This document shows, one piece after another, positions 1-64,000 of a stretch of 64,000 bases of DNA (the first letter of the stretch is position 1; every line of letters begins with the position of its first letter). Both the position numbers and the translations under genes were made by a program. The DNA is taken from contig JAIXSQ010000018.1 of assembly GCA_027484575.1 (NCBI GenBank), forward strand, positions 98,700 to 162,699. The letters are read 5' to 3'. The notes under the pieces were generated by a model that worked only from the letters and a program-made list of their open reading frames with translations, did not search any database and was not told where the DNA came from. The stretch is from Comamonadaceae bacterium (lineage in GTDB: Bacteria; Pseudomonadota; Gammaproteobacteria; Burkholderiales; Burkholderiaceae_C).

Positions 1-412
1 GGAAGTACCAGCCGCCCCAGTGGAACTGCAGGAAGTCGACCACGTAGCCGTGCAGCAGCCGGTCGACCAGGTTGCCGATCGCGCCGCCCAGGATGCAGGC
101 CAGCGAGAAGGCGAACAGCCGCTGGGCATGGTGGCTGCGCAGCATCCACAGGATGAAGGCCACCGCCGCGATGGCGATGCCGGTGAACAGCCAGCGCTGC
201 CAGCCCGAGGCGCCGGCCAGGAACGAGAAGGCCGCGCCGGGGTTGTGCGCCCGCACGACGTTGAAGAACGGCGCCACGTAGGTGCTGTCGCCCAGCCGGT
301 ACCAGCCCAGGATGAGCACCTTGGTGAACTGGTCCGCCAGGATGATCAGGAAGGCCAGCCCCAGCCAGGGCAGCATGCCCACCAGCGCGCCGCCGGACTT
401 GCCGCGCGCCAT
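1..412 (-). CDS. lspA: lipoprotein signal peptidase II (partial; 3' end lies beyond the left window edge)
   Basis: Not in the ORF track because it runs off the window. My translation from the ATG at complement 410-412 gives [38 protein letters not shown]...[29 protein letters not shown], typical of signal peptidase II. The start overlaps the ileS stop (ATGA), and ileS-lspA synteny is widespread. Confidence 0.85.
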
Positions 413-3270
413 CAGGCCACCTGCCGCGGTTCGCCCGCGCCGTACAGGTTGCTCGTGCAGCGGCCGCAGATCTGCGGGTGGGCGGGGTCGTGGCCGACGT
501 CGGCACGCCAGTGCCAGCAGCGCTCGCACTTGGCATCCGGCGAGGGCGTCACGACGACCTCGACCGCGTCGCCGTCGGTGCGCTCCAGCGTGGCGGCCGA
601 GACGATGAAGACGAACTTCAGGTCCTCGCCCAGCGATGCCAGCGCCGCATGGACGGCCCCGCCGCAGCGCAGGGTGACCTGGGCCTGCAGCGACGAGCCC
701 ACCTGGCCCTCGGTGCGGCGGGCCTCGATGGCCTTGTTGACCTGGTCGCGCACGTCCTGCACGGTGCGCCACTTGGCCAGCAGGCCCGCGTCGGGCGCGC
801 CCAGCTCGGCGTACTCCTCGAAGAAGATCGAGGGCGAGCTGCCCACCACCTTCCAGGCCTCCTCGGCGGTGAACGACAGGAAGGGCGCCATCCAGCGCAG
901 CATGGCGTGGGTGATCGCATGCAGCGCGGTCTGGGCGCTGCGGCGCGCCAGCGAACCGGGCGCGGTGGTGTACAGCCGGTCCTTGAGCACGTCGAGGTAG
1001 AACGCGCCCAGGTCCTCGGAGCAGAACACCTGCAGCTTGGCCACCACCGGGTGGAACTCGTAGACCTCGTAGTGGGCCAGCACCTCCTGCTGGAACTGCG
1101 CCGCGCGCGCCAGCGCCCAGCGGTCGATCTCCAGCATCCGGTCCAGCGGCACCGCATCCTTGGCGAGGTCGAAGTCGCTGATGTTGGCCAGCAGGAAGCG
1201 CAGCGTGTTGCGGATGCGGCGGTAGGCGTCGACCACGCGGGCCAGGATCTTGTCGTCGCCGGCGATGTCGCCCGAGTAGTCGGAGGCGGCCACCCACAGG
1301 CGGATGATCTCGGCGCCCAGCTTCTCGCTGGTCTTCTGCGGGTCCACCCCGTTGCCCAGCGACTTGCTCATCTTGCGGCCCTGGCTGTCCACGGTGAAGC
1401 CGTGGGTGAGCAGGCCGCGGTAGGGCGCGCGGCCGTACATCGCGCAGGCGGTCAGCAGCGAGGAGTGGAACCAGCCGCGGTGCTGGTCGTGGCCTTCCAG
1501 GTACAGGTCGGCCTCGGGTCCGCCCTCGTCGTGGCCGCTGCCGGCGTGCGAGCCCTTGAGCACCGTGGTGTGGGTCGTGCCCGAGTCGAACCAGACCTCG
1601 AGGATGTCGGTGCTCTTGCCGTAGTTCGGTGCGTCCTGCGCGCAACCCACGCGGGCCAGGATCTCCTCGGTGGAGGCCTTGCTCCAGGCCTCGATGCCGC
1701 CGGCCTGGACCATGTCGGCCGCGATGTCCAGGATCTCGGGCGTCTTCGGGTGCAGCTCGCCCGAGTCCTTGTGCAGGAAGAAGGGCAGGGGCACGCCCCA
1801 GCTGCGCTGGCGCGAGATGCACCAGTCGGGGCGGCCGGCGATCATGTCGCGCAGGCGGGCCTTGCCGTTCTCGGGATAGAAGCCGGTCTGCTCGATCGCG
1901 GCCAGCGCCATCTCGCGCAGCGTGGCGGGCGCCTTGTCCTTGGTGAACACGCCCTCGCCGGCGTCCATGCGGATGAACCACTGCGCCGCGGCGCGGTAGA
2001 TCACCGGCGACTTGTGGCGCCAGCAGTGCGGGTAGCTGTGGGTGATGGTCTCGGTGGCCATCAGCCGGCCGGCGCCGCGCAGCGTGTCGATGATGACCGG
2101 GGCGGCCTTCCAGATGTTCTGGCCGCCGAACAGGGCGAAGCCCGGCTCGTAGCTGCCGTTGCCCTGCACCGGGTTGAGGATCTCGTCGTAGGCCAGCCCG
2201 TGGGCCACGCAGCTGTTGAAGTCGTCCAGGCCGTAGGCGGGCGAGGAGTGGACGATGCCGGTGCCGTCCTCGGCGGTCGCGTAGTCGGCCAGGTAGACCG
2301 GCGACAGGCGCGCGTAGGCGGGGTCGACGTCGGACAGCGGGTGGCGGAAGTTCAGCCCGTCCAGCGCCTGGCCGGGCACGCTGGCCACGACGCTGCCGGC
2401 CAGCTCGTAGCGCGCCAGGGCCTTCTCCACCAGCTGCTCGGCCAGCACCAGGTAGCCGCGCGGCGTGTCCACCAGCGCGTAGGTGATCCCGGGGTTGAGG
2501 TTCAGCGCCTGGTTGGCCGGGATGGTCCAGGCGGTGGTGGTCCAGATGACGACGAAGGCGTCCTGGTCCTTGGGCAGCGCGTCCAGGCCGAAGGCACGGG
2601 CCAGGGCCGTGCGGTCGTCGGCCTGGAAGGCCACGTCCAGGGTCTGGCTCTTCTTGTCGGCGTACTCGATCTCGAATTCGGCGAGCGAGGAGCCGCAGTC
2701 GAAGCACCAGTACACGGGCTTGAGGCCGCGGTAGACGAAGCCGCGCTCCATCACGCGCTTGAACGCACGGATCTCGTCGGCCTCGTTGCTGAAATCCATG
2801 GTGCGGTAGGGATGCTCCCAGTCGCCCAGCACGCCCAGCCGCTTGAAGTCGGCCATCTGCAGCCCGATCTGCTCGGTGGCGAAGGCGCGGCTCCTGGCCT
2901 GCATCTCCTCGCGCGGCAGGTTGCGCCCATGCTTCTTCTCGATCGCGTTCTCGATCGGCAGGCCGTGGCAGTCCCAGCCCGGCACGTAGACCGCATCCAG
3001 CCCCTTGAGCTGGCGCGACTTGACGATCATGTCCTTGAGGATCTTGTTGACCGCATGCCCCATGTGGATCTGGCCGTTCGCGTACGGCGGGCCGTCGTGC
3101 AGCACGAACTTCTGGCGGCCGCGGCGGGCGTCGCGCAGGCGCTTGTACAGGCCCTGCTCCTCCCACTCCTTGACCCAGCCCGGCTCGCGCTTGGGCAGGT
3201 CGCCCCGCATCGGGAACGGCGTGTCGGGCAGGTTCAGCGTGGCGCGGTAGTCGGTGCTCTGGTCGGACAT
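412..3270 (-). CDS. ileS: isoleucine--tRNA ligase
   Basis: ORF 412..3417(-), with the start moved to the ATG at 3270 ([25 protein letters not shown]). It has the class I aaRS HIGH-type motif ([14 protein letters not shown]), KMSKS ([10 protein letters not shown]) and C-terminal Zn-binding cysteines (CERCWHW...CGRC). Confidence 0.97.
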
Positions 3271-3352
3271 GGGTCGGCCTCGGGACGGGGCAGGCGGGCT
3301 CGGGACAGGGAACCGGCGCCGCACGCGGGGGCGGTGCCGGGATGGGCGGCGG

Positions 3353-4360
3353 TCAGCGGCCCTGAATTCGGTCGCGCGTGGTCTGGCGGCGGGTGGACGC
3401 GAAGTACGCGCGGGCATCGTCGCAGTCGCGGGCGATCCCGGCCTGCAGTGCCGGCAGGCCGTCGTACGTCAGTTCATCGTGCAGCTTGTGCAGCAGGTCC
3501 ACCCGGATGATTCTGCCATAGGCCCCCTCGGGGCCCAGCCGTGGCGGCCACTGCAGGCAGTGCGTCTCCAGCAGCACGCGGCCGCCGTTGACGTCGTCGG
3601 GATCCAGCGACGGCCGCACGCCCAGGTTGGCCACGCCCGGCAGCGGGTCGTCGCCCAGGCCATGGACCTCGACCACGAAGATGCCGCTGGCCGCCGGCTT
3701 CCAGTGGGAGAAGCGCAGGTTCAGGGTGCGGAAGCCCAGGTCGCGGCCGAGCTTGCGGCCATGCACCACGTGGCCGCTGACGCTGTAGGGCCGGCCCAGC
3801 AGCGCGGCGGTGGCCTCCATGTCGCCGCGGGCCAGCGCCTCGCGCACGGCCGACGAGGACACCCGCAGGCCGCGCACCTCGTAGCTGTTCATGCGGGCGA
3901 CGTCGAAGCCGCGGGCCTGGCCGGCCGCATCGAGCATCGCGTAGTCGCCGGCCCGCCTGGCGCCGAAGCGGAAGTCGTCGCCCACCAGCACGTAGCGGGC
4001 GCCCAGGCCGCGCACCAGCACCTCGTCGATGAAGGCCTCGGGAACCTGGCTGGACAAACGCGCATCGAACGGGAGCACCACGCACTGGTCGACCCCGCAG
4101 GCGGCCAGCTCGCCCAGCTTGTCGCGCAGGGTGGCGATGCGGGCGGGGGCCAGTTCGGGCTTGCGGGCCAGCCGCGCGAAATGGTCGCGCGGGTGCGGCT
4201 CGAAGGTCAGCACGCAGCTGGGCACGCCGCGGTGGCGGGCCTCGTTGTTCAGCAGCGCGAGCATGGCCTGGTGGCCGCGGTGCACCCCGTCGAAGTTGCC
4301 GATGGTGAGCGCGCAGGCCTTCGCGATGCCCGGGTGGTGGAAGCCACGGAAGATCTGCAT
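3353..4360 (-). CDS. ribF: bifunctional riboflavin kinase / FMN adenylyltransferase
   Basis: ORF 3353..4432(-), with the start moved to the ATG at 4360 ([12 protein letters not shown]). It has the FAD-synthetase motif [13 protein letters not shown] and a C-terminal riboflavin-kinase-like half. It sits upstream of ileS as in many proteobacteria. Confidence 0.93.
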
Positions 4361-4491
4361 GGGCGGGGAGGTCGGTATCGTTTTGATAGCACGCGCGCCA
4401 CGCGCGTGGCGGCTGCGACGGCGGGCCGTCATGCAATGGCGGTATATTGTGCCCGCTGTCCGGTTCGCCGTCGGTTTGACTTGAAGGAGCG

Positions 4492-5055
4492 TTGTTCTTG
4501 AAGGTCCTGAAGTTGTCGGCCCAGGGGTTGCCCCAGTCCTGGATCTCGCTCGAGCAGGCGGTGCTGCACTACGCCGCCGGGCAGGTGCGCTGGGAGGCGG
4601 GTGCGCAGGTGGCGCTGTTCCGCGGCGGCCACAACGCCGTGACCGGCGAGCAGTCGGTGATCGGCGTCAGCAGCATCATCGGCACCCGGGGCGTGCCCAG
4701 CATCAACCCCTTTGAGCTCAAGCCCGGGCTCACCAACGGCAAGCTGTTCGCGCGCGACCGCAACGTCTGCGCCTACTGCGGCGACCATTTCCCCGAGACC
4801 GAGCTGACCCGCGAGCACATCGTCCCGTTCGCGCAGAACGGCCGCGACCACTGGATGAACGTCGTGACCGCCTGCCGCGCATGCAACCACCGCAAGGGCA
4901 GCCGCACGCCCGAGCAGGCGCACATGCCCCTGCTGTACGCGCCCTACGTGCCCAGCCTCTGGGAGGACTTCATCCTGCGCAACCGGCGCATCCTGGCCGA
5001 CCAGATGGAGTTCCTGATGGCCCACCTGCCCAAGAGCTCGCGCCTGCATTGCTAG
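4492..5055 (+). CDS. HNH endonuclease family protein
   Basis: ORF 4492..5055(+), 187 aa. HNH signature: CAYCGDHF...EHIVPFAQNGRDHWMNVVTACRACNHRKG. GAAGGAG lies just upstream. The exact start is ambiguous (TTG at 4492 or 4498). Confidence 0.8.
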   Translation: MFLKVLKLSAQGLPQSWISLEQAVLHYAAGQVRWEAGAQVALFRGGHNAVTGEQSVIGVSSIIGTRGVPSINPFELKPGLTNGKLFARDRNVCAYCGDHFPETELTREHIVPFAQNGRDHWMNVVTACRACNHRKGSRTPEQAHMPLLYAPYVPSLWEDFILRNRRILADQMEFLMAHLPKSSRLHC

Positions 5056-5942
5056 CGCGGCGCGGGCGGCGCGCGACTGACCTGCAGCCCGCCCTGCGCC
5101 GCGTCCAGCGCGAACAGCGCCCCCAGCACCCGCGCCGCCAACGCCTGTTCCGGCGTGCCGGCCGGCTGTCGCGCCAGCAAGGCACCGGCCCAGCCGTGCA
5201 GGTCCTCCACGGGGCCGGCGAACAGCAGGTGGCGCAGCACGCTGGCCAGCGCCTGCACGTCCTGCTGGGCCGGGGCGCCGATGGTGCTGTCGGCATGGCT
5301 GCCCGCCTCGACCGTGGCGAGGAAGGGCAGCAGCACGACCGCGTCGAGACGGCCGTCCTCGATCGCCTGGCGCACGGCCTGGTCGTTCGGCAGCACGGGC
5401 CCCGCCGCGAGGTTCGCCCGGTGCACGGCGGCCAGCCGCTGGCGGCCGCGCGGCGAGACGAGGTAGGCCGACAGGCCCCAGCGGAACACGCCGGCGGCCG
5501 CGACGAAGTCCAGGCCGGCCGCGCGGCGGTCGGGGCCCAGGTGGCGCTGCAGGCAGCCCCACAGCTGCGCCATGGTGTGCAGGCTGCAGTCGGGCTGGCA
5601 GTCCAGCAGCGCCAAGTCGCGCCCGGCCAGTGCGTCGAGCAGGGCCGGCTGCAGGAAGTCGGCCAATTGCGGCGCGGGGACGGCGTCGTCCTCGAGGACC
5701 AGCAGCCAGTGGTCGGGCGGCGCGGCGGTCTCGATCGCGGCCAGGTGCGAGGCCAGGCAGCCCAGCTGCGCCGGCGCCAGCAGGCAGCCCGGCGGCATGT
5801 CCAGCGGCCGGCCATCGACGGCCGCGTGGCGCCGCACCCAGCCGAGCCCGGCGGCCGCGAGGCGGCCTTCCATCGCCGCGCGGCGCGCGGCGCTGTGGCC
5901 GAGGTTAAGGAAGACGCCCTGCAGGCCCGCCGGCGCGGCCAT
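5052..5942 (-). CDS. glycosyltransferase family 25-like protein
   Basis: These are the last 296 codons of ORF 5052..7187(-), starting at the ATG at 5942 (MAAPAGLQGVFLNLGHSAARRAAMEGRLAAAGL...). The N-terminus resembles GT25 LPS/LOS glycosyltransferases. The upstream part of the long ORF is an out-of-frame overlap with the neighbouring lipase gene. Confidence 0.65.
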   Translation of the reverse strand: MAAPAGLQGVFLNLGHSAARRAAMEGRLAAAGLGWVRRHAAVDGRPLDMPPGCLLAPAQLGCLASHLAAIETAAPPDHWLLVLEDDAVPAPQLADFLQPALLDALAGRDLALLDCQPDCSLHTMAQLWGCLQRHLGPDRRAAGLDFVAAAGVFRWGLSAYLVSPRGRQRLAAVHRANLAAGPVLPNDQAVRQAIEDGRLDAVVLLPFLATVEAGSHADSTIGAPAQQDVQALASVLRHLLFAGPVEDLHGWAGALLARQPAGTPEQALAARVLGALFALDAAQGGLQVSRAPPAPR

Positions 5943-5944
5943 GC

Positions 5945-7315
5945 TCAGTGGTGCAGCTCGAGGACGGTGACGCGCTGTTCGGCCAGCGGCCAGAGCCGGC
6001 CGACCACGCGCTCGCCGTTGAACTCGGCCACGAGCGGACGCGGCGCCCCGGCCGGCCGGATGCGCGAGCTGGAGACACCCGCGCCGGGCAGGGCGCCGGG
6101 CGGCGGGCTCTGGCCATCGAAGGACATCGTGTCGCGGCCCGGGTCGAAGTAGCCGCGGGGCCGCGTCAGCACCGCCACGGCCGGCGCGCTGCGCTCGGCC
6201 TCGGCGATGCGTTCGGGCCGCAGGTGCACGACGGTGCTGCTGCGCGGGAAGGGGCTGCGGTAGACATGGGTGGTGGCGTAGCCGGGCGCCGCCAGCACGA
6301 ACTCGAGCCGTGCCTGCGGCGTGGTGGCCAGCGGGCCCCAGCGGCCGTCGGCGCCCACCACTTGGCGCAGCAGCGGCGCGCCCTGGCGCTCGCCGGTGGC
6401 GGCGTCGACGGCGTACACCTCCAGCGTGGCCCCGGGCAGCGGCAGGTTGTTGGCGAAGTTGCCGCTGGCCGGGTCGGTGGACGACAGCCCCAGGCCGGTC
6501 ACCAGGCCGGACAGCTGCACCTGGGCCTGCGGCGTGATCGCGGTGGTGGCCGGCGCGCGGCCGGTCACGAAGCGGTACGTGGCCTCGAAGGCCTGGGGCG
6601 AGAACGAGGTCTCGCGGTGGTCGATGCGCGGCACGACGACGTTGGTCGCGCCCCGCAGTTCGGGGCCCGCTGCGGTGACGTTCGTCGGCTGGCCGCGGCG
6701 GCCGATCCACTGGCCGTCGGGCTGCGCGAACTTGTCGTTGTCCAGCGAGCGGATGGTCATCCAGCGCACCGGACCCGTCACCTCGTCGCCCGTGGCGTTC
6801 TTGGGCGCGTTGAGGCCGCGCAGGAAGGGCCCGGCGCCGTTGAACTCGTTGTTGGGCAGGTGGTCGCCCAGGGCCCAGACGCCGTGGTTGGGCGTGCCCC
6901 CCAGCACGGCGTGGCTCACGCGCGCGGCGCCACCGCCGTTCTGCACGTAGTTGCGGATCGCGTTGCCGCCGCGCGAGTTGCCCACCAGCACCACCTGCCG
7001 CGCGCCGGTGGCGGCCAGCACCTTGTCGACCTCGGCGGCCAGGAACGCCATGTGCTCGGCGGTCGAGGTGCGGCCCGGCTGGGCGCGGGTGTCGTCGTCG
7101 CGGGCCAGGGGGTAGGGCAGCTGGATCGCATGCAGGCGGTCGGCCGGCCAGCCGTTGGAGGCGAAGCGCCATTGCGTGGTGAGCCACACGGCGGCGTTGT
7201 CGCCATTGCCGTGCACGAACACCACCGGCGGCGGGGGCTCGGCCGGGGGCAGGGCGCCGCAGCCGGCGAGCAGCAGGGCCGACAGGCCGGCGAGCAGGTG
7301 GCGTCGCAGCAGCAT
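5945..7315 (-). CDS. lipoprotein, alpha/beta-hydrolase (class 2 lipase-like) with a C-terminal extension
   Basis: ORF 5945..7315(-), 456 aa. It has a lipobox (LLLAGC), VVFVHGNGDNAAVW and the nucleophile elbow VLVGNSRGG. The stop lies 2 nt before the GT25-like start, so an operon is likely. Confidence 0.75.
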   Translation of the reverse strand: MLLRRHLLAGLSALLLAGCGALPPAEPPPPVVFVHGNGDNAAVWLTTQWRFASNGWPADRLHAIQLPYPLARDDDTRAQPGRTSTAEHMAFLAAEVDKVLAATGARQVVLVGNSRGGNAIRNYVQNGGGAARVSHAVLGGTPNHGVWALGDHLPNNEFNGAGPFLRGLNAPKNATGDEVTGPVRWMTIRSLDNDKFAQPDGQWIGRRGQPTNVTAAGPELRGATNVVVPRIDHRETSFSPQAFEATYRFVTGRAPATTAITPQAQVQLSGLVTGLGLSSTDPASGNFANNLPLPGATLEVYAVDAATGERQGAPLLRQVVGADGRWGPLATTPQARLEFVLAAPGYATTHVYRSPFPRSSTVVHLRPERIAEAERSAPAVAVLTRPRGYFDPGRDTMSFDGQSPPPGALPGAGVSSSRIRPAGAPRPLVAEFNGERVVGRLWPLAEQRVTVLELHH

Positions 7316-7403
7316 GCGCAGGTCTCCTTGAAGGGTGGGTGCGGAATGCGAACGGCCCGCGGGAGCGCCGCGGGCCGTGGGTGGGATCAGCGCCGGGCGC
7401 CTG

Positions 7404-8519
7404 TCATGCGAACACGCCCGCGGTGTCCTGCATGCGCGCGGACACCTCGCCCAGGTGGTGCAGGGTGTCGCCGTAGGTCAGTTCCAGCTGCGTGAGCTTC
7501 TTGAAGTAGTGGCTGGCGATGTATTCCTCGGTGACCGCGATGCCGCCGTGCAGCTGCACCGCGTTCTGGCCCACGAAGCGCATCGACTGCCCCAGCTGGT
7601 ACTTGGCGCGCGCGAGCGCGCGGCGGCGCTCGTCGGCCGGCGCGGTCAGCTTGAGGCTGCCGTAGTAGCTCATCGAGCGCGCCAGTTCCTGCTGCATCTT
7701 CATGTCGGCCATGCGGTGGCGCAGGGCCTGGAAGGTCGCGATGGGCACGCCGAACTGCTTGCGCGTGTTCATGTACTCGGCGGTGAGCTTCATCGTCGCG
7801 TCGATCACGCCCACGCCCTCGGCGCAGGTGGCCGCGATGCCGATGTCCACGGCCTGTTCCAGCGCGGCCAGGCCGTCGCGGCTGACCAGCACGGCCGGCG
7901 TGTCCTGCAGCACCACCTCGGCGGCGCGGCTGCCGTCCATGCAGGTGTAGCCGCTGGCCTTCACGCCCTGGGCGGTGCGCTCCACCAGCAGCAGCACCAT
8001 GCTGCCGCCGGCCATGGCGGGCACCAGGAAGGCGTCGGCCTGGTCACCGGCGGGCACCACGCTCTTGGTGCCGCTGACGGTCCAGGCGCCGCCCTGCTCG
8101 CGGGCCTGGGTGGCGCACTTGTCCAGCTTCCAGCGAGCGCCGCGCTCGACATGGGCCAGCACCACCAGCGCCTCGCCGGAGGCGACCCTGGGCAGCCAGG
8201 CCGACTGCACCTCGGCCGGGGCACGGGTGCCCAGCACCGCGCCGGCGATCAGCGCCTGCGCCAGCGGCTCCAGCACGATGCCGCGGCCCAGTTCCTCCAT
8301 CACCACCATCGCCTCGACGGGGCCCATGCCCATGCCGCCGTGGTCCTCGGGGACCGCCAGGCCGGTCAGGCCCAGTTCGGCCAGCTCGTTCCAGGTGGCG
8401 CGGTCGAAGCCGCCGGCGCGCACCGCGCCGCGGCGCCGCTCGAAGCCGTAGCTGCGGTCGACCCACTTGCGCACCGCGTCGCGCAGTGCTTCCTGGTCGT
8501 CGGAAAAATCGAAGTCCAT
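7404..8519 (-). CDS. acyl-CoA dehydrogenase family protein
   Basis: ORF 7404..8519(-), 371 aa. It has an ACAD-like N-terminus (MDFDFSDDQEALRDAVRKWV) and C-terminal helices (GGIAVTEEY...). It is paired with the upstream ACAD. Confidence 0.9.
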   Translation of the reverse strand: MDFDFSDDQEALRDAVRKWVDRSYGFERRRGAVRAGGFDRATWNELAELGLTGLAVPEDHGGMGMGPVEAMVVMEELGRGIVLEPLAQALIAGAVLGTRAPAEVQSAWLPRVASGEALVVLAHVERGARWKLDKCATQAREQGGAWTVSGTKSVVPAGDQADAFLVPAMAGGSMVLLLVERTAQGVKASGYTCMDGSRAAEVVLQDTPAVLVSRDGLAALEQAVDIGIAATCAEGVGVIDATMKLTAEYMNTRKQFGVPIATFQALRHRMADMKMQQELARSMSYYGSLKLTAPADERRRALARAKYQLGQSMRFVGQNAVQLHGGIAVTEEYIASHYFKKLTQLELTYGDTLHHLGEVSARMQDTAGVFA

Positions 8520-8529
8520 GCTTGTCTCC

Positions 8530-9711
8530 TCAGCCGAGCACCGTCTGGGCGACGATGTTGCGCTGCACCTCGTTGGAGCCGCCGTAGATCGTGGTCTTGC
8601 GCAGGTTGAAATACGTGGCGGCCAGCGGGGCCAGGCCCAGCGCGCCGCCGGGGAAGTCGCCCTGCCAGCCGGCTTCCATGGCCTCGAGGATGAAGGGCAC
8701 GCTGAACGGGCCGCCGGCCAGCATCATCAGCTCGCTGTAGCGCTGCTGGATCTCGCTGCCGCGGATCTTGAGCAGGCCCGCGATGTCCAGCGAGTTCTTG
8801 CCCGACTTCTCGGCCGACAGCACGCGCAGCACCAGCATCTCGAGCGCGACCACGTCGACCTCGAGTTGCGCGATCTGGTCACGGAAGCGGATGTCGTCCC
8901 ACACGCCCTCGGCCTTGGCGATGCGCTTGAGCCGCTCGAGCTCGCGCTTGGCGCGGTTGACGTCGGCGATGTTGGTGCGCTCGTGCGACAGCAGGTGCTT
9001 GGCGTAGGTCCAGCCCTTGTTCTCTTCGCCGATCAGGTTCTCGGCGGGCACCTCGACGTTGTCGAAGAACACCTCGTTCACCTCATGGCCGCCGTCGAGC
9101 ATGATGATCGGACGCACGGTGATGCCGGGCGTCTTCATGTCGATCAGCAGGAACGAGATGCCGGTCTGCGGCTTGCCCTCGGTGCTGGTGCGCACCAGGC
9201 AGAAGATCCACTCGCCGTACTGGCCCAGCGTGGTCCAGGTCTTCTGGCCGTTGACGATGTACTTGTCGCCCTGGCGCTCGGCGCGGGTCTTCAGCGACGC
9301 CAGGTCGGAGCCCGAGCCGGGCTCGCTGTAGCCCTGGCTCCACCACACCTCGCCGCTGGCGATGCCGGGCAGGAAGCGCTTCTGCTGCTCGGCGTTGCCG
9401 AAGGCCATGATCACCGGGGCCACCATCACCGGGCCGAAGGGCACGATGCGCGGCGCGCCGGCCAGCGCGCACTCTTCCTCGAACAGGTGCTTCTGCACCG
9501 CGTTCCAGCCCGGGCCGCCGAACTGCTGCGGCCAGCCGTAGCCCAGCCAGCCCTTCTTGCCCAGGATCTTGGCCCAGCGCTGCATGTCCTCGCGCGTGAG
9601 GTGCAGGCTGTTGTGGACCTTGTGGGCGATGTCCTGCGGCAGGTTCTCGCGCACCCAGGCGCGGATGTCTTCCCGGAACTTCTGTTCCTCGGGGGTGAAG
9701 GCCAAGTCCAT
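8530..9711 (-). CDS. acyl-CoA dehydrogenase family protein
   Basis: ORF 8530..9759(-), with the start moved to the ATG at 9711 (MDLAFTPEEQKFREDIRAWV). ACAD motifs are present: WWSQGYSEPGSGSD, IVNGQKTWTT, IYGGSNEVQRNI. Confidence 0.9.
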   Translation of the reverse strand: MDLAFTPEEQKFREDIRAWVRENLPQDIAHKVHNSLHLTREDMQRWAKILGKKGWLGYGWPQQFGGPGWNAVQKHLFEEECALAGAPRIVPFGPVMVAPVIMAFGNAEQQKRFLPGIASGEVWWSQGYSEPGSGSDLASLKTRAERQGDKYIVNGQKTWTTLGQYGEWIFCLVRTSTEGKPQTGISFLLIDMKTPGITVRPIIMLDGGHEVNEVFFDNVEVPAENLIGEENKGWTYAKHLLSHERTNIADVNRAKRELERLKRIAKAEGVWDDIRFRDQIAQLEVDVVALEMLVLRVLSAEKSGKNSLDIAGLLKIRGSEIQQRYSELMMLAGGPFSVPFILEAMEAGWQGDFPGGALGLAPLAATYFNLRKTTIYGGSNEVQRNIVAQTVLG

Positions 9712-9752
9712 GGCGTGTGTCTCCGGTGAGCGATGCGATGCAGCCGGCGTTT

Positions 9753-10466
9753 CTAGCATGCGGCCGGGGGCGCCGCATGTCCGTGCTGCGACAGCCCGAG
9801 CGCGGCCTGCAGGTTTGCCAGTTCGGCGCGCAGCCGGGCCACCTCGGCCTCGAGCGCCTCGACCCGCCCGGCGAGCGCCGGCTCGCCCCGTTCCGCAGAG
9901 CGGAACACGGCCGCGGGCTCGGGCGCCGTGGCCTCGACCGGCCCGGTGAGCAGCTGCGCCCAGCGCTGCTCACGCGCGCCGGCGGCCCGCGGCAGCCGGG
10001 CCACCAGCGGGCCGCCCTTGGCGTCGGCGCGCTCCTCCAGCTCGGCCAGGAAGGCCTCGACCGAGGAGATGTCCGCGAAGCGGTGCCAGCGTTCGGCATG
10101 GATGCGCAGCTCGCCAGCCGTCTGCGGCCCGCGCAGCAGCAGCAGGCCCAGCAGCGCGGCCGACTGGTCGGGCACGGCCAGCACGCGCGGCAGGTTGTGC
10201 TCCCAGCGCGCCACGCGGCCGCCGCTGGACTCGAAGGCCAGGCTGAGGTGGCGCAGGCCGTCCAGGGCCTCCTGCACCTCGGCTTCGGCCAGCTCCATGG
10301 CCGGCTCGCGGGCGCTCTTCTGGTTGCAGCCGGCCACCAGGCTGTTGAGGGTGAGCGGGTAGCTGTCGGGGACGGTGCGCTGTTTTTCCAGCAGGGTGCC
10401 CAGCACGCGGGCTTCGGCGGCGGACAGGGGGCGCGGGAGGGAATGGGACAATCGGAGGCTCTCCAT
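9753..10466 (-). CDS. YceH-like DUF480 family protein
   Basis: This is the C-terminal part of ORF 9753..10757(-). [42 protein letters not shown] aligns with my recollection of the E. coli YceH N-terminus. The start is uncertain: ATG at 10466, or TTG at 10451 preceded by GGAGAG. Confidence 0.8.
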
Positions 10467-11049
10467 GAAGAACATCGTGATTCTGATCTCGGGCAGCGGC
10501 TCCAACATGGCCGCCATCGCCCAGGCCGCCCGGCGCGACGACTGGGCCGGCCGCCACGGCGCCCGGGTGGCGGCCGTGCTGAGCAACCGCCCGCAGGCCG
10601 CGGGACTGGCCCTCGCCCGCGACCTGGACCTGCCCACGCAGGTGGTGGACCACCAGCAGCACGCCGACCGCGAGGCCTTCGACGCGGCGCTGGCCCGGGC
10701 CATCGACGCGCACCAGCCCTGGCTGGTGGTGCTGGCCGGCTTCATGCGCATCCTCACGCCCGGTTTCGTGCAGCGCTATGCGGGGCGGCTGGTCAACATC
10801 CATCCCTCGTTGCTGCCGGCCTTCCCGGGCCTGCACACCCACCGCCGCGCGATCGAGGCCGGCTGCCGCGTCCACGGCGCCACCGTGCACCAGGTGACCG
10901 CCGAGCTCGACCACGGCCCCATCCTGGACCAGGCCGTGGTGCCGGTGCTGCCCGGCGACACCGAGGCCAGCCTGGCCGACCGCGTGCTCACGCAGGAGCA
11001 CCTGCTGTACCCCCGTGCCATCGAGGCGCTGCTGCGCCGCAAGGACTGA
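10465..11049 (+). CDS. purN: phosphoribosylglycinamide formyltransferase
   Basis: ORF 10375..11049(+), with the start moved to the ATG at 10465 ([15 protein letters not shown]). Also present are [16 protein letters not shown] and HGATVH..T.ELDHGPI. Confidence 0.93.
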
Positions 11050-11052
11050 TTC

Positions 11053-12315
11053 ATGCATCCCAAGGCCTTGCTCGACAGCTGCGCCGACCTCGTGCGCGAG
11101 GTGCTCAGGCTCGACCACCCCGCCGATGCGGTGGTCTCGCGCTATTTCCGCGACCACCGGCAGCTCGGCCCGCGCGAGCGCGCCACGTTGGCCGAGACGG
11201 CCTACGGCGTGCTGCGCCGCAAGCTGCTCTTCGAGCACCTGGCCCGCTCGGGCACGGGGCCGCGCGAGCGGCGGCTGGCCATCCTGGCCTTCGCGGGACC
11301 GCGCGACTTCCTGAAGGCGGCGCTCGACGACGGCGAGAAGCGCTGGCTCGACCAGTGCGACGCGGTCACGCCCGACCAGCTGATGGAGCCGCACCGCCAC
11401 AACCTGCCGGCCTGGCTGGCGACCGACCTGCAGGCGCAGGTGGGCGCGCAGTTCTGGCCGCTGGTCGCCGCGCTCAACGAGCCGGCGCCGCTGGACCTGC
11501 GCGTCAATGCGCTGGTGGCCAAGCGCGACGAGGTGCGGGCCGAGCTCAAGGCCGCCGGCATCGACGCCCGGCCCACGCCGCATTCGCCCTGGGGCCTGCG
11601 GGTGGAGGGCAAGCCGGCCCTCACCAAGCTGGATGCCTTCACCCGCGGCGCGATCGAGGTGCAGGACGAGGGCTCGCAGTTGCTGGCCCTGCTGCTGCAG
11701 GCCAAGCGCGGCGAGATGGTGGTGGACTTCTGCGCCGGCGCCGGCGGCAAGACCCTGGCTATCGGCGCGGCGATGCGCAACACCGGGCGGCTGTACGCCT
11801 TCGACGTCTCGGCGCACCGGCTCGACGCGCTCAAGCCGCGGCTGGCGCGCAGCGGCCTGAGCAACGTGCACCCGGCGGCCATCGCGCACGAGCGCGACGA
11901 CCGCATCAAGCGCCTGGCCGGCAAGATCGACCGCGTGCTGGTCGACGCGCCGTGCTCGGGCTTGGGCACGCTGCGCCGCAACCCCGACCTGAAGTGGCGC
12001 CAGTCGCCGCAGGCGCTGCAGGAGATGGCGGCCAAGCAGGCCGCGATCCTGCGCAGCGCGGCCCGGCTGGTGAAGCCGGGCGGCCGGCTGGTCTACGCGA
12101 CCTGCAGCCTGCTGGCGCAGGAGAACGAGGCGATCGCCACGGCGTTCACGGCCGAGGTGCCGGGCTTCCGGCCGCTGCCGGTGGCCGCTTTGCTCGAGGA
12201 CCTGCAGGTCGCCGGCGCCGCGGGCTTGGCCACGGCCGACGGCCAGTTCCTGCGGCTGTGGCCGCACCAGCACCAGGTGGACGGCTTCTTCGCCGCGGTC
12301 TGGCAGCGCGACTGA
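11053..12315 (+). CDS. rsmB: RsmB/NOP-family 16S rRNA m5C methyltransferase
   Basis: ORF 11053..12315(+), 420 aa. It has the SAM-MTase motif VVDFCAGAGGKT and the catalytic DRVLVDAPCSGLGTLRRNPDLKW...YATCS. Confidence 0.85.
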   Translation: MHPKALLDSCADLVREVLRLDHPADAVVSRYFRDHRQLGPRERATLAETAYGVLRRKLLFEHLARSGTGPRERRLAILAFAGPRDFLKAALDDGEKRWLDQCDAVTPDQLMEPHRHNLPAWLATDLQAQVGAQFWPLVAALNEPAPLDLRVNALVAKRDEVRAELKAAGIDARPTPHSPWGLRVEGKPALTKLDAFTRGAIEVQDEGSQLLALLLQAKRGEMVVDFCAGAGGKTLAIGAAMRNTGRLYAFDVSAHRLDALKPRLARSGLSNVHPAAIAHERDDRIKRLAGKIDRVLVDAPCSGLGTLRRNPDLKWRQSPQALQEMAAKQAAILRSAARLVKPGGRLVYATCSLLAQENEAIATAFTAEVPGFRPLPVAALLEDLQVAGAAGLATADGQFLRLWPHQHQVDGFFAAVWQRD

Positions 12316-12513
12316 GGCGGCGCCCGCGGCAGGGCGCCCGAGGGGCGCCCGCCACGGCCGAGGCTGCTTGATGCAGGTCAAGCCCGCCCTGGCTGGGCAG
12401 CCGTCCATCGGTCCGATAGCACGAAAGTTTCACAGCCGCGCCAGCCGGAGCCCTAGAATGGCGCGCTCGGGCGCGACTTCCGCCGCGTCCCTTCCTGCGA
12501 GGTTCTTTCCCTG

Positions 12514-13728
12514 ATGTTGCTTCCCGACTGGGCCGTGCTGAACGCGGCGATCGACTGGCTGGCCCATGGCCTGTGGGACCTGTCCTGGTGGCAGGTCGTG
12601 CTGTACACGCTGGCCACCACCCACGTGACCATCGCGGCGGTCACGATCTTCCTGCACCGCACGCAGGCCCACCGCGCGATGGACCTTGGCCCGATCCCGT
12701 CGCACTTCTTCCGCTTCTGGCTGTGGCTGGGCACCGGCATGGTGACCAAGGAATGGGTCGCCATCCACCGCAAGCACCACGCCAAGTGCGAGACGCCCGA
12801 CGACCCGCACAGCCCGCAGACCCGCGGCATCGAGACCGTGCTGTGGCGCGGCGCCGAGCTGTACCGGGCCGAGGCCAAGAACACCGAGACCATCGCCAAG
12901 TTCGGCCACGGCACGCCCGACGACTGGATCGAGCGCAACCTCTACACGCGCTACAGCTGGCAGGGCGTGGGCCTGATGCTGATCCTGAACCTGGCGCTGT
13001 TCGGCGCCATCGGCGCGGCCGTGTGGGCCGTGCAGATGCTGTGGATCCCCATCACCGCCGCCGGCATCATCAACGGCATCGGCCACTACTGGGGCTACCG
13101 CAACTTCGAGGCGGCCGACGCCAGCACCAACATCTCGCCGATCGGCATCCTGATCGGCGGCGAAGAGCTGCACAACAACCACCACACCTATCCCACCGCG
13201 GCCAAGTTCTCGGTCAAAAAGTACGAGTTCGACATCGGCTGGGTCTACATCTCGGCCATGCAGAAGATCGGCTGGGCCAAGGTCAAGAAGGTGCCGCCCA
13301 AGCTGCGCCTGGGCGCCGCCCGGCCGGTGGCCGACGAGAAGACCCTCGAGGCCCTGATCGCCCACCGCTACGAGGTGATGGCTAGCTATGCCCGCGAGAT
13401 GCGCACCGTCTGCAAGGACGAGATCGCGCAGCTGCAGGCCCGCGGCGCCGACCTCTCGGCCGTCAAGGCCGCCCGCCGCTGGCTGCACCGCGACGACGAC
13501 AAGGTGCCGGCCGCCGCCCGCGCCCAGCTGCAGCAGGCCCGTGCGGCCCATCCCGTGCTGGACCAGATGGTCACCATGCGCGAGGAACTGCGCGCGCTGT
13601 GGCTGAACACCACGCAGACCCGCGAGCAGCTCGCCGCCGACCTGCAGGCCTGGTGCCGCCGTGCCGAAGAGAGCGGCAACGAGGCGCTGCGCCGCTTCTC
13701 GCTGCAGCTGCGGTCGGCCACGGCCTGA
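12514..13728 (+). CDS. membrane fatty-acid (acyl-CoA/acyl-lipid) desaturase
   Basis: ORF 12514..13728(+), 404 aa. It has three His boxes (HRTQAHRA, HRKHHAKCETPDDPHSP, HNNHH) and N-terminal TM segments. Confidence 0.88.
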   Translation: MLLPDWAVLNAAIDWLAHGLWDLSWWQVVLYTLATTHVTIAAVTIFLHRTQAHRAMDLGPIPSHFFRFWLWLGTGMVTKEWVAIHRKHHAKCETPDDPHSPQTRGIETVLWRGAELYRAEAKNTETIAKFGHGTPDDWIERNLYTRYSWQGVGLMLILNLALFGAIGAAVWAVQMLWIPITAAGIINGIGHYWGYRNFEAADASTNISPIGILIGGEELHNNHHTYPTAAKFSVKKYEFDIGWVYISAMQKIGWAKVKKVPPKLRLGAARPVADEKTLEALIAHRYEVMASYAREMRTVCKDEIAQLQARGADLSAVKAARRWLHRDDDKVPAAARAQLQQARAAHPVLDQMVTMREELRALWLNTTQTREQLAADLQAWCRRAEESGNEALRRFSLQLRSATA

Positions 13729-13746
13729 GGCCCTCGCGCCTCGGAA

Positions 13747-13772
13747 GAAGCCCCGCAGTGCGGGGCTTTTTT
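13747..13772 (+). terminator. rho-independent terminator after the desaturase gene
   Basis: GAAGCCCCGC-AGT-GCGGGGCTT hairpin followed by a T-run (tttttt), 19 nt after the stop codon. Confidence 0.65.
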
Positions 13773-13794
13773 CATGGAGCTCGCGCGGCCGGGC

Positions 13795-14274
13795 TCAGCC
13801 CCGCACCCGCGCCACCAGCTCCACCTCCACGCTCGCGTCCCTGGGCAGCTGGTGCACGCCCACCGAGGTGCGGCTGTGCACGCCGGCCTCGCCCAGCACG
13901 CGGTGCAGCAGGGCCGAGGCCGCGTCGGCCACCTCGCTGTGCTGCGTGAAGCCGGCGGCCGACTGCACGTACACGCCCACGCGCAGCACCCGCGCGACGC
14001 GCTCCAGCGAGCCCAGCTCCCGCTGCAGCAGCACCAGCCCGCGCAGGGCGCAGATCGTCGCGGCCTCGCGGGCCTGCGCCAGCGTCACGGCCTCGCCCAC
14101 GCGGCCGGTGACCACCACCCGCTCGCCCACGCGCGGCACCTGGCCGCTCACCCAGGCAAGCCCGTCGTCGATGACCAGCGGGGCGTAGTCGCCGCCCTTG
14201 CGGATCTCGCCGGAGAAGTCGTGGCCGCAGGCGGCGATGGCGTCGGCGAGGCGGGTGTCGGCGGCAGGCGTCAT
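13795..14274 (-). CDS. RidA/YjgF/L-PSP family protein
   Basis: ORF 13795..14316(-). The start is probably the ATG at 14274 (MTPAADTRLADAIAACGHDF). The C-terminal half (GFTQHSEVADAASALLHRVLGEAGVHSRTSVGVHQLPRDASVEVE) is typical of RidA-like proteins. Confidence 0.8.
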   Translation of the reverse strand: MTPAADTRLADAIAACGHDFSGEIRKGGDYAPLVIDDGLAWVSGQVPRVGERVVVTGRVGEAVTLAQAREAATICALRGLVLLQRELGSLERVARVLRVGVYVQSAAGFTQHSEVADAASALLHRVLGEAGVHSRTSVGVHQLPRDASVEVELVARVRG

Positions 14275-14457
14275 GCCGCGATCCTGCCATGGCCGCGCGG
14301 ATCGCCCGGCCGGCACCGATCTCCTGCAAGCGCCTGAGAACCGCGCGCCGCTCCTGCAACACGCGGATGCCGTGCGCGGGCGCCCTCCCTAATCTCCGCC
14401 GCCTCCGCTGCTGCCGCCGACCGGGCTGCTGCAGGGCAGGAGTCGGGAGAGCCGTCC

Positions 14458-14727
14458 ATGACCGGTGATGTCGTCCTCGCGCTTGCAGCCCAGTTGCTCT
14501 GGGCAGGCCTGCTGCTGTCGGCGCCTGTGCTCGGCGTGATCCTGGTGATCGGTGTGCTGGTGGGCATGCTGCAGGTCGTCACGCAGATGAGCGAGCTCTC
14601 GCTCGCTTTCGTGCCCAAGTTGCTGGGTGTCGGGCTGGTGCTGCTGGTCGCGGGTCCCTGGATGCTCCAGGTGCTCTGCCGCTTCGCCGTGCAGATGTGG
14701 CAACGCATCCCCGCCGCCGCCGCCTGA
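14458..14727 (+). CDS. fliQ: flagellar export gate protein FliQ
   Basis: 89 aa with two TM helices. LQVVTQMSELSLAFVPKLLGVGLVLLVAGPWML matches the FliQ/SctS core. It is followed by fliR-flhB-flhA. Confidence 0.9.
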   Translation: MTGDVVLALAAQLLWAGLLLSAPVLGVILVIGVLVGMLQVVTQMSELSLAFVPKLLGVGLVLLVAGPWMLQVLCRFAVQMWQRIPAAAA

Positions 14728-14738
14728 AGGCCACGCGC

Positions 14739-15527
14739 ATGCACGCCCTGGACGCCTCGTTCCCGCTGGCCTGGGCCGTGGCCACCCTGCTGGTGGCCAC
14801 GCGCCTGGGCACGCTGCTGTGGATGACGCCACCACTGCACGCACTGCCGGTGCCCGCGACGGCGCGCGTGCTGCTGGTGCTCGGCCTCTCGGCCGCGCTG
14901 GCGTGGACGCTGGTGGCCGATGGTGCATGGCGTCCCGCGACCCTCCCCGGCCTGGTCCAGGCGCTCCTGGCCGAGGTCGCCGTCGGTCTCGTGCTCGGCC
15001 TGGGCGTGCTGCTGGCCTTCGCCGGCTTCCAGTTCGCAGGCCGCTTGCTGGATGTGCAGGTCGGCTTCGGGCTGGCCCAGGTGTACGACCCGCAGTCCCG
15101 CACGCAGGTGTCCCCGCTCGCCGCGCTCCTGCCCTGGGTGGGCGTCCTGCTCTTCTTCGCCGTCGACGGCCACCACCAGCTGCTGCGTGGGCTGGCTTTC
15201 AGCCTGCGCGCGCTGCCACCCGGCGGCGACTGGCAGCTCCAAGCGGCGGCCGCCTCGGTGCTCCAGCAGGCAGGCGCGCTGATCGCCCTCGGCTTCGCGC
15301 TCGCGGCGCCGGTGGTCGCAGCCCTGCTGCTGGTGGATCTGGTCCTGGGCGTCGCCGCGCGCAACCTGCCGCAGCTGAACCTGCTGGTGCTGTCGTTCCC
15401 GCTGAAGGTGCTGTGCGGCCTGGCGGCGCTGGCCTGGTGGCTGCCATCCGCGGCCGCTGCGGCGGGACGCCTGCATGCGGTCCTGTTCCAGGGATGGGCG
15501 CGCGCGATCGACGCGATGGGACGCTGA
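14739..15527 (+). CDS. fliR: flagellar export gate protein FliR
   Basis: ORF 14697..15527(+), with the start moved to the ATG at 14739 (MHALDASFPLAW). It is a polytopic membrane protein of about 262 aa in the canonical fliQ-fliR-flhB position. Confidence 0.85.
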   Translation: MHALDASFPLAWAVATLLVATRLGTLLWMTPPLHALPVPATARVLLVLGLSAALAWTLVADGAWRPATLPGLVQALLAEVAVGLVLGLGVLLAFAGFQFAGRLLDVQVGFGLAQVYDPQSRTQVSPLAALLPWVGVLLFFAVDGHHQLLRGLAFSLRALPPGGDWQLQAAAASVLQQAGALIALGFALAAPVVAALLLVDLVLGVAARNLPQLNLLVLSFPLKVLCGLAALAWWLPSAAAAAGRLHAVLFQGWARAIDAMGR

Positions 15528-15528
15528 C

Positions 15529-16617
15529 ATGGACGGCCAGGACCTCGATCGCCACGAGCCCGCGACGCCGCACAAGCTCGAGCGCGCCCGCACGCAGGGT
15601 CAGACCGGTCGCAGTGCCGACCTGCCGGCCGCTGCCGCCTTCGGCGCTGCCATGGTGGTGGGCGCCTCGCAGGGGCTCGAGATGCTGCTGGCGCTGTTCG
15701 AGCTGGCGCGCACCGTCTGGTCGATCCCGCCATCGGCCCTGAACGCGCAGGGCTGGCATGGCCTGGCCTCCGGCCTGCTGGTCGGCGCGGCCGGGGTGCT
15801 GTGGCCCTTGCTGGCCATCTGTGCGGCAGCCATCCTGGGCGCGGTGGCGCAGGGCGGCTTCCTGTGGTCGCCGCAGGCGCTCGCGCCCGACCTGCAACGG
15901 CTGCATCCGGCGGCCGGCCTGCGTCGGCTGGTGTCCGGCCGTGCCCTCGCCGACGGATTGCGCGGGCTGCTCAAGCTGGCCGTGTTCCTGGTGGTCGGCG
16001 CCTGGGCCTGGCAGGCCATGGCGCCCGGGCTGGTCCGCCTGGCGGCCTTGCCACCGCGCGGCCAACTCGCCCTGCTCGTGCAGGACATCAGCCGCCTCGG
16101 GCTGGCGCTGGCGGCCGTGCTGCTGGTCGTCGCGGCGGTCGACGTGCTCTGGTCGCGGCGCCTGTTCCTGCGCGACATGCGCATGAGCCGGCGCGAGTTG
16201 CAGGAGGAGCACAAGCACCGGGAAGGCGATCCGCGGGTGCGCGCCCGGCTGCGCGAGCTGCGGCGGGAGCTCCTGCGGCGCACGCGGTCGCTGCGGCAGA
16301 CGCGCGAGGCCGATCTCGTGCTCGTGAACCCCACGCATGTCGCCGTCGCCTTGCGCTACGTCCACGGCGAGATGCCTGCGCCGGTCGTGGTCTCCAAGGG
16401 CGCCGGGGCGCTGGCGCTGGCCATCCGGTCGCTGGCACACCGGCATCGCATCCAGGTGGTGGCGACGCAGGCCCTGGCGCGGCGCCTGTTCCGCAACGCG
16501 CCGCTCGAGCAGCCGATCCCGCCCGAGTTCCACGCCGAGGTGGCCCGGCTGTTCGTCTGGTTGCTGGCCCAGCGCGCGCAGCGGCGCCAGGCCGACCGCG
16601 CGGAGGTCGCCGCATGA
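15529..16617 (+). CDS. flhB: flagellar export switch protein FlhB
   Basis: ORF 15475..16617(+), with the start at ATG 15529 (MDGQDLDRHEPATPHKLERARTQGQTGRSADL). It has 4 TM segments and the autocleavage site NPTH (DLVLVNPTHVAVALRY). Confidence 0.93.
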   Translation: MDGQDLDRHEPATPHKLERARTQGQTGRSADLPAAAAFGAAMVVGASQGLEMLLALFELARTVWSIPPSALNAQGWHGLASGLLVGAAGVLWPLLAICAAAILGAVAQGGFLWSPQALAPDLQRLHPAAGLRRLVSGRALADGLRGLLKLAVFLVVGAWAWQAMAPGLVRLAALPPRGQLALLVQDISRLGLALAAVLLVVAAVDVLWSRRLFLRDMRMSRRELQEEHKHREGDPRVRARLRELRRELLRRTRSLRQTREADLVLVNPTHVAVALRYVHGEMPAPVVVSKGAGALALAIRSLAHRHRIQVVATQALARRLFRNAPLEQPIPPEFHAEVARLFVWLLAQRAQRRQADRAEVAA

Positions 16618-18650
16618 CGGCCTGGCGCCCCGCCTTGGCGCGCCACGCCGACCTCGCGCTGGTGCTCGCGGTGGGCGGCATCCTGCTGGTGCTGTTCGTG
16701 CCCATTCCCAAGGGCCTGCTGGACCTGCTCGTTCTCGCGAACTTCGGCCTGGCGTTCCTGCTGTTGCTGCTCGCCTTCCACGTGCAGCGCCCCGTGGACC
16801 TGTCCACGTTCCCGTCGCTGCTGCTGCTCGCGACCCTGTTCCGACTCGCCCTCAACGTCGCGGCGACGCGGCTGATCTTGTCCGACGGCGACGCCGGGCG
16901 CGTGATCGGCGCCATCGGCGCGCATGTCGTGGCCGGAAGCTATGTGGTCGGGCTCGTCGTTTTCGCGATCCTCGTCGTCGTCCAGTTCGTGGTGGTGACC
17001 AGCGGGGCGCAGCGGGTCTCGGAAGTGGCGGCGCGGTTCTCCCTGGACAGCATGCCGGGCCAGCAGATGAGCATCGACGCCGACCTGAACATGGGCTTCA
17101 TCGACCAGGCCGAAGCCCAGCGGCGGCGCCGCGCGCTCGAGAAGGAAGCCAGCTTCCACGGCGCCATGGACGGGGCATCGAAGTTCGTCAAGGGCGATGC
17201 GGTGGCGGGGCTCGTGGTCCTGCTCGTGAACATCGTCGGCGGCCTGGCCATCGGCGTGGCGCAGCACGGGATGCCGTGGGGCGAGGCCCTGCGCAAGTAC
17301 GCCCTGCTCACCATCGGAGACGGCATCGTGACCCAGGTGCCTGCGCTGGTGATCGCGGTGGCCACCGGCATCATCGTCACCCGCTCCGCAGGCGACGGCA
17401 ACCTGGGACGCGAGGCCTGGCGCCAGCTGACCTCGCAGCCCCAGGCCCAAGCCATCGTGGCGGTGGCCCTGCTCGCGCTCGTGCTGCTGCCGGGCATCCC
17501 AGCCTGGCCTGCGCTCCTGCTCGCGACCCTGGCCTCTGCCGTGGCATGGGCCAGCCGGAGCCGTACCGGCCCGGACGACGCCAAGCTGCCACCCGGGCCG
17601 GCAGGTCCCCACGCGGCGGCGGTCCACCGGCAGGGCGTGGAGCCGGTCGAACTGCGGGTCGGTGCAGGCCTGGCAGCCCTGCTGCGCGACGGCGACCCGG
17701 AGCTGCAGTCCCGGCTCGGTGGGATGCGGCAGGCCTTGGCCGACGAGCTGGGCTGGGCTCCCCCGGCAGTGCGTCTGCGTGCGCAGGCCGCCCTGGCTGC
17801 CGATGCCTACGAGATTCACCTGGACGGCGCATTGGCCGCGAAAGGCGTGGTTCACCCCGACCGCCTGCTCGCGCTGCATGCCAGCGGGGACCAGGTGGCG
17901 CTCCCCGGACAGCCCACGCGCGATCCGGCCTATGGCCTGCCTGGCCTGTGGATCGAGCCGGGCCAGCGGGACGCCGCCGCGGCGGCGTCGTTCACGGTCG
18001 TGGACCCGGTCACGGTCGTGCTCACCCACCTGGGCGAGGCCCTGCGCCGCGACGCGGCGATCCTGCTGACCCGCGCAGAGACCGACCGCCTGCTTGCCGC
18101 CGCGCGCGAGCGGCAGCCCACCCTGGTGGAGGACTGCGTGCCGGCAGTGCTGGCCGTCGCCGACGTGCAGAAGGTGTTGCAATCCCTGCTGCGCGAGAAG
18201 GTGTCCATCCGGCACCTGGAGGCGATCCTCGAGGCGCTCGCCGATGCGGGCCGCTCCACCAAGGAGTGTGGCGCGTTGACGGAGGCCGTGCGCCAACGCC
18301 TCGCCCGGTCGATCTGCCAGCAGCTGGCGGCCGATGGCAGCACCCTGCACGTGCTGACGCTGGATCCGCAACTCGAAGGCCGGCTGCTGCACGCGGCCTC
18401 GGCGCCCGGCGCGGCCCAGCCGCCTGCCGGGCTCGACCCGCGCGCCGGCGAGCGGCTGCTCGTCCAGCTGGCCCAGCAGGCCGAACGCATGGCGCGCGCC
18501 AACCTCGCGCCCGTGCTTTTGTGTGCGCCCGAGCTGCGCCGGCAGTTGCGCGCGCTGTCGGAGCGCGCGCTGCCGCAGTTGCGCGTGCTGTCGCTTGCCG
18601 AAGTGCCGCAGGCGTTCGAGCTCAAGGCCTTCGGCACCGTCACTCCCTGA
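16614..18650 (+). CDS. flhA: flagellar export gate protein FlhA
   Basis: This is the in-frame part of ORF 15801..18650(+), starting at ATG 16614, which overlaps the flhB stop (ATGA). It reads MTAWRPALARHADLALVLAVGGILLVLFVPIP and carries the FHIPEP-family motifs SLDSMPGQQMSIDADL and ASKFVKGDAVAG. Length 678 aa. Confidence 0.95.
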   Translation: MTAWRPALARHADLALVLAVGGILLVLFVPIPKGLLDLLVLANFGLAFLLLLLAFHVQRPVDLSTFPSLLLLATLFRLALNVAATRLILSDGDAGRVIGAIGAHVVAGSYVVGLVVFAILVVVQFVVVTSGAQRVSEVAARFSLDSMPGQQMSIDADLNMGFIDQAEAQRRRRALEKEASFHGAMDGASKFVKGDAVAGLVVLLVNIVGGLAIGVAQHGMPWGEALRKYALLTIGDGIVTQVPALVIAVATGIIVTRSAGDGNLGREAWRQLTSQPQAQAIVAVALLALVLLPGIPAWPALLLATLASAVAWASRSRTGPDDAKLPPGPAGPHAAAVHRQGVEPVELRVGAGLAALLRDGDPELQSRLGGMRQALADELGWAPPAVRLRAQAALAADAYEIHLDGALAAKGVVHPDRLLALHASGDQVALPGQPTRDPAYGLPGLWIEPGQRDAAAAASFTVVDPVTVVLTHLGEALRRDAAILLTRAETDRLLAAARERQPTLVEDCVPAVLAVADVQKVLQSLLREKVSIRHLEAILEALADAGRSTKECGALTEAVRQRLARSICQQLAADGSTLHVLTLDPQLEGRLLHAASAPGAAQPPAGLDPRAGERLLVQLAQQAERMARANLAPVLLCAPELRRQLRALSERALPQLRVLSLAEVPQAFELKAFGTVTP

Positions 18651-18660
18651 AGGACGCCTG

Positions 18661-19377
18661 ATGACTCCCGTGCTCGCTCTCAGCCTGCAGGCACTCCAAC
18701 ACGACATGGCGCTGCTGGACCGAGCGGCGACGCACCTGGCCCACGCCCAGGCGACGGGCTGGCGACGCGCCGTGGCCGTCGTCCAGGCGCAGCCCACCGG
18801 CGACACGGGAGCCGGCGACGGGGAGCGCCTGCGCATCGATGCTCGGCCGGGCGTCCTGCGTCCGACGGGGCAGGCGCTGGACCTGGCGATCGGCGGTGCG
18901 GGATGGTTCGAGGTGCAGGGGCCCCAAGGACCTGCGTACACCCGGCGTGGCGATTTCCGCCTGGATGGCCAGGGCCGCCTCGTCACCGCGCAGGGCCATG
19001 CGGTGCTCGGCACGTCGGGCGAGATCCGGCTGACGGGATCGTCGGCCGCGATCGACGCCCAGGGCCATGTCTTCGACGCTGACCAGCCCGGCCGGACGCC
19101 CGCCGATGCGGTGGCTCGCCTGCGCATCGTCCAGTTCGAGCCGCAGGCCACCGCCACGCGCGGTCCCGACAGCCTGCTGCACTTCGAGGGTTCCGGCACC
19201 GAGGCGGCCGACCCGCAGGTGCGACAGGGCTGGCTGGAGGGCTCGAACGTGCAGCCCATGCACGAGATGCTGCAGCTGATGCAGGTGCTGCGCCACGCCC
19301 AGACGGTGCAGCGCGTGGCGAGTGGCTGGGACGAGACGCTGGGTGCGGCGATCCGCCGCCTCGGCGAGACCTCATGA
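18661..19377 (+). CDS. flgF: flagellar proximal rod protein FlgF
   Basis: Part of ORF 18523..19377(+), starting at ATG 18661. It has the rod/hook C-terminal signature VRQGWLEGSNVQPMHEMLQLMQVLRHAQ and lies immediately upstream of flgG. Confidence 0.85.
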   Translation: MTPVLALSLQALQHDMALLDRAATHLAHAQATGWRRAVAVVQAQPTGDTGAGDGERLRIDARPGVLRPTGQALDLAIGGAGWFEVQGPQGPAYTRRGDFRLDGQGRLVTAQGHAVLGTSGEIRLTGSSAAIDAQGHVFDADQPGRTPADAVARLRIVQFEPQATATRGPDSLLHFEGSGTEAADPQVRQGWLEGSNVQPMHEMLQLMQVLRHAQTVQRVASGWDETLGAAIRRLGETS

Positions 19378-19396
19378 CGACGAGGAGGACGACCGC

Positions 19397-20170
19397 ATGC
19401 ACGACGCATTCCTGATCGCTGCCACCGGCCTGCACGCGCAGCAGCAGCAGATCGAGTCCATTTCCAACAACCTGGCCAACCTCACCACGCCGGCCTACAA
19501 GCGGTCGCGGGTGACGTTCGGCGACCTGGTGCAGCCCGCGCGCCCGCATGGTGCCGATCCGCTGCCCGGCGTGTCGACCCCGCAGGGCGCCGGCGTCGCC
19601 CTGGTCCAGCACCAGCGGGTGTTCGAAGCCGGCGAGCTGCGCCGCACCGCCGAGCCGCTCGACCTCGCCATCCAGGGCGATGGCTTCCTCGAAGTGGCCC
19701 TGCCGGACGGAGCACGCGGCTTCGTGCGTGGCGGAACCCTGAAGGTCAATGCCGACGGCTTGCTCGCCACGGCGGCCGGTTGGGCGTTGAAGCCAGGGAT
19801 CGGCATCCCCGAGGAGGCGCAGGCCCTGATCGTCTCGACCACCGGCCGCGTGCAGGTGCAGATGTCCCACCAGGCCCGGCCGGTGGAGGTGGGCCAGCTG
19901 GAGCTCGTGCGGTTCACGCAGCCTGGCGGGCTCGCTGCCCTGGCAGGCAACCTGTACCGCGCGACGGAGGCCTCCGGCGAGCCGATCGGCGGTCGCGCCG
20001 GAGAGGCCGGGCTCGGCACGCTGGTGCAGGGAGCCCTGGAGGGCTCGAACGTCAAGCTGTCCGATGAACTGGTCCAGCTGATGGTCGCCCAGCGCGCCTA
20101 CGAAGCCTCCATCCGGGTCATCCAGGTCGCCGACGAGATGCAGGGCCTGGTCAACGGGCTGCGGCGATGA
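19397..20170 (+). CDS. flgG: flagellar distal rod protein FlgG
   Basis: Part of ORF 19322..20170(+), starting at ATG 19397. N-terminal ISNNLANLTTPAYKR and C-terminal GALEGSNVKLSDELVQLMVAQRAYEAS. Confidence 0.93.
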   Translation: MHDAFLIAATGLHAQQQQIESISNNLANLTTPAYKRSRVTFGDLVQPARPHGADPLPGVSTPQGAGVALVQHQRVFEAGELRRTAEPLDLAIQGDGFLEVALPDGARGFVRGGTLKVNADGLLATAAGWALKPGIGIPEEAQALIVSTTGRVQVQMSHQARPVEVGQLELVRFTQPGGLAALAGNLYRATEASGEPIGGRAGEAGLGTLVQGALEGSNVKLSDELVQLMVAQRAYEASIRVIQVADEMQGLVNGLRR

Positions 20171-20679
20171 GCGTGCCCTGGATCGCGGCGCTGTCGCTTG
20201 CCATGGCGTGGCACGGCGGCCCACGCGCCGAGGTGCAGCTGCGGCTGCCGGCCGAGCGCGAGGTGGCCCCCGGGACCGTGCGGCTGGGCGACGTCGCCGA
20301 GGCGAGCGGCGACGACCTGGCGCAACTCGCGCGGCTCGTGCACCTGCCGCTCGGCCCGGCGCCGCGCCCTGGCCAGGCCGCGCTGCTCACCCGTGAGCAG
20401 CTCGCCGCCGCGATCCTGCGCCAGGTGGGCCCTGTCCCAGGACTGCGCTGGGAAGGTGCCGCCAGCAGCCGCGTGAGCGTCGCTGCCGCCGCGCTGGCGG
20501 TGCACCGCGGCCAGTGGGCGCAGATGCGGGCCGGTGCCGGCCCGGTGGAGGCGGCCCTGCGGGTCGAGGTGCTGCAGGACGGGCGTGCCGGTGACCGTGT
20601 GCTGGTTCGCCATGCGGCCGGCGGACCGGCAGTGCGCGGCCTGGTCGTGGCGCCCGGCGTGCTGGAGCCGATGCCATGA
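20167..20679 (+). CDS. flgA: P-ring assembly chaperone FlgA (short form)
   Basis: 170 aa with an N-terminal signal-like segment. The C-terminal segment RVEVLQDGRAGDRVLVRHAAGGPAVRGLVVAPGVLE resembles the FlgA/SAF domain. The position between flgG and flgH fits. Confidence 0.7.
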   Translation: MSVPWIAALSLAMAWHGGPRAEVQLRLPAEREVAPGTVRLGDVAEASGDDLAQLARLVHLPLGPAPRPGQAALLTREQLAAAILRQVGPVPGLRWEGAASSRVSVAAAALAVHRGQWAQMRAGAGPVEAALRVEVLQDGRAGDRVLVRHAAGGPAVRGLVVAPGVLEPMP

Positions 20680-21251
20680 GCCGCGCCTGCCTGGGACTGG
20701 CACTGGTGCTGCTGCTGCTGCTGCCGCCGGCCTGGGGGCGCAGCCTGTACCAGGAGAGCCAGTGGCGGGGCCTGACGGCCGACCAGAAGGCCTTCCGCGT
20801 CGGCGACGTGCTCACGGTGCAGGTGCTGGAGACCAGCAGCGCAAGCACCAGCGCGGACACCGGCACCCGGCGCGGCAACGGCCTGCGGGCCGACCTGTCG
20901 CACGGCGCGAGAAGCGTGGGCCAGGCCCAGCTGCAGGTCGCGGGCGACTTCGACGGCGGCGGCCGAACCCAGCGGGCCAGCCGCCTGCTGGCCACCGTGA
21001 CCGTCACGGTCCAGGACGTCCTGCCCGGGGGGCAGCTGCGGATCTCGGGCACGCAGGCGATCCGCGTCAACGAGGAACTGCAGCAGGTCGCGGTCGAGGG
21101 CGTGGTGCGCACGCTCGACGTGAGCGATGGCAACGTCGTCCCCTCCACCCGCGTCGCCGATGCGCGGATCACCTACGTGGGCGAAGGCGACGTGTCGGAG
21201 CGCACCCGCCGCGCGTGGTGGCGCCGCCTGCTCGACGCGTTCGGGCTCTGA
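20676..21251 (+). CDS. flgH: flagellar L-ring protein FlgH (no lipobox cysteine)
   Basis: 191 aa. SLYQESQWRGLTADQKAFRVGDVLTVQVLETSSAS and the downstream ISGTQAIRVNEELQQVAVEGVVR match the FlgH core. The signal peptide ends in AWG|RS, not L-x-G-C. Confidence 0.85.
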   Translation: MSRACLGLALVLLLLLPPAWGRSLYQESQWRGLTADQKAFRVGDVLTVQVLETSSASTSADTGTRRGNGLRADLSHGARSVGQAQLQVAGDFDGGGRTQRASRLLATVTVTVQDVLPGGQLRISGTQAIRVNEELQQVAVEGVVRTLDVSDGNVVPSTRVADARITYVGEGDVSERTRRAWWRRLLDAFGL

Positions 21252-21253
21252 GC

Positions 21254-22390
21254 ATGGGCAGCCGCACGTTCCGCTCCCTGTGCCCGGCCGCGTGCGGCCT
21301 TGCACTGCTGCTCGCGTCGGCGACGGTGGCCGCCGCGACGGGCGGGGCGATGCGCGTCAAGGACCTGGGCAAGGTGCAGGGCTGGCGCGAGAACGTGCTG
21401 GTGGGCACCGGCATCGTCACCGGCCTGGCGGGCACCGGGGACTCTCCCGGCAGCCGCGCGACGCGCCAGGCCCTGTCCAACGTGCTGGCGCAGTTCCACC
21501 TGACCGTCCCGCCCGAGCAGGTGATCAGCCGCAACGTGGCGGTGGTGATGGTCAGCGCATCCCTGCCGCCCTTTGCACGCGAGGGTGACACGCTGGACGT
21601 GCAGGTGGCCTCCAGCGGCGATGCCCGCAGCCTCGTGGGTGGCAGCCTGCTGCTGGCGGCGCTGCGCGGGCCGGACGGCCGCGTCTATGCACTGGCCCAG
21701 GGGCCGGTGTCGGTGGGCGGGCACCGCTACGACGCCAACGGGAACGTGGTGCAGAAGAACCACCCCACGGCGGGATCGGTGCCGAACGGTGCGATCGTCG
21801 AGGTCGGCATCGCTGGCGCGGTGCCGCCGCCCGCCCAGGTCACCTTCGTGCTGGCCGAGCCCGATTACACGACCGCCGACCGGGTCGCCACGGCGATCAA
21901 CGCGCGCTTCGGTGCGCCCCTGGCGCGCGCACGGGACGCCTCGGGCATCGAGGTGGAGGTCCCCGCCGAAGGCCGTGGGGACCTGGTGCGGTTCCTGGCC
22001 CGGCTGCAGGACGTGCAGGTCGAGCCCGATCGACGGGCGCGCGTGGTCGTCAACGAGCGCACCGGAACCGTGGTGGCCGGGGGCGACGTGCGCATCTCGC
22101 GGGTGGCGATCTCGCATGGCGACCTGAAAGTCAGCGTCACCAACCAGGTCACGGCCTCGCAGCCGTCGTTCGTGTTCCGCACCGGCCCGGGCGTGGGCAC
22201 CGCGATCCTGAACAACACCCGGGTCGAGGTGCAGGAGCCCGAGGGCCTTGGCTACGTCGCGGGGGCGGGGACCGTCTCCGACCTCGTGCAAGCCCTGGCG
22301 CGGCTGAAGACGCCCACCCGCGACGTCATCTCGATCCTGCGCGCCGTCAAGGCAGCCGGCGCGCTCCATGCCGACCTGGTGATCCAGTGA
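21254..22390 (+). CDS. flgI: flagellar P-ring protein FlgI
   Basis: Part of ORF 20534..22390(+), starting at ATG 21254. A signal peptide is followed by MRVKDLGKVQGWRENVLVGTGIVTGLAGTGDS. The C-terminus reads DLVQALARLKTPTRDVISILRAVKAAGALHADLVIQ. Confidence 0.93.
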   Translation: MGSRTFRSLCPAACGLALLLASATVAAATGGAMRVKDLGKVQGWRENVLVGTGIVTGLAGTGDSPGSRATRQALSNVLAQFHLTVPPEQVISRNVAVVMVSASLPPFAREGDTLDVQVASSGDARSLVGGSLLLAALRGPDGRVYALAQGPVSVGGHRYDANGNVVQKNHPTAGSVPNGAIVEVGIAGAVPPPAQVTFVLAEPDYTTADRVATAINARFGAPLARARDASGIEVEVPAEGRGDLVRFLARLQDVQVEPDRRARVVVNERTGTVVAGGDVRISRVAISHGDLKVSVTNQVTASQPSFVFRTGPGVGTAILNNTRVEVQEPEGLGYVAGAGTVSDLVQALARLKTPTRDVISILRAVKAAGALHADLVIQ

Positions 22391-22406
22391 ACCTGCAGGA
22401 GACCCC

Positions 22407-22775
22407 ATGAGCGAACCCGTCGAGGCCACCACCACCCGCCTGCTGGGCCTGGCAGTGCACGCGGCGAGCCTGCGCCAGCAGGCAGCGGCCACCAACCTGG
22501 CGCAGGCCGCCACGCCGGGATGGCAGGCCTGGCGGGTGGAGTTCGAGGCCGGCCTCGCGCAGGCCCGGCAGGACCTGCTGGCTAGCGGCCGGGTGCGTCC
22601 CTCCAGCCTGGACGGCGTCCAGCCCCGGCTGGTGCGTACCGAGGCCCCGCCGGCCGCGCTGGATGGGGAACTGGCCGCTTTGGCGGGCCACATGGTGCAT
22701 GCCCAGGTGCTCTTGCAGGGCCTGTCCCGGCACCTGGCCCTGCTGTCCCAGGCCGCTGCGGACGGGAGGCGCTGA
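22407..22775 (+). CDS. flgB: flagellar proximal rod protein FlgB (divergent)
   Basis: 122 aa. The N-terminal ATNLAQAATPGWQA resembles the rod-protein N-motif. It lies immediately upstream of flgC-fliE. Confidence 0.65.
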   Translation: MSEPVEATTTRLLGLAVHAASLRQQAAATNLAQAATPGWQAWRVEFEAGLAQARQDLLASGRVRPSSLDGVQPRLVRTEAPPAALDGELAALAGHMVHAQVLLQGLSRHLALLSQAAADGRR

Positions 22776-22776
22776 C

Positions 22777-23190
22777 ATGGACCACCTGGACGCGATCGCC
22801 GTCAGCGCCGCCGGGCTCGCACTCGAGCGCGCCCGCATCGAAGCCACGGCCCGCAACCTGGCCCATGCGGGCGTGCCGCAGGACCCAGCGGCACCGACCT
22901 TCGTGCCCCAGCGGGTCGTCAGCCGGGGCCCCGGCGCCTTCGACGACCTGGTGAAGGCCGCCGCGCCGCAGCACCGGCTGGAGCCGGCGGCGTCTTCGTG
23001 GCGACGGGTGCACGAACCAGGGCATCCGCTGGCGGATGCGCAAGGCATGGTGGCCTACCCCGCGATCGACACGGCGACGGAGATGGTCACCCTCATGGCT
23101 GCACTGCGTGCCTACGAGGCCAACCTCGCTGCCTTGGCGGCAGCCCGCACGCTGGCCCTGAAGACCTTGGACATCGGGAGGCAGCCATGA
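22777..23190 (+). CDS. flgC: flagellar proximal rod protein FlgC
   Basis: Part of ORF 22663..23190(+), starting at ATG 22777 (MDHLDAIAVSAAGLALERARIEATARNLAHAG). The C-terminus reads EMVTLMAALRAYEANLAALAAARTLALKTLDI. Confidence 0.85.
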   Translation: MDHLDAIAVSAAGLALERARIEATARNLAHAGVPQDPAAPTFVPQRVVSRGPGAFDDLVKAAAPQHRLEPAASSWRRVHEPGHPLADAQGMVAYPAIDTATEMVTLMAALRAYEANLAALAAARTLALKTLDIGRQP

Positions 23191-23486
23191 CCGTCGAGGC
23201 CGTCCCGGCCCTGGGCCTGCACGACGAGGTCGCCGCACCGGCCATCCGGACCGCCGGTGTGCCGGGGGCCGGCTTCGCGCGTGCGATCGCGCAGGGCGTG
23301 CAGGGGCTGGACCGCAGCCTGCAGGCCAGCCAGGCGGACCTGCAGGGGCTCGCCGTCGGGGAGGGCCCGCCCTTGCACGAGCTGATGGTGCGGCTGGAGT
23401 CCAGCCGCATCGCGCTGCAGTTCGCGCTGCAGGTGCGCAACCGTGCCCTGGAGGCGTACCAGGACGTGATGCGCATGCAGATCTGA
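23187..23486 (+). CDS. fliE: flagellar MS-ring/rod junction protein FliE
   Basis: Part of ORF 22998..23486(+), starting at ATG 23187, which overlaps the flgC stop. The C-terminus LHELMVRLESSRIALQFALQVRNRALEAYQDVMRMQI is a FliE signature. Confidence 0.88.
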   Translation: MTVEAVPALGLHDEVAAPAIRTAGVPGAGFARAIAQGVQGLDRSLQASQADLQGLAVGEGPPLHELMVRLESSRIALQFALQVRNRALEAYQDVMRMQI

Positions 23487-23492
23487 AGGCGG

Positions 23493-25001
23493 ATGGCGAT
23501 GCAAGACTGGTGGAACTCCCTGACCTCGGCAGCCCGCCGCTCTCTGCTCGGCGGTGCTGCCGCCGTGCTGCTGTTGATCGCCGGCCTCGGCTGGTGGCTG
23601 CTGCGCCCGCAGCAAGCGGTGCTGTTCTCCAGCCTGTCGACGCAGGACGCTGCCGTCCTGGCCCAGGAACTCGACCGGCAGAAGCTGGCGTACCGGGTGG
23701 CGGACGACGGCGGCACCTTGCTGGTCGACGCGGCCCAGGTCCATGCGACGCGGCTGCGCCTGATGGGACGCGATCTCCCCCTGCAGGGGGCCGTCGGTTT
23801 CGAGCTGTTCAACGGCTCCGAGATCGGCATGAGCGAGTTCGCCCAGAAGGTGCACTGGCAGCGGGCCCTGCAGGGGGAGCTCACGCGCACGATCCTGGCC
23901 TTCCCCGAGGTGCGGCAGGCCCGGGTGCATCTCGCCTTGCCGGAGCAGGGGCTGTTCCGCCAGTCGGTGCAGCCGCCCAAGGCGGCCGTCACCATCGGCC
24001 TGCGCCCCGGACGCAGCCTGCGGCCCGAGCAGGTCCAGGGCATCCAGCGCCTGCTGGCTGCGGCCGTCCCCGCGCTGGCGGTGCACGACGTGACCGTGCT
24101 CGACGAGCAGGGGATCGCCCTGAGCCGGCCGGCACGCCTGGACGGAGAGGGGGCCGCCGCGGGGCTGCTCGAGCTCAAGCGCGAGACCGAGGCCTACCTG
24201 GCCCGCAAGGCGATGCAGGTGCTGGACCGAAGCATCGGTCCCGGCTTGTCGCTCGCGAGCGTCGACGTGGTGCTGGCAGCCGACCAGGTGCGAACGACCA
24301 CCGAAGACGTGCTGCCTGCCCAGGGCCTGGGCCGCGCTGCCGCGGCCGGCGTGCTCGTGCGCGAGCGCGAGTCCCTGCGCGAGGGGATCCCCGACCGTGG
24401 GACCGAGGTCCGCACCGACCTGCGCGGGCCCGCCAGCAGCCAGCGCGATGCCGAGTACCAACCCGGCCGCCGGGTCGAGCAGGTCGTGAGCCAGCCGGGT
24501 GCCATCCGGCGCCTGCAACTGGTCGCGGTCGTGCAGCGCCCCCTGCCCGTGGACCATGCCGACGAACTGCGCCTGCTGCTGGCCGCAGCCGTGGGCGCCT
24601 TGCCGGAGCGGGGTGACCAGGTGCGCGTGCAGGTGGCACCGGCCGCGCCGGCCGTCCCGGTGCCAGGGAGCGCAGCCGACACCCCGGGGCTGGTCGGGGA
24701 CCGGGGCGCGATGCCATCGGCAACGCACAGGGCCCCCGCAGGTGACCCGCAGCGTTGGTGGCTCGTGGCACTCGACGGGGTGGCCATTGCCGCCGCGCTC
24801 GCGGCCGCATGGCTGCTGCTGCGTTCCCGGCATGCGCGGCGCGGGCGCCTGTCGCCTCCACAGCGGCAACTGGCACTCGGGCAGGTGCAGGCGTGGCTGG
24901 CCGATGTCCAGCCTCTTGGCGAGCCCGCCAGTGCCGGCACGGCGCGGCGGGCACCGGCCCAGCCGCGCGCGGCAGGGGCGCCCCAGGAGTGGCAACCATG
25001 A
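23493..25001 (+). CDS. fliF: flagellar MS-ring protein FliF
   Basis: 502 aa. An N-terminal TM segment is followed by a YscJ/FliF-family domain (VLFSSLSTQDAAVLAQELDRQKLAYRV...GAVGFELF...RALQGELTRTI). A second TM lies near the C-terminus with a cytoplasmic tail of about 60 aa. Confidence 0.9.
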   Translation: MAMQDWWNSLTSAARRSLLGGAAAVLLLIAGLGWWLLRPQQAVLFSSLSTQDAAVLAQELDRQKLAYRVADDGGTLLVDAAQVHATRLRLMGRDLPLQGAVGFELFNGSEIGMSEFAQKVHWQRALQGELTRTILAFPEVRQARVHLALPEQGLFRQSVQPPKAAVTIGLRPGRSLRPEQVQGIQRLLAAAVPALAVHDVTVLDEQGIALSRPARLDGEGAAAGLLELKRETEAYLARKAMQVLDRSIGPGLSLASVDVVLAADQVRTTTEDVLPAQGLGRAAAAGVLVRERESLREGIPDRGTEVRTDLRGPASSQRDAEYQPGRRVEQVVSQPGAIRRLQLVAVVQRPLPVDHADELRLLLAAAVGALPERGDQVRVQVAPAAPAVPVPGSAADTPGLVGDRGAMPSATHRAPAGDPQRWWLVALDGVAIAAALAAAWLLLRSRHARRGRLSPPQRQLALGQVQAWLADVQPLGEPASAGTARRAPAQPRAAGAPQEWQP

Positions 25002-25504
25002 TGCCGGCGGCGCATGCCACGTCCGCGGCCCGCCAGGCGGCACTCGCCGCGCATGCGTTGGACGACGAGGACCAGCGCTGGCTGCTGCAGGCCCTGCAGC
25101 CTGCGCATCGCGCCCTGCTGCTGCCGTTGCTCGACGAATTGAAGGCCCTGGGACTGCCCGCGGAGCCGGCCTGCCTCGAGGCGGCGCTGGAGCAAGGGCG
25201 TGCCAGCACGCACCCGGCCGCCAGCGCACCGCCTGCAGCGGCCGAGCAACTCGTCGCGCGGCTCGCGGCCGAGCCGGTCGCACTCGTCGACTGGGTGCTC
25301 CGACTGCAGCGCTGGCCCTGGGGCGACGTGCTGCGCTCGCGCGTGCCGGCAGCGGGGATCGCTGCGCCGGGCGGCGAGGCCCCCGCGCGGGACGCCTGGC
25401 TGCTCCAGCGGCTGGCCATGCTGACGGCTCCCGCACCCACACCACGCGCGTCGCCACTGGCGCGTTGGGTGCAGCGTTGGCGCGACAGCCGGGGGGCGCC
25501 ATGA
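24998..25504 (+). CDS. short hypothetical protein in the FliG position (possible FliG N/M-domain remnant)
   Basis: Part of ORF 24755..25504(+), starting at ATG 24998 (ATGA overlap with the fliF stop). It is 168 aa versus about 330 for FliG. Helical segments ([35 protein letters not shown]; LVARLAAEPVALVDWVLRLQRWPWGDVL) loosely resemble FliG ARM-like repeats. No C-terminal torque domain is present. Confidence 0.4.
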   Translation: MMPAAHATSAARQAALAAHALDDEDQRWLLQALQPAHRALLLPLLDELKALGLPAEPACLEAALEQGRASTHPAASAPPAAAEQLVARLAAEPVALVDWVLRLQRWPWGDVLRSRVPAAGIAAPGGEAPARDAWLLQRLAMLTAPAPTPRASPLARWVQRWRDSRGAP

Positions 25505-26244
25505 CGACGGCGCAGTGGGCGGACGCGGACGCGGGCGCGGTGCGGGTCGGCCGACTCGTGCCGGCGGGGCATGCCCGGCCGGTGCCACCGGGCGATGTCG
25601 ACGAAACCTGCGCCCGGGCCCGAGCGGCCGCCCATGCCCAAGGGCTGCGCGAGGGCTTGGAGGAGGGGCGGGCCCGAGGCCTCGAGCAGGGCCATGCCGA
25701 AGGGTGGGCGATCGGCAGGCAGGAGGCGCTCGCGGCAGCGGAACGCGCGGCGTCCTCCGCGGCGCAGGCGCAGTCCGAGGCACTGTCGGCCTGGACGCAG
25801 GCAGTCGCCGCGCTGCAGGCCCTGCGTCCGGCCCTGCTGCAGGAGGCGGAACGCGAGCTGGCGCTGGTGGCGGCCGAGGTGCTCGCGCGCCTGGTGGGTG
25901 AGGCCCTGGTGCAGCCGGCGTCCCTCGTCGCCCGCGTGGGCCGGCTGGTGCGCAGCCTGCCCGTTGCGGCCACCGCGGTGCGCTTGCATCCGGCGATGCT
26001 GGCCCACATCGACCAGGCCGATGGCGCGGGCTGGCGCTGGGTGGCCGATCCGACGCTCGGTCCCGGCGATTGCATGGTGGAGACCGCCGGGGGCTCGCTG
26101 GACGCGCGCCTGGAGGTGGTGCTGCAGGACTGCCTGAGGTCGGTGCACGCGGCCTGGCTGGCGAGCGATGCCGACGCCAGGCAGGCCGCGGCCGTGCGTG
26201 ACGGTGCCGCGGCCGCAGACCGGGCGGAGGCGGTCCCGTGCTGA
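25501..26244 (+). CDS. fliH: flagellar export ATPase regulator FliH
   Basis: Part of ORF 24499..26244(+), starting at ATG 25501. It has a charged coiled segment (AHAQGLREGLEEGRARGLEQGHAEGW) and a FliH/SctL-like C-terminal domain. The position upstream of fliI fits. Confidence 0.72.
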   Translation: MTTAQWADADAGAVRVGRLVPAGHARPVPPGDVDETCARARAAAHAQGLREGLEEGRARGLEQGHAEGWAIGRQEALAAAERAASSAAQAQSEALSAWTQAVAALQALRPALLQEAERELALVAAEVLARLVGEALVQPASLVARVGRLVRSLPVAATAVRLHPAMLAHIDQADGAGWRWVADPTLGPGDCMVETAGGSLDARLEVVLQDCLRSVHAAWLASDADARQAAAVRDGAAAADRAEAVPC

Positions 26245-27554
26245 ACCTGTGGCCGCACTGCCGGCACCACCTGGGCGAGGCGCCGTTCGTGCGGCGCTGG
26301 GGACGCGTGCGCGGTGTGCGCGGGGCGCTGGTGCAGGCCGACGGACCCTTCACGGCCGTGGGCGAATCGTGCCGGATCGAGACGGGCGGGGATGACGGGC
26401 TCTGGGCCCAGGTCGTCGGGCTGCGGGCGGGCCAGGCCGATCTCGTGGTCGACGGTGCCCTGCAGGGCATCCCGGTCGGCGCGCGGGTGCGGGCCCTGGG
26501 CCACACGACCCGGGTCCCGGTCGGGCCGGCCCTGCTGGGCCGGGTGCTCGATGCGCACGGGCTGCCACTGGATGGCGGCGACCCCCCGCTGTGCGGCGAC
26601 TGGGTGCCGCTCGAGGCCGAGGCGGCGGCGCCCCTGGACCGCCCTGTCATCAGCGAGGTGCTGGAGACGGGTGTGCGGCTGATCGATGTGGCGTTGACGC
26701 TCGGTCGCGGCCAGCGTGTCGGCCTGTTCGCCGGCAGCGGCGTGGGCAAGAGCTCGTTGCTCCTGGGCATCGTGGGGCACGTGGCCTGCGACGTCGCCGT
26801 CATCGCCCTGGTGGGCGAGCGCGGCCGCGAAGTCGGCGACCTCGTGCACCAGCTGGACGCCCGTGCACGTGCCCGCACCATCGTGCTGGCCGCCACGGCC
26901 GACCGCCCGGCGATGCAGCGGGTGCGGGTGGCGCACCGTGCCGTGGCCATCGCCCGGCACTTCGCGGCCCAGGGCCGCCATGTGCTGCTGGCCATCGACT
27001 CGCTGACGCGGCTGGCCATGGCGCGGCGCGAGATCGGGCTGGCCGCGGGTGAGCCGGCGACCGCACGCGGCTACACACCGTCGGCGCTGGCGGAACTGCC
27101 ACGCCTGGCCGAGCGCTGCGGAACGCAGCCCGGCGGCGGCGCGGTGACGGCGCTGTTCAGCGTGCTGGTGGAGGGCGACGACCTCCAGGACCCGGTGGTC
27201 GACACGCTGCGTGCCGCCCTCGACGGCCACATCGTCCTGTCGCGCGTCCTGGCCGACCAGGGCCAGCATCCGGCGATCTCGCTGGCCGACAGCGTCAGCC
27301 GCTTGCACAACCGCCTGGCCGATCCGGACGCGCAAGGCCTGGCCCTGCGGCTGCGCGAGATGCTGGCCCTGCTCGAACGCAGCCGCCCATTGGTCGATCT
27401 CGGCGCCTACCAGGCGGGGCAGAACCCGGCGCTGGACCGGGCGCTCGCCCTCGAGCCCGGGCTGCGGCGCTGGGCCGCCCAGGGGTCGGTGCGCGTGACG
27501 CGGGCCGAGGCGCTGCGCGATCTGGCCGCATTGCTCGGGCAGGAGGCGCCATGA
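26238..27554 (+). CDS. fliI: flagellum-specific ATPase FliI
   Basis: 438 aa with a GTG start. Walker A is GSGVGKSSLL and Walker B is HVLLAIDSLTR. The F1/T3SS-ATPase motifs are present throughout. Confidence 0.95.
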   Translation: MLNLWPHCRHHLGEAPFVRRWGRVRGVRGALVQADGPFTAVGESCRIETGGDDGLWAQVVGLRAGQADLVVDGALQGIPVGARVRALGHTTRVPVGPALLGRVLDAHGLPLDGGDPPLCGDWVPLEAEAAAPLDRPVISEVLETGVRLIDVALTLGRGQRVGLFAGSGVGKSSLLLGIVGHVACDVAVIALVGERGREVGDLVHQLDARARARTIVLAATADRPAMQRVRVAHRAVAIARHFAAQGRHVLLAIDSLTRLAMARREIGLAAGEPATARGYTPSALAELPRLAERCGTQPGGGAVTALFSVLVEGDDLQDPVVDTLRAALDGHIVLSRVLADQGQHPAISLADSVSRLHNRLADPDAQGLALRLREMLALLERSRPLVDLGAYQAGQNPALDRALALEPGLRRWAAQGSVRVTRAEALRDLAALLGQEAP

Positions 27555-28003
27555 GCGAAGCCTTGGTGCGCTGGATCGCGTGGCGCCGGCTGCAACGCGA
27601 TGCGCAGGGCCTGGAGCTCGCCCGGGCTGGTCGTGACGCCGGCCAGGCCTGTCGCTTGCTTGCGTGCCGCACGGAGGGTTGGCGCGCGTCGGCCGACGCC
27701 AGCCTGCTCGCCTGGCAGGGCAGGGCGGATCCCGCGCTGCGGGCCTGGCAGCTGGCCCAGCTGCGCGGACATGCCGCTGCGCTGGACGCCGCTGCGGTCG
27801 CGCACGCCGCTGCACAGGACCGCGCCGAGTCCCTCCAGGCCCGCGTCGTCGAAGCGGAGCGCGGCCTGCGGCTGCTGGAGACCGCCCTCGCGCGACATGC
27901 GCAGGCGCTCGCGCTGTCCCGGTCCCGCGCGGAGCAACGCATCGCCGATGCGGCGGCGCTGCACGCCTGGCAACGCCAGCGCCGGGAGGCATCGCCGTGC
28001 TGA
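27551..28003 (+). CDS. fliJ: FliJ-like export chaperone/stalk protein
   Basis: 150 aa, entirely helical and Arg/Ala/Gln-rich, directly after fliI with an ATGA overlap. The call rests mainly on size, composition and position. Confidence 0.5.
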   Translation: MSEALVRWIAWRRLQRDAQGLELARAGRDAGQACRLLACRTEGWRASADASLLAWQGRADPALRAWQLAQLRGHAAALDAAAVAHAAAQDRAESLQARVVEAERGLRLLETALARHAQALALSRSRAEQRIADAAALHAWQRQRREASPC

Positions 28004-28650
28004 TTCCTGCCCAGTGGTTCGCCCACACCGACCCGCAGGTCCCGATGGAGGCGCGGTTGGTGGACCCACACGCCGCGCCGCGCGGCGAGGGCTCGGGGCC
28101 CACCGCTCGCCGGTCGTGGGCAACAGCGTGGGACGCCGCGGCAGCGGACGGTCCGTGGGCCGGGCGGACGCCGTCGGGCCACGGGACACTGGCCCCAGCG
28201 CGCGACGCGGCGCCCAGCGTGGCCCCCCACCTCAGCGCCCCCCCGGGACGCGCCCCGTCCGTTCGTCCCTGCACTGCCACGCCTGGCAGCGGCACGCCAG
28301 CGCCCTTCCAGGCGCAGGCGCGGGCGCTATCGATCGATGCCAGCTCGGACGCAGCCGATCCGGGCGGACCCTCGACGATCCGGCCCCCAAGCCTGTCGGC
28401 CTGCGGCACGCCGGCCTGGCCACCGCAACCGCGCGTGCACGTCGAGCGCTGCGCAGGCGAGACCCGCATCTGGCTCGGCCTCCCCGCCGCCTGGGGCGGG
28501 CCCCAGGCGGCCGAACGCTGGCTGCCTGTCCTGCGCAAGCTGGCGTCCGGGTCCCAGGACTGCAGCGTCGTCTGCAACGGACGCACCCTGCTGCAGCACC
28601 GCACGGCAGCCCCCATCCCGTCACCACAGGAGCACACACCATGGACCTAG
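27997..28650 (+). CDS. hypothetical Pro/Ala-rich protein in the FliK (hook-length control) position
   Basis: In-frame part of ORF 27664..28650(+), starting at GTG 27997. It has a low-complexity Pro/Ala/Gly-rich centre. The C-terminal segment (RVHVERCAGETRIWLGLPA...WLPVLRKLASGSQDCSVV) weakly resembles the FliK/T3S4 C-domain pattern. Confidence 0.35.
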   Translation: MLIPAQWFAHTDPQVPMEARLVDPHAAPRGEGSGPTARRSWATAWDAAAADGPWAGRTPSGHGTLAPARDAAPSVAPHLSAPPGRAPSVRPCTATPGSGTPAPFQAQARALSIDASSDAADPGGPSTIRPPSLSACGTPAWPPQPRVHVERCAGETRIWLGLPAAWGGPQAAERWLPVLRKLASGSQDCSVVCNGRTLLQHRTAAPIPSPQEHTPWT

Positions 28651-29036
28651 GCCCCGTTGCCGCCGACCGGACGCCCGCGTCCCGGGTGCTCGGCCTGCAG
28701 GACTTCCTGCGCGTGCTGGTCACGCAGCTGAACTGGCAGGACCCGCTCAAGCCCATGGACAACCAGGCCTTCATGGCCCAGATGGCCCAGTTCACCGCGC
28801 TGGAGCAGGCGCAATCGCAGAACGAGAAGCTGGGTCGCCTGCTCGCCACGCAGTCCACCCTGCAGTCGGTGAGTCTCATCGGCCGGCAGGTCGAGGTGCA
28901 GGGCCCGCAGGGCACGCTCGCCGGCGTCGTGAGCGGCCTGCAGTTGCAGGGCGAAGCGCCCGTGTTCAGCCTCACCACCCCCGACGGCCGCGTGGTGCCC
29001 GAGATCACGCTCGACCGCCTGCTGGCCGTGCGCTGA
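28641..29036 (+). CDS. flgD: hook capping/assembly protein FlgD (short, 131 aa)
   Basis: Part of ORF 27600..29036(+), starting at ATG 28641. DFLRVLVTQLNWQDPLKPMDNQAFMAQMAQFTALEQ is the FlgD N-terminal signature. Confidence 0.85.
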   Translation: MDLGPVAADRTPASRVLGLQDFLRVLVTQLNWQDPLKPMDNQAFMAQMAQFTALEQAQSQNEKLGRLLATQSTLQSVSLIGRQVEVQGPQGTLAGVVSGLQLQGEAPVFSLTTPDGRVVPEITLDRLLAVR

Positions 29037-29055
29037 TGCCCTGACGGAGGACCCC

Positions 29056-36574: not shown

Positions 36575-38019
36575 TGCAGGCTGCCGGCGCCACGGGCGCG
36601 ACCGAGCTGCCCCCACCCGGCCTGCCGCTGCCGCAACGCCGGCTGGCCGCGGCGGCGATCCTGCTGGGCATCGCGATCACGGTCGTCGAAGGGATGATCG
36701 TCAACCTGGCGCTGCCCTCGCTGGCGCGCGACCTGGGGGCCAGCGCCTCGGCCGCGGTGTGGGTGGTCAACGCCTACCAGCTGGCGGTGCTCGCCCTGCT
36801 GCTGCCGCTGGCCTCGCTCGGCGAGCGGGTGGGCTACCGGCGCGTGTACCTGGCGGGCGTGGTGGTGTTCACGCTGGCCTCGGCGGCCTGTGCGTGGTCG
36901 GGGTCGCTGGCCATGCTGGTGGGCGCGCGCGCCCTGCAGGGCGCCGGCGCGGCCGGCCTGATGGCCGTGAATGCGGCCCTGGTGCGCCTGACCTATCCGC
37001 CCGAGGTGCTGGGCCGCGGCATCGCGCTCAACTCGGTGGTGGTCGCGCTGTCGTCGGTCGCCGGGCCCGCGCTGTCGGCGGCGATCCTGTCGGTGGCCGA
37101 CTGGCCCTGGCTGTTTGCGATCAACCTGCCGCTGGGCCTGGTGCTGCTCGTGCTCGGCGCTCGGGCCCTGCCCGACAACCCGCCCGGTGGCGGCGCCCAC
37201 CGGCGTGCCAGCGTGGCCGACGCGCTGCTGAACGCCGTCATGTTCTGCGGCGTGTTCCTGGCCATCGACCTGCTCGGGGCCCGCACGGGCGAGGGCGGCC
37301 TGGCGGCGGCCGCCAGCGCGCACTGGGGCCCCTTGCCGCTGGGCGGCTGGCTGCTCGGGGCCGCCCTGGCGGTGGGCGTGGTGCACGTGCGCCGGCAGGC
37401 GCGCCAGCCGGTGCCGCTGCTGCCCATCGACCTGCTGCGCATCCGCGTGTTCCGCCTGTCCATGGCCACCTCGGTGTGCGCCTTCGCCGCGCAGACGCTG
37501 GCCTTCATCGCGCTGCCTTTCCTGCTGCTGGACGCCTGGCATCTGGGCAGCGGCCAGGCGGGCGCGTTGATGGCGTGCTGGCCGGCCGGCGTGGTGCTGG
37601 CGGCACCGGTCGCCGGCCGCCTGATCGGGCGCCTGAACGGCGGGCTGCTGGGCGGCGTGGGACTGGGTGCGCTGGCGCTGGGCCTGGCGGCGCTTGCGCT
37701 GCTGGCCGGCGGCGGACCCCGTCCCGGCATGCCCTGGGCGGTGGGCGCTGCGCTGCTGCTGTGCGGCCTGGGGTTCGGAAGCTTTCAATCGCCCAACAAC
37801 CACGTGATCCTGACCAGCGCGCCCGCGCGGCGTGCCGGGGCCGCCGGCGGCATGCTGGCCACGGCGCGGCTGACCGGCCAGTCCACCGGCGCGGTGTGCA
37901 TCGCCGCGGTCTTCGCGGTGGCTGCCGCGGGGGCGGGCGGCCCCCAGGCGGCGCTGGCACTGGCGGCGGCGAGTTCGGCCGCGGCCGCGATCTTCAGCGC
38001 GCTGCGGCTGCGCGACTGA
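36574..38019 (+). CDS. MFS transporter (DHA2/EmrB-like, about 14 TM)
   Basis: Part of ORF 36433..38019(+), starting at ATG 36574 (TGATG overlap with the previous stop). The MFS motif is LGERVGYRRVYLAGVVVF and there are many TM segments. Confidence 0.88.
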   Translation: MQAAGATGATELPPPGLPLPQRRLAAAAILLGIAITVVEGMIVNLALPSLARDLGASASAAVWVVNAYQLAVLALLLPLASLGERVGYRRVYLAGVVVFTLASAACAWSGSLAMLVGARALQGAGAAGLMAVNAALVRLTYPPEVLGRGIALNSVVVALSSVAGPALSAAILSVADWPWLFAINLPLGLVLLVLGARALPDNPPGGGAHRRASVADALLNAVMFCGVFLAIDLLGARTGEGGLAAAASAHWGPLPLGGWLLGAALAVGVVHVRRQARQPVPLLPIDLLRIRVFRLSMATSVCAFAAQTLAFIALPFLLLDAWHLGSGQAGALMACWPAGVVLAAPVAGRLIGRLNGGLLGGVGLGALALGLAALALLAGGGPRPGMPWAVGAALLLCGLGFGSFQSPNNHVILTSAPARRAGAAGGMLATARLTGQSTGAVCIAAVFAVAAAGAGGPQAALALAAASSAAAAIFSALRLRD

Positions 38020-38149
38020 GTGACGGTGCGGCTTGTGCGGGCGGTGCGGACCCAGCCGCGCGGCGGACGCAAGTCGAAGATGTAAAGCCCCGGTCGCCAG
38101 CGTGCGGGGGCTAGCAAGCCGGGCCCGGTACTGGGACAATCCCGCCCCT

Positions 38150-38335
38150 ATGAATCGCAGTACCGACCAGAAGCGGTCCCAGAGCCGCAAGCCTGCCGTG
38201 GACCTCGACGACAACGACGATGGTCCGATCCAGGACAGCGCCGCGCTGCGGTGGCTCGAGGAGGCTCCCTCCCGGCTCGCCCAGCGCATCCCCAACTCGG
38301 TGTTCGCCTTGGGCGCCGTGCTGACGGCCGAATGA
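38150..38335 (+). CDS. small hypothetical protein (61 aa)
   Basis: Part of ORF 38033..38335(+), starting at ATG 38150 (MNRSTDQKRSQSRKPAVDLDDNDDGPIQDSAALRWLEE...). GACAAT lies 9 nt upstream. No recognisable domain. Confidence 0.35.
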   Translation: MNRSTDQKRSQSRKPAVDLDDNDDGPIQDSAALRWLEEAPSRLAQRIPNSVFALGAVLTAE

Positions 38336-38438
38336 GGCCCCCGCGCCGGTGCCCGCCCGGGCCCCGGCGTTCGTCCCCCACTGACCTTCCCCGCGCGCGC
38401 GGCCGCCCGATCCCGGGCGCGCCGCCGCATGCGCGTGG

Positions 38439-38780
38439 TCAATGCCGGCCGGCCCCCCGCGGCCGCTGCGGCATGGGGCGGCCCGGCATGGGCCGCCACA
38501 GCGGGCCGGGCCGCCACCAGGGCCCGGGGCCGTACGGCCGCCAGGCGTAGGGCGGCGGCGGCGGTTCCCAGGCCCCGGGCGGCCAGCCGGGCGGGCCGAG
38601 CAGCACCGGTGCCGGCAGCACGACCAGCGGCGCCGGCCCGACCACGATCGGCACGTCCTGCACCACCATGGTCTGCGGCGGGCCGGGCTCGGCCACGCTG
38701 GCGCAGCCTGCCGCCAGCAGGCTGGTCGCCAACAACAGGCCCAGGGAGGTGGTGCGGCAGGACGTCATCGTGGCGTCCAT
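38439..38780 (-). CDS. small Pro/Trp/Gly-rich lipoprotein
   Basis: This is the 3' end of ORF 38439..39740(-), starting at the ATG at 38780 (or 38768). MDATMTSCRTTSLGLLLATSLLAAGC provides the lipobox. The mature part is rich in P, W and G (GPPGWPPGAWEPPPPPYAWRPYGPGPWWRPGPLWRP). Confidence 0.55.
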   Translation of the reverse strand: MDATMTSCRTTSLGLLLATSLLAAGCASVAEPGPPQTMVVQDVPIVVGPAPLVVLPAPVLLGPPGWPPGAWEPPPPPYAWRPYGPGPWWRPGPLWRPMPGRPMPQRPRGAGRH

Positions 38781-38845
38781 GCTGCCGCGTCGCCGGGCCA
38801 GCCACCGGCCGCGGCGCGCCCGAATCGCAACAGGATGTGCGCAGC

Positions 38846-39577
38846 TCAGGGCAGTTCGGCGTTGCGCATGCGCGCGACGATGGTCTGCGCGCGGCTGGCC
38901 AGGTAGCCCGAGTCGGGCACCTTCTCGAAGTAGCGGGGGCGCGGCAGCATGACGGCCAGGCGCGCGGCCTCGTAGGGCGTCAGCTCCGACGCCGCCTTGC
39001 GCCAGTAATGGCGCGCGGCGGCCTCGGCGCCGAACACCCCCTCGCCCCATTCCACCGAGTTCAGGTAGATCTCGAGGATGCGCTGCTTGGTCAGCAGCTG
39101 CTCCAGCGCGAAGGTCAGCACGATCTCCTGGCCTTTGCGCACCAGCGTGCGCTCGCCCGACAGCAGCAGGTTCTTGGCCAGCTGCTGCGTGATGGTGGAG
39201 CCGCCGACGATCCTGGGCGGGCGGCTCGCGCGCGGCTGCAGTTGCGCGCGCCGCGCCGCCTGCTCCTCGGCCTTGGCATTGCGCTGCCAGGCCTTCTCCA
39301 GCGCCTCCCAGTCCACGCCGTCGTGGCTGGTGAAGCCGTCGTCCTCGGAGGCGATCACGGCGCGCTTGAGGTGATCGGAGATGCGGGCGTAGGGCACCCA
39401 GTCCTGCCGCCAGCGCAGCCGCTCGCGCTCGGTGGCGATGCGCCAGGCCTCGGAACGCTGGAACGCGGTGGACTGCGGGTCGACCACCGCCATCAGCGCG
39501 ATGCGGCCGACGAAGAACAGCTGCAGCGCCAGCCCCGCGAGCGCCAGCAGCAGCAGCCACCGGCCCAGCGCCCTCAT
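38846..39577 (-). CDS. mtgA: monofunctional biosynthetic peptidoglycan transglycosylase
   Basis: ORF 38846..39721(-), with the start moved to the ATG at 39577 (MRALGRWLLLLALAG). GT51 motifs are present: AVIASEDDGFTSHDGVDW, GGSTITQQLAKNLLLS, RKGQEIVLTFALEQ. Confidence 0.92.
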   Translation of the reverse strand: MRALGRWLLLLALAGLALQLFFVGRIALMAVVDPQSTAFQRSEAWRIATERERLRWRQDWVPYARISDHLKRAVIASEDDGFTSHDGVDWEALEKAWQRNAKAEEQAARRAQLQPRASRPPRIVGGSTITQQLAKNLLLSGERTLVRKGQEIVLTFALEQLLTKQRILEIYLNSVEWGEGVFGAEAAARHYWRKAASELTPYEAARLAVMLPRPRYFEKVPDSGYLASRAQTIVARMRNAELP

Positions 39578-40413
39578 GCGGCGTCCACGCGCGCGCGCAG
39601 TTCCCGCAGCACCTGGGCGGTGGGCGGGCGCACGCCGCGCCAGACCAGGAAGGACTCGGCCGCCTGCTCCACCAGCATGCCCAGGCCGTCGCGGCCGGTG
39701 GCCCCGTGGGCCGCGGCCCACTGCAGGAAGCCGCGCGCACCGGCGCCGTACATCATGTCGTAGGCCAGCGTGCCGGCCCGCAGCACCGTGGCCGGCACCG
39801 GGACCACATCGCCGGCCAGGCTGGAGGCGGTGGCGTTGACCACGATGTCGTAGGCCGTGCCGGGATCGGCCAGCGGCGCGGCGCGCAGCTGCACCTGCGC
39901 CGCATGCGCCACCGGCTGGTGGGTGCGCACCAGGGCCTGGGCCTTGTCGGCCGTGCGGTTGGCCACCACCACCGCGGCGGGCGCGGCCTCCAGCAGCGGT
40001 CCCAGCACGCCGGCCGCCGCGCCGCCCGCGCCGACCAGCAGCACGCGCGCGCCGCGCAGCGCCACGCCGGCGTGCACGCCGATGTCGTTGACCAGGCCCA
40101 CGCCGTCCGTGTTGTCGCCCCAGATGCCGTCGGGGTCGAAGCGCAGCGTGTTGCAGGCGCCTGCGAGGCGCGCCCGGGCACTCGTGGCGGTCGCCATCTG
40201 CGCGGCCTCGAACTTGAACGGCACGGTGACGTTGCAGCCGTGTCCGCCCGCGGCGCGGAAGCCCTGCACCGCGGGGGCGAAGCCGTCCAGCGGGGCCAGC
40301 ACCTTGCCGTAGTCGATGCGCTGGCCCGTCAGCTCGGCGAACCGTGCATGGATCCAGGGCGAGCGGCTGTGCTCGACGGGGTTGCCGATCACGGCATAGC
40401 GGTCGGGGGTCAT
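39574..40413 (-). CDS. aroE: shikimate dehydrogenase
   Basis: ORF 39574..40413(-), 279 aa. Motifs: YAVIGNPVEHSRSPWIH, NVTVPFK, LLVGAGGAA. Confidence 0.92.
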   Translation of the reverse strand: MTPDRYAVIGNPVEHSRSPWIHARFAELTGQRIDYGKVLAPLDGFAPAVQGFRAAGGHGCNVTVPFKFEAAQMATATSARARLAGACNTLRFDPDGIWGDNTDGVGLVNDIGVHAGVALRGARVLLVGAGGAAAGVLGPLLEAAPAAVVVANRTADKAQALVRTHQPVAHAAQVQLRAAPLADPGTAYDIVVNATASSLAGDVVPVPATVLRAGTLAYDMMYGAGARGFLQWAAAHGATGRDGLGMLVEQAAESFLVWRGVRPPTAQVLRELRARVDAA

Positions 40414-41264
40414 CGGGCGGTGAGCTTCGTCTCGAGCGTCTCGTCGCGCGTGAACTTGAAGCGCGAGACCACGACGATCTGGTCGGCCTGCCGGCGCATG
40501 GCCTCGCTGAAGCGGCCGAAGGGGCCGGCGCCGCGGGCGATGCCCTGGGCGCGCCGGTCCAGCGCGGGGTTGCCGGAGCTCTCGACGATCTCGGTGGCCA
40601 GCACCGTGCCGTCGTGGTTGACCGTCACCACCATGGTCAGCTCGCCATACAGCTTCTGCCCCGCTTGCTCGGGGAAGTTGGTGGTGCCGCGGTCCTCGAT
40701 GCGCCGGCGCAGGCCGTCGTAGTAGGTCGCGTAGACCTCCTCGCGGGTGGCAGGGCTGACGTAGCGCTTCTTGGGCCGGGCGTTCTCGGCGTTGATGCGG
40801 CGCTCGATCTCGGCCAGCAGCTGCACCAGCTGGCGGCGCTTGTCCTCGCGGGCCTGCGCCTCGGCGCTGTTGGGTGCCTGCCGCGGGTCGGTGGGCGGCA
40901 TCGCCGCCAGCATCTGCTTGACCTGGGCGAGCATGAGCATCTGCTGCTCCTGCATCGCATCGATCCTCTTGCGCGCATCCTCGTCGGCATCACCTGTGGC
41001 GGTGAGCGCCGCGTAGGGCAGGGGCGAGGTGGCGCGCCCCTTGTCGGCATCGCCGCCGCCGGCCATCGAGGCCTGCGCGATGGCCTGCGCGCGATCGGGC
41101 CGCTCGGTGCTGCGGGCGTTGACCAGCACCACCTCGAGCGGGGTGTCCTGGAACACCCGGTTGAAGCGCTCGGGGTCGACGAAGCGGACCGTCAGCAGCA
41201 CCGCATGCACGGCGACGGAGGCGCCCAGTGCGAGTTGGAGGGTGCTGACCGACTTCAGGTTCAC
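40410..41264 (-). CDS. TonB-family energy transducer-like protein
   Basis: ORF 40410..41264(-) with a GTG start and an N-terminal TM segment. The C-terminal TonB_C-like domain reads GELTMVVTVNHDGTVLATEIVESSGNPALDRRAQGIA. Confidence 0.78.
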   Translation of the reverse strand: MNLKSVSTLQLALGASVAVHAVLLTVRFVDPERFNRVFQDTPLEVVLVNARSTERPDRAQAIAQASMAGGGDADKGRATSPLPYAALTATGDADEDARKRIDAMQEQQMLMLAQVKQMLAAMPPTDPRQAPNSAEAQAREDKRRQLVQLLAEIERRINAENARPKKRYVSPATREEVYATYYDGLRRRIEDRGTTNFPEQAGQKLYGELTMVVTVNHDGTVLATEIVESSGNPALDRRAQGIARGAGPFGRFSEAMRRQADQIVVVSRFKFTRDETLETKLTAR

Positions 41265-43321
41265 GGGGCCGGATTATCGGGCCCCGCGTCCGCCGGGCCC
41301 GGCTCGCCGGCATCGGCCACGTCGACGGCGATGGCGATGGGCCCCGCCACCGGCTCCTCGTCCTCGCCGGTGTCGTCCTCGGGCGACACCGCTGGCGCAT
41401 CCAGCCGCTCGACCACCGTGCCGGTCACTTCCAGCGAGATGTCGTCGATCGCGCCCAGGCGCACCCGCAGCTTGGCGCCGCGCGCCAGGCCGTCGGCGCC
41501 CATCACGGGCAGCACCAGCGGCAGGTCGTCGGCCCGCACCAGGCCTTCGCGGAAGACCGTGCCCACCAGCTCGGTGATGCCCTGCTGGCGCAGGTACTGC
41601 AAGGTCCAGAACCGTTCCATGCCGGCCTGGTAGCCGTTGTACGCGCCGTAGGCCGCATCGAAGCCCGAGATGATCGAGAACAGCTCGGCGTCCTTGGGCT
41701 TGAACGGCGCGGCCAGGGCGGCGGTGCGCCCGTGGCGGGCCGCCGCGATGATCTGCCACTGGTTGACCAGGTCGGTGTAGCGGCGCAGCGGCGAGGTGCT
41801 CCAGGCGTAGCAGTCGACGCCGATGCCCGCGTGGGGCAGCGCCTTGGTGCCCATGCGCACCTTCACGCCCGGCGCCATGCTGGCCTGGCTGCGGTAGATG
41901 CCCGGGATGCCGAAGTCGGCCAGCAGCCGGCCCCAGTTGTTGTTGGCCAGGATCATGGCCTCGGCCACGATCAGGTCCAGCGGGGCGCCGCGCTTGCGCA
42001 CGCCGATCTCGACCTGCTCGGTGCCGTCGGGCGAACGGCCCTCGTTGCCGTGCAGGCGGAACGTGTAGTCGGGGCGGTTGAAGTTCTCGGGCTTGCCGCG
42101 CACCTGCTCGCGCGCGGCCTTCAGGTGCTGCGCCAGCCGCCACAGGAACGACAGCTCCCCGCGCAGGTGCACGGCCGGCTCGGGCACCGGCTGCGGCGCG
42201 TCGGCGCCTTCCAGCCAGTCCTGCGTGATGAAGGCATCGAGCTTGTCGTGGCGCAGGTTGGCGCGGATCGGCACGCGCTCGAGCGCGGTGCGCGTGCCCT
42301 GCACGGCCAGCGTGGCCTCGTCGAGCGTGACGTACAGCGACACGGCCGGGCAGTCGCGGCCCTCCTGGAGCGTGTAGGCCTGCACCACCGCGTCGGGCAG
42401 CATGGTGATCTTGTGGCCGGGCATGTAGACCGTCGACAGCCGCTGGCGCGCGACCTGGTCGATCGGCGAGCCGGGCTGCACCGCCAGGCCGGGCGCCGCG
42501 ATGTGGATGCCCAGCGTCACCTGGCCCGAGCCCAGGCCGGTGACCGACAGCGCGTCGTCGATCTCGGTGGTGTGCGAGTCGTCGATGGACACCGCCTGCA
42601 CGGCGGCCACTGGCAGGTCGTCGGTGATCGCCGGCGCGGCCAGGGCCGGAAAGCCCGTCCCCTTGGGGAAGTGCTCGAAGAGGAAGCGCTGCCAGTGGAA
42701 CTCGTAGGGCGAGGCGATCGCCCCCGCACGCTGCAGCAGAGCCAGCGGGGCCAGCTGCGTGGCGCGCGCGGCCTCGACCACGGCCTTGTACTCGGGGCCG
42801 TTCTTGTCCGGCTTGAACAGGATGCGGTACAGCTGCTCGCGCACTTCCGCCGGGCACTGGCCCGCCGCCAGCTCGCCGGCCCAGGCGGCGATCTGCGCCT
42901 GCACCTGCTTTTTCTTCTCGATGGCCGCCAGGGCCTGCTGCACGATCTCGGAGGGCGCCTTGCGGAACCGCCCCTTGCCCGCGCGGCGGAAGTAGTGCGG
43001 CGCCTCGTGCAGCCGGAACAGGGCCGCGGCCTGCTGCTCCAGCGAAGGCTTGTCGGTGAAGTACTCGCGCGCCAGGTCGGCGAAGCCGAACTCGTCCTCG
43101 GGCGCGAATTCCCAGGCCAGCTGCAGCTCGATCTCCTGCGCCACCGCCTGCGCCCCGGCCACCAGCTCGGACGGCTGGGGCTTGTCGAACTTCAGCAGGA
43201 TGTTGGCGGCCTTGACCTTGACGCGCTTGCCGGTCTCCAGCTCCACCTGCGCGGACGCATCGGCTTCGGAGAGCACGCGCCCGGCCTGGAACTTGCCGGC
43301 TTCCTCGAACAGTGCATACAT
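41261..43321 (-). CDS. RNB-domain exoribonuclease (RNase II family)
   Basis: ORF 41261..43660(-), with the start moved to the ATG at 43321 (MYALFEEAGKFQAGRVL). The RNB catalytic region reads SIDDSHTTEIDDALSV...HAGIGVDCYAWSTSPLRRYTDLVNQ. Confidence 0.88.
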   Translation of the reverse strand: MYALFEEAGKFQAGRVLSEADASAQVELETGKRVKVKAANILLKFDKPQPSELVAGAQAVAQEIELQLAWEFAPEDEFGFADLAREYFTDKPSLEQQAAALFRLHEAPHYFRRAGKGRFRKAPSEIVQQALAAIEKKKQVQAQIAAWAGELAAGQCPAEVREQLYRILFKPDKNGPEYKAVVEAARATQLAPLALLQRAGAIASPYEFHWQRFLFEHFPKGTGFPALAAPAITDDLPVAAVQAVSIDDSHTTEIDDALSVTGLGSGQVTLGIHIAAPGLAVQPGSPIDQVARQRLSTVYMPGHKITMLPDAVVQAYTLQEGRDCPAVSLYVTLDEATLAVQGTRTALERVPIRANLRHDKLDAFITQDWLEGADAPQPVPEPAVHLRGELSFLWRLAQHLKAAREQVRGKPENFNRPDYTFRLHGNEGRSPDGTEQVEIGVRKRGAPLDLIVAEAMILANNNWGRLLADFGIPGIYRSQASMAPGVKVRMGTKALPHAGIGVDCYAWSTSPLRRYTDLVNQWQIIAAARHGRTAALAAPFKPKDAELFSIISGFDAAYGAYNGYQAGMERFWTLQYLRQQGITELVGTVFREGLVRADDLPLVLPVMGADGLARGAKLRVRLGAIDDISLEVTGTVVERLDAPAVSPEDDTGEDEEPVAGPIAIAVDVADAGEPGPADAGPDNPAP

Positions 43322-43355
43322 CGGCCGGATTGTCCCATGGGGGTGCGGCCGGCCA

Positions 43356-43946
43356 TCAGCGCGCCAGGTCGAGGAAGGCCAGCGCCCGGTCCAGGTGGGC
43401 GGCCTCGTAGTCCGACAGGGCGTGGTCGCCGCCTTCCAGCAGCTCGACGGCGCTGCCGGGATAGCGGGCGACCATCTCGCGCCAGTCCAGCACCTCGTCG
43501 CCCTTGGCGACGATGGCCAGCACCCGGCCCGGGTGCGCCAGCGGCCCGGCCTCGAGCGCCTGCAGCTCGTCCACGTGGTGCGGCTCGACCACGAAGCGCT
43601 GGCCGGGGTCGTGCCAGGCCACCTGTTCGCCCAGGTGCCGGCCGATGTCGCGTGCCGCATGCACCGCGGGATTGAGCAGCACCGCCCGGCCGCCGGTGCG
43701 TTGCGCCACCCAGGTCGCGTAGTAGCCGCCCAGCGAGGAGCCGATCACGCCCATGGCATCGCGGGGCCAGCCCGCGATGCCCTGCATCACCAGCGCCATC
43801 GCCTCGCGCGGCGACGGCGGCAGTTGCGGGCACCACCAGGTGACCTCGGGGTGGTCGCGGGCCACGCGCGCGGCGGTCTGCCGTGCCTTGGCCGACTGCG
43901 GCGAGGAGCGGAAGCCGTGCAGGTAGAGCAGGTGGGTGGTGGGCAT
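43356..43946 (-). CDS. yqiA: YqiA-like esterase (UPF0227 alpha/beta hydrolase)
   Basis: These are the last 196 codons of ORF 43356..45062(-), starting at the ATG at 43946 (MPTTHLLYLHGFRSSPQSAKA). The nucleophile elbow is VIGSSLGG. Confidence 0.82.
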   Translation of the reverse strand: MPTTHLLYLHGFRSSPQSAKARQTAARVARDHPEVTWWCPQLPPSPREAMALVMQGIAGWPRDAMGVIGSSLGGYYATWVAQRTGGRAVLLNPAVHAARDIGRHLGEQVAWHDPGQRFVVEPHHVDELQALEAGPLAHPGRVLAIVAKGDEVLDWREMVARYPGSAVELLEGGDHALSDYEAAHLDRALAFLDLAR

Positions 43947-43981
43947 GGCGCCGATCGTAGGCGCCGGGGGTGGCAGGGCCG

Positions 43982-44015
43982 AAAAAAAACCCCGCCGGCG
44001 CGAACCGGCGGGGGG
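43982..44015 (-). terminator. orphan rho-independent terminator (minus strand)
   Basis: On the minus strand a CCCCGCCGG-TTCGCG-CCGGCGGGG hairpin is followed by eight T. It lies upstream of the yqiA start, and no annotated minus-strand gene ends here. Confidence 0.55.
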
Positions 44016-44283
44016 AAGACCGGGCAGGCCTGCCGGACCGCCCAGATCAGGGACCTGGCACCAGGCGCGGGGCGCCGTGGCATCGGGTGGGCACGATAGG
44101 CGCGGCCACGGCCGCGGACCATCCGCCGGAAGTCGGACCTGCACGTCACGCCCACCCTCTGCCCTATGACCGATGGTGGATGCGAGCGGGCATCCACTAA
44201 GCTGCGCGCCCGAGCACGGAGGGGCGTCACCGCGCACCACTCCGGCCACCACCGCGGCAGGCACAAGCGGCCGCGCGTGCGTT

Positions 44284-44312
44284 TTGACCCGCTGCGCGTT
44301 GCCCACCACAAT
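44284..44312 (+). promoter_or_regulatory. candidate sigma-70 promoter for the response-regulator/kinase/giant-ORF unit
   Basis: TTGACC (44284-44289), a 17-nt spacer, then CACAAT (44307-44312). AGGAGG and the GTG start at 44334 follow. Confidence 0.4.
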
Positions 44313-44333
44313 CGCGCGCCACAGGAGGAAGCA

Positions 44334-44996
44334 GTGTTCCGGCTCTTGATTTGCGACGACCATCCCGCCATCCGCGTCGGCCTGAGGTCCACGGCCCGGG
44401 CCGCCATCCCGCAGTGCGAGGTCACCGAGGTGGGCAGCGGGGCCGAACTGCTGCAGGTGCTCTCGGGCCCGCAGGCCTTCGACCTGCTGATCCTCGACGT
44501 GAACCTGCCCGACCGCACCGGGCTCGACCTGCTGCCCGAGGTGCGCAGCCAGCGTCCGCAGCTGCACGTGTGGGTCACCTCGGGCGAGCCGAACGAGCAG
44601 TGGATGGCCCAGGCCCTCAATGGCGGCGCCAACGGCTACCTGCCCAAGTCGGTCGACGAGTCGGTGCTCGCGCAGGCACTGCGCGACGCCAGCCAGGGCC
44701 GCATCATCCTGCCGGCCAACTACGTCCAGCGTCCCGCCACCCGGTGGGATCCCGAGCGCGCCCGCAGCGGCGCCGAGCAGGTGCTCGCCCGCCTGGGGCT
44801 CACCCCGCGCCAGCGCGACGTGCTCACCTGCATCCTGCGGGGCCAGTCGAACAAGCAGATCGCGCGCGCCCTGGACATCTCCGACGGCACGGTGAAGACG
44901 CACACCGCGGCGATCTTCAACGCGCTGGGCGTCAACAGCCGGGCCAACGTGATCGTCAAGTGCAGCAGCCTGGGAATCCCGCTCGGTGGACACTGA
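44334..44996 (+). CDS. NarL/LuxR-family response regulator
   Basis: Part of ORF 44166..44996(+), starting at GTG 44334 after AGGAGG. The REC domain reads LLICDDHP...LLILDVNLPDRTG. The LuxR HTH reads LTPRQRDVLTCILRGQSNKQIARALDISDGTVKTHTAAIF. Confidence 0.9.
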   Translation: MFRLLICDDHPAIRVGLRSTARAAIPQCEVTEVGSGAELLQVLSGPQAFDLLILDVNLPDRTGLDLLPEVRSQRPQLHVWVTSGEPNEQWMAQALNGGANGYLPKSVDESVLAQALRDASQGRIILPANYVQRPATRWDPERARSGAEQVLARLGLTPRQRDVLTCILRGQSNKQIARALDISDGTVKTHTAAIFNALGVNSRANVIVKCSSLGIPLGGH

Positions 44997-46662
44997 GGCC
45001 CTGAAGCGGGAGACCACCTCGCTGGCCCTGCAACAGGCCATCGCCTCCGGCCGCTGGGCCATCCCCGCCGGGCTCGTGATCCTCGCGCTCGTGGCGCCCC
45101 AGGTCGGCTACCTGCCGGCGGCCATCGGGGGGGTGGTGCTGGCGACCTGCCTGGCCGTGCGCAACGTGGTGCTGCAGCGCACCCTGGCCCGGATGGGGCG
45201 GGCGCAGCAGGGCGTGCGCGCACTGCTGGTGACCACCACCGGGCTGGGCCTGCTGCTCGGCCTGCTGCCCGCACTGGCCTTCGCGCGCCTGAACGAAGGC
45301 TCCCAGCTGCTGCTGACCATGGTGCTGTGCGTCTGGGCGACCGCCGCGGTGCTGTCCTCGGGCCTGTCCGCATCGGTCTACGGCGGCTACCTCGCGGCGG
45401 TGATGGGCGGGCTGGCGGTGGCCTGGTCGCTCCACGGGCAGGCGAGCGTCGGCCACCTCATGGCGGCCGGGGTGATCCTGTACGGCCTGACGCTGTTCGC
45501 CTTCTCGGTGCACTTCTCGCGCCGCATCGCCGACTCGATCGCGATCCGGGCGGAGAACGCGCAGCTGGTGCGGCAGCTCGCGTCCGCCAACGATGCCAAG
45601 ACCCGCTTCCTGATGGCCGCCAGCCACGACCTGCGCCAGCCGCTGCACGCCCTGGGCCTGATGAGCGCCGGCCTGCTGCGCATGCAGGACCCGCAGGAGA
45701 TCCGCCAGCTGTCCCAGACGCTGGCCGGCTCGGTGCAGAACCTCAACCAGCTGTTCTCGTCCATCCTCGACATCTCGCGCCTGGACAGCGGCGACCTGCG
45801 CGTGAACCTGACCACCTTCAGTCTCGACGCGCTGGTGGCGCAGCTGGACACCGAGTACAGGGCGCTGTGCCTGGCGGCCGAGCGGCGCTGGGAATGCCAG
45901 CTCGAGAGCGTCAGCGTGCGCTCCGACCCGGTGCAGACCGAGCGCTTGCTGCGCAACCTGCTCGACAACGCGCTCAAGCACGGCGGCCGGGGAGCCATCC
46001 GCCTGTCGATCGCCCGCGATGGCGACCAGGCCGTGGTGACCGTGGCCGACACCGGCCCGGGCATCCGGCCCGAGGAGCGCGAGCGCGTGTTCGACGAGTT
46101 CTACCGCAGCGGCAGCAGCGGCCTCGGCCTGGGCCTGTCGATCGTCAAGCGGCTGGCCGACAAGCTCGGCGCGCAGCTCAGGCTGGACTGGACCGACCCG
46201 GCGCATGCGCTGGGGGCGCGCTTCACGGTCCGCCTGCCGGCGGCGCCGGCGGGCGTCGCGCCCGAGGTCATGGACGAGCCCGACGTGGACCTCGCCGGGC
46301 TGTCGGTGCTGGTGCTCGACGACGACCCCAGCATCCTGCAGGCGACCCGCACGCTGCTGCGCAGCTGGGGCTGCCGCGTGGCCACCTGCGCGGGCGCCCA
46401 CGAGCTCGAGACGGCCATGGAACGGCTCGGCGAGGCCGACGTCGCGCTGGTCGACTACCAGCTCGACGGGGGGGAGGTCGGCCCCGAGGTGATCGCCAGG
46501 GCGCAACAGGCCTGGCCCGGCATGAGCACGCTGATCGTCACGGGAGAATCCGACCCGGCACGGCTGGAGCAGTTGCGCGACATGGCGTTCGTGCTGACCA
46601 AGCCGCTGTCGCCTGAGACCTTGCGGCGCGCGCTGGCGGGCGTGCGCAGCGCGGCCAACTGA
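44986..46662 (+). CDS. hybrid sensor histidine kinase (multi-TM sensor, HisKA, HATPase, C-terminal REC)
   Basis: 558 aa with about 5-6 N-terminal TM helices. The H-box is FLMAASHDLRQPLHAL. The N/G boxes are NLLDNALKHG and DTGPGI...GLGLGLSIV. The receiver is VLVLDDDPSI...VDYQLDGG...TKPL. Confidence 0.9.
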   Translation: MDTEALKRETTSLALQQAIASGRWAIPAGLVILALVAPQVGYLPAAIGGVVLATCLAVRNVVLQRTLARMGRAQQGVRALLVTTTGLGLLLGLLPALAFARLNEGSQLLLTMVLCVWATAAVLSSGLSASVYGGYLAAVMGGLAVAWSLHGQASVGHLMAAGVILYGLTLFAFSVHFSRRIADSIAIRAENAQLVRQLASANDAKTRFLMAASHDLRQPLHALGLMSAGLLRMQDPQEIRQLSQTLAGSVQNLNQLFSSILDISRLDSGDLRVNLTTFSLDALVAQLDTEYRALCLAAERRWECQLESVSVRSDPVQTERLLRNLLDNALKHGGRGAIRLSIARDGDQAVVTVADTGPGIRPEERERVFDEFYRSGSSGLGLGLSIVKRLADKLGAQLRLDWTDPAHALGARFTVRLPAAPAGVAPEVMDEPDVDLAGLSVLVLDDDPSILQATRTLLRSWGCRVATCAGAHELETAMERLGEADVALVDYQLDGGEVGPEVIARAQQAWPGMSTLIVTGESDPARLEQLRDMAFVLTKPLSPETLRRALAGVRSAAN

Positions 46663-46718
46663 ACGACGGACACACAAGCGGGTGCCGGCGCTGGCAGCGC
46701 CGGCCAGGGGGAGAACAC

Positions 46719-49700
46719 ATGGGATGGTTGTCGCGGCCGGCCGAGGAACTGCTGGCCGGCGCCGGGGCAGGGCAGACCTTGGACGTGCTGGTTGCGGGCT
46801 CGGGCTACGGCGGGGCGGTGGCGGCCTTGCGGCTGGCCCAGGCCGGCCGTCGCGTGACGGTCGTCGAACGCGGCCAGGAGTTCCAAGCCGGTGAGTTCCC
46901 GTCCCAGGTCGGCGAGATCGGCACCCGGATGCGGGTGGAGCTGAGCGACGCGCAGGGCGTGCGGGCGATGGGGCAGGAATCGGCCCTGTTCGACTTCCGC
47001 GTGGGCGACGGCGTGGCCGCCATGGTGGGCAACGGCCTGGGCGGCGGCAGCCTGGTGAACGCGGGCGTGGGCGTCGAGGCCGACCCGCGGGTGTTCACCG
47101 AATCCGGCTGGCCGCAGGCCCTGCGCGAGGGGCTCGGTCCCTGGTACGCCCGGGCGCGCGAGACCCTCGAACTGCAGCGCCCCGACGGGCCGGAGGCCGG
47201 CGTCGCCGGCCAGCGGATCGTGGGCTCGGCCAAGTACGCGGCCTTGCGGCGCTTCGCCGAGCAGTCCGGCGGCCGCTTCGAGGTGGCCGACATCGCGGTG
47301 GAGCTGCGCGACGCGCCGCCGCAGGCGCTGGGCCGCCGCGCGCCCTGCAACGGCTGCGGCGACTGCGTGACCGGCTGCAACCACCACGCCAAGCTCAGCC
47401 TGACCGCCACCTACCTGCCGCGCGCGTTCCAGGCCGGGGCCCGCCTCTACACCGGCCTGACCGTGCTGGCGGTCGAACCGCTGCCCGCCGGCGCCGCCGA
47501 CGGCGCGTGCTGGGCGGTGCACTGCGTGCGCACCGGCGAGCGCGCCGACCTGGCGGCCGGGGTGCCCGCCGCGGGCCTGGTGCAGGTGTTGCGGGTTCGC
47601 ACGGTGGTGCTCGCGGCGGGCGCCTTCGGCTCCACCGAGATCCTCGCGCGGTCGCAGGCCCGCCACGGCCTGCCACTGGCCGCGGCGCAGTTGGGCCGGC
47701 GCGTGTCCACGAACGGCGACGACATCGCGCAGGGCTGGGACCTGCCCCACCCGGTGCATGCGGTCGGCGCTGGCGCGGCCCCCGTGCACACCTTCACCGG
47801 CCCGACCATCACCGGCATCGTGCGGCTGGGCGAGCCGTCCGGCCCGCTGCAGCAGCAGACCGTGGTCGAGGACGGCGCGGTGCCCGGCCTGCTGGGCACC
47901 TTCGCCGCCGAACTCGGCGCCGCGTTGTCGCTGCTGCCCCGGCTGGCAGGGGCCGGCTGGCCCCGCGGCGCTGCACGCGACCCGATGGCGGCCAGCCCCG
48001 ACGCGCTGCGGCGCAGCCTGACGCTGCTGGGCATGGGGCACGACAGCGCCGGCGGCGAACTGGCCTGGGAGCCGCGCGGGGGCCGGCTGCGCTGGCGCTG
48101 GGTCGGCGAGCCCGAGCCGCTGGCCCAGGTCCACGGCACCCGCCAGCAGGCGATCGCCGCCGACGGCGGCGTCTTCCTGCCCAACCCCGGCACCAGCCTC
48201 GGGCTGGAGGCCTTCGGCGTCGCCACGCCGGCGGCCATGCGCCGGCTGATCACGGTGCACCCGCTGGGCGGCTGCCGGATGGGCGATGGCCCCGACAGCG
48301 GGGTGGTGGACCATGTGGGCACCGTCTTCCATGCCGACGGCAGCCGCCTGGAGGGCCTGCACGTGCTGGACGGCTCCATCGTGCCGTCGCCGCTGGGCGT
48401 CAACCCGCTGCTCACCATCACGGCGCTGGCCGAGCGCGCCTGCGCGTGGATGGTGGGCCACGGCGAAGGCGCGGTGCCGGGCGAGGCCGCCCCGCCCGCG
48501 CGTGACCTGCCCCGGCCCGAGGCGCTGCCGCCCGAGCACCGCATCCCGGTCGTGCAGCCGCTGGGCGGCACGCTGGCCGAGGTGCTGCGCGGCGATCTCG
48601 TGGCGCAGGGCCAGGGCCTGCCGGGCTCGGGCGCCCGCACCGGCGCGGCGCTCTTCCTGCGCTTCCCGGTCCCGTCGTGGCGCGACCTGATGGCCGACCC
48701 GGCGCACCGCGCCGAGGTGGAGCCCGGCGACGTGCCGGGCAGCCCCTACGACCGGTCGCGGCTCGTGCTGGACCTGCCGGGCGGCACCGTCAGCTGGCCG
48801 GTGCTGGCCGGCAGCCATGCGGCCGTCTTCCGCGCCAGGCCGCTGGGACCCCTGGCCCGGCTGGACACGACCGTCCGCCTGGGGTTGCGCGCGTGGATCG
48901 ACACCGGCTGGCCCCTGCTGCACAGCCGCGGCACCGGGGGCCTGCGCCATGCCTGGCGCGGCCTGCGCCTGTACGCGCGCACGCTGGCCAACGCGACCGA
49001 GGTGCGCGAGTTCGTGTACACGCTGCGGTTGCAGGGCCCTGGCGGCGACTGGTCGCTGGCGGGCCTGAAGACCATCGATGCGGCGCCCGGCTGGCCCGCG
49101 CTGCGGCACTGGCTGGCGCACTGGGGACGCGCCCGGCTGCGGCAGCTGGTGGGCGGTCCGCGTGCACCCTGGCCGGCCGTCGAGGCCCCCAGCCTCTGGA
49201 CGCAGATGACCGAGGCGCAGGTGCAGTTGCGCGACCCGCAGGGCCGGCTGTGTGCCCAGGGGCGCGTCGCCATGGACGTGGCCGACGTCGCCCGGCACCT
49301 CACGCCGCAGCTGGGGGAGGAGGGCGACAGCCTGCAGGCCTTGCAGGCCTTCGCGGCCTACCCGCTGTTCATCGCCCGCGTGCTCGCGCGCAACCGCCTG
49401 CTGCTGTGGTTGCGCGGGCCGGCCCTGCTGCCCGGGCTGCCGGCCACCGACCCGGCCACCGGCCCCGCCGGATCGGGCGGCGGCTTCATCGACGAGGCGG
49501 ACGCCTGGCCGGCGCTGCAGGTGGGCGGCCGCACCCATCCGGCCTTGCGCCATGTGCTGCCGGTGCGGCAGGCGCCGGGCGTGCAGGCGCGCATTCCGGT
49601 CTGCCTGGTGCGCTACCGGCCTGCCGGCGGCGTGCCGCAGGTGCAGCCCTGCACGCGCTGGGGGCGCCAGCGCGTGCGCAGCATCGTCCTGCTCAACGGC

Positions 49701-52700
49701 TTCGCCCAGAGCTCGCACGGCCTCACCGCCCTGGGCGCCCTGGGCGAGCAGGACCTGGTGCGGCAGCTGCTCGCCGAGGGCTGGGACGTGTGGGTGCTGG
49801 AGTACCGGGTCAGCCCGCTGCTGCGCGCCTCGGCCCGCATGGCCAGCATGGACGACATCGCCGAGTACGACCTGCCCGCCGCCATCCGCCACGTGCGCGC
49901 GGTCGTCGAGCAGGAGTGCGGCCTGCCCGAGCGGTCCAGCCAGGTGCATGCGTTCAGCCACTGCGTCGGGTCGGCCTCGCTGGCGATGTCGATCCTGGGC
50001 GGGCACCTCGCAGACCCGCCCGCGCAGGCAGGCGGGGTGCCGGTGCCCTGGCTGGCCGGCGTGCTGCTGTCGCAGTTCCATCCCATCGTGGTCGGTTCGG
50101 CCAGCGCGCAGCAGCGGCTGCAGATGGGCAGCCTGCTGCACGACGTGCTGGGCCGCGAACTGCTGCAGTTCACCGCGGGCACGGCGCGCCCCGACGCGCT
50201 GCATGCCGCGCTCGACCGCCTGTTCATGCAGCTGCCCTGGAAGGACTGGGGCGACACGCACGGCGGCCCCGACCCCGTGCCCGGCGAGCATTGCGGGCCG
50301 GCCGACGACGACCTGCTGGACCCCAGCCCCGAGGCCACGACCTGCCGCCGCATGGGCGGCATCCTCAGCCGCCTGTACAACCACGCGCAGCTGGGCGCGC
50401 TGCACGGCCGGCTGGACGAGTTCTTCGGCCGCGCCAACCTGGGCGTGTTCCTGCACGGCACGCGCTGCGTGCAGTACGAGCGGCTGGTCAACGCGCAGGG
50501 CCAGGACGTCTACGTGACCGGCCGCCGCATCGGCCGCTACCTCACCATGCCGGTGATGCTGCTGCACGGCCGTGACAACGCGCTGTTCGACCGCGAGTCG
50601 CTGCAGCGCGCGGCCCTGCAGCTGGCCCGCGGCGCGCACGACCCCGCCGGCGACGCCCCCGGGCCGCCGGCGGTGGTCTGCCACGGCGTGGCCGGATTCG
50701 CGCACTTCGACTGCACGGTGGGCCGCGAGGCGCCGCAGCGCATCCTGCAGCCCGTGGCGCGCTTCTTCGATGCGGCCTTCCGCGACGGCGGCCAGCCGCC
50801 CGCCGGCAGTGCCGACTGGCCCGTGGTGCGCACCCGTTCGGCACCGCGCACGCTGGGCCGCCTGCCACGCACCGGGCCGATCGCCGGCTGGACCCGCCGC
50901 GCGTCGCAGGGCGGCTGGCTCCTGCGTCTGTGGTTCGAGGCCGACCTCACCGCCGGGGACCGCGCGCTGTGCGGCATCACCCGCCTGTGCTGGACGCAGG
51001 GTGGGCAGCGGCACGAGCGCGTGCAGACCTGGGACCTGCATTTCTCCGAGCCGCTGGCCGAGCCGGGCAGCGACCACGGCCCGCGTCGCGACACGCTGCT
51101 GCGGCAGGTGTCGATCGGCTACGCGCTGGCCGACCTCGAACTGCCCGAGGGCGCGCAGGACGTGGCAGTGCAGGCGCTGACGGTGCATGCCCTGCAGGGC
51201 CGCTTGCCGGCGGCCGCGCACGCCGCGGCCATGGCACCGCTGCTGCCGCCCGGCTGGTCGACGCCGCTGCACCCGGCCGAGACCGCGCCGGAGCTCGAGC
51301 TGCTGCGCTGGCCCGACGGGCGCGACCTGCGGCGCTGGCTGGTGCCGCAGCCGCAACCCCATCCCGCCGACGCGCAGCGGCCCCGCTACCGCGCCCGGCG
51401 CCAGGAGGACATGGACGAGCGGCTGCCGCACCGCATCCTGCCGGTCGAGACGCTGGAGCCGCTGCTGTTCGCCACCCTGTGGGACGCGGTGCAGGCACAG
51501 GCACGGCGCCAGGATGCGCGGGCCCGGCAGGCCGACCCGCGGACCTTGTCGCGGCGCCGGCGCCAGCTGGCCACGCCCGACGCCGGCTGGCTGCGCTGGA
51601 CGCCGCCGGCATCCGATGCCGCCCCCGGCCTGCGCATGCTGGCGGCAGCCTGCCGCTACCCCGGCGTGGTCGAGGCCGAGCGCGCGCGGGCCGACCTGTC
51701 GCTGTGGCAGGCGGCGCGCCTGGCCCCCGGTGCCCGCTTCATGGCCCTGCTGGGGGACCAGATCTATGCCGACGCGCGGGCCGGCCTGTTCGACGGCGCC
51801 TCCGAGGTGGAGCGGCTGGTGCCGCGGTACCGGGGCGCCTTCGGCTCACCGGGCTTCCGCGCCGTGGCGGCGCGGCTGCCGATTGCGATGGTGCTGGACG
51901 ACCATGAACTGGACGACAACTGGAGCCTGGACCACCTGGCCCTGCCCGGGGGCGCGCTGCGGCAGCGCAATGCGCTGCGCGCGTACCACGCGTTCCAGCG
52001 GGCGCACGGGTCGGCCGTGCCGTCCAACGGCACCGGCGATGCCTACCTCGAGCACGATGGCATCCACGTGCTGTTCGTCGACAGCCGCACGGGCCGGCGG
52101 CGGCGCGGCGAGCGCTGCATCCTGCAGGAGGTCCAGTGGGCCTCGCTCGACGCGGCGCTGGCGCAGGCGGTGCACACCCGGCCGGGCATGCCGGTGGTGA
52201 TCTGCACCGGCTCGGTGGTGGCCCCTGGCGTGCGCGAGGGCGATGCGCAGCCGCCGCCGCGCGACACGCTGGACACCTGGCAGCTGGCGCCGCAGGACCG
52301 CGCGCGCCTGCTGGGACTGCTGGTGCAGCACCGCGTCGAGCGGGCGGTGCTGCTGTCGAGCGACTACCACTGCAGCACGCTGGCCACGCTCACGCTGCCT
52401 GGCGGCCTGTCGGTGCGGGCGATCACCACGCCGCCGCTGCACGCGCCGCTGCCGTTCGCGAACCTGCGGCCACGCGAGTTGCTGCTGCACGAGCGGATCC
52501 CGCTGGGTCCGCTGGGCGAGGCACAGGTGCGGCTGGACTGGGCGGCCGAGGGCGATGGCGTGCTGGACCTGGGCCTGGAGCCGACCGCCGGCGGCGGCTG
52601 GATGCTGCGCACCAGCTTCTGGCTGCGGCGCATGGACGGGCCCACGCCCGACACGCACCTGGAGGTGGTGCGGCGCTGTCAGCTGGGCTCGGACGCGGCC

Positions 52701-52754
52701 TGGGGGGAGCCGGCGCCGGCCGTGGACGAGCTGCGCTTCTTCGCCAAGGCGTAG
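46719..52754 (+). CDS. 2011-aa multidomain protein: GMC (cholesterol-oxidase-like) flavoprotein + alpha/beta-hydrolase + PhoD-like metallophosphatase
   Basis: A single uninterrupted ORF with GGGGGAG upstream. N-terminal FAD fold VLVAGSGYGGAVAALRLAQAG; CNGCGDCVTGCNHHAKLS; GMC C-terminus HPLGGCRMG...LHVLDGSIVPSPLGVNPLLTITALAER. The middle domain has LLNGFAQSS...VHAFSHCVGSAS. The C-terminal domain has GPIAGWT...LWFEAD, LLGDQIYAD, VLDDHELDDNW and LLSSDYH. Confidence 0.85.
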   Translation: MGWLSRPAEELLAGAGAGQTLDVLVAGSGYGGAVAALRLAQAGRRVTVVERGQEFQAGEFPSQVGEIGTRMRVELSDAQGVRAMGQESALFDFRVGDGVAAMVGNGLGGGSLVNAGVGVEADPRVFTESGWPQALREGLGPWYARARETLELQRPDGPEAGVAGQRIVGSAKYAALRRFAEQSGGRFEVADIAVELRDAPPQALGRRAPCNGCGDCVTGCNHHAKLSLTATYLPRAFQAGARLYTGLTVLAVEPLPAGAADGACWAVHCVRTGERADLAAGVPAAGLVQVLRVRTVVLAAGAFGSTEILARSQARHGLPLAAAQLGRRVSTNGDDIAQGWDLPHPVHAVGAGAAPVHTFTGPTITGIVRLGEPSGPLQQQTVVEDGAVPGLLGTFAAELGAALSLLPRLAGAGWPRGAARDPMAASPDALRRSLTLLGMGHDSAGGELAWEPRGGRLRWRWVGEPEPLAQVHGTRQQAIAADGGVFLPNPGTSLGLEAFGVATPAAMRRLITVHPLGGCRMGDGPDSGVVDHVGTVFHADGSRLEGLHVLDGSIVPSPLGVNPLLTITALAERACAWMVGHGEGAVPGEAAPPARDLPRPEALPPEHRIPVVQPLGGTLAEVLRGDLVAQGQGLPGSGARTGAALFLRFPVPSWRDLMADPAHRAEVEPGDVPGSPYDRSRLVLDLPGGTVSWPVLAGSHAAVFRARPLGPLARLDTTVRLGLRAWIDTGWPLLHSRGTGGLRHAWRGLRLYARTLANATEVREFVYTLRLQGPGGDWSLAGLKTIDAAPGWPALRHWLAHWGRARLRQLVGGPRAPWPAVEAPSLWTQMTEAQVQLRDPQGRLCAQGRVAMDVADVARHLTPQLGEEGDSLQALQAFAAYPLFIARVLARNRLLLWLRGPALLPGLPATDPATGPAGSGGGFIDEADAWPALQVGGRTHPALRHVLPVRQAPGVQARIPVCLVRYRPAGGVPQVQPCTRWGRQRVRSIVLLNGFAQSSHGLTALGALGEQDLVRQLLAEGWDVWVLEYRVSPLLRASARMASMDDIAEYDLPAAIRHVRAVVEQECGLPERSSQVHAFSHCVGSASLAMSILGGHLADPPAQAGGVPVPWLAGVLLSQFHPIVVGSASAQQRLQMGSLLHDVLGRELLQFTAGTARPDALHAALDRLFMQLPWKDWGDTHGGPDPVPGEHCGPADDDLLDPSPEATTCRRMGGILSRLYNHAQLGALHGRLDEFFGRANLGVFLHGTRCVQYERLVNAQGQDVYVTGRRIGRYLTMPVMLLHGRDNALFDRESLQRAALQLARGAHDPAGDAPGPPAVVCHGVAGFAHFDCTVGREAPQRILQPVARFFDAAFRDGGQPPAGSADWPVVRTRSAPRTLGRLPRTGPIAGWTRRASQGGWLLRLWFEADLTAGDRALCGITRLCWTQGGQRHERVQTWDLHFSEPLAEPGSDHGPRRDTLLRQVSIGYALADLELPEGAQDVAVQALTVHALQGRLPAAAHAAAMAPLLPPGWSTPLHPAETAPELELLRWPDGRDLRRWLVPQPQPHPADAQRPRYRARRQEDMDERLPHRILPVETLEPLLFATLWDAVQAQARRQDARARQADPRTLSRRRRQLATPDAGWLRWTPPASDAAPGLRMLAAACRYPGVVEAERARADLSLWQAARLAPGARFMALLGDQIYADARAGLFDGASEVERLVPRYRGAFGSPGFRAVAARLPIAMVLDDHELDDNWSLDHLALPGGALRQRNALRAYHAFQRAHGSAVPSNGTGDAYLEHDGIHVLFVDSRTGRRRRGERCILQEVQWASLDAALAQAVHTRPGMPVVICTGSVVAPGVREGDAQPPPRDTLDTWQLAPQDRARLLGLLVQHRVERAVLLSSDYHCSTLATLTLPGGLSVRAITTPPLHAPLPFANLRPRELLLHERIPLGPLGEAQVRLDWAAEGDGVLDLGLEPTAGGGWMLRTSFWLRRMDGPTPDTHLEVVRRCQLGSDAAWGEPAPAVDELRFFAKA

Positions 52755-53578
52755 GCGGTCGCCACCAGCAGCTGGGTCAGGCCGTAGAGGCCTGCGATGG
52801 CCGCCACGTCGAGACGGCCCAGCACGCCGATGGCGATGCCCAGCGCGATGGAGACGTTCTGCACGCCGGTCTTGAGCGCCAGCGTGGTGCGCTGCGCGGC
52901 GGCCAGGCCGCACGCCGCGGCCAGCAGGCCGCCGATGGCCAGCGCCGCCGCGTTGGTGCCCAGCAGCGGGAGCGCGGCGCCGGTGGCGGCCGTGGCGAGC
53001 AGCTTCCACTGCGACGCGACCGCGCCCAGCAGCAGCACGACGAACAGGATGCCGGCCAGCTTGCCCAAGGCCGGCCGGATGCGCTCGGCCAGCGCGTGGT
53101 GTCGGCGCTGCAGCCACAGCCCGGCCAGCAGCGGCGCCACCACCATCACCAGCAGGCTCTGGAACACGGCCAGGGGGGTGACCACCTGGATCCCCTGGCC
53201 GGTCGTGGCCTGCAGCAGGCTGGGCAGCGCCAGCGGCATGACGGCCGCCGACAGCAGGGTGCCGATCACCGTGAGCAGCAGGGCCAGGGCGACGTCGCCG
53301 CGCGCCACGTGCGTGAGGTAGTTGGAGGTCGGGCCGCTGGGGGTCAGCGACACCAGGCACAAGGCGGTCAGCAGCACCGGATCGCGGACGAGGCCGGACA
53401 GGGCCAGCGCCAGCACGATGCACGGCACCACCGCCAGCTGGACCGCCAGCCCCGCCACCAGGGGGCGGCCCCCTTCCACGGCGCGCCGGAAATGCTCCGG
53501 CTGCAACTGGATGCTGATCGACAAGGTCAGCACGCCCACGGCCACCTGGATCGCCAGCGCTGCGAGCCCTTCGCTCAT
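52679..53578 (-). CDS. bile acid:sodium symporter (BASS/SBF) family transporter
   Basis: ORF 52679..53692(-), with the start moved to the ATG at 53578 (MSEGLAALAIQVAVGV). It is polytopic and carries LVSLTPSGPTSNYLTHVARGDVAL and TLALKTGVQNVSIAL. The last 76 nt overlap the 3' end of the giant ORF on the other strand. Confidence 0.82.
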   Translation of the reverse strand: MSEGLAALAIQVAVGVLTLSISIQLQPEHFRRAVEGGRPLVAGLAVQLAVVPCIVLALALSGLVRDPVLLTALCLVSLTPSGPTSNYLTHVARGDVALALLLTVIGTLLSAAVMPLALPSLLQATTGQGIQVVTPLAVFQSLLVMVVAPLLAGLWLQRRHHALAERIRPALGKLAGILFVVLLLGAVASQWKLLATAATGAALPLLGTNAAALAIGGLLAAACGLAAAQRTTLALKTGVQNVSIALGIAIGVLGRLDVAAIAGLYGLTQLLVATAYALAKKRSSSTAGAGSPQAASEPS

Positions 53579-53672
53579 CCCGATCTCCCCGCTCAGTGTT
53601 CTTGGCGCGGCAGTGTAACGACGGGGTTGCGAGCACGACCGCAAGCCCCCATGGGCGACAATGGCGCCCGCC

Positions 53673-54827
53673 ATGTCCGCCGTCTTCGACAAGCCGCCCC
53701 TGTGGAAGCGCGCCGCGCCCCTGCTGCGGGGCTACGACGGCCCGCTGGCCTTCGCCGTGTTCCTGCTCGCCTGTGCTGGCCTGCTGGCCATGTACTCGTC
53801 GGGCTTCGACCACGGCACCCGCTTCGTCGACCACGGCCGCAACATGCTGATCGCCGGCACCATCATGTTCGTGGTCGCCCAGATTCCGCCGCAGCGCCTG
53901 ATGAGCCTGGCCGTGCCGCTCTACACCCTGGGCGTGGCGCTGCTGATCGCGGTGGCCCTGTTCGGCATCGCCAAGAAGGGCGCGCGGCGCTGGGTGAACA
54001 TCGGCGTGGTGATCCAGCCCAGCGAGATCATGAAGATCGCCATGCCGCTGATGCTGGCCTGGTGGTTCCAGCGCCGCGAGGGCCAGCTGCGGCCGCTCGA
54101 CTACGTGGTGGCCGGCGTGCTGCTGGCCGTGCCGGTCGGCCTGATCATGAAGCAGCCCGACCTGGGCACCTCGCTGCTGGTGATGGCCGCCGGCCTGTCG
54201 GTGATCTTCTTCGCCGGCCTGTCCTGGAAGCTCATCATCCCGCCCGTGGTCGTGGGCCTCGTGGGCATCCTGCTGCTGGTGGTGTTCGAGTCGCAGCTGT
54301 GCGCGCCGGGCGTGAACTGGCCCGGGCTGCACGACTACCAGCAGCAGCGCGTGTGCACCTTGCTGGACCCCACCAAGGACCCGCTGGGCAAGGGCTTCCA
54401 CATCATCCAGGGGATGATCGCCATCGGCTCGGGCGGCCTGTTCGGCAAGGGTTTCATGCAAGGCACGCAGACGCACCTGGAGTTCATCCCCGAGCGCACC
54501 ACCGACTTCATCTTCGCCGCCTACTCCGAGGAGTTCGGGCTGATGGGCAACCTGTTCCTGATCGCCGGCTTCACCTTCCTGATCCTGCGCGGCATGGCCA
54601 TCGCGCTGGAGGCGTCGTCGCTGTTCGCGCGGCTGATGGCCGGGGCGGTGACGATGATCTTCTTCACCTATGCCTTCGTGAACATGGGCATGGTCAGCGG
54701 CATCCTGCCCGTGGTGGGCGTGCCGCTGCCCTTCATCAGCTACGGCGGCACCGCCATGGTCACGCTGGGGCTCGGCCTGGGCATCCTGATGTCCATCGCC
54801 AAGGCCAAGCGGCTGGTGCAGACGTGA
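53673..54827 (+). CDS. rodA: rod-shape-determining peptidoglycan glycosyltransferase RodA (SEDS family)
   Basis: ORF 53661..54827(+). The start is probably the ATG at 53673 (MSAVFDKPPLWKR). SEDS motifs: QPSEIMKIAMPL, FIPERTTDFIFA, PLPFISYGGTAM. Confidence 0.92.
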   Translation: MSAVFDKPPLWKRAAPLLRGYDGPLAFAVFLLACAGLLAMYSSGFDHGTRFVDHGRNMLIAGTIMFVVAQIPPQRLMSLAVPLYTLGVALLIAVALFGIAKKGARRWVNIGVVIQPSEIMKIAMPLMLAWWFQRREGQLRPLDYVVAGVLLAVPVGLIMKQPDLGTSLLVMAAGLSVIFFAGLSWKLIIPPVVVGLVGILLLVVFESQLCAPGVNWPGLHDYQQQRVCTLLDPTKDPLGKGFHIIQGMIAIGSGGLFGKGFMQGTQTHLEFIPERTTDFIFAAYSEEFGLMGNLFLIAGFTFLILRGMAIALEASSLFARLMAGAVTMIFFTYAFVNMGMVSGILPVVGVPLPFISYGGTAMVTLGLGLGILMSIAKAKRLVQT

Positions 54828-55699
54828 GCGGGACCGTCGCGGTCGTCGGCGCCGGCAACATGGGCGGGGCGATGGCGCGGCGGCTGCTGGGCCTGGGCTG
54901 GACCGTGCGGGTGCGCGACGTCGACCTGCCGACCGCGCAGGCGCTGGGCGCGTCGGGCGCCGTGGTCTGCGCCAGCCCGGCCGAGGCAGCCCGCGGCGCT
55001 GGGGCTCTCGTGGTGGCGGTGGTCGACGCGGCGCAGGTGCGCGAGGTGCTGTTCGGCGCCGCCGGCGCAGCCACCGCGCTGCCCGCCGGGGCGCCGGTGC
55101 TGCTGTGCCCGACCATCGGTCCCGGCGACTGCGAATCGATCGCTGTCGCGCTGGCCGAGGCCGGCCTGCAGCCGGTCGATGCGCCCATGTCGGGCGGCCC
55201 GCAGCGGGCGCTCGACGGCAGCATGAGCCTGATGGTCGCCTGTCCCGACCGGGCCTGGGACAACGCGTTGCCGCTGCTGCAGGCCCTGAGCGACCGGCTC
55301 GTGCGCGTGGGCACGCGCTGGGGTGACGGCGCGCGGACCAAGCTGGTCAACAACCTGCTCGCCGGCATCAACCTGGTGGGTGCGGCCGAGGCGCTGGCCC
55401 TGGCGCGCCGGCTGGGCCTGGACGGCGCCCGCACGCTCGAGGTGATCGCGCAGTCCAGCGGCCAGAGCTGGATCGGCAGCGACCGCCTGCCGCGCGCGCT
55501 CGCCGGCGACCTGGCGCCCCGTGCCCACCTGTCGCTGCTGCGCAAGGACACCGGCCTGGCGATCGAGGCCGCCGAGGCCGCGGGCTTCCGCGGCCCGCTG
55601 GGTGCGGCCGCCCGCGACGTGTTCGCCCAGGCCGCCGATGCGGGCCTGGCCGGGCTCGACGACGCCGTGCTGCTGCGCTGGATCGAGCAGGGCGGCTGA
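54824..55699 (+). CDS. NAD(P)-dependent beta-hydroxyacid dehydrogenase family oxidoreductase
   Basis: In-frame part of ORF 52136..55699(+), starting at GTG 54824 (GTGA overlap with the rodA stop). The Rossmann motif is VAVVGAGNMGGAMARRL. DAPMSGG and TKLVNNLL are also present. Confidence 0.85.
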   Translation: MSGTVAVVGAGNMGGAMARRLLGLGWTVRVRDVDLPTAQALGASGAVVCASPAEAARGAGALVVAVVDAAQVREVLFGAAGAATALPAGAPVLLCPTIGPGDCESIAVALAEAGLQPVDAPMSGGPQRALDGSMSLMVACPDRAWDNALPLLQALSDRLVRVGTRWGDGARTKLVNNLLAGINLVGAAEALALARRLGLDGARTLEVIAQSSGQSWIGSDRLPRALAGDLAPRAHLSLLRKDTGLAIEAAEAAGFRGPLGAAARDVFAQAADAGLAGLDDAVLLRWIEQGG

Positions 55700-55761
55700 G
55701 CCGCGCGGGGCAGGCAGCCCCTGCGCCCCGCCGGCCTTCGGGGCGCACCTAGAATCGCCCG

Positions 55762-57222
55762 ATGATCTCCCGCGAACCCACCCTCGAGCGCCTCGCCACG
55801 GCGCAGCGCCTGCTGCTCGAACCGTTCGGCCTCGACGAATCGCACCTGTCGCGCGCCCTGGCCGAGATCCGTGCGCACAAGGTCGACGACGCCGACCTCT
55901 ACTTCCAGTACACGCGCAGCGAGGGCTGGAGCCTGGAGGAGGGGATCGTCAAGACCGGCAGCTTCAGCATCGACCAGGGCGTGGGCGTGCGCGCGGTCAG
56001 CGGCGAGAAGACCGCCTTCGCGTATTCCGACGACATCTCCGAGGCCTCGCTGCTCGATGCGGCGCGCACCGTGCGTGCCATCGCCGGTGCCAACCAGTCG
56101 GGCCGCACGCGCGTGTCGCCCAAGAAGGTCGCGGGCAGCCGCTCGCTCTACCCGGACCTCGATCCCATCGGGACGCTCGACAGCACCGCCAAGGTGGCAC
56201 TGCTCGGCCAGGTCGAGCAGGCCGCGCGCGCCAAGGACCCGCGCATCGTGCAGGTGATGGCCGGGCTGGCCAGCGAGTGGGACGTGGTCATGGTCGCGCG
56301 CGCCGACGGCACGCTGGCCGCGGACGTTCGGCCGCTGGTGCGGCTGTCGGTCACCGTGATCGCCGAGCAGAACGGCCGGCGCGAGATGGGCTCGGCCGGC
56401 GGCGGCGGGCGCTTCGGCCTGGCGTACTTCGACAGCCACCACATCCAGTCGTATGTCGACGATGCGGTGCGCTCGGCGCTGACCAACCTCGAATCGCGCC
56501 CGGCGCCCGCCGGCGAGATGACCGTGGTGCTGGGCCCGGGCTGGCCCGGCATCCTGCTGCACGAGGCGGTGGGCCATGGCCTGGAGGGCGACTTCAACCG
56601 CAAGGGCTCCAGCGCGTTCTCCGGCCGCATCGGCCAGCGCGTGGCGGCCAAGGGCGTGACCGTGCTCGACGACGGCACCATCGCCGACCGCCGCGGCTCG
56701 CTGAACGTCGACGACGAGGGCAACGCCAGCCAGCGCAACGTGCTGATCGAGGACGGCATCCTGCGCGGCTACATCCAGGACGCGCTCAACGCGCGGCTGA
56801 TGGGCGTCAAGCCCACCGGCAACGGCCGGCGCGAGAGCTACGCGCACGTGCCCATGCCGCGCATGACCAACACCTACATGCTCGGTGGCGACAAGAGCCC
56901 CGACGAGATCGTGGCCAGCATCAGGAAGGGCCTGTACGCGACCAACTTCGGCGGCGGCCAGGTCGACATCACCTCGGGCAAGTTCGTGTTCTCGGCCAGC
57001 GAGGCCTACTGGGTCGAGAACGGCAAGATCCAGTACCCGGTCAAGGGCGCGACCATCGTGGGCAACGGCCCCGACGCGCTGACCCGCGTGAGCATGATCG
57101 GCGACGACATGAAGCTCGACACCGGCGTGGGCACCTGCGGCAAGGAAGGCCAGAGCGTGCCGGTCGGCGTGGGCCAGCCCACCCTGCGCATCGACGGCCT
57201 GACCGTCGGCGGCACGGCTTGA
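55762..57222 (+). CDS. tldD: metalloprotease TldD
   Basis: ORF 55762..57222(+), 486 aa. It has HEAVGHGLEGD and the C-terminal GTCGKEGQSVPVGVGQPTLRI. Confidence 0.95.
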   Translation: MISREPTLERLATAQRLLLEPFGLDESHLSRALAEIRAHKVDDADLYFQYTRSEGWSLEEGIVKTGSFSIDQGVGVRAVSGEKTAFAYSDDISEASLLDAARTVRAIAGANQSGRTRVSPKKVAGSRSLYPDLDPIGTLDSTAKVALLGQVEQAARAKDPRIVQVMAGLASEWDVVMVARADGTLAADVRPLVRLSVTVIAEQNGRREMGSAGGGGRFGLAYFDSHHIQSYVDDAVRSALTNLESRPAPAGEMTVVLGPGWPGILLHEAVGHGLEGDFNRKGSSAFSGRIGQRVAAKGVTVLDDGTIADRRGSLNVDDEGNASQRNVLIEDGILRGYIQDALNARLMGVKPTGNGRRESYAHVPMPRMTNTYMLGGDKSPDEIVASIRKGLYATNFGGGQVDITSGKFVFSASEAYWVENGKIQYPVKGATIVGNGPDALTRVSMIGDDMKLDTGVGTCGKEGQSVPVGVGQPTLRIDGLTVGGTA

Positions 57223-57257
57223 CGGCACGCCAAACCCCTGTGGTAGAGTCTTTCGTC

Positions 57258-57338
57258 ATGCGCAAGCAGTCCGTCTTCTTCTTTGGCTACTTTTGGTTCT
57301 CCGGCCCGTCGGCGGTCGAGAGCCCGGAGCGCACCTAG
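57258..57338 (+). CDS. aromatic-amino-acid-rich leader peptide (26 aa)
   Basis: ATG 57258 to TAG 57338 encodes MRKQSVFFFGYFWFSGPSAVESPERT. Seven of eight consecutive codons (57276-57299) are Phe, Tyr or Trp. It is followed by an intrinsic terminator and then the DAHP synthase gene. Confidence 0.6.
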   Translation: MRKQSVFFFGYFWFSGPSAVESPERT

Positions 57339-57363
57339 ACAAGACGCACCAGGACACTCGAAG

Positions 57364-57394
57364 AAACCGCCGGCTCCCACCGGCGGTTTTTTTT
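57364..57394 (+). terminator. intrinsic terminator / attenuator between the leader peptide and aroG
   Basis: AAACCGCCGG-CTCCCA-CCGGCGGTTT hairpin running into eight T, 44 nt upstream of the aroG ATG. Confidence 0.7.
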
Positions 57395-57437
57395 CGCCCC
57401 TGCCACCCCCAGACCCCATCCCGTTCAGGAGCCCACG

Positions 57438-58553
<1,116 letters not shown>

Positions 58554-58580
58554 GGGCGCTCCGATCCGTGCACCCACCGA

Positions 58581-58609
58581 TTTACAGTCAGTAACGTTCT
58601 GGCTACATT
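58581..58609 (+). promoter_or_regulatory. candidate sigma-70 promoter in a local AT-rich island
   Basis: TTTACA (58581-58586), a 17-nt spacer, then TACATT (58604-58609). This is the only clearly AT-rich stretch in this part of the window. Confidence 0.4.
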
Positions 58610-58645
58610 TTGTTGCTTAACGCGGCCGTCGCCGCGGTGAGCAAC

Positions 58646-59680
58646 ATGCCCTCCGAATCTCCCCAATTGCGCGTCGGCCTGGCCGGCTTCAGCCTGGAGC
58701 AGCAGGACCAGGTGCGCCGGCTGCTGGCCGACGCCGGGGCGGCGGGGCCCGCGACCTGGACGGCCGGCGAACTGGCCGGCTGCGACGTGCTCTTCATCAA
58801 CGGCGCCCGCACCCAGTCGCTCGGCGGCGACGTGGTGCGCATCGCCTCGGGCGTGCCGGGCGGCCGGTCCGTGCAGATCGCGCTGGCCGAGCTCGACCGC
58901 CCCGTCGCCGTGGCCCGTCCGTTCCCCAGCCGGGGCGTGGGCTCCTCGTACCTCTTCGATCTCGCCGATCCGTCCAGCCTGCACGCCGTGCTCGACCAGC
59001 TGCTGGAGGGCCTGCAGCCCGTGCTGGCACGGCATGTCCTGGCCAGCCAGGTGCTCGAACAGGACACCACGGCCGGGTCGGGCGTCTGGCACGTCACCGA
59101 CGGCTCCACGGTGCTGGCGGTGGTCGACCTGCGCGGCGACGTCGCGCTCGCGCCCCAGGCGGGCGCGCCCGAGCTGGGCGAGGCGGTGTGGATCGAGCGG
59201 CCGCGCGCGGCACTGGACTTCCCGCCGTCGTACGACCGGCGCTCGCTGTCGCTGCTGATGTGGGATTACGCCCTGCGCACCCGCCGCGACGTGCTGCCCC
59301 CGCGCTACCGCAGCGGGCTGCTGTTCTTCCGCCGTCCGCCGCGGCTGCCGCACCGGCTGCTGCAGGACGGCCACCTGCTGCTGATGCGCGAGCTCACCCA
59401 CGCACCGGCCAGCTTCGATCAGCTGGGCCAGCGCACCGGGCTGCCGGCCGAGGCGCTGGCACGCGACCTGGGGGCGCTCTACCTGGTGGGCGCCATCACG
59501 GGCAATCCCAAGCGGGCGGCCCAGCATGCCTTGCCCCGGCGGCCGGGGCGCGACAGCGGTGCCGGCGCACTGGCCAGCGTGGTCCCGTCCGACCTGCACC
59601 TGGGGCCCGGCCGCCTGCCGCCCGAGCCGCGGCGGCCCGAGCCGCTGGACTACACGGTCCCTGCCCGGCTGGAGGTCTGA
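58646..59680 (+). CDS. hypothetical protein (344 aa), no recognisable domain
   Basis: ORF 58610..59680(+). The start is probably the ATG at 58646 (MPSESPQLRVGLAGFSLEQQDQVRRLL). Codon usage and third-position GC are consistent with coding. Confidence 0.6.
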   Translation: MPSESPQLRVGLAGFSLEQQDQVRRLLADAGAAGPATWTAGELAGCDVLFINGARTQSLGGDVVRIASGVPGGRSVQIALAELDRPVAVARPFPSRGVGSSYLFDLADPSSLHAVLDQLLEGLQPVLARHVLASQVLEQDTTAGSGVWHVTDGSTVLAVVDLRGDVALAPQAGAPELGEAVWIERPRAALDFPPSYDRRSLSLLMWDYALRTRRDVLPPRYRSGLLFFRRPPRLPHRLLQDGHLLLMRELTHAPASFDQLGQRTGLPAEALARDLGALYLVGAITGNPKRAAQHALPRRPGRDSGAGALASVVPSDLHLGPGRLPPEPRRPEPLDYTVPARLEV

Positions 59681-59707
59681 GCGCCGGGGCATCCGCCCCG
59701 GGCACGC

Positions 59708-61090
59708 TCAGGCAGCCGGCGCGGCCAAGGCCTGCAGCAGCAGGCCGTGCACCCCGCCGAAGCCGCCGTTGCTCATGCACACGACGTGGTCGCCGGGTCG
59801 CGCCGCGGCTCGCACCTGCCGCACCAGCGCCTGGATGTCGTCCGCCACCTGGGCCCTGGCGCCCATGGGCGCGAGCGCGCCGCGGGCATCCCAGCCCAGG
59901 CCACCGGCGTGGCAGAAGGCCAGGTCCGCGGGCTCCAGGCTCCAGGGCAGCTGCGCCTTCATCGCGCCCAGCTTCATCGTGTTGCTGCGCGGCTCGAAGA
60001 CCGCCAGGATGCGTCCCCCCTGCGCGCCCAGCTGGCGGCGCAAGCCATCCAGCGTGGTGCGGATGGCCGTGGGGTGGTGCGCGAAATCGTCGTAGACCCG
60101 CACGCCGCCGGCCGTCCCGCGCAGTTCCATGCGCCGGCGCACGTTGCGGAACCCGGCCAGGGCCTCGGCGGCCTGCGCCACCGGCACGCCCAGGTGGTCG
60201 GCCGCGGCGATGGCCGCCAGCGCATTGAGCTGGTTGTGCACGCCGCCCAGCTCCCACTGCACGCGGCCGGCCAGCTGCCCGGCCACGCGCACGTCGAACG
60301 CGCCGGGTTCGCCTTCGGCGACGAAGTCGCTCACCGCGGCGCCGAAGCTGCGCACCTCGCTCCAGCAGCCCTGGTGCAGCACCCGCGCCAGGCTCTCCTC
60401 GAGGCCGTTGGCCACCACCCGGCCCGTGCCCGGCACGGTGCGCACCAGGTGGTGGAACTGGCGCTCGATGGCCGCGAGGTCGTCGAAGATGTCCGCGTGG
60501 TCGAACTCGAGGTTGTTCAGCACCGCGGTGCGTGGCCGGTAGTGCACGAACTTGCTGCGCTTGTCGAAGAAGGCGGTGTCGTACTCGTCGGCCTCGATCA
60601 CGAAGGCCGGGCCGGCGCCCAGCCGCGCCGACACGCCGAAGTTCATCGGCACGCCGCCCACCAGGAAGCCCGGTTGGCGCCCCGCCTGCTCGAGGATCCA
60701 GGCCAGCATGGAGGTGGTGGTGGTCTTGCCGTGGGTGCCGGCCACCGCCAGCACGTGCCGGCCCTGCAGCACGTGCTCGGCCAGCCACTGCGGGCCGCTG
60801 GTGTAGCGCGCCCCGGCTTCCAGGATCGCCTCCATCAGCGGGAACTTGGGGCTGCCGTCCGGCAGCCGGGCCCGCGAGACCACGTTGCCAACCACCCAGA
60901 CGTCGGGCCGGATCGCCATCTGGTCGGCGCCGAAGCCCTCGACCAGCTCGATGCCCAGCGCGCGCAGCTGGTCGCTCATCGGGGGGTACACGCCGGCGTC
61001 GCAGCCGGTGACGACGTGCCCGGCTTCGCGGGCCAGGGCTGCGAGGCCACCCATGAAGGTGCCGCAGATGCCCAGGATGTGGATGTGCAT
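59708..61090 (-). CDS. mpl: UDP-N-acetylmuramate:L-alanyl-gamma-D-glutamyl-meso-diaminopimelate ligase
   Basis: ORF 59708..61090(-), 460 aa. MHIHILGICGTFMGGLAALA and VAGTHGKTTTTSM are present, and the Mur ligase domains run throughout. Confidence 0.93.
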   Translation of the reverse strand: MHIHILGICGTFMGGLAALAREAGHVVTGCDAGVYPPMSDQLRALGIELVEGFGADQMAIRPDVWVVGNVVSRARLPDGSPKFPLMEAILEAGARYTSGPQWLAEHVLQGRHVLAVAGTHGKTTTTSMLAWILEQAGRQPGFLVGGVPMNFGVSARLGAGPAFVIEADEYDTAFFDKRSKFVHYRPRTAVLNNLEFDHADIFDDLAAIERQFHHLVRTVPGTGRVVANGLEESLARVLHQGCWSEVRSFGAAVSDFVAEGEPGAFDVRVAGQLAGRVQWELGGVHNQLNALAAIAAADHLGVPVAQAAEALAGFRNVRRRMELRGTAGGVRVYDDFAHHPTAIRTTLDGLRRQLGAQGGRILAVFEPRSNTMKLGAMKAQLPWSLEPADLAFCHAGGLGWDARGALAPMGARAQVADDIQALVRQVRAAARPGDHVVCMSNGGFGGVHGLLLQALAAPAA

Positions 61091-61196
61091 GGGCCCGGAT
61101 TATCCCGGCGCGGCCGCATGCAACAGTTGATGGCACAGCCAGCCTTGGCGTGCCGCGTGCCTAGCATGGGACGCTTTCCACGGAAGGATCCTCCCC

Positions 61197-61352
61197 ATGA
61201 GCAAGCGCAGCAACGCCAAGGACAACAGCAAGCGGCAGCAGCCGGTGCAGCAGCAGCGCGCGGAAGCGGCACGCCAAGCCCTGGCCCAGGCCAAGGGCAG
61301 CGGGCGCCGCGGCGAGCCCGCCCAGGACCGCTCGCCGGACAAGGCGCGCTGA
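61197..61352 (+). CDS. small basic hydrophilic hypothetical protein (51 aa)
   Basis: Below the ORF-track size cutoff. ATG 61197 follows GGAAGGA and encodes MSKRSNAKDNSKRQQPVQQQRAEAARQALAQAKGSGRRGEPAQDRSPDKAR. The call is weak. Confidence 0.3.
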   Translation: MSKRSNAKDNSKRQQPVQQQRAEAARQALAQAKGSGRRGEPAQDRSPDKAR

Positions 61353-61376
61353 GCCGCGGGCGGCCGGTGCCGGCGC

Positions 61377-63005
61377 TCAGGCCGGGAAGCGTTCGCGCAG
61401 CCGCAGCTTCCAGAACTTGCCGGTCGACGTGCGCGGCACCGCCTCGATCACCTCGTAGCGGTCGGGCAGCTGCCAGCGCGCGAAGCCCTGCTGGAGCAGC
61501 TGCGCGTCCAGCTCGGCGGGCGTCGCCGCGCGCCCGGGCTTGAACACCACGCAGGCCAGCGGCCGCTCGCCCCACTTGGCATCGGGGATGGCGATCACCG
61601 CCGCCTCGGCCACGGCCGGGTGCGCCATGACGGCGTTCTCCAGGTCCACCGAGCTGATCCACTCGCCGCCGGACTTGATCAGGTCCTTGGTGCGGTCGGT
61701 GATGCGCACGAAGCCCAAGCCGTCGACGCTGGCGACGTCGCCGGTGCGCAGCCAGCCGTCGGGCGTGAACTTCTCCGGCTCGGCCGGCACGGCGTGGTAG
61801 CTGCCGGTGATGAACGGGCCGCGCACCTGGATCTCGCCGACGCTGGCGCCGTCCCAGGGCTGGTCGCCGTCGTCGCCGCGCACCCGCAGGTCCACCAGCG
61901 GCACGGGGACGCCGGCCATCGCGGCGCGTCGGTAGCGCTCGTCCATGCCGGCGTCGCGCAGTTCGGCGCGCGGGTAGGAGATGGTGCAGACGGGCGAGGT
62001 CTCGGTCATGCCCCAGCCCTGCAGGATCCACACGCCATGGCGGTCGAAGGCGCGGATGAGCGACTCGGGCACGGCGGCCCCGCCCACCAGCGAGCGCATG
62101 CCCTGCGGCAGCCGCCAGCGCCCGGCGTGGGGCGAGCCCGGCTCCAGGCTGGCCTCGTAGGCCTGGATCAGTCCCAGCCAGATCGTCGGCACGCCCAGCG
62201 CGAGGGTGGGGGGCTCCTGCTGCATCAGGTCCAGCAGGTCCTCGGGGTGCAGGTGCGGCCCGGGGAACACGAGCTTGGCCCCCAGCATCACCGCGCCGTA
62301 CGGCATGCCCCAGCTGTTGGCATGGAACATGGGCGTGACCGGCAGCACCACGTCGGCGCCGCGCAGCCCCCAGAAGTCGGCCAGGCTGGCCACCAGCGTG
62401 TGCAGCACGGTCGAGCGGTGCGAGTACACGACGCCCTTGGGCCGGCCCGTGGTGCCGCTCGTGTAGCACATGGCCACGGGGTCGTCCTCGGCATGCGGCG
62501 CATAGGCGAAGCCGTCGGGGTCGGCCGCGGCGAGCAGCGCCTCGTAGTCGTCGCAGTCGGCCGGCACGGGCCCGCCGCCGAAGGGCACGACCAGCACGCG
62601 CTCGAAGCGGTGCAGGTGCGCGAACCGGCGGTACAAGGGCAGCAGGATGTCGTCGACCACCAGGAAGCGGTCCTGGGCGTGGCCGGCGATCCAGCCGATC
62701 TCCTCGGGCGCCAGCCGCAGGTTCAGCGTGTGCATCACGCCGCCCGCGGCCGGGATGCCGAAGTAGCACTCGAGGTGGGCATGGTGGTTCCAGCACAGCG
62801 TCGCCACCCGGTCGCCGCGGCGCAGGCCCAGCGCCTGCAGGGCGCTGCCCAGCGCGCGGGCGCGGCGGTGGAACTGCGCGTAGCTGTGCCGGCGCAGGCT
62901 CTTGTCGGGCAGGCGGCTGACGATCGTGTTGCCGCCGAACAGCCGGCCGGCACGCTCGAGCAGGTGGTTCAGCGACAGGGGCACGTCCATCATCGTGGTG
63001 CGCAT
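61377..63005 (-). CDS. AMP-dependent acyl-CoA synthetase (fatty-acid--CoA ligase)
   Basis: ORF 61377..63566(-), with the start moved to the ATG at 63005 (MRTTMMDVPLSLNHLLERA). The AMP-binding motifs are CYTSGTTGRPKGVVYSHR and GWGMTE. Confidence 0.92.
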   Translation of the reverse strand: MRTTMMDVPLSLNHLLERAGRLFGGNTIVSRLPDKSLRRHSYAQFHRRARALGSALQALGLRRGDRVATLCWNHHAHLECYFGIPAAGGVMHTLNLRLAPEEIGWIAGHAQDRFLVVDDILLPLYRRFAHLHRFERVLVVPFGGGPVPADCDDYEALLAAADPDGFAYAPHAEDDPVAMCYTSGTTGRPKGVVYSHRSTVLHTLVASLADFWGLRGADVVLPVTPMFHANSWGMPYGAVMLGAKLVFPGPHLHPEDLLDLMQQEPPTLALGVPTIWLGLIQAYEASLEPGSPHAGRWRLPQGMRSLVGGAAVPESLIRAFDRHGVWILQGWGMTETSPVCTISYPRAELRDAGMDERYRRAAMAGVPVPLVDLRVRGDDGDQPWDGASVGEIQVRGPFITGSYHAVPAEPEKFTPDGWLRTGDVASVDGLGFVRITDRTKDLIKSGGEWISSVDLENAVMAHPAVAEAAVIAIPDAKWGERPLACVVFKPGRAATPAELDAQLLQQGFARWQLPDRYEVIEAVPRTSTGKFWKLRLRERFPA

Positions 63006-63074
63006 GCGGGTCTCCCGGTGGGTGCGGCCGACTCTAGGCAGCCACGGCCGGGGCCCGCAATGCAGAATCGCCCG

Positions 63075-63665
63075 ATGGACACCCGCGAGGACATCGCCGC
63101 CACCGCCGCCCGGCTGGTGGTCGAGGAAGGGCTGGAGTACGGGCCCGCCAAGCGCCGGGCGGTGCGCCAGCTGGGCCTGCCGCCCCGTGCGCCCTTGCCC
63201 GACAACGACGCGGTCGAGGCGGCGGTGCGCGAGTACATCGACATCTTCTGCGCCGACACCCAGCCGCAGGAGCTGGCCGCGCTGCGCCGGCTGGCGCTGG
63301 TGTGGATGGAGCGGCTGGCCGAATTCCGGCCCCACCTGGCCGGTGCGGTGTGGCACGGCACGGCCACCCGGCTGTCCGACATCTACCTGCAGCTGTTCTG
63401 CGACGACTCCAAGTCGGCCGAGATCGCGCTGATCGACAAGGGCGTCGACTACGACGTGCGCGCCGTTCCCGGCTTCACCGGCGGCACCGTGGACGCCCTG
63501 AGCATCTCCAGCATGAGCCAGGAACTGGGCGAGGCGGTCGGCGTGCACCTGCTGGTGCACGACCACGACGACCTGCGCGGGGCCCTCAAGCCGGATGCGC
63601 AGGGACGGGTACCGCGCGGCGACCTGCAGGCCGTCCGGGCGCTGGTCGACAATCCGGCGCCATGA
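63075..63665 (+). CDS. hypothetical conserved-looking protein (196 aa)
   Basis: In-frame part of ORF 61620..63665(+). I prefer the ATG at 63075 (MDTREDIAATAARLVVEEG) because the preceding 14 nt are identical to those preceding the tldD start. An ATG at 63060 is also possible. Confidence 0.55.
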   Translation: MDTREDIAATAARLVVEEGLEYGPAKRRAVRQLGLPPRAPLPDNDAVEAAVREYIDIFCADTQPQELAALRRLALVWMERLAEFRPHLAGAVWHGTATRLSDIYLQLFCDDSKSAEIALIDKGVDYDVRAVPGFTGGTVDALSISSMSQELGEAVGVHLLVHDHDDLRGALKPDAQGRVPRGDLQAVRALVDNPAP

Positions 63666-64000
63666 ACGCGCCCCACGCCCCTGCCGCCACCTCCTCCCAC
63701 CCCGCGGCCCCGGGCCGCCGCAGGCTGCTGCTGGCCGGGGCTGGCGTGGCGGCTGCCGGCGCGGGAGCAGGCCTGGCCTGGTGGCGCCTGCAACCGGAGC
63801 CGGTGGTGGACGGGGCGGCCGAGGCCCTGTGGGGGCAGAGCTTCGACACGCCGGGCGGCGGCAGCCTGGCCGTCGCGAGCCTGCGCGGCAAGCCGCTGCT
63901 GCTCAATTTCTGGGCGACCTGGTGTCCGCCCTGCGTCGAGGAGATGCCCATGCTCGACGCCTTCCACCAGCAGCACGCCGGCCGGGGCTGGACGGTCCTG
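63662..64000 (+). CDS. TlpA/ResA-like periplasmic thiol:disulfide oxidoreductase (partial; 3' end beyond the right window edge)
   Basis: My translation from ATG 63662 (ATGA overlap with the previous stop) gives MNAPHAPAATSSHPAAPGRRRLLLAGAGVAAAGAGAG, a Tat-like signal. It continues ...KPLLLNFWATWCPPCVEEMP, which contains the thioredoxin CxxC motif. Confidence 0.8.
   Translation, partial: MNAPHAPAATSSHPAAPGRRRLLLAGAGVAAAGAGAGLAWWRLQPEPVVDGAAEALWGQSFDTPGGGSLAVASLRGKPLLLNFWATWCPPCVEEMPMLDAFHQQHAGRGWTVL

Follow-up and report, generated by a model that had tools for sequence, protein, structure and literature searches.

A widespread family of giant five-domain enzymes joining flavoenzyme, alpha/beta-hydrolase and PhoD-type modules

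The 2011-codon ORF described here is a genuine gene of a widespread, conserved and unstudied family of giant enzymes. We propose, tentatively and with a probability of about 45%, that its product works in the cytoplasm on a phospholipid-like substrate, which it would deacylate, dephosphorylate and oxidise. Of the possible substrates, the gene neighbourhoods give most support to a lipid-type acyl-ester/phosphoester. The gene lies in a window (the whole stretch of DNA analysed) of 64,000 nucleotides from a Comamonadaceae bacterium, and has the following parts:

46719..52754, + strand: five-domain enzyme gene of 2011 aa, whole ORF including the stop (ATG start, GC3, homologues, assemblies)
46719..48458, + strand: GMC flavoenzyme domain, class-I cholesterol-oxidase-like, aa 1-580 (Pfam; PDB profile match)
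47346..47378, + strand: putative Fe-S cluster site C210-x2-C213-x2-C216-x3-C220 (conservation; spacing compared with FAD-GDH)
48486..49538, + strand: family-specific middle domain, aa 590-940, a beta-sheet/barrel with long helices (AF2 pLDDT 84, pTM 0.77)
49551..50828, + strand: alpha/beta-hydrolase, aa 945-1370, with a helical lid of ~150 aa (acid-lipase profile match, AF2, Foldseek)
50841..51638, + strand: PhoD N-terminal-type beta-sandwich (aa 1375-1494), then a disordered insert and a helical connector (AF2 secondary structure)
51639..52751, + strand: PhoD-type metallophosphatase catalytic domain, aa 1641-2011 (Pfam PhoD; 2yeq; Foldseek)

Results

The initial annotation had described a single uninterrupted frame, and several lines of evidence bear this out. 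A Shine-Dalgarno sequence, GGGGGAGA, lies 6 nt 5' of the ATG, and GC3 stays at 0.91-0.99 across all 100-codon windows of the frame. The ORF is identical in four independent assemblies from freshwater-metagenome runs: each run gave one contig spanning 44100-53800 at 20-30x depth, with 0 differences and 0 gaps, which answers the earlier concern about a collapsed frameshift or stop. More than 100 full-length homologues of 1900-2150 aa, from Burkholderiales and some Gammaproteobacteria, can be aligned with the enzyme end to end, down to 30% identity, and this excludes a frameshift or stop artefact. It could still be argued that two or three genes were wrongly joined by assembly or annotation, since the very high GC content (75-78%) yields long spurious ORFs, such as one of 1658 aa in antisense. 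Faced with the uniform GC3 in a single frame, four assemblies free of indels and the many homologues of the same length, this explanation is effectively refuted. The antisense ORF (46455..51431) was rejected as coding after failing the codon-position test.

The three-way fusion is therefore real, but it is not unique. The family, with its more than 100 members, is already present in databases, where the proteins are called "alkaline phosphatase D family protein" or "GMC oxidoreductase"; it is annotated yet uncharacterised, and a literature search on these giant fusion enzymes found no publication. GMC-hydrolase fusions, whose existence had been suspected, do occur. The assignment of GMC, alpha/beta-hydrolase and PhoD domains holds at the family level in Pfam, PDB-profile and Foldseek comparisons; the sequence motifs quoted earlier were all found, and the proposed boundaries agree with ours within about 40 residues. 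Hydropathy confirms the absence of a signal peptide and reveals no transmembrane segment either, so that the protein is most likely cytoplasmic.

For aa 1-580, the best sequence match is to class I cholesterol oxidases (Streptomyces ChoA, 1B4V; Brevibacterium, 1COY), with an E value of 1.7e-47 between the family profile and 1b4v, and with Pfam GMC_oxred_N (40.5 bits) and GMC_oxred_C (50.2 bits) each above the Pfam cut-off. The two share the FAD-binding GxGxxG (here G27-S-G-Y-G-G) and the catalytic pair: H514 aligns with the YHPLGG His and N562 with the GVNP Asn (GVNPxxTITALAER), and both are invariant in the family. Unlike cholesterol oxidase, the enzyme is not secreted, is fused to four more domains and carries an invariant CxxCxxCxxxC insert, whose cysteines are all kept in 89/89 related loci and are replaced by Gly/Asn in the aligned cholesterol oxidases. 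The substrate-binding middle of the domain could not be aligned with cholesterol oxidase.

Cys clusters within a GMC fold also occur in the catalytic subunits of direct-electron-transfer complexes, i.e., the FAD-glucose dehydrogenase alpha subunit of B. cepacia (FAD-GDH, 6A2U) and fructose dehydrogenase. The 3Fe-4S ligands of FAD-GDH are C212/C218/C222 (PMC6719666), and C210/C216/C220 have the same C-x5-C-x3-C spacing at nearly equal numbering, a likeness of numbering and spacing rather than of aligned loops. Similarity between the two proteins is weak (1.1e-8) and restricted to the FAD motif, and ferredoxin-motif matches of the Cys motif are weak as well. In contrast to FAD-GDH, a fourth Cys completes a full 4Fe-4S-type motif. 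The pattern suggests that the GMC domain probably holds an Fe-S cluster, and hence that it would work as a dehydrogenase with an electron acceptor other than O2. The locus differs from those of the FAD-GDH complexes in having neither a Tat hitchhiker subunit nor a cytochrome gene, whereas a related family of short GMC-hydrolase proteins does have an adjoining c-type cytochrome gene.

The region that follows, previously regarded as some 400 aa of unassigned linker, is a folded and conserved domain according to the AF2 model and the family alignment, in which R763, Y767, R887, P901 and P908 are invariant. It matched nothing in the PDB below E 1e-3 (the top match was DynF, 6ubl, at 9e-3). In a phmmer search of 1.84 billion representatives (E<1e-10) it was found only inside proteins of the giant-enzyme family, apart from fragments and one probably spurious repeat match.

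The Pfam scan of the 2011-aa protein gave no alpha/beta-hydrolase match, but Abhydrolase_1 is matched by homologues, the family profile matches gastric and lysosomal acid lipases (2e-8 and 5e-6), and Foldseek places the AF2 model near StnA, monoacylglycerol lipases and PhaC (E 1e-8 to 1e-7). As in monoacylglycerol lipases and PhaC-type Cys hydrolases, the fold is lidded, with the nucleophile elbow right after strand b5 (C1082, nt 49962-49964, in F-S-H-C-V-G-S) and the catalytic His after b8 (H1329, nt 50703-50705). The nucleophile is an invariant Cys, resembling that of PhaC, and not a Ser; the short GMC-hydrolase family keeps it too, across phyla. C1082, H1329 and D1331 are conserved in 56/56 sequences. 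The enzyme departs from these relatives in its S/A-H-C-x-G elbow, in the invariant Asp two residues past the His and in the Asn at the canonical acid position (N1287, 55/56), which makes its catalytic machinery atypical. Since acyltransferases and PhaC are among the nearest structures, acyl transfer instead of hydrolysis is possible.

At the C terminus, the Pfam PhoD score of 44.7 bits exceeds the cut-off (27), the family profile finds PhoD 2yeq at E 2.6e-19, and Foldseek aligns 702 columns with it (E 2.7e-14). The fold, including the N-terminal beta-sandwich, is that of B. subtilis PhoD (2YEQ) and of Streptomyces chromofuscus phospholipase D, a PhoD family member (PMC4223295). Their ten Fe3+/Ca2+ ligands, Cys and Tyr included (PMC5768637, PMC4223295), are all present (C1645, D1680, Y1683, D1727, D1728, H1729, D1733, N1734, D1882 and H1884), eight of them in 56/56 sequences and two with conservative substitutions. 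Unlike these proteins, the enzyme lacks a Tat signal and apparently stays in the cytoplasm. It also has a disordered, Pro/Arg-rich and poorly conserved insert of ~45 residues at about aa 1525-1570, where AF2 pLDDT is <50 (fragment residues 596-640) and which falls in the least conserved part of the family (aa 1521-1600). Furthermore, it falls into a separate PhoD subfamily, whose members have no signal and are fused to or adjoin lipase-type genes.

The three activities are also encoded separately. Thiosulfatimonas, Photobacterium and Methylophaga each have a signal-less PhoD-like gene immediately 5' of a GMC-hydrolase gene of 1141-1151 aa. Two other genomes have a member of the same PhoD-like subfamily beside a Lipase_3 gene, and the subfamily is paired with an acyl-ester hydrolase in 5/6 contexts examined. 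The short GMC-hydrolase family, for its part, adjoins a Metallophos gene in 11/28 loci, across phyla, and this PF00149 neighbour has no pairwise similarity to the PhoD domain. Split and short forms thus provide an independent record that the three activities are functionally coupled, and the recurrence of fused, split and non-orthologously replaced versions argues for one pathway.

Upstream of the enzyme gene we found the following elements:

44284..44312, + strand: putative sigma-70-like promoter, TTGACC-17-CACAAT, before the three-gene unit (consensus scan)
44334..44996, + strand: LuxR/GerE-type response regulator, REC + HTH (Pfam Response_reg 1.2e-21, GerE 1.2e-17)
44986..46662, + strand: hybrid histidine kinase, HisKA-HATPase-REC (Pfam; hydropathy)

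The candidate promoter was the only one found (0.1 expected) and sits just 5' of the Shine-Dalgarno AGGAGGA and GTG 44334. This GTG is the probable start of the response regulator, instead of ATG 44166 of the mechanical ORF; orthologues have 207-240 aa. The kinase has about 5-6 transmembrane helices within its first 180 aa and no periplasmic domain. A hybrid histidine kinase lies directly 5' on the same strand in 20/27 loci with a PhoD-containing enzyme, and a polytopic membrane sensor of either kind (hybrid histidine kinase or 7TM-EAL) in 24/27; it is kept although the remaining flanking genes vary. The type of sensor output switches between HK-REC and degenerate-GGDEF/EAL among closely related enzymes, and the transmembrane domains of the two kinds show no detectable homology (hhalign probability 0.15). 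Short and split forms mostly have no sensor neighbours. A scan of the locus for a Pho box found none, with no hint of phosphate-starvation control.

Discussion

From these observations we infer the cofactors, substrate, reaction order and regulatory logic of the enzyme. Its modules would be a cholesterol-oxidase-like GMC flavoprotein acting as a dehydrogenase with a probable Fe-S cluster, a family-specific beta-rich domain, a lidded alpha/beta-hydrolase working through a Cys-His pair and a thioester acyl-enzyme, a PhoD N-terminal-type beta-sandwich and a PhoD-type phosphodiesterase domain whose Fe/Ca-type ligand set is complete. The enzyme would act on a phospholipid-like molecule at the inner membrane, on the cytoplasmic side: the hydrolase may take off an acyl chain, the PhoD module could cleave a phosphodiester or phosphomonoester bond, and oxidation of an exposed alcohol would fall to the GMC module.

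The phospholipid reading is supported by the monoacylglycerol lipases among the nearest hydrolase folds and by the acid-lipase profile match, and it has precedents in S. chromofuscus phospholipase D and in lipid remodelling by PlcP. PlcP is intracellular. Two reports present it as a phospholipase C-type protein that remodels membrane lipids, with "metallophosphoesterase" as its name in the title of a cited reference (PMC9239053, PMC4796936); acting on the cell's own phospholipids, it resembles the role proposed here, and the PF00149 neighbour of the short GMC-hydrolase family adds to the likeness. It differs in that the PhoD domain is from another branch of the superfamily, and in that the enzyme locus has neither an agt-type glycosyltransferase gene nor a Pho box. 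We also counted the atypical hydrolase triad, the possible acyl transfer, the missing Pho box and a non-conserved SBF neighbour (see below) against the phospholipid reading. To our knowledge, the PhoD enzymes characterised to date work after export and with Ca2+, of which the cytoplasm contains little, and this counts against it too.

Other substrates deserve consideration. The initial annotation's signal-less multi-step enzyme stands, as does, through the gene neighbourhoods, its lipid-type ester or phosphoester substrate, but its sterol- or hopanoid-like variant finds no specific support. There, the GMC domain would oxidise the 3-hydroxyl of a polycyclic alcohol while the other domains strip ester or phosphate substituents. 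Class-I cholesterol oxidases are indeed the closest solved structures and best NCBIfam match, the profile touches lysosomal acid lipase/cholesteryl ester hydrolase, and a bile-acid/Na+ symporter-family (SBF) gene converges on the 3' end of the enzyme gene in the window. However, the protein reaches 157 bits with the cholesterol-oxidase equivalog, whose cut-off is 850, the substrate-binding middle is unalignable, the four-Cys motif is foreign to cholesterol oxidases, Ramlibacter, Caenimonas, Variovorax and Rhodoferax lack the SBF neighbour, and there are zero sterol or hopanoid genes nearby. Such a specificity is unsupported, and we give this reading little credence. We give even less to a polyester or acyl-transfer enzyme, in which the Cys domain would act on hydroxyacyl thioesters or oligomers, like PHA synthase or intracellular depolymerase, and the GMC domain on the hydroxyl end. 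The invariant Cys in a PhaC-like G/S-x-C-x-G elbow, the Foldseek matches to Aeromonas PhaC (E 1.5e-7) and acetyltransferases, and hosts among the Burkholderiales, which commonly store PHB, would fit. But lipase-type structures fit better (TMt 0.6-0.68, vs 0.38 for PhaC), pha genes are absent near this locus and those of homologues, and the phosphodiesterase would have no role although the link to a phosphoesterase is better conserved than any other feature. A cytoplasmic phosphodiesterase of a general kind, acting on organophosphates or nucleotides and joined by chance to domains with unrelated substrates, could account for the Foldseek proximity of the PhoD fold to Rv0805-type cyclic-nucleotide phosphodiesterases and for the signalling genes, EAL proteins among them, as neighbours. 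It is improbable given the recurrent association of the three activities and the retention of the complete PhoD-specific Cys/Tyr ligand set.

The sensor genes suggest another role, in which the giant protein would be the ligand-processing or sensing arm of a three-component system, making, destroying or presenting the molecule sensed by the kinase with its 5-6 TM helices or, in other genera, by the 7TM-EAL protein. The sensor's position in 24/27 loci, the switching of its output among close enzyme relatives, the inability of an EAL protein to act on the enzyme gene as a transcription factor and a kinase with no input domain besides its membrane helices all favour this. Yet operon linkage by itself does not prove that the proteins are coupled, physically or through a ligand, the two kinds of transmembrane domain are not detectably homologous, and such neighbours are mostly missing beside short and split forms. 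We consider this role unlikely, though worth keeping in mind.

Under the phospholipid reading, the enzyme gene would be co-transcribed with the response regulator and the kinase, whose sole input module may be the 5-6-helix membrane domain, and the enzyme would probably serve a membrane-state sensing circuit as its output or as a partner. DesK-DesR-Des is the membrane-fluidity circuit of Bacillus subtilis, and by analogy it likewise combines a multi-TM kinase without extracellular domain, a LuxR/NarL-type regulator and an adjoining gene for a lipid-modifying enzyme. It differs in that our kinase, a hybrid of HisKA type, has a receiver, our enzyme is unrelated to the desaturase and our circuit is a putative one. 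This link to membrane sensors had been missed by the initial annotation.

RESULTS AND DISCUSSION

An intact gene for a five-domain protein

The window has a G+C content of 72-78%, and hence long ORFs in several frames. A codon-position GC test found a coding signature in only one of the candidate frames, the plus frame at 46719..52754. This giant gene (2011 aa) has a GC3 of 0.95 overall and of 0.91-0.99 in each 100-codon stretch, its frame never shifts, and its ATG is preceded by GGGGGAGA. Each of four independently assembled freshwater-metagenome runs yielded one contig over the region 44100-53800, at a depth of 20-30x and with neither a difference nor a gap. More than 100 homologues of 1900-2150 aa were retrieved by sequence search; they are 30-85% identical to the query and align with it over 97-100% of its length. 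The single uninterrupted ORF described in the initial annotation is thus borne out by the uniform GC3, the four identical assemblies and the same-length homologues, and the assemblies show no sign of a collapsed frameshift or stop. Since identical assemblies and end-to-end homologues argue against any assembly or frameshift error, an assembly or annotation artefact is hardly conceivable.

The giant gene is richer in GC (75-78%) than its flanks (68-73%; positions 46500-53000), and its product has 0.2% Lys versus 9.8% Arg. This skew could reflect a composition-driven bias or a separate history.

A cholesterol-oxidase-like GMC domain with a four-cysteine motif

Both Pfam models of the GMC family score above their gathering thresholds (GMC_oxred_N, 40.5 bits versus 23; GMC_oxred_C, 50.2 versus 24.6), and a profile built from 28 family members matches cholesterol oxidase among the PDB sequences at 1.7e-47. 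The FAD motif G27-S-G-Y-G-G, H514 and N562 do not vary among 28 homologues and align with their counterparts in cholesterol oxidase, where the His and the Asn are catalytic. The assignment of this domain as a GMC oxidoreductase therefore stands. ChoA/ChoB enzymes oxidise and isomerise 3-beta-hydroxysteroids; the substrate-binding region of the giant protein (aa ~356-490) fails to align with solved cholesterol oxidases.

An unusual feature of this cholesterol-oxidase-like domain is an Fe-S-type motif of four cysteines. Where cholesterol oxidases have S-G-L-G-G-E-V-I-Y-G-N-N, the giant protein has C-N-G-C-G-D-C-V-T-G-C-N, a classical CxxCxxCxxxC motif (C210, C213, C216 and C220) that is fully kept in 89 of 89 related loci. 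The C210-x5-C216-x3-C220 arrangement resembles the 3Fe-4S ligands Cys212/218/222 in the catalytic subunit of the Burkholderia cepacia FAD-glucose dehydrogenase (FAD-GDH; PMC6719666), a likeness that rests on spacing and residue numbers. FAD-GDH-type enzymes carry Cys ligands of C-x5-C-x3-C spacing in the loop that precedes the A-K/M motif, and the giant protein has this spacing. Searched as a short peptide, its four-Cys motif matched just ferredoxin motifs, and weakly (E 0.1-0.2). Genes for the cytochrome c subunit and the Tat-signal small subunit of the FAD-GDH type are present neither in the window nor in the loci of the long family, i.e., the PhoD-containing homologues of ~2000 aa. We infer from the sequence that the GMC domain holds an Fe-S cluster; with such a putative cluster, it would be a dehydrogenase.

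A private middle domain and a cysteine-nucleophile hydrolase

The initial annotation took the next ~400 aa to be an unassigned linker. This description does not hold, because residues 590-940 are moderately conserved, with invariant residues, and AF2 (run, like all our models, on family alignments) gives them a confident fold, rich in beta structure and with long helices (pLDDT 84, pTM 0.77). Foldseek found no significant structural relative of this domain in the PDB (best match DynF, E 9e-3). When 1.84 billion representatives were searched with phmmer, no credible second architecture emerged: the matches at E<1e-10 are family members or fragments, plus one multi-stretch repeat match. The middle domain is private to the family.

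The model of residues 930-2011 (pLDDT 84, pTM 0.87) comprises a lidded alpha/beta-hydrolase, a beta-sandwich and a metallophosphatase core. No Pfam Abhydrolase model matches the giant protein even at E<=1, but the alpha/beta-hydrolase named in the initial annotation is upheld by other evidence, and some homologues do match PF00561. The family profile matches gastric acid lipase (2e-8) and lysosomal acid lipase (5e-6) over the segment from strand 3 to the nucleophile, while the Foldseek matches at E<1e-6 comprise many alpha/beta-hydrolases, among them StnA, monoacylglycerol lipases, PhaC and acetyltransferases. In the model the b-strands follow the canonical order; the nucleophile elbow comes after b5, the His after b8. 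Used as single sequences, the hydrolase and PhoD segments gave nothing usable in PDB searches; only the family profile succeeded.

The nucleophile is a cysteine, which is another unusual feature: C1082, in F-S-H-C-V-G-S directly after b5, is conserved in 56/56 sequences, as are H1329 (after b8) and D1331. The usual acid position is occupied by N1287 (55/56), leaving D1331 and D1291 (44/56) as candidates for the triad acid. The Cys is also kept in GMC-middle-hydrolase proteins without PhoD, the short family, of Bacteroidota, Actinobacteria, Acidobacteria, Nitrospirota and Myxococcota.

A PhoD-like domain without export signal

The PhoD-like phosphatase call is confirmed by a Pfam score above the gathering threshold (PF09423, 44.7 bits versus 27), by the fold and by a complete ligand set. 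The region matches Bacillus subtilis PhoD (2yeq) at 2.6e-19 with the family profile and PhoD at 2.7e-14 with Foldseek, in which the 930-2011 model also matches purple acid phosphatases. All ten metal ligands defined for the PhoD active site (PMC4223295, PMC5768637) are present (C1645, D1680, Y1683, D1727, D1728, H1729, D1733, N1734, D1882 and H1884), eight of them invariant.

PhoD enzymes carry a Tat signal peptide and have an extracytoplasmic location, whereas the giant protein lacks a signal peptide, a Tat motif and a TM segment. As the initial annotation had noted, there is no export peptide: we found no RR motif and no hydrophobic segment, and the FAD motif begins at residue 27. A signal-less PhoD is unusual, and the stand-alone PhoD-like relatives are likewise signal-less.

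Recurrent association of the modules in other genomes

At E<1e-10, the stand-alone PhoD-like subfamily counts 1663 members. Thiosulfatimonas, Photobacterium and Methylophaga have a signal-less PhoD-like gene (561-563 aa) directly upstream of a GMC-hydrolase gene (1141-1151 aa), and the split protein shares the motifs CRYPG, GDQIYAD, DDHEIxDNW and SGD(I/Y)HCS with the giant protein. In two further genomes, a Lipase_3 gene follows the gene of this subfamily; the one copy that stands by itself is that of Chromobacterium, with a PF04185 phospholipase C-family gene nearby. The PhoD-like module has a lipase-type acyl-ester hydrolase as its constant partner.

The short family (~1140 aa) is widespread across phyla. 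Its gene adjoins a PF00149 metallophosphoesterase gene in 11 of 28 loci, and a gene for a membrane-anchored di-haem RoxA-like cytochrome c in 8 of 28. FAD-GDH-type enzymes have a cytochrome; here, the di-haem cytochrome gene is found solely beside the short family and not in long-family loci. The PF00149 neighbour has no pairwise similarity to the PhoD domain. We thus rejected it as a PhoD orthologue arising by gene fission and regard it as a non-orthologous replacement, which implies that a phosphoesterase was recruited to the GMC-hydrolase more than once.

The three genes can occur together, as in a Pseudomonas sp. locus (L028, 4965-11696) with a short GMC-hydrolase, a ~630-aa cytochrome and a ~430-aa PF00149 protein, flanked by ETF genes on one side and a Rieske oxygenase gene on the other. 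The trio is conserved in other loci (L018, L060, L066, L077 and L080). Its cytochrome c, di-haem, RoxA-like and N-terminally membrane-anchored, may accept electrons from the putative Fe-S cluster. In two loci, a small glyoxalase/VOC-family gene (L090, 6458-6811; L091, 12330-12692) adjoins the signal-less PhoD-like or GMC-hydrolase gene; L090 also has CCP_MauG di-haem peroxidase and PF04185 phospholipase C-family genes nearby.

A membrane-embedded sensor upstream

The giant gene is the third of a same-strand unit, after genes for a response regulator and a hybrid histidine kinase. The unit begins with:

44284-44312, plus strand, sigma-70-like promoter
44334 (probable GTG start), plus strand, LuxR-type response regulator, with AGGAGGA just before

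The mechanical ORF of the regulator begins 56 codons earlier (44166-44333), the extension being Arg/His-rich; the promoter-like site and the Shine-Dalgarno sequence argue for the GTG as the start. The first 180 residues of the kinase form 5-6 TM helices without an extracytoplasmic domain. We compared 27 distinct PhoD-containing loci from Comamonadaceae and other Burkholderiales, Nevskiales, Salinisphaerales, Hahella and a Pseudomonadales MAG. A kinase of this type lies directly upstream in 20 of them, and a 7TMR-DISM protein with an EAL domain and a degenerate GGDEF domain in 4. The near-constant sensor neighbour (24/27 loci) adds to the unusual traits; the other flanking genes vary. Homology between the kinase TM domain and 7TMR-DISM was rejected (hhalign probability 0.15).

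In the 7TMR-DISM partner of L002 (5455-7974), an intact EAL motif accompanies a degenerate GGDEF motif (…HADQF…). A canonical GGDEF motif is absent from all four partners (L002, L006, L011 and L048), which are probably only c-di-GMP phosphodiesterases.

Control by PhoB is unsupported, as no Pho box was matched (0 versus 2.2 expected). The PADLOC anti-phage defence models matched neither the giant enzyme nor the kinase.

A model for the processing of a phospholipid-like molecule

The giant protein is, near certainly, a real, conserved and catalytically competent multi-enzyme. The recurrence of fused, split and replaced combinations argues that its three activities serve one pathway. The lipase-type partner and two precedents make a phospholipid-like substrate the best-supported model: a PhoD-family phospholipase D exists (PMC4223295), and PlcP, a phospholipase C-type protein, is described as a metallophosphoesterase (PMC9239053, PMC4796936). 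We give a probability of about 0.45 to the cytoplasmic processing of such a molecule, for which we infer the substrate, the order of steps, the metals and the electron acceptor. The molecule would be deacylated via a thioester on C1082, its phosphoester would be cut by the PhoD centre, and an exposed alcohol would be oxidised in an FAD/Fe-S-dependent reaction.

The pairing with a sensor could mean that the giant protein is its signalling partner, which we consider unlikely. That the domains act on unrelated substrates, or that the protein is a nucleotide phosphodiesterase, is improbable given the recurrent association of the three activities. The initial annotation had listed a sterol/hopanoid-like substrate among the candidates. 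The GMC domain is indeed closest to cholesterol oxidase, but the giant protein scores 157.3 bits on the ChoA/ChoB equivalog NF058674 (NCBIfam), below the curated cut-off of 850, and no gene context supports sterol or hopanoid metabolism, which is very improbable. The structural match to PhaC would fit a PhaC-like polyester role, to which we give a slimmer chance still.

DesK/DesR is an analogous circuit responding to membrane state. Under the phospholipid model, the membrane-only upstream sensors suggest control by, or feedback to, the state of the membrane. A bolder and distinctly unlikely extension is an undescribed circuit of membrane-lipid homeostasis, in which the cytoplasmic Fe-S flavoenzyme-lipase-PhoD protein would edit one specific phospholipid of the inner leaflet, and the 5-6-TM kinase or 7TM-EAL protein would directly read the product or the changed bilayer, coupling lipid turnover to transcription or c-di-GMP. 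If true, this would give the first PhoD enzymes in the cytoplasm, and the first GMC enzymes of cholesterol-oxidase-like type to bear an Fe-S cluster.

Public databases already contain this architecture, under generic names, and our literature search found no relevant paper on the domain combination: the giant protein joins known folds into an uncharacterised whole. Beside PlcP, the family would open a cytoplasmic route for breaking down phospholipids; it would also add a clade of cholesterol-oxidase-like flavoenzymes with a four-Cys Fe-S-type motif, and a lipase-like hydrolase with a Cys nucleophile. Its pairing with membrane-embedded sensors offers a tractable handle on how Burkholderiales sense or adjust membrane composition. 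PhoD genes widely serve as markers of extracellular organic-phosphorus mineralisation. The signal-less, lipase-tied PhoD subfamily (1663 relatives and more than 100 giant fusions) is most likely intracellular, so part of this marker signal would need reinterpreting.

Other features of the locus

Over 76 bp (52679-52754), the 3' end of the giant gene overlaps that of a convergent gene of the SBF (bile-acid/Na+ symporter) family, as it does in an 85%-identical relative (L004). Lack of conservation ruled out the transporter as a functional partner. Between the upstream minus-strand genes and the regulator gene lies a strong terminator-like hairpin (43990-44013, minus strand; 10-bp stem with 9 GC pairs, T8 tail), which, by synteny with L004, would fall just 5' of the start of a UPF0227 gene. 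The flanks of this locus (38846-43660 and 53661-58553) are syntenic with Ramlibacter algicola and a JGI metagenome contig (L003/L004), which puts the source organism within the Burkholderiales, near the Comamonadaceae; the syntenic blocks comprise transglycosylase, shikimate dehydrogenase, TonB and RNase II-type RNB genes on one side and FtsW/RodA, TldD/PmbA and DAHP synthase genes on the other.
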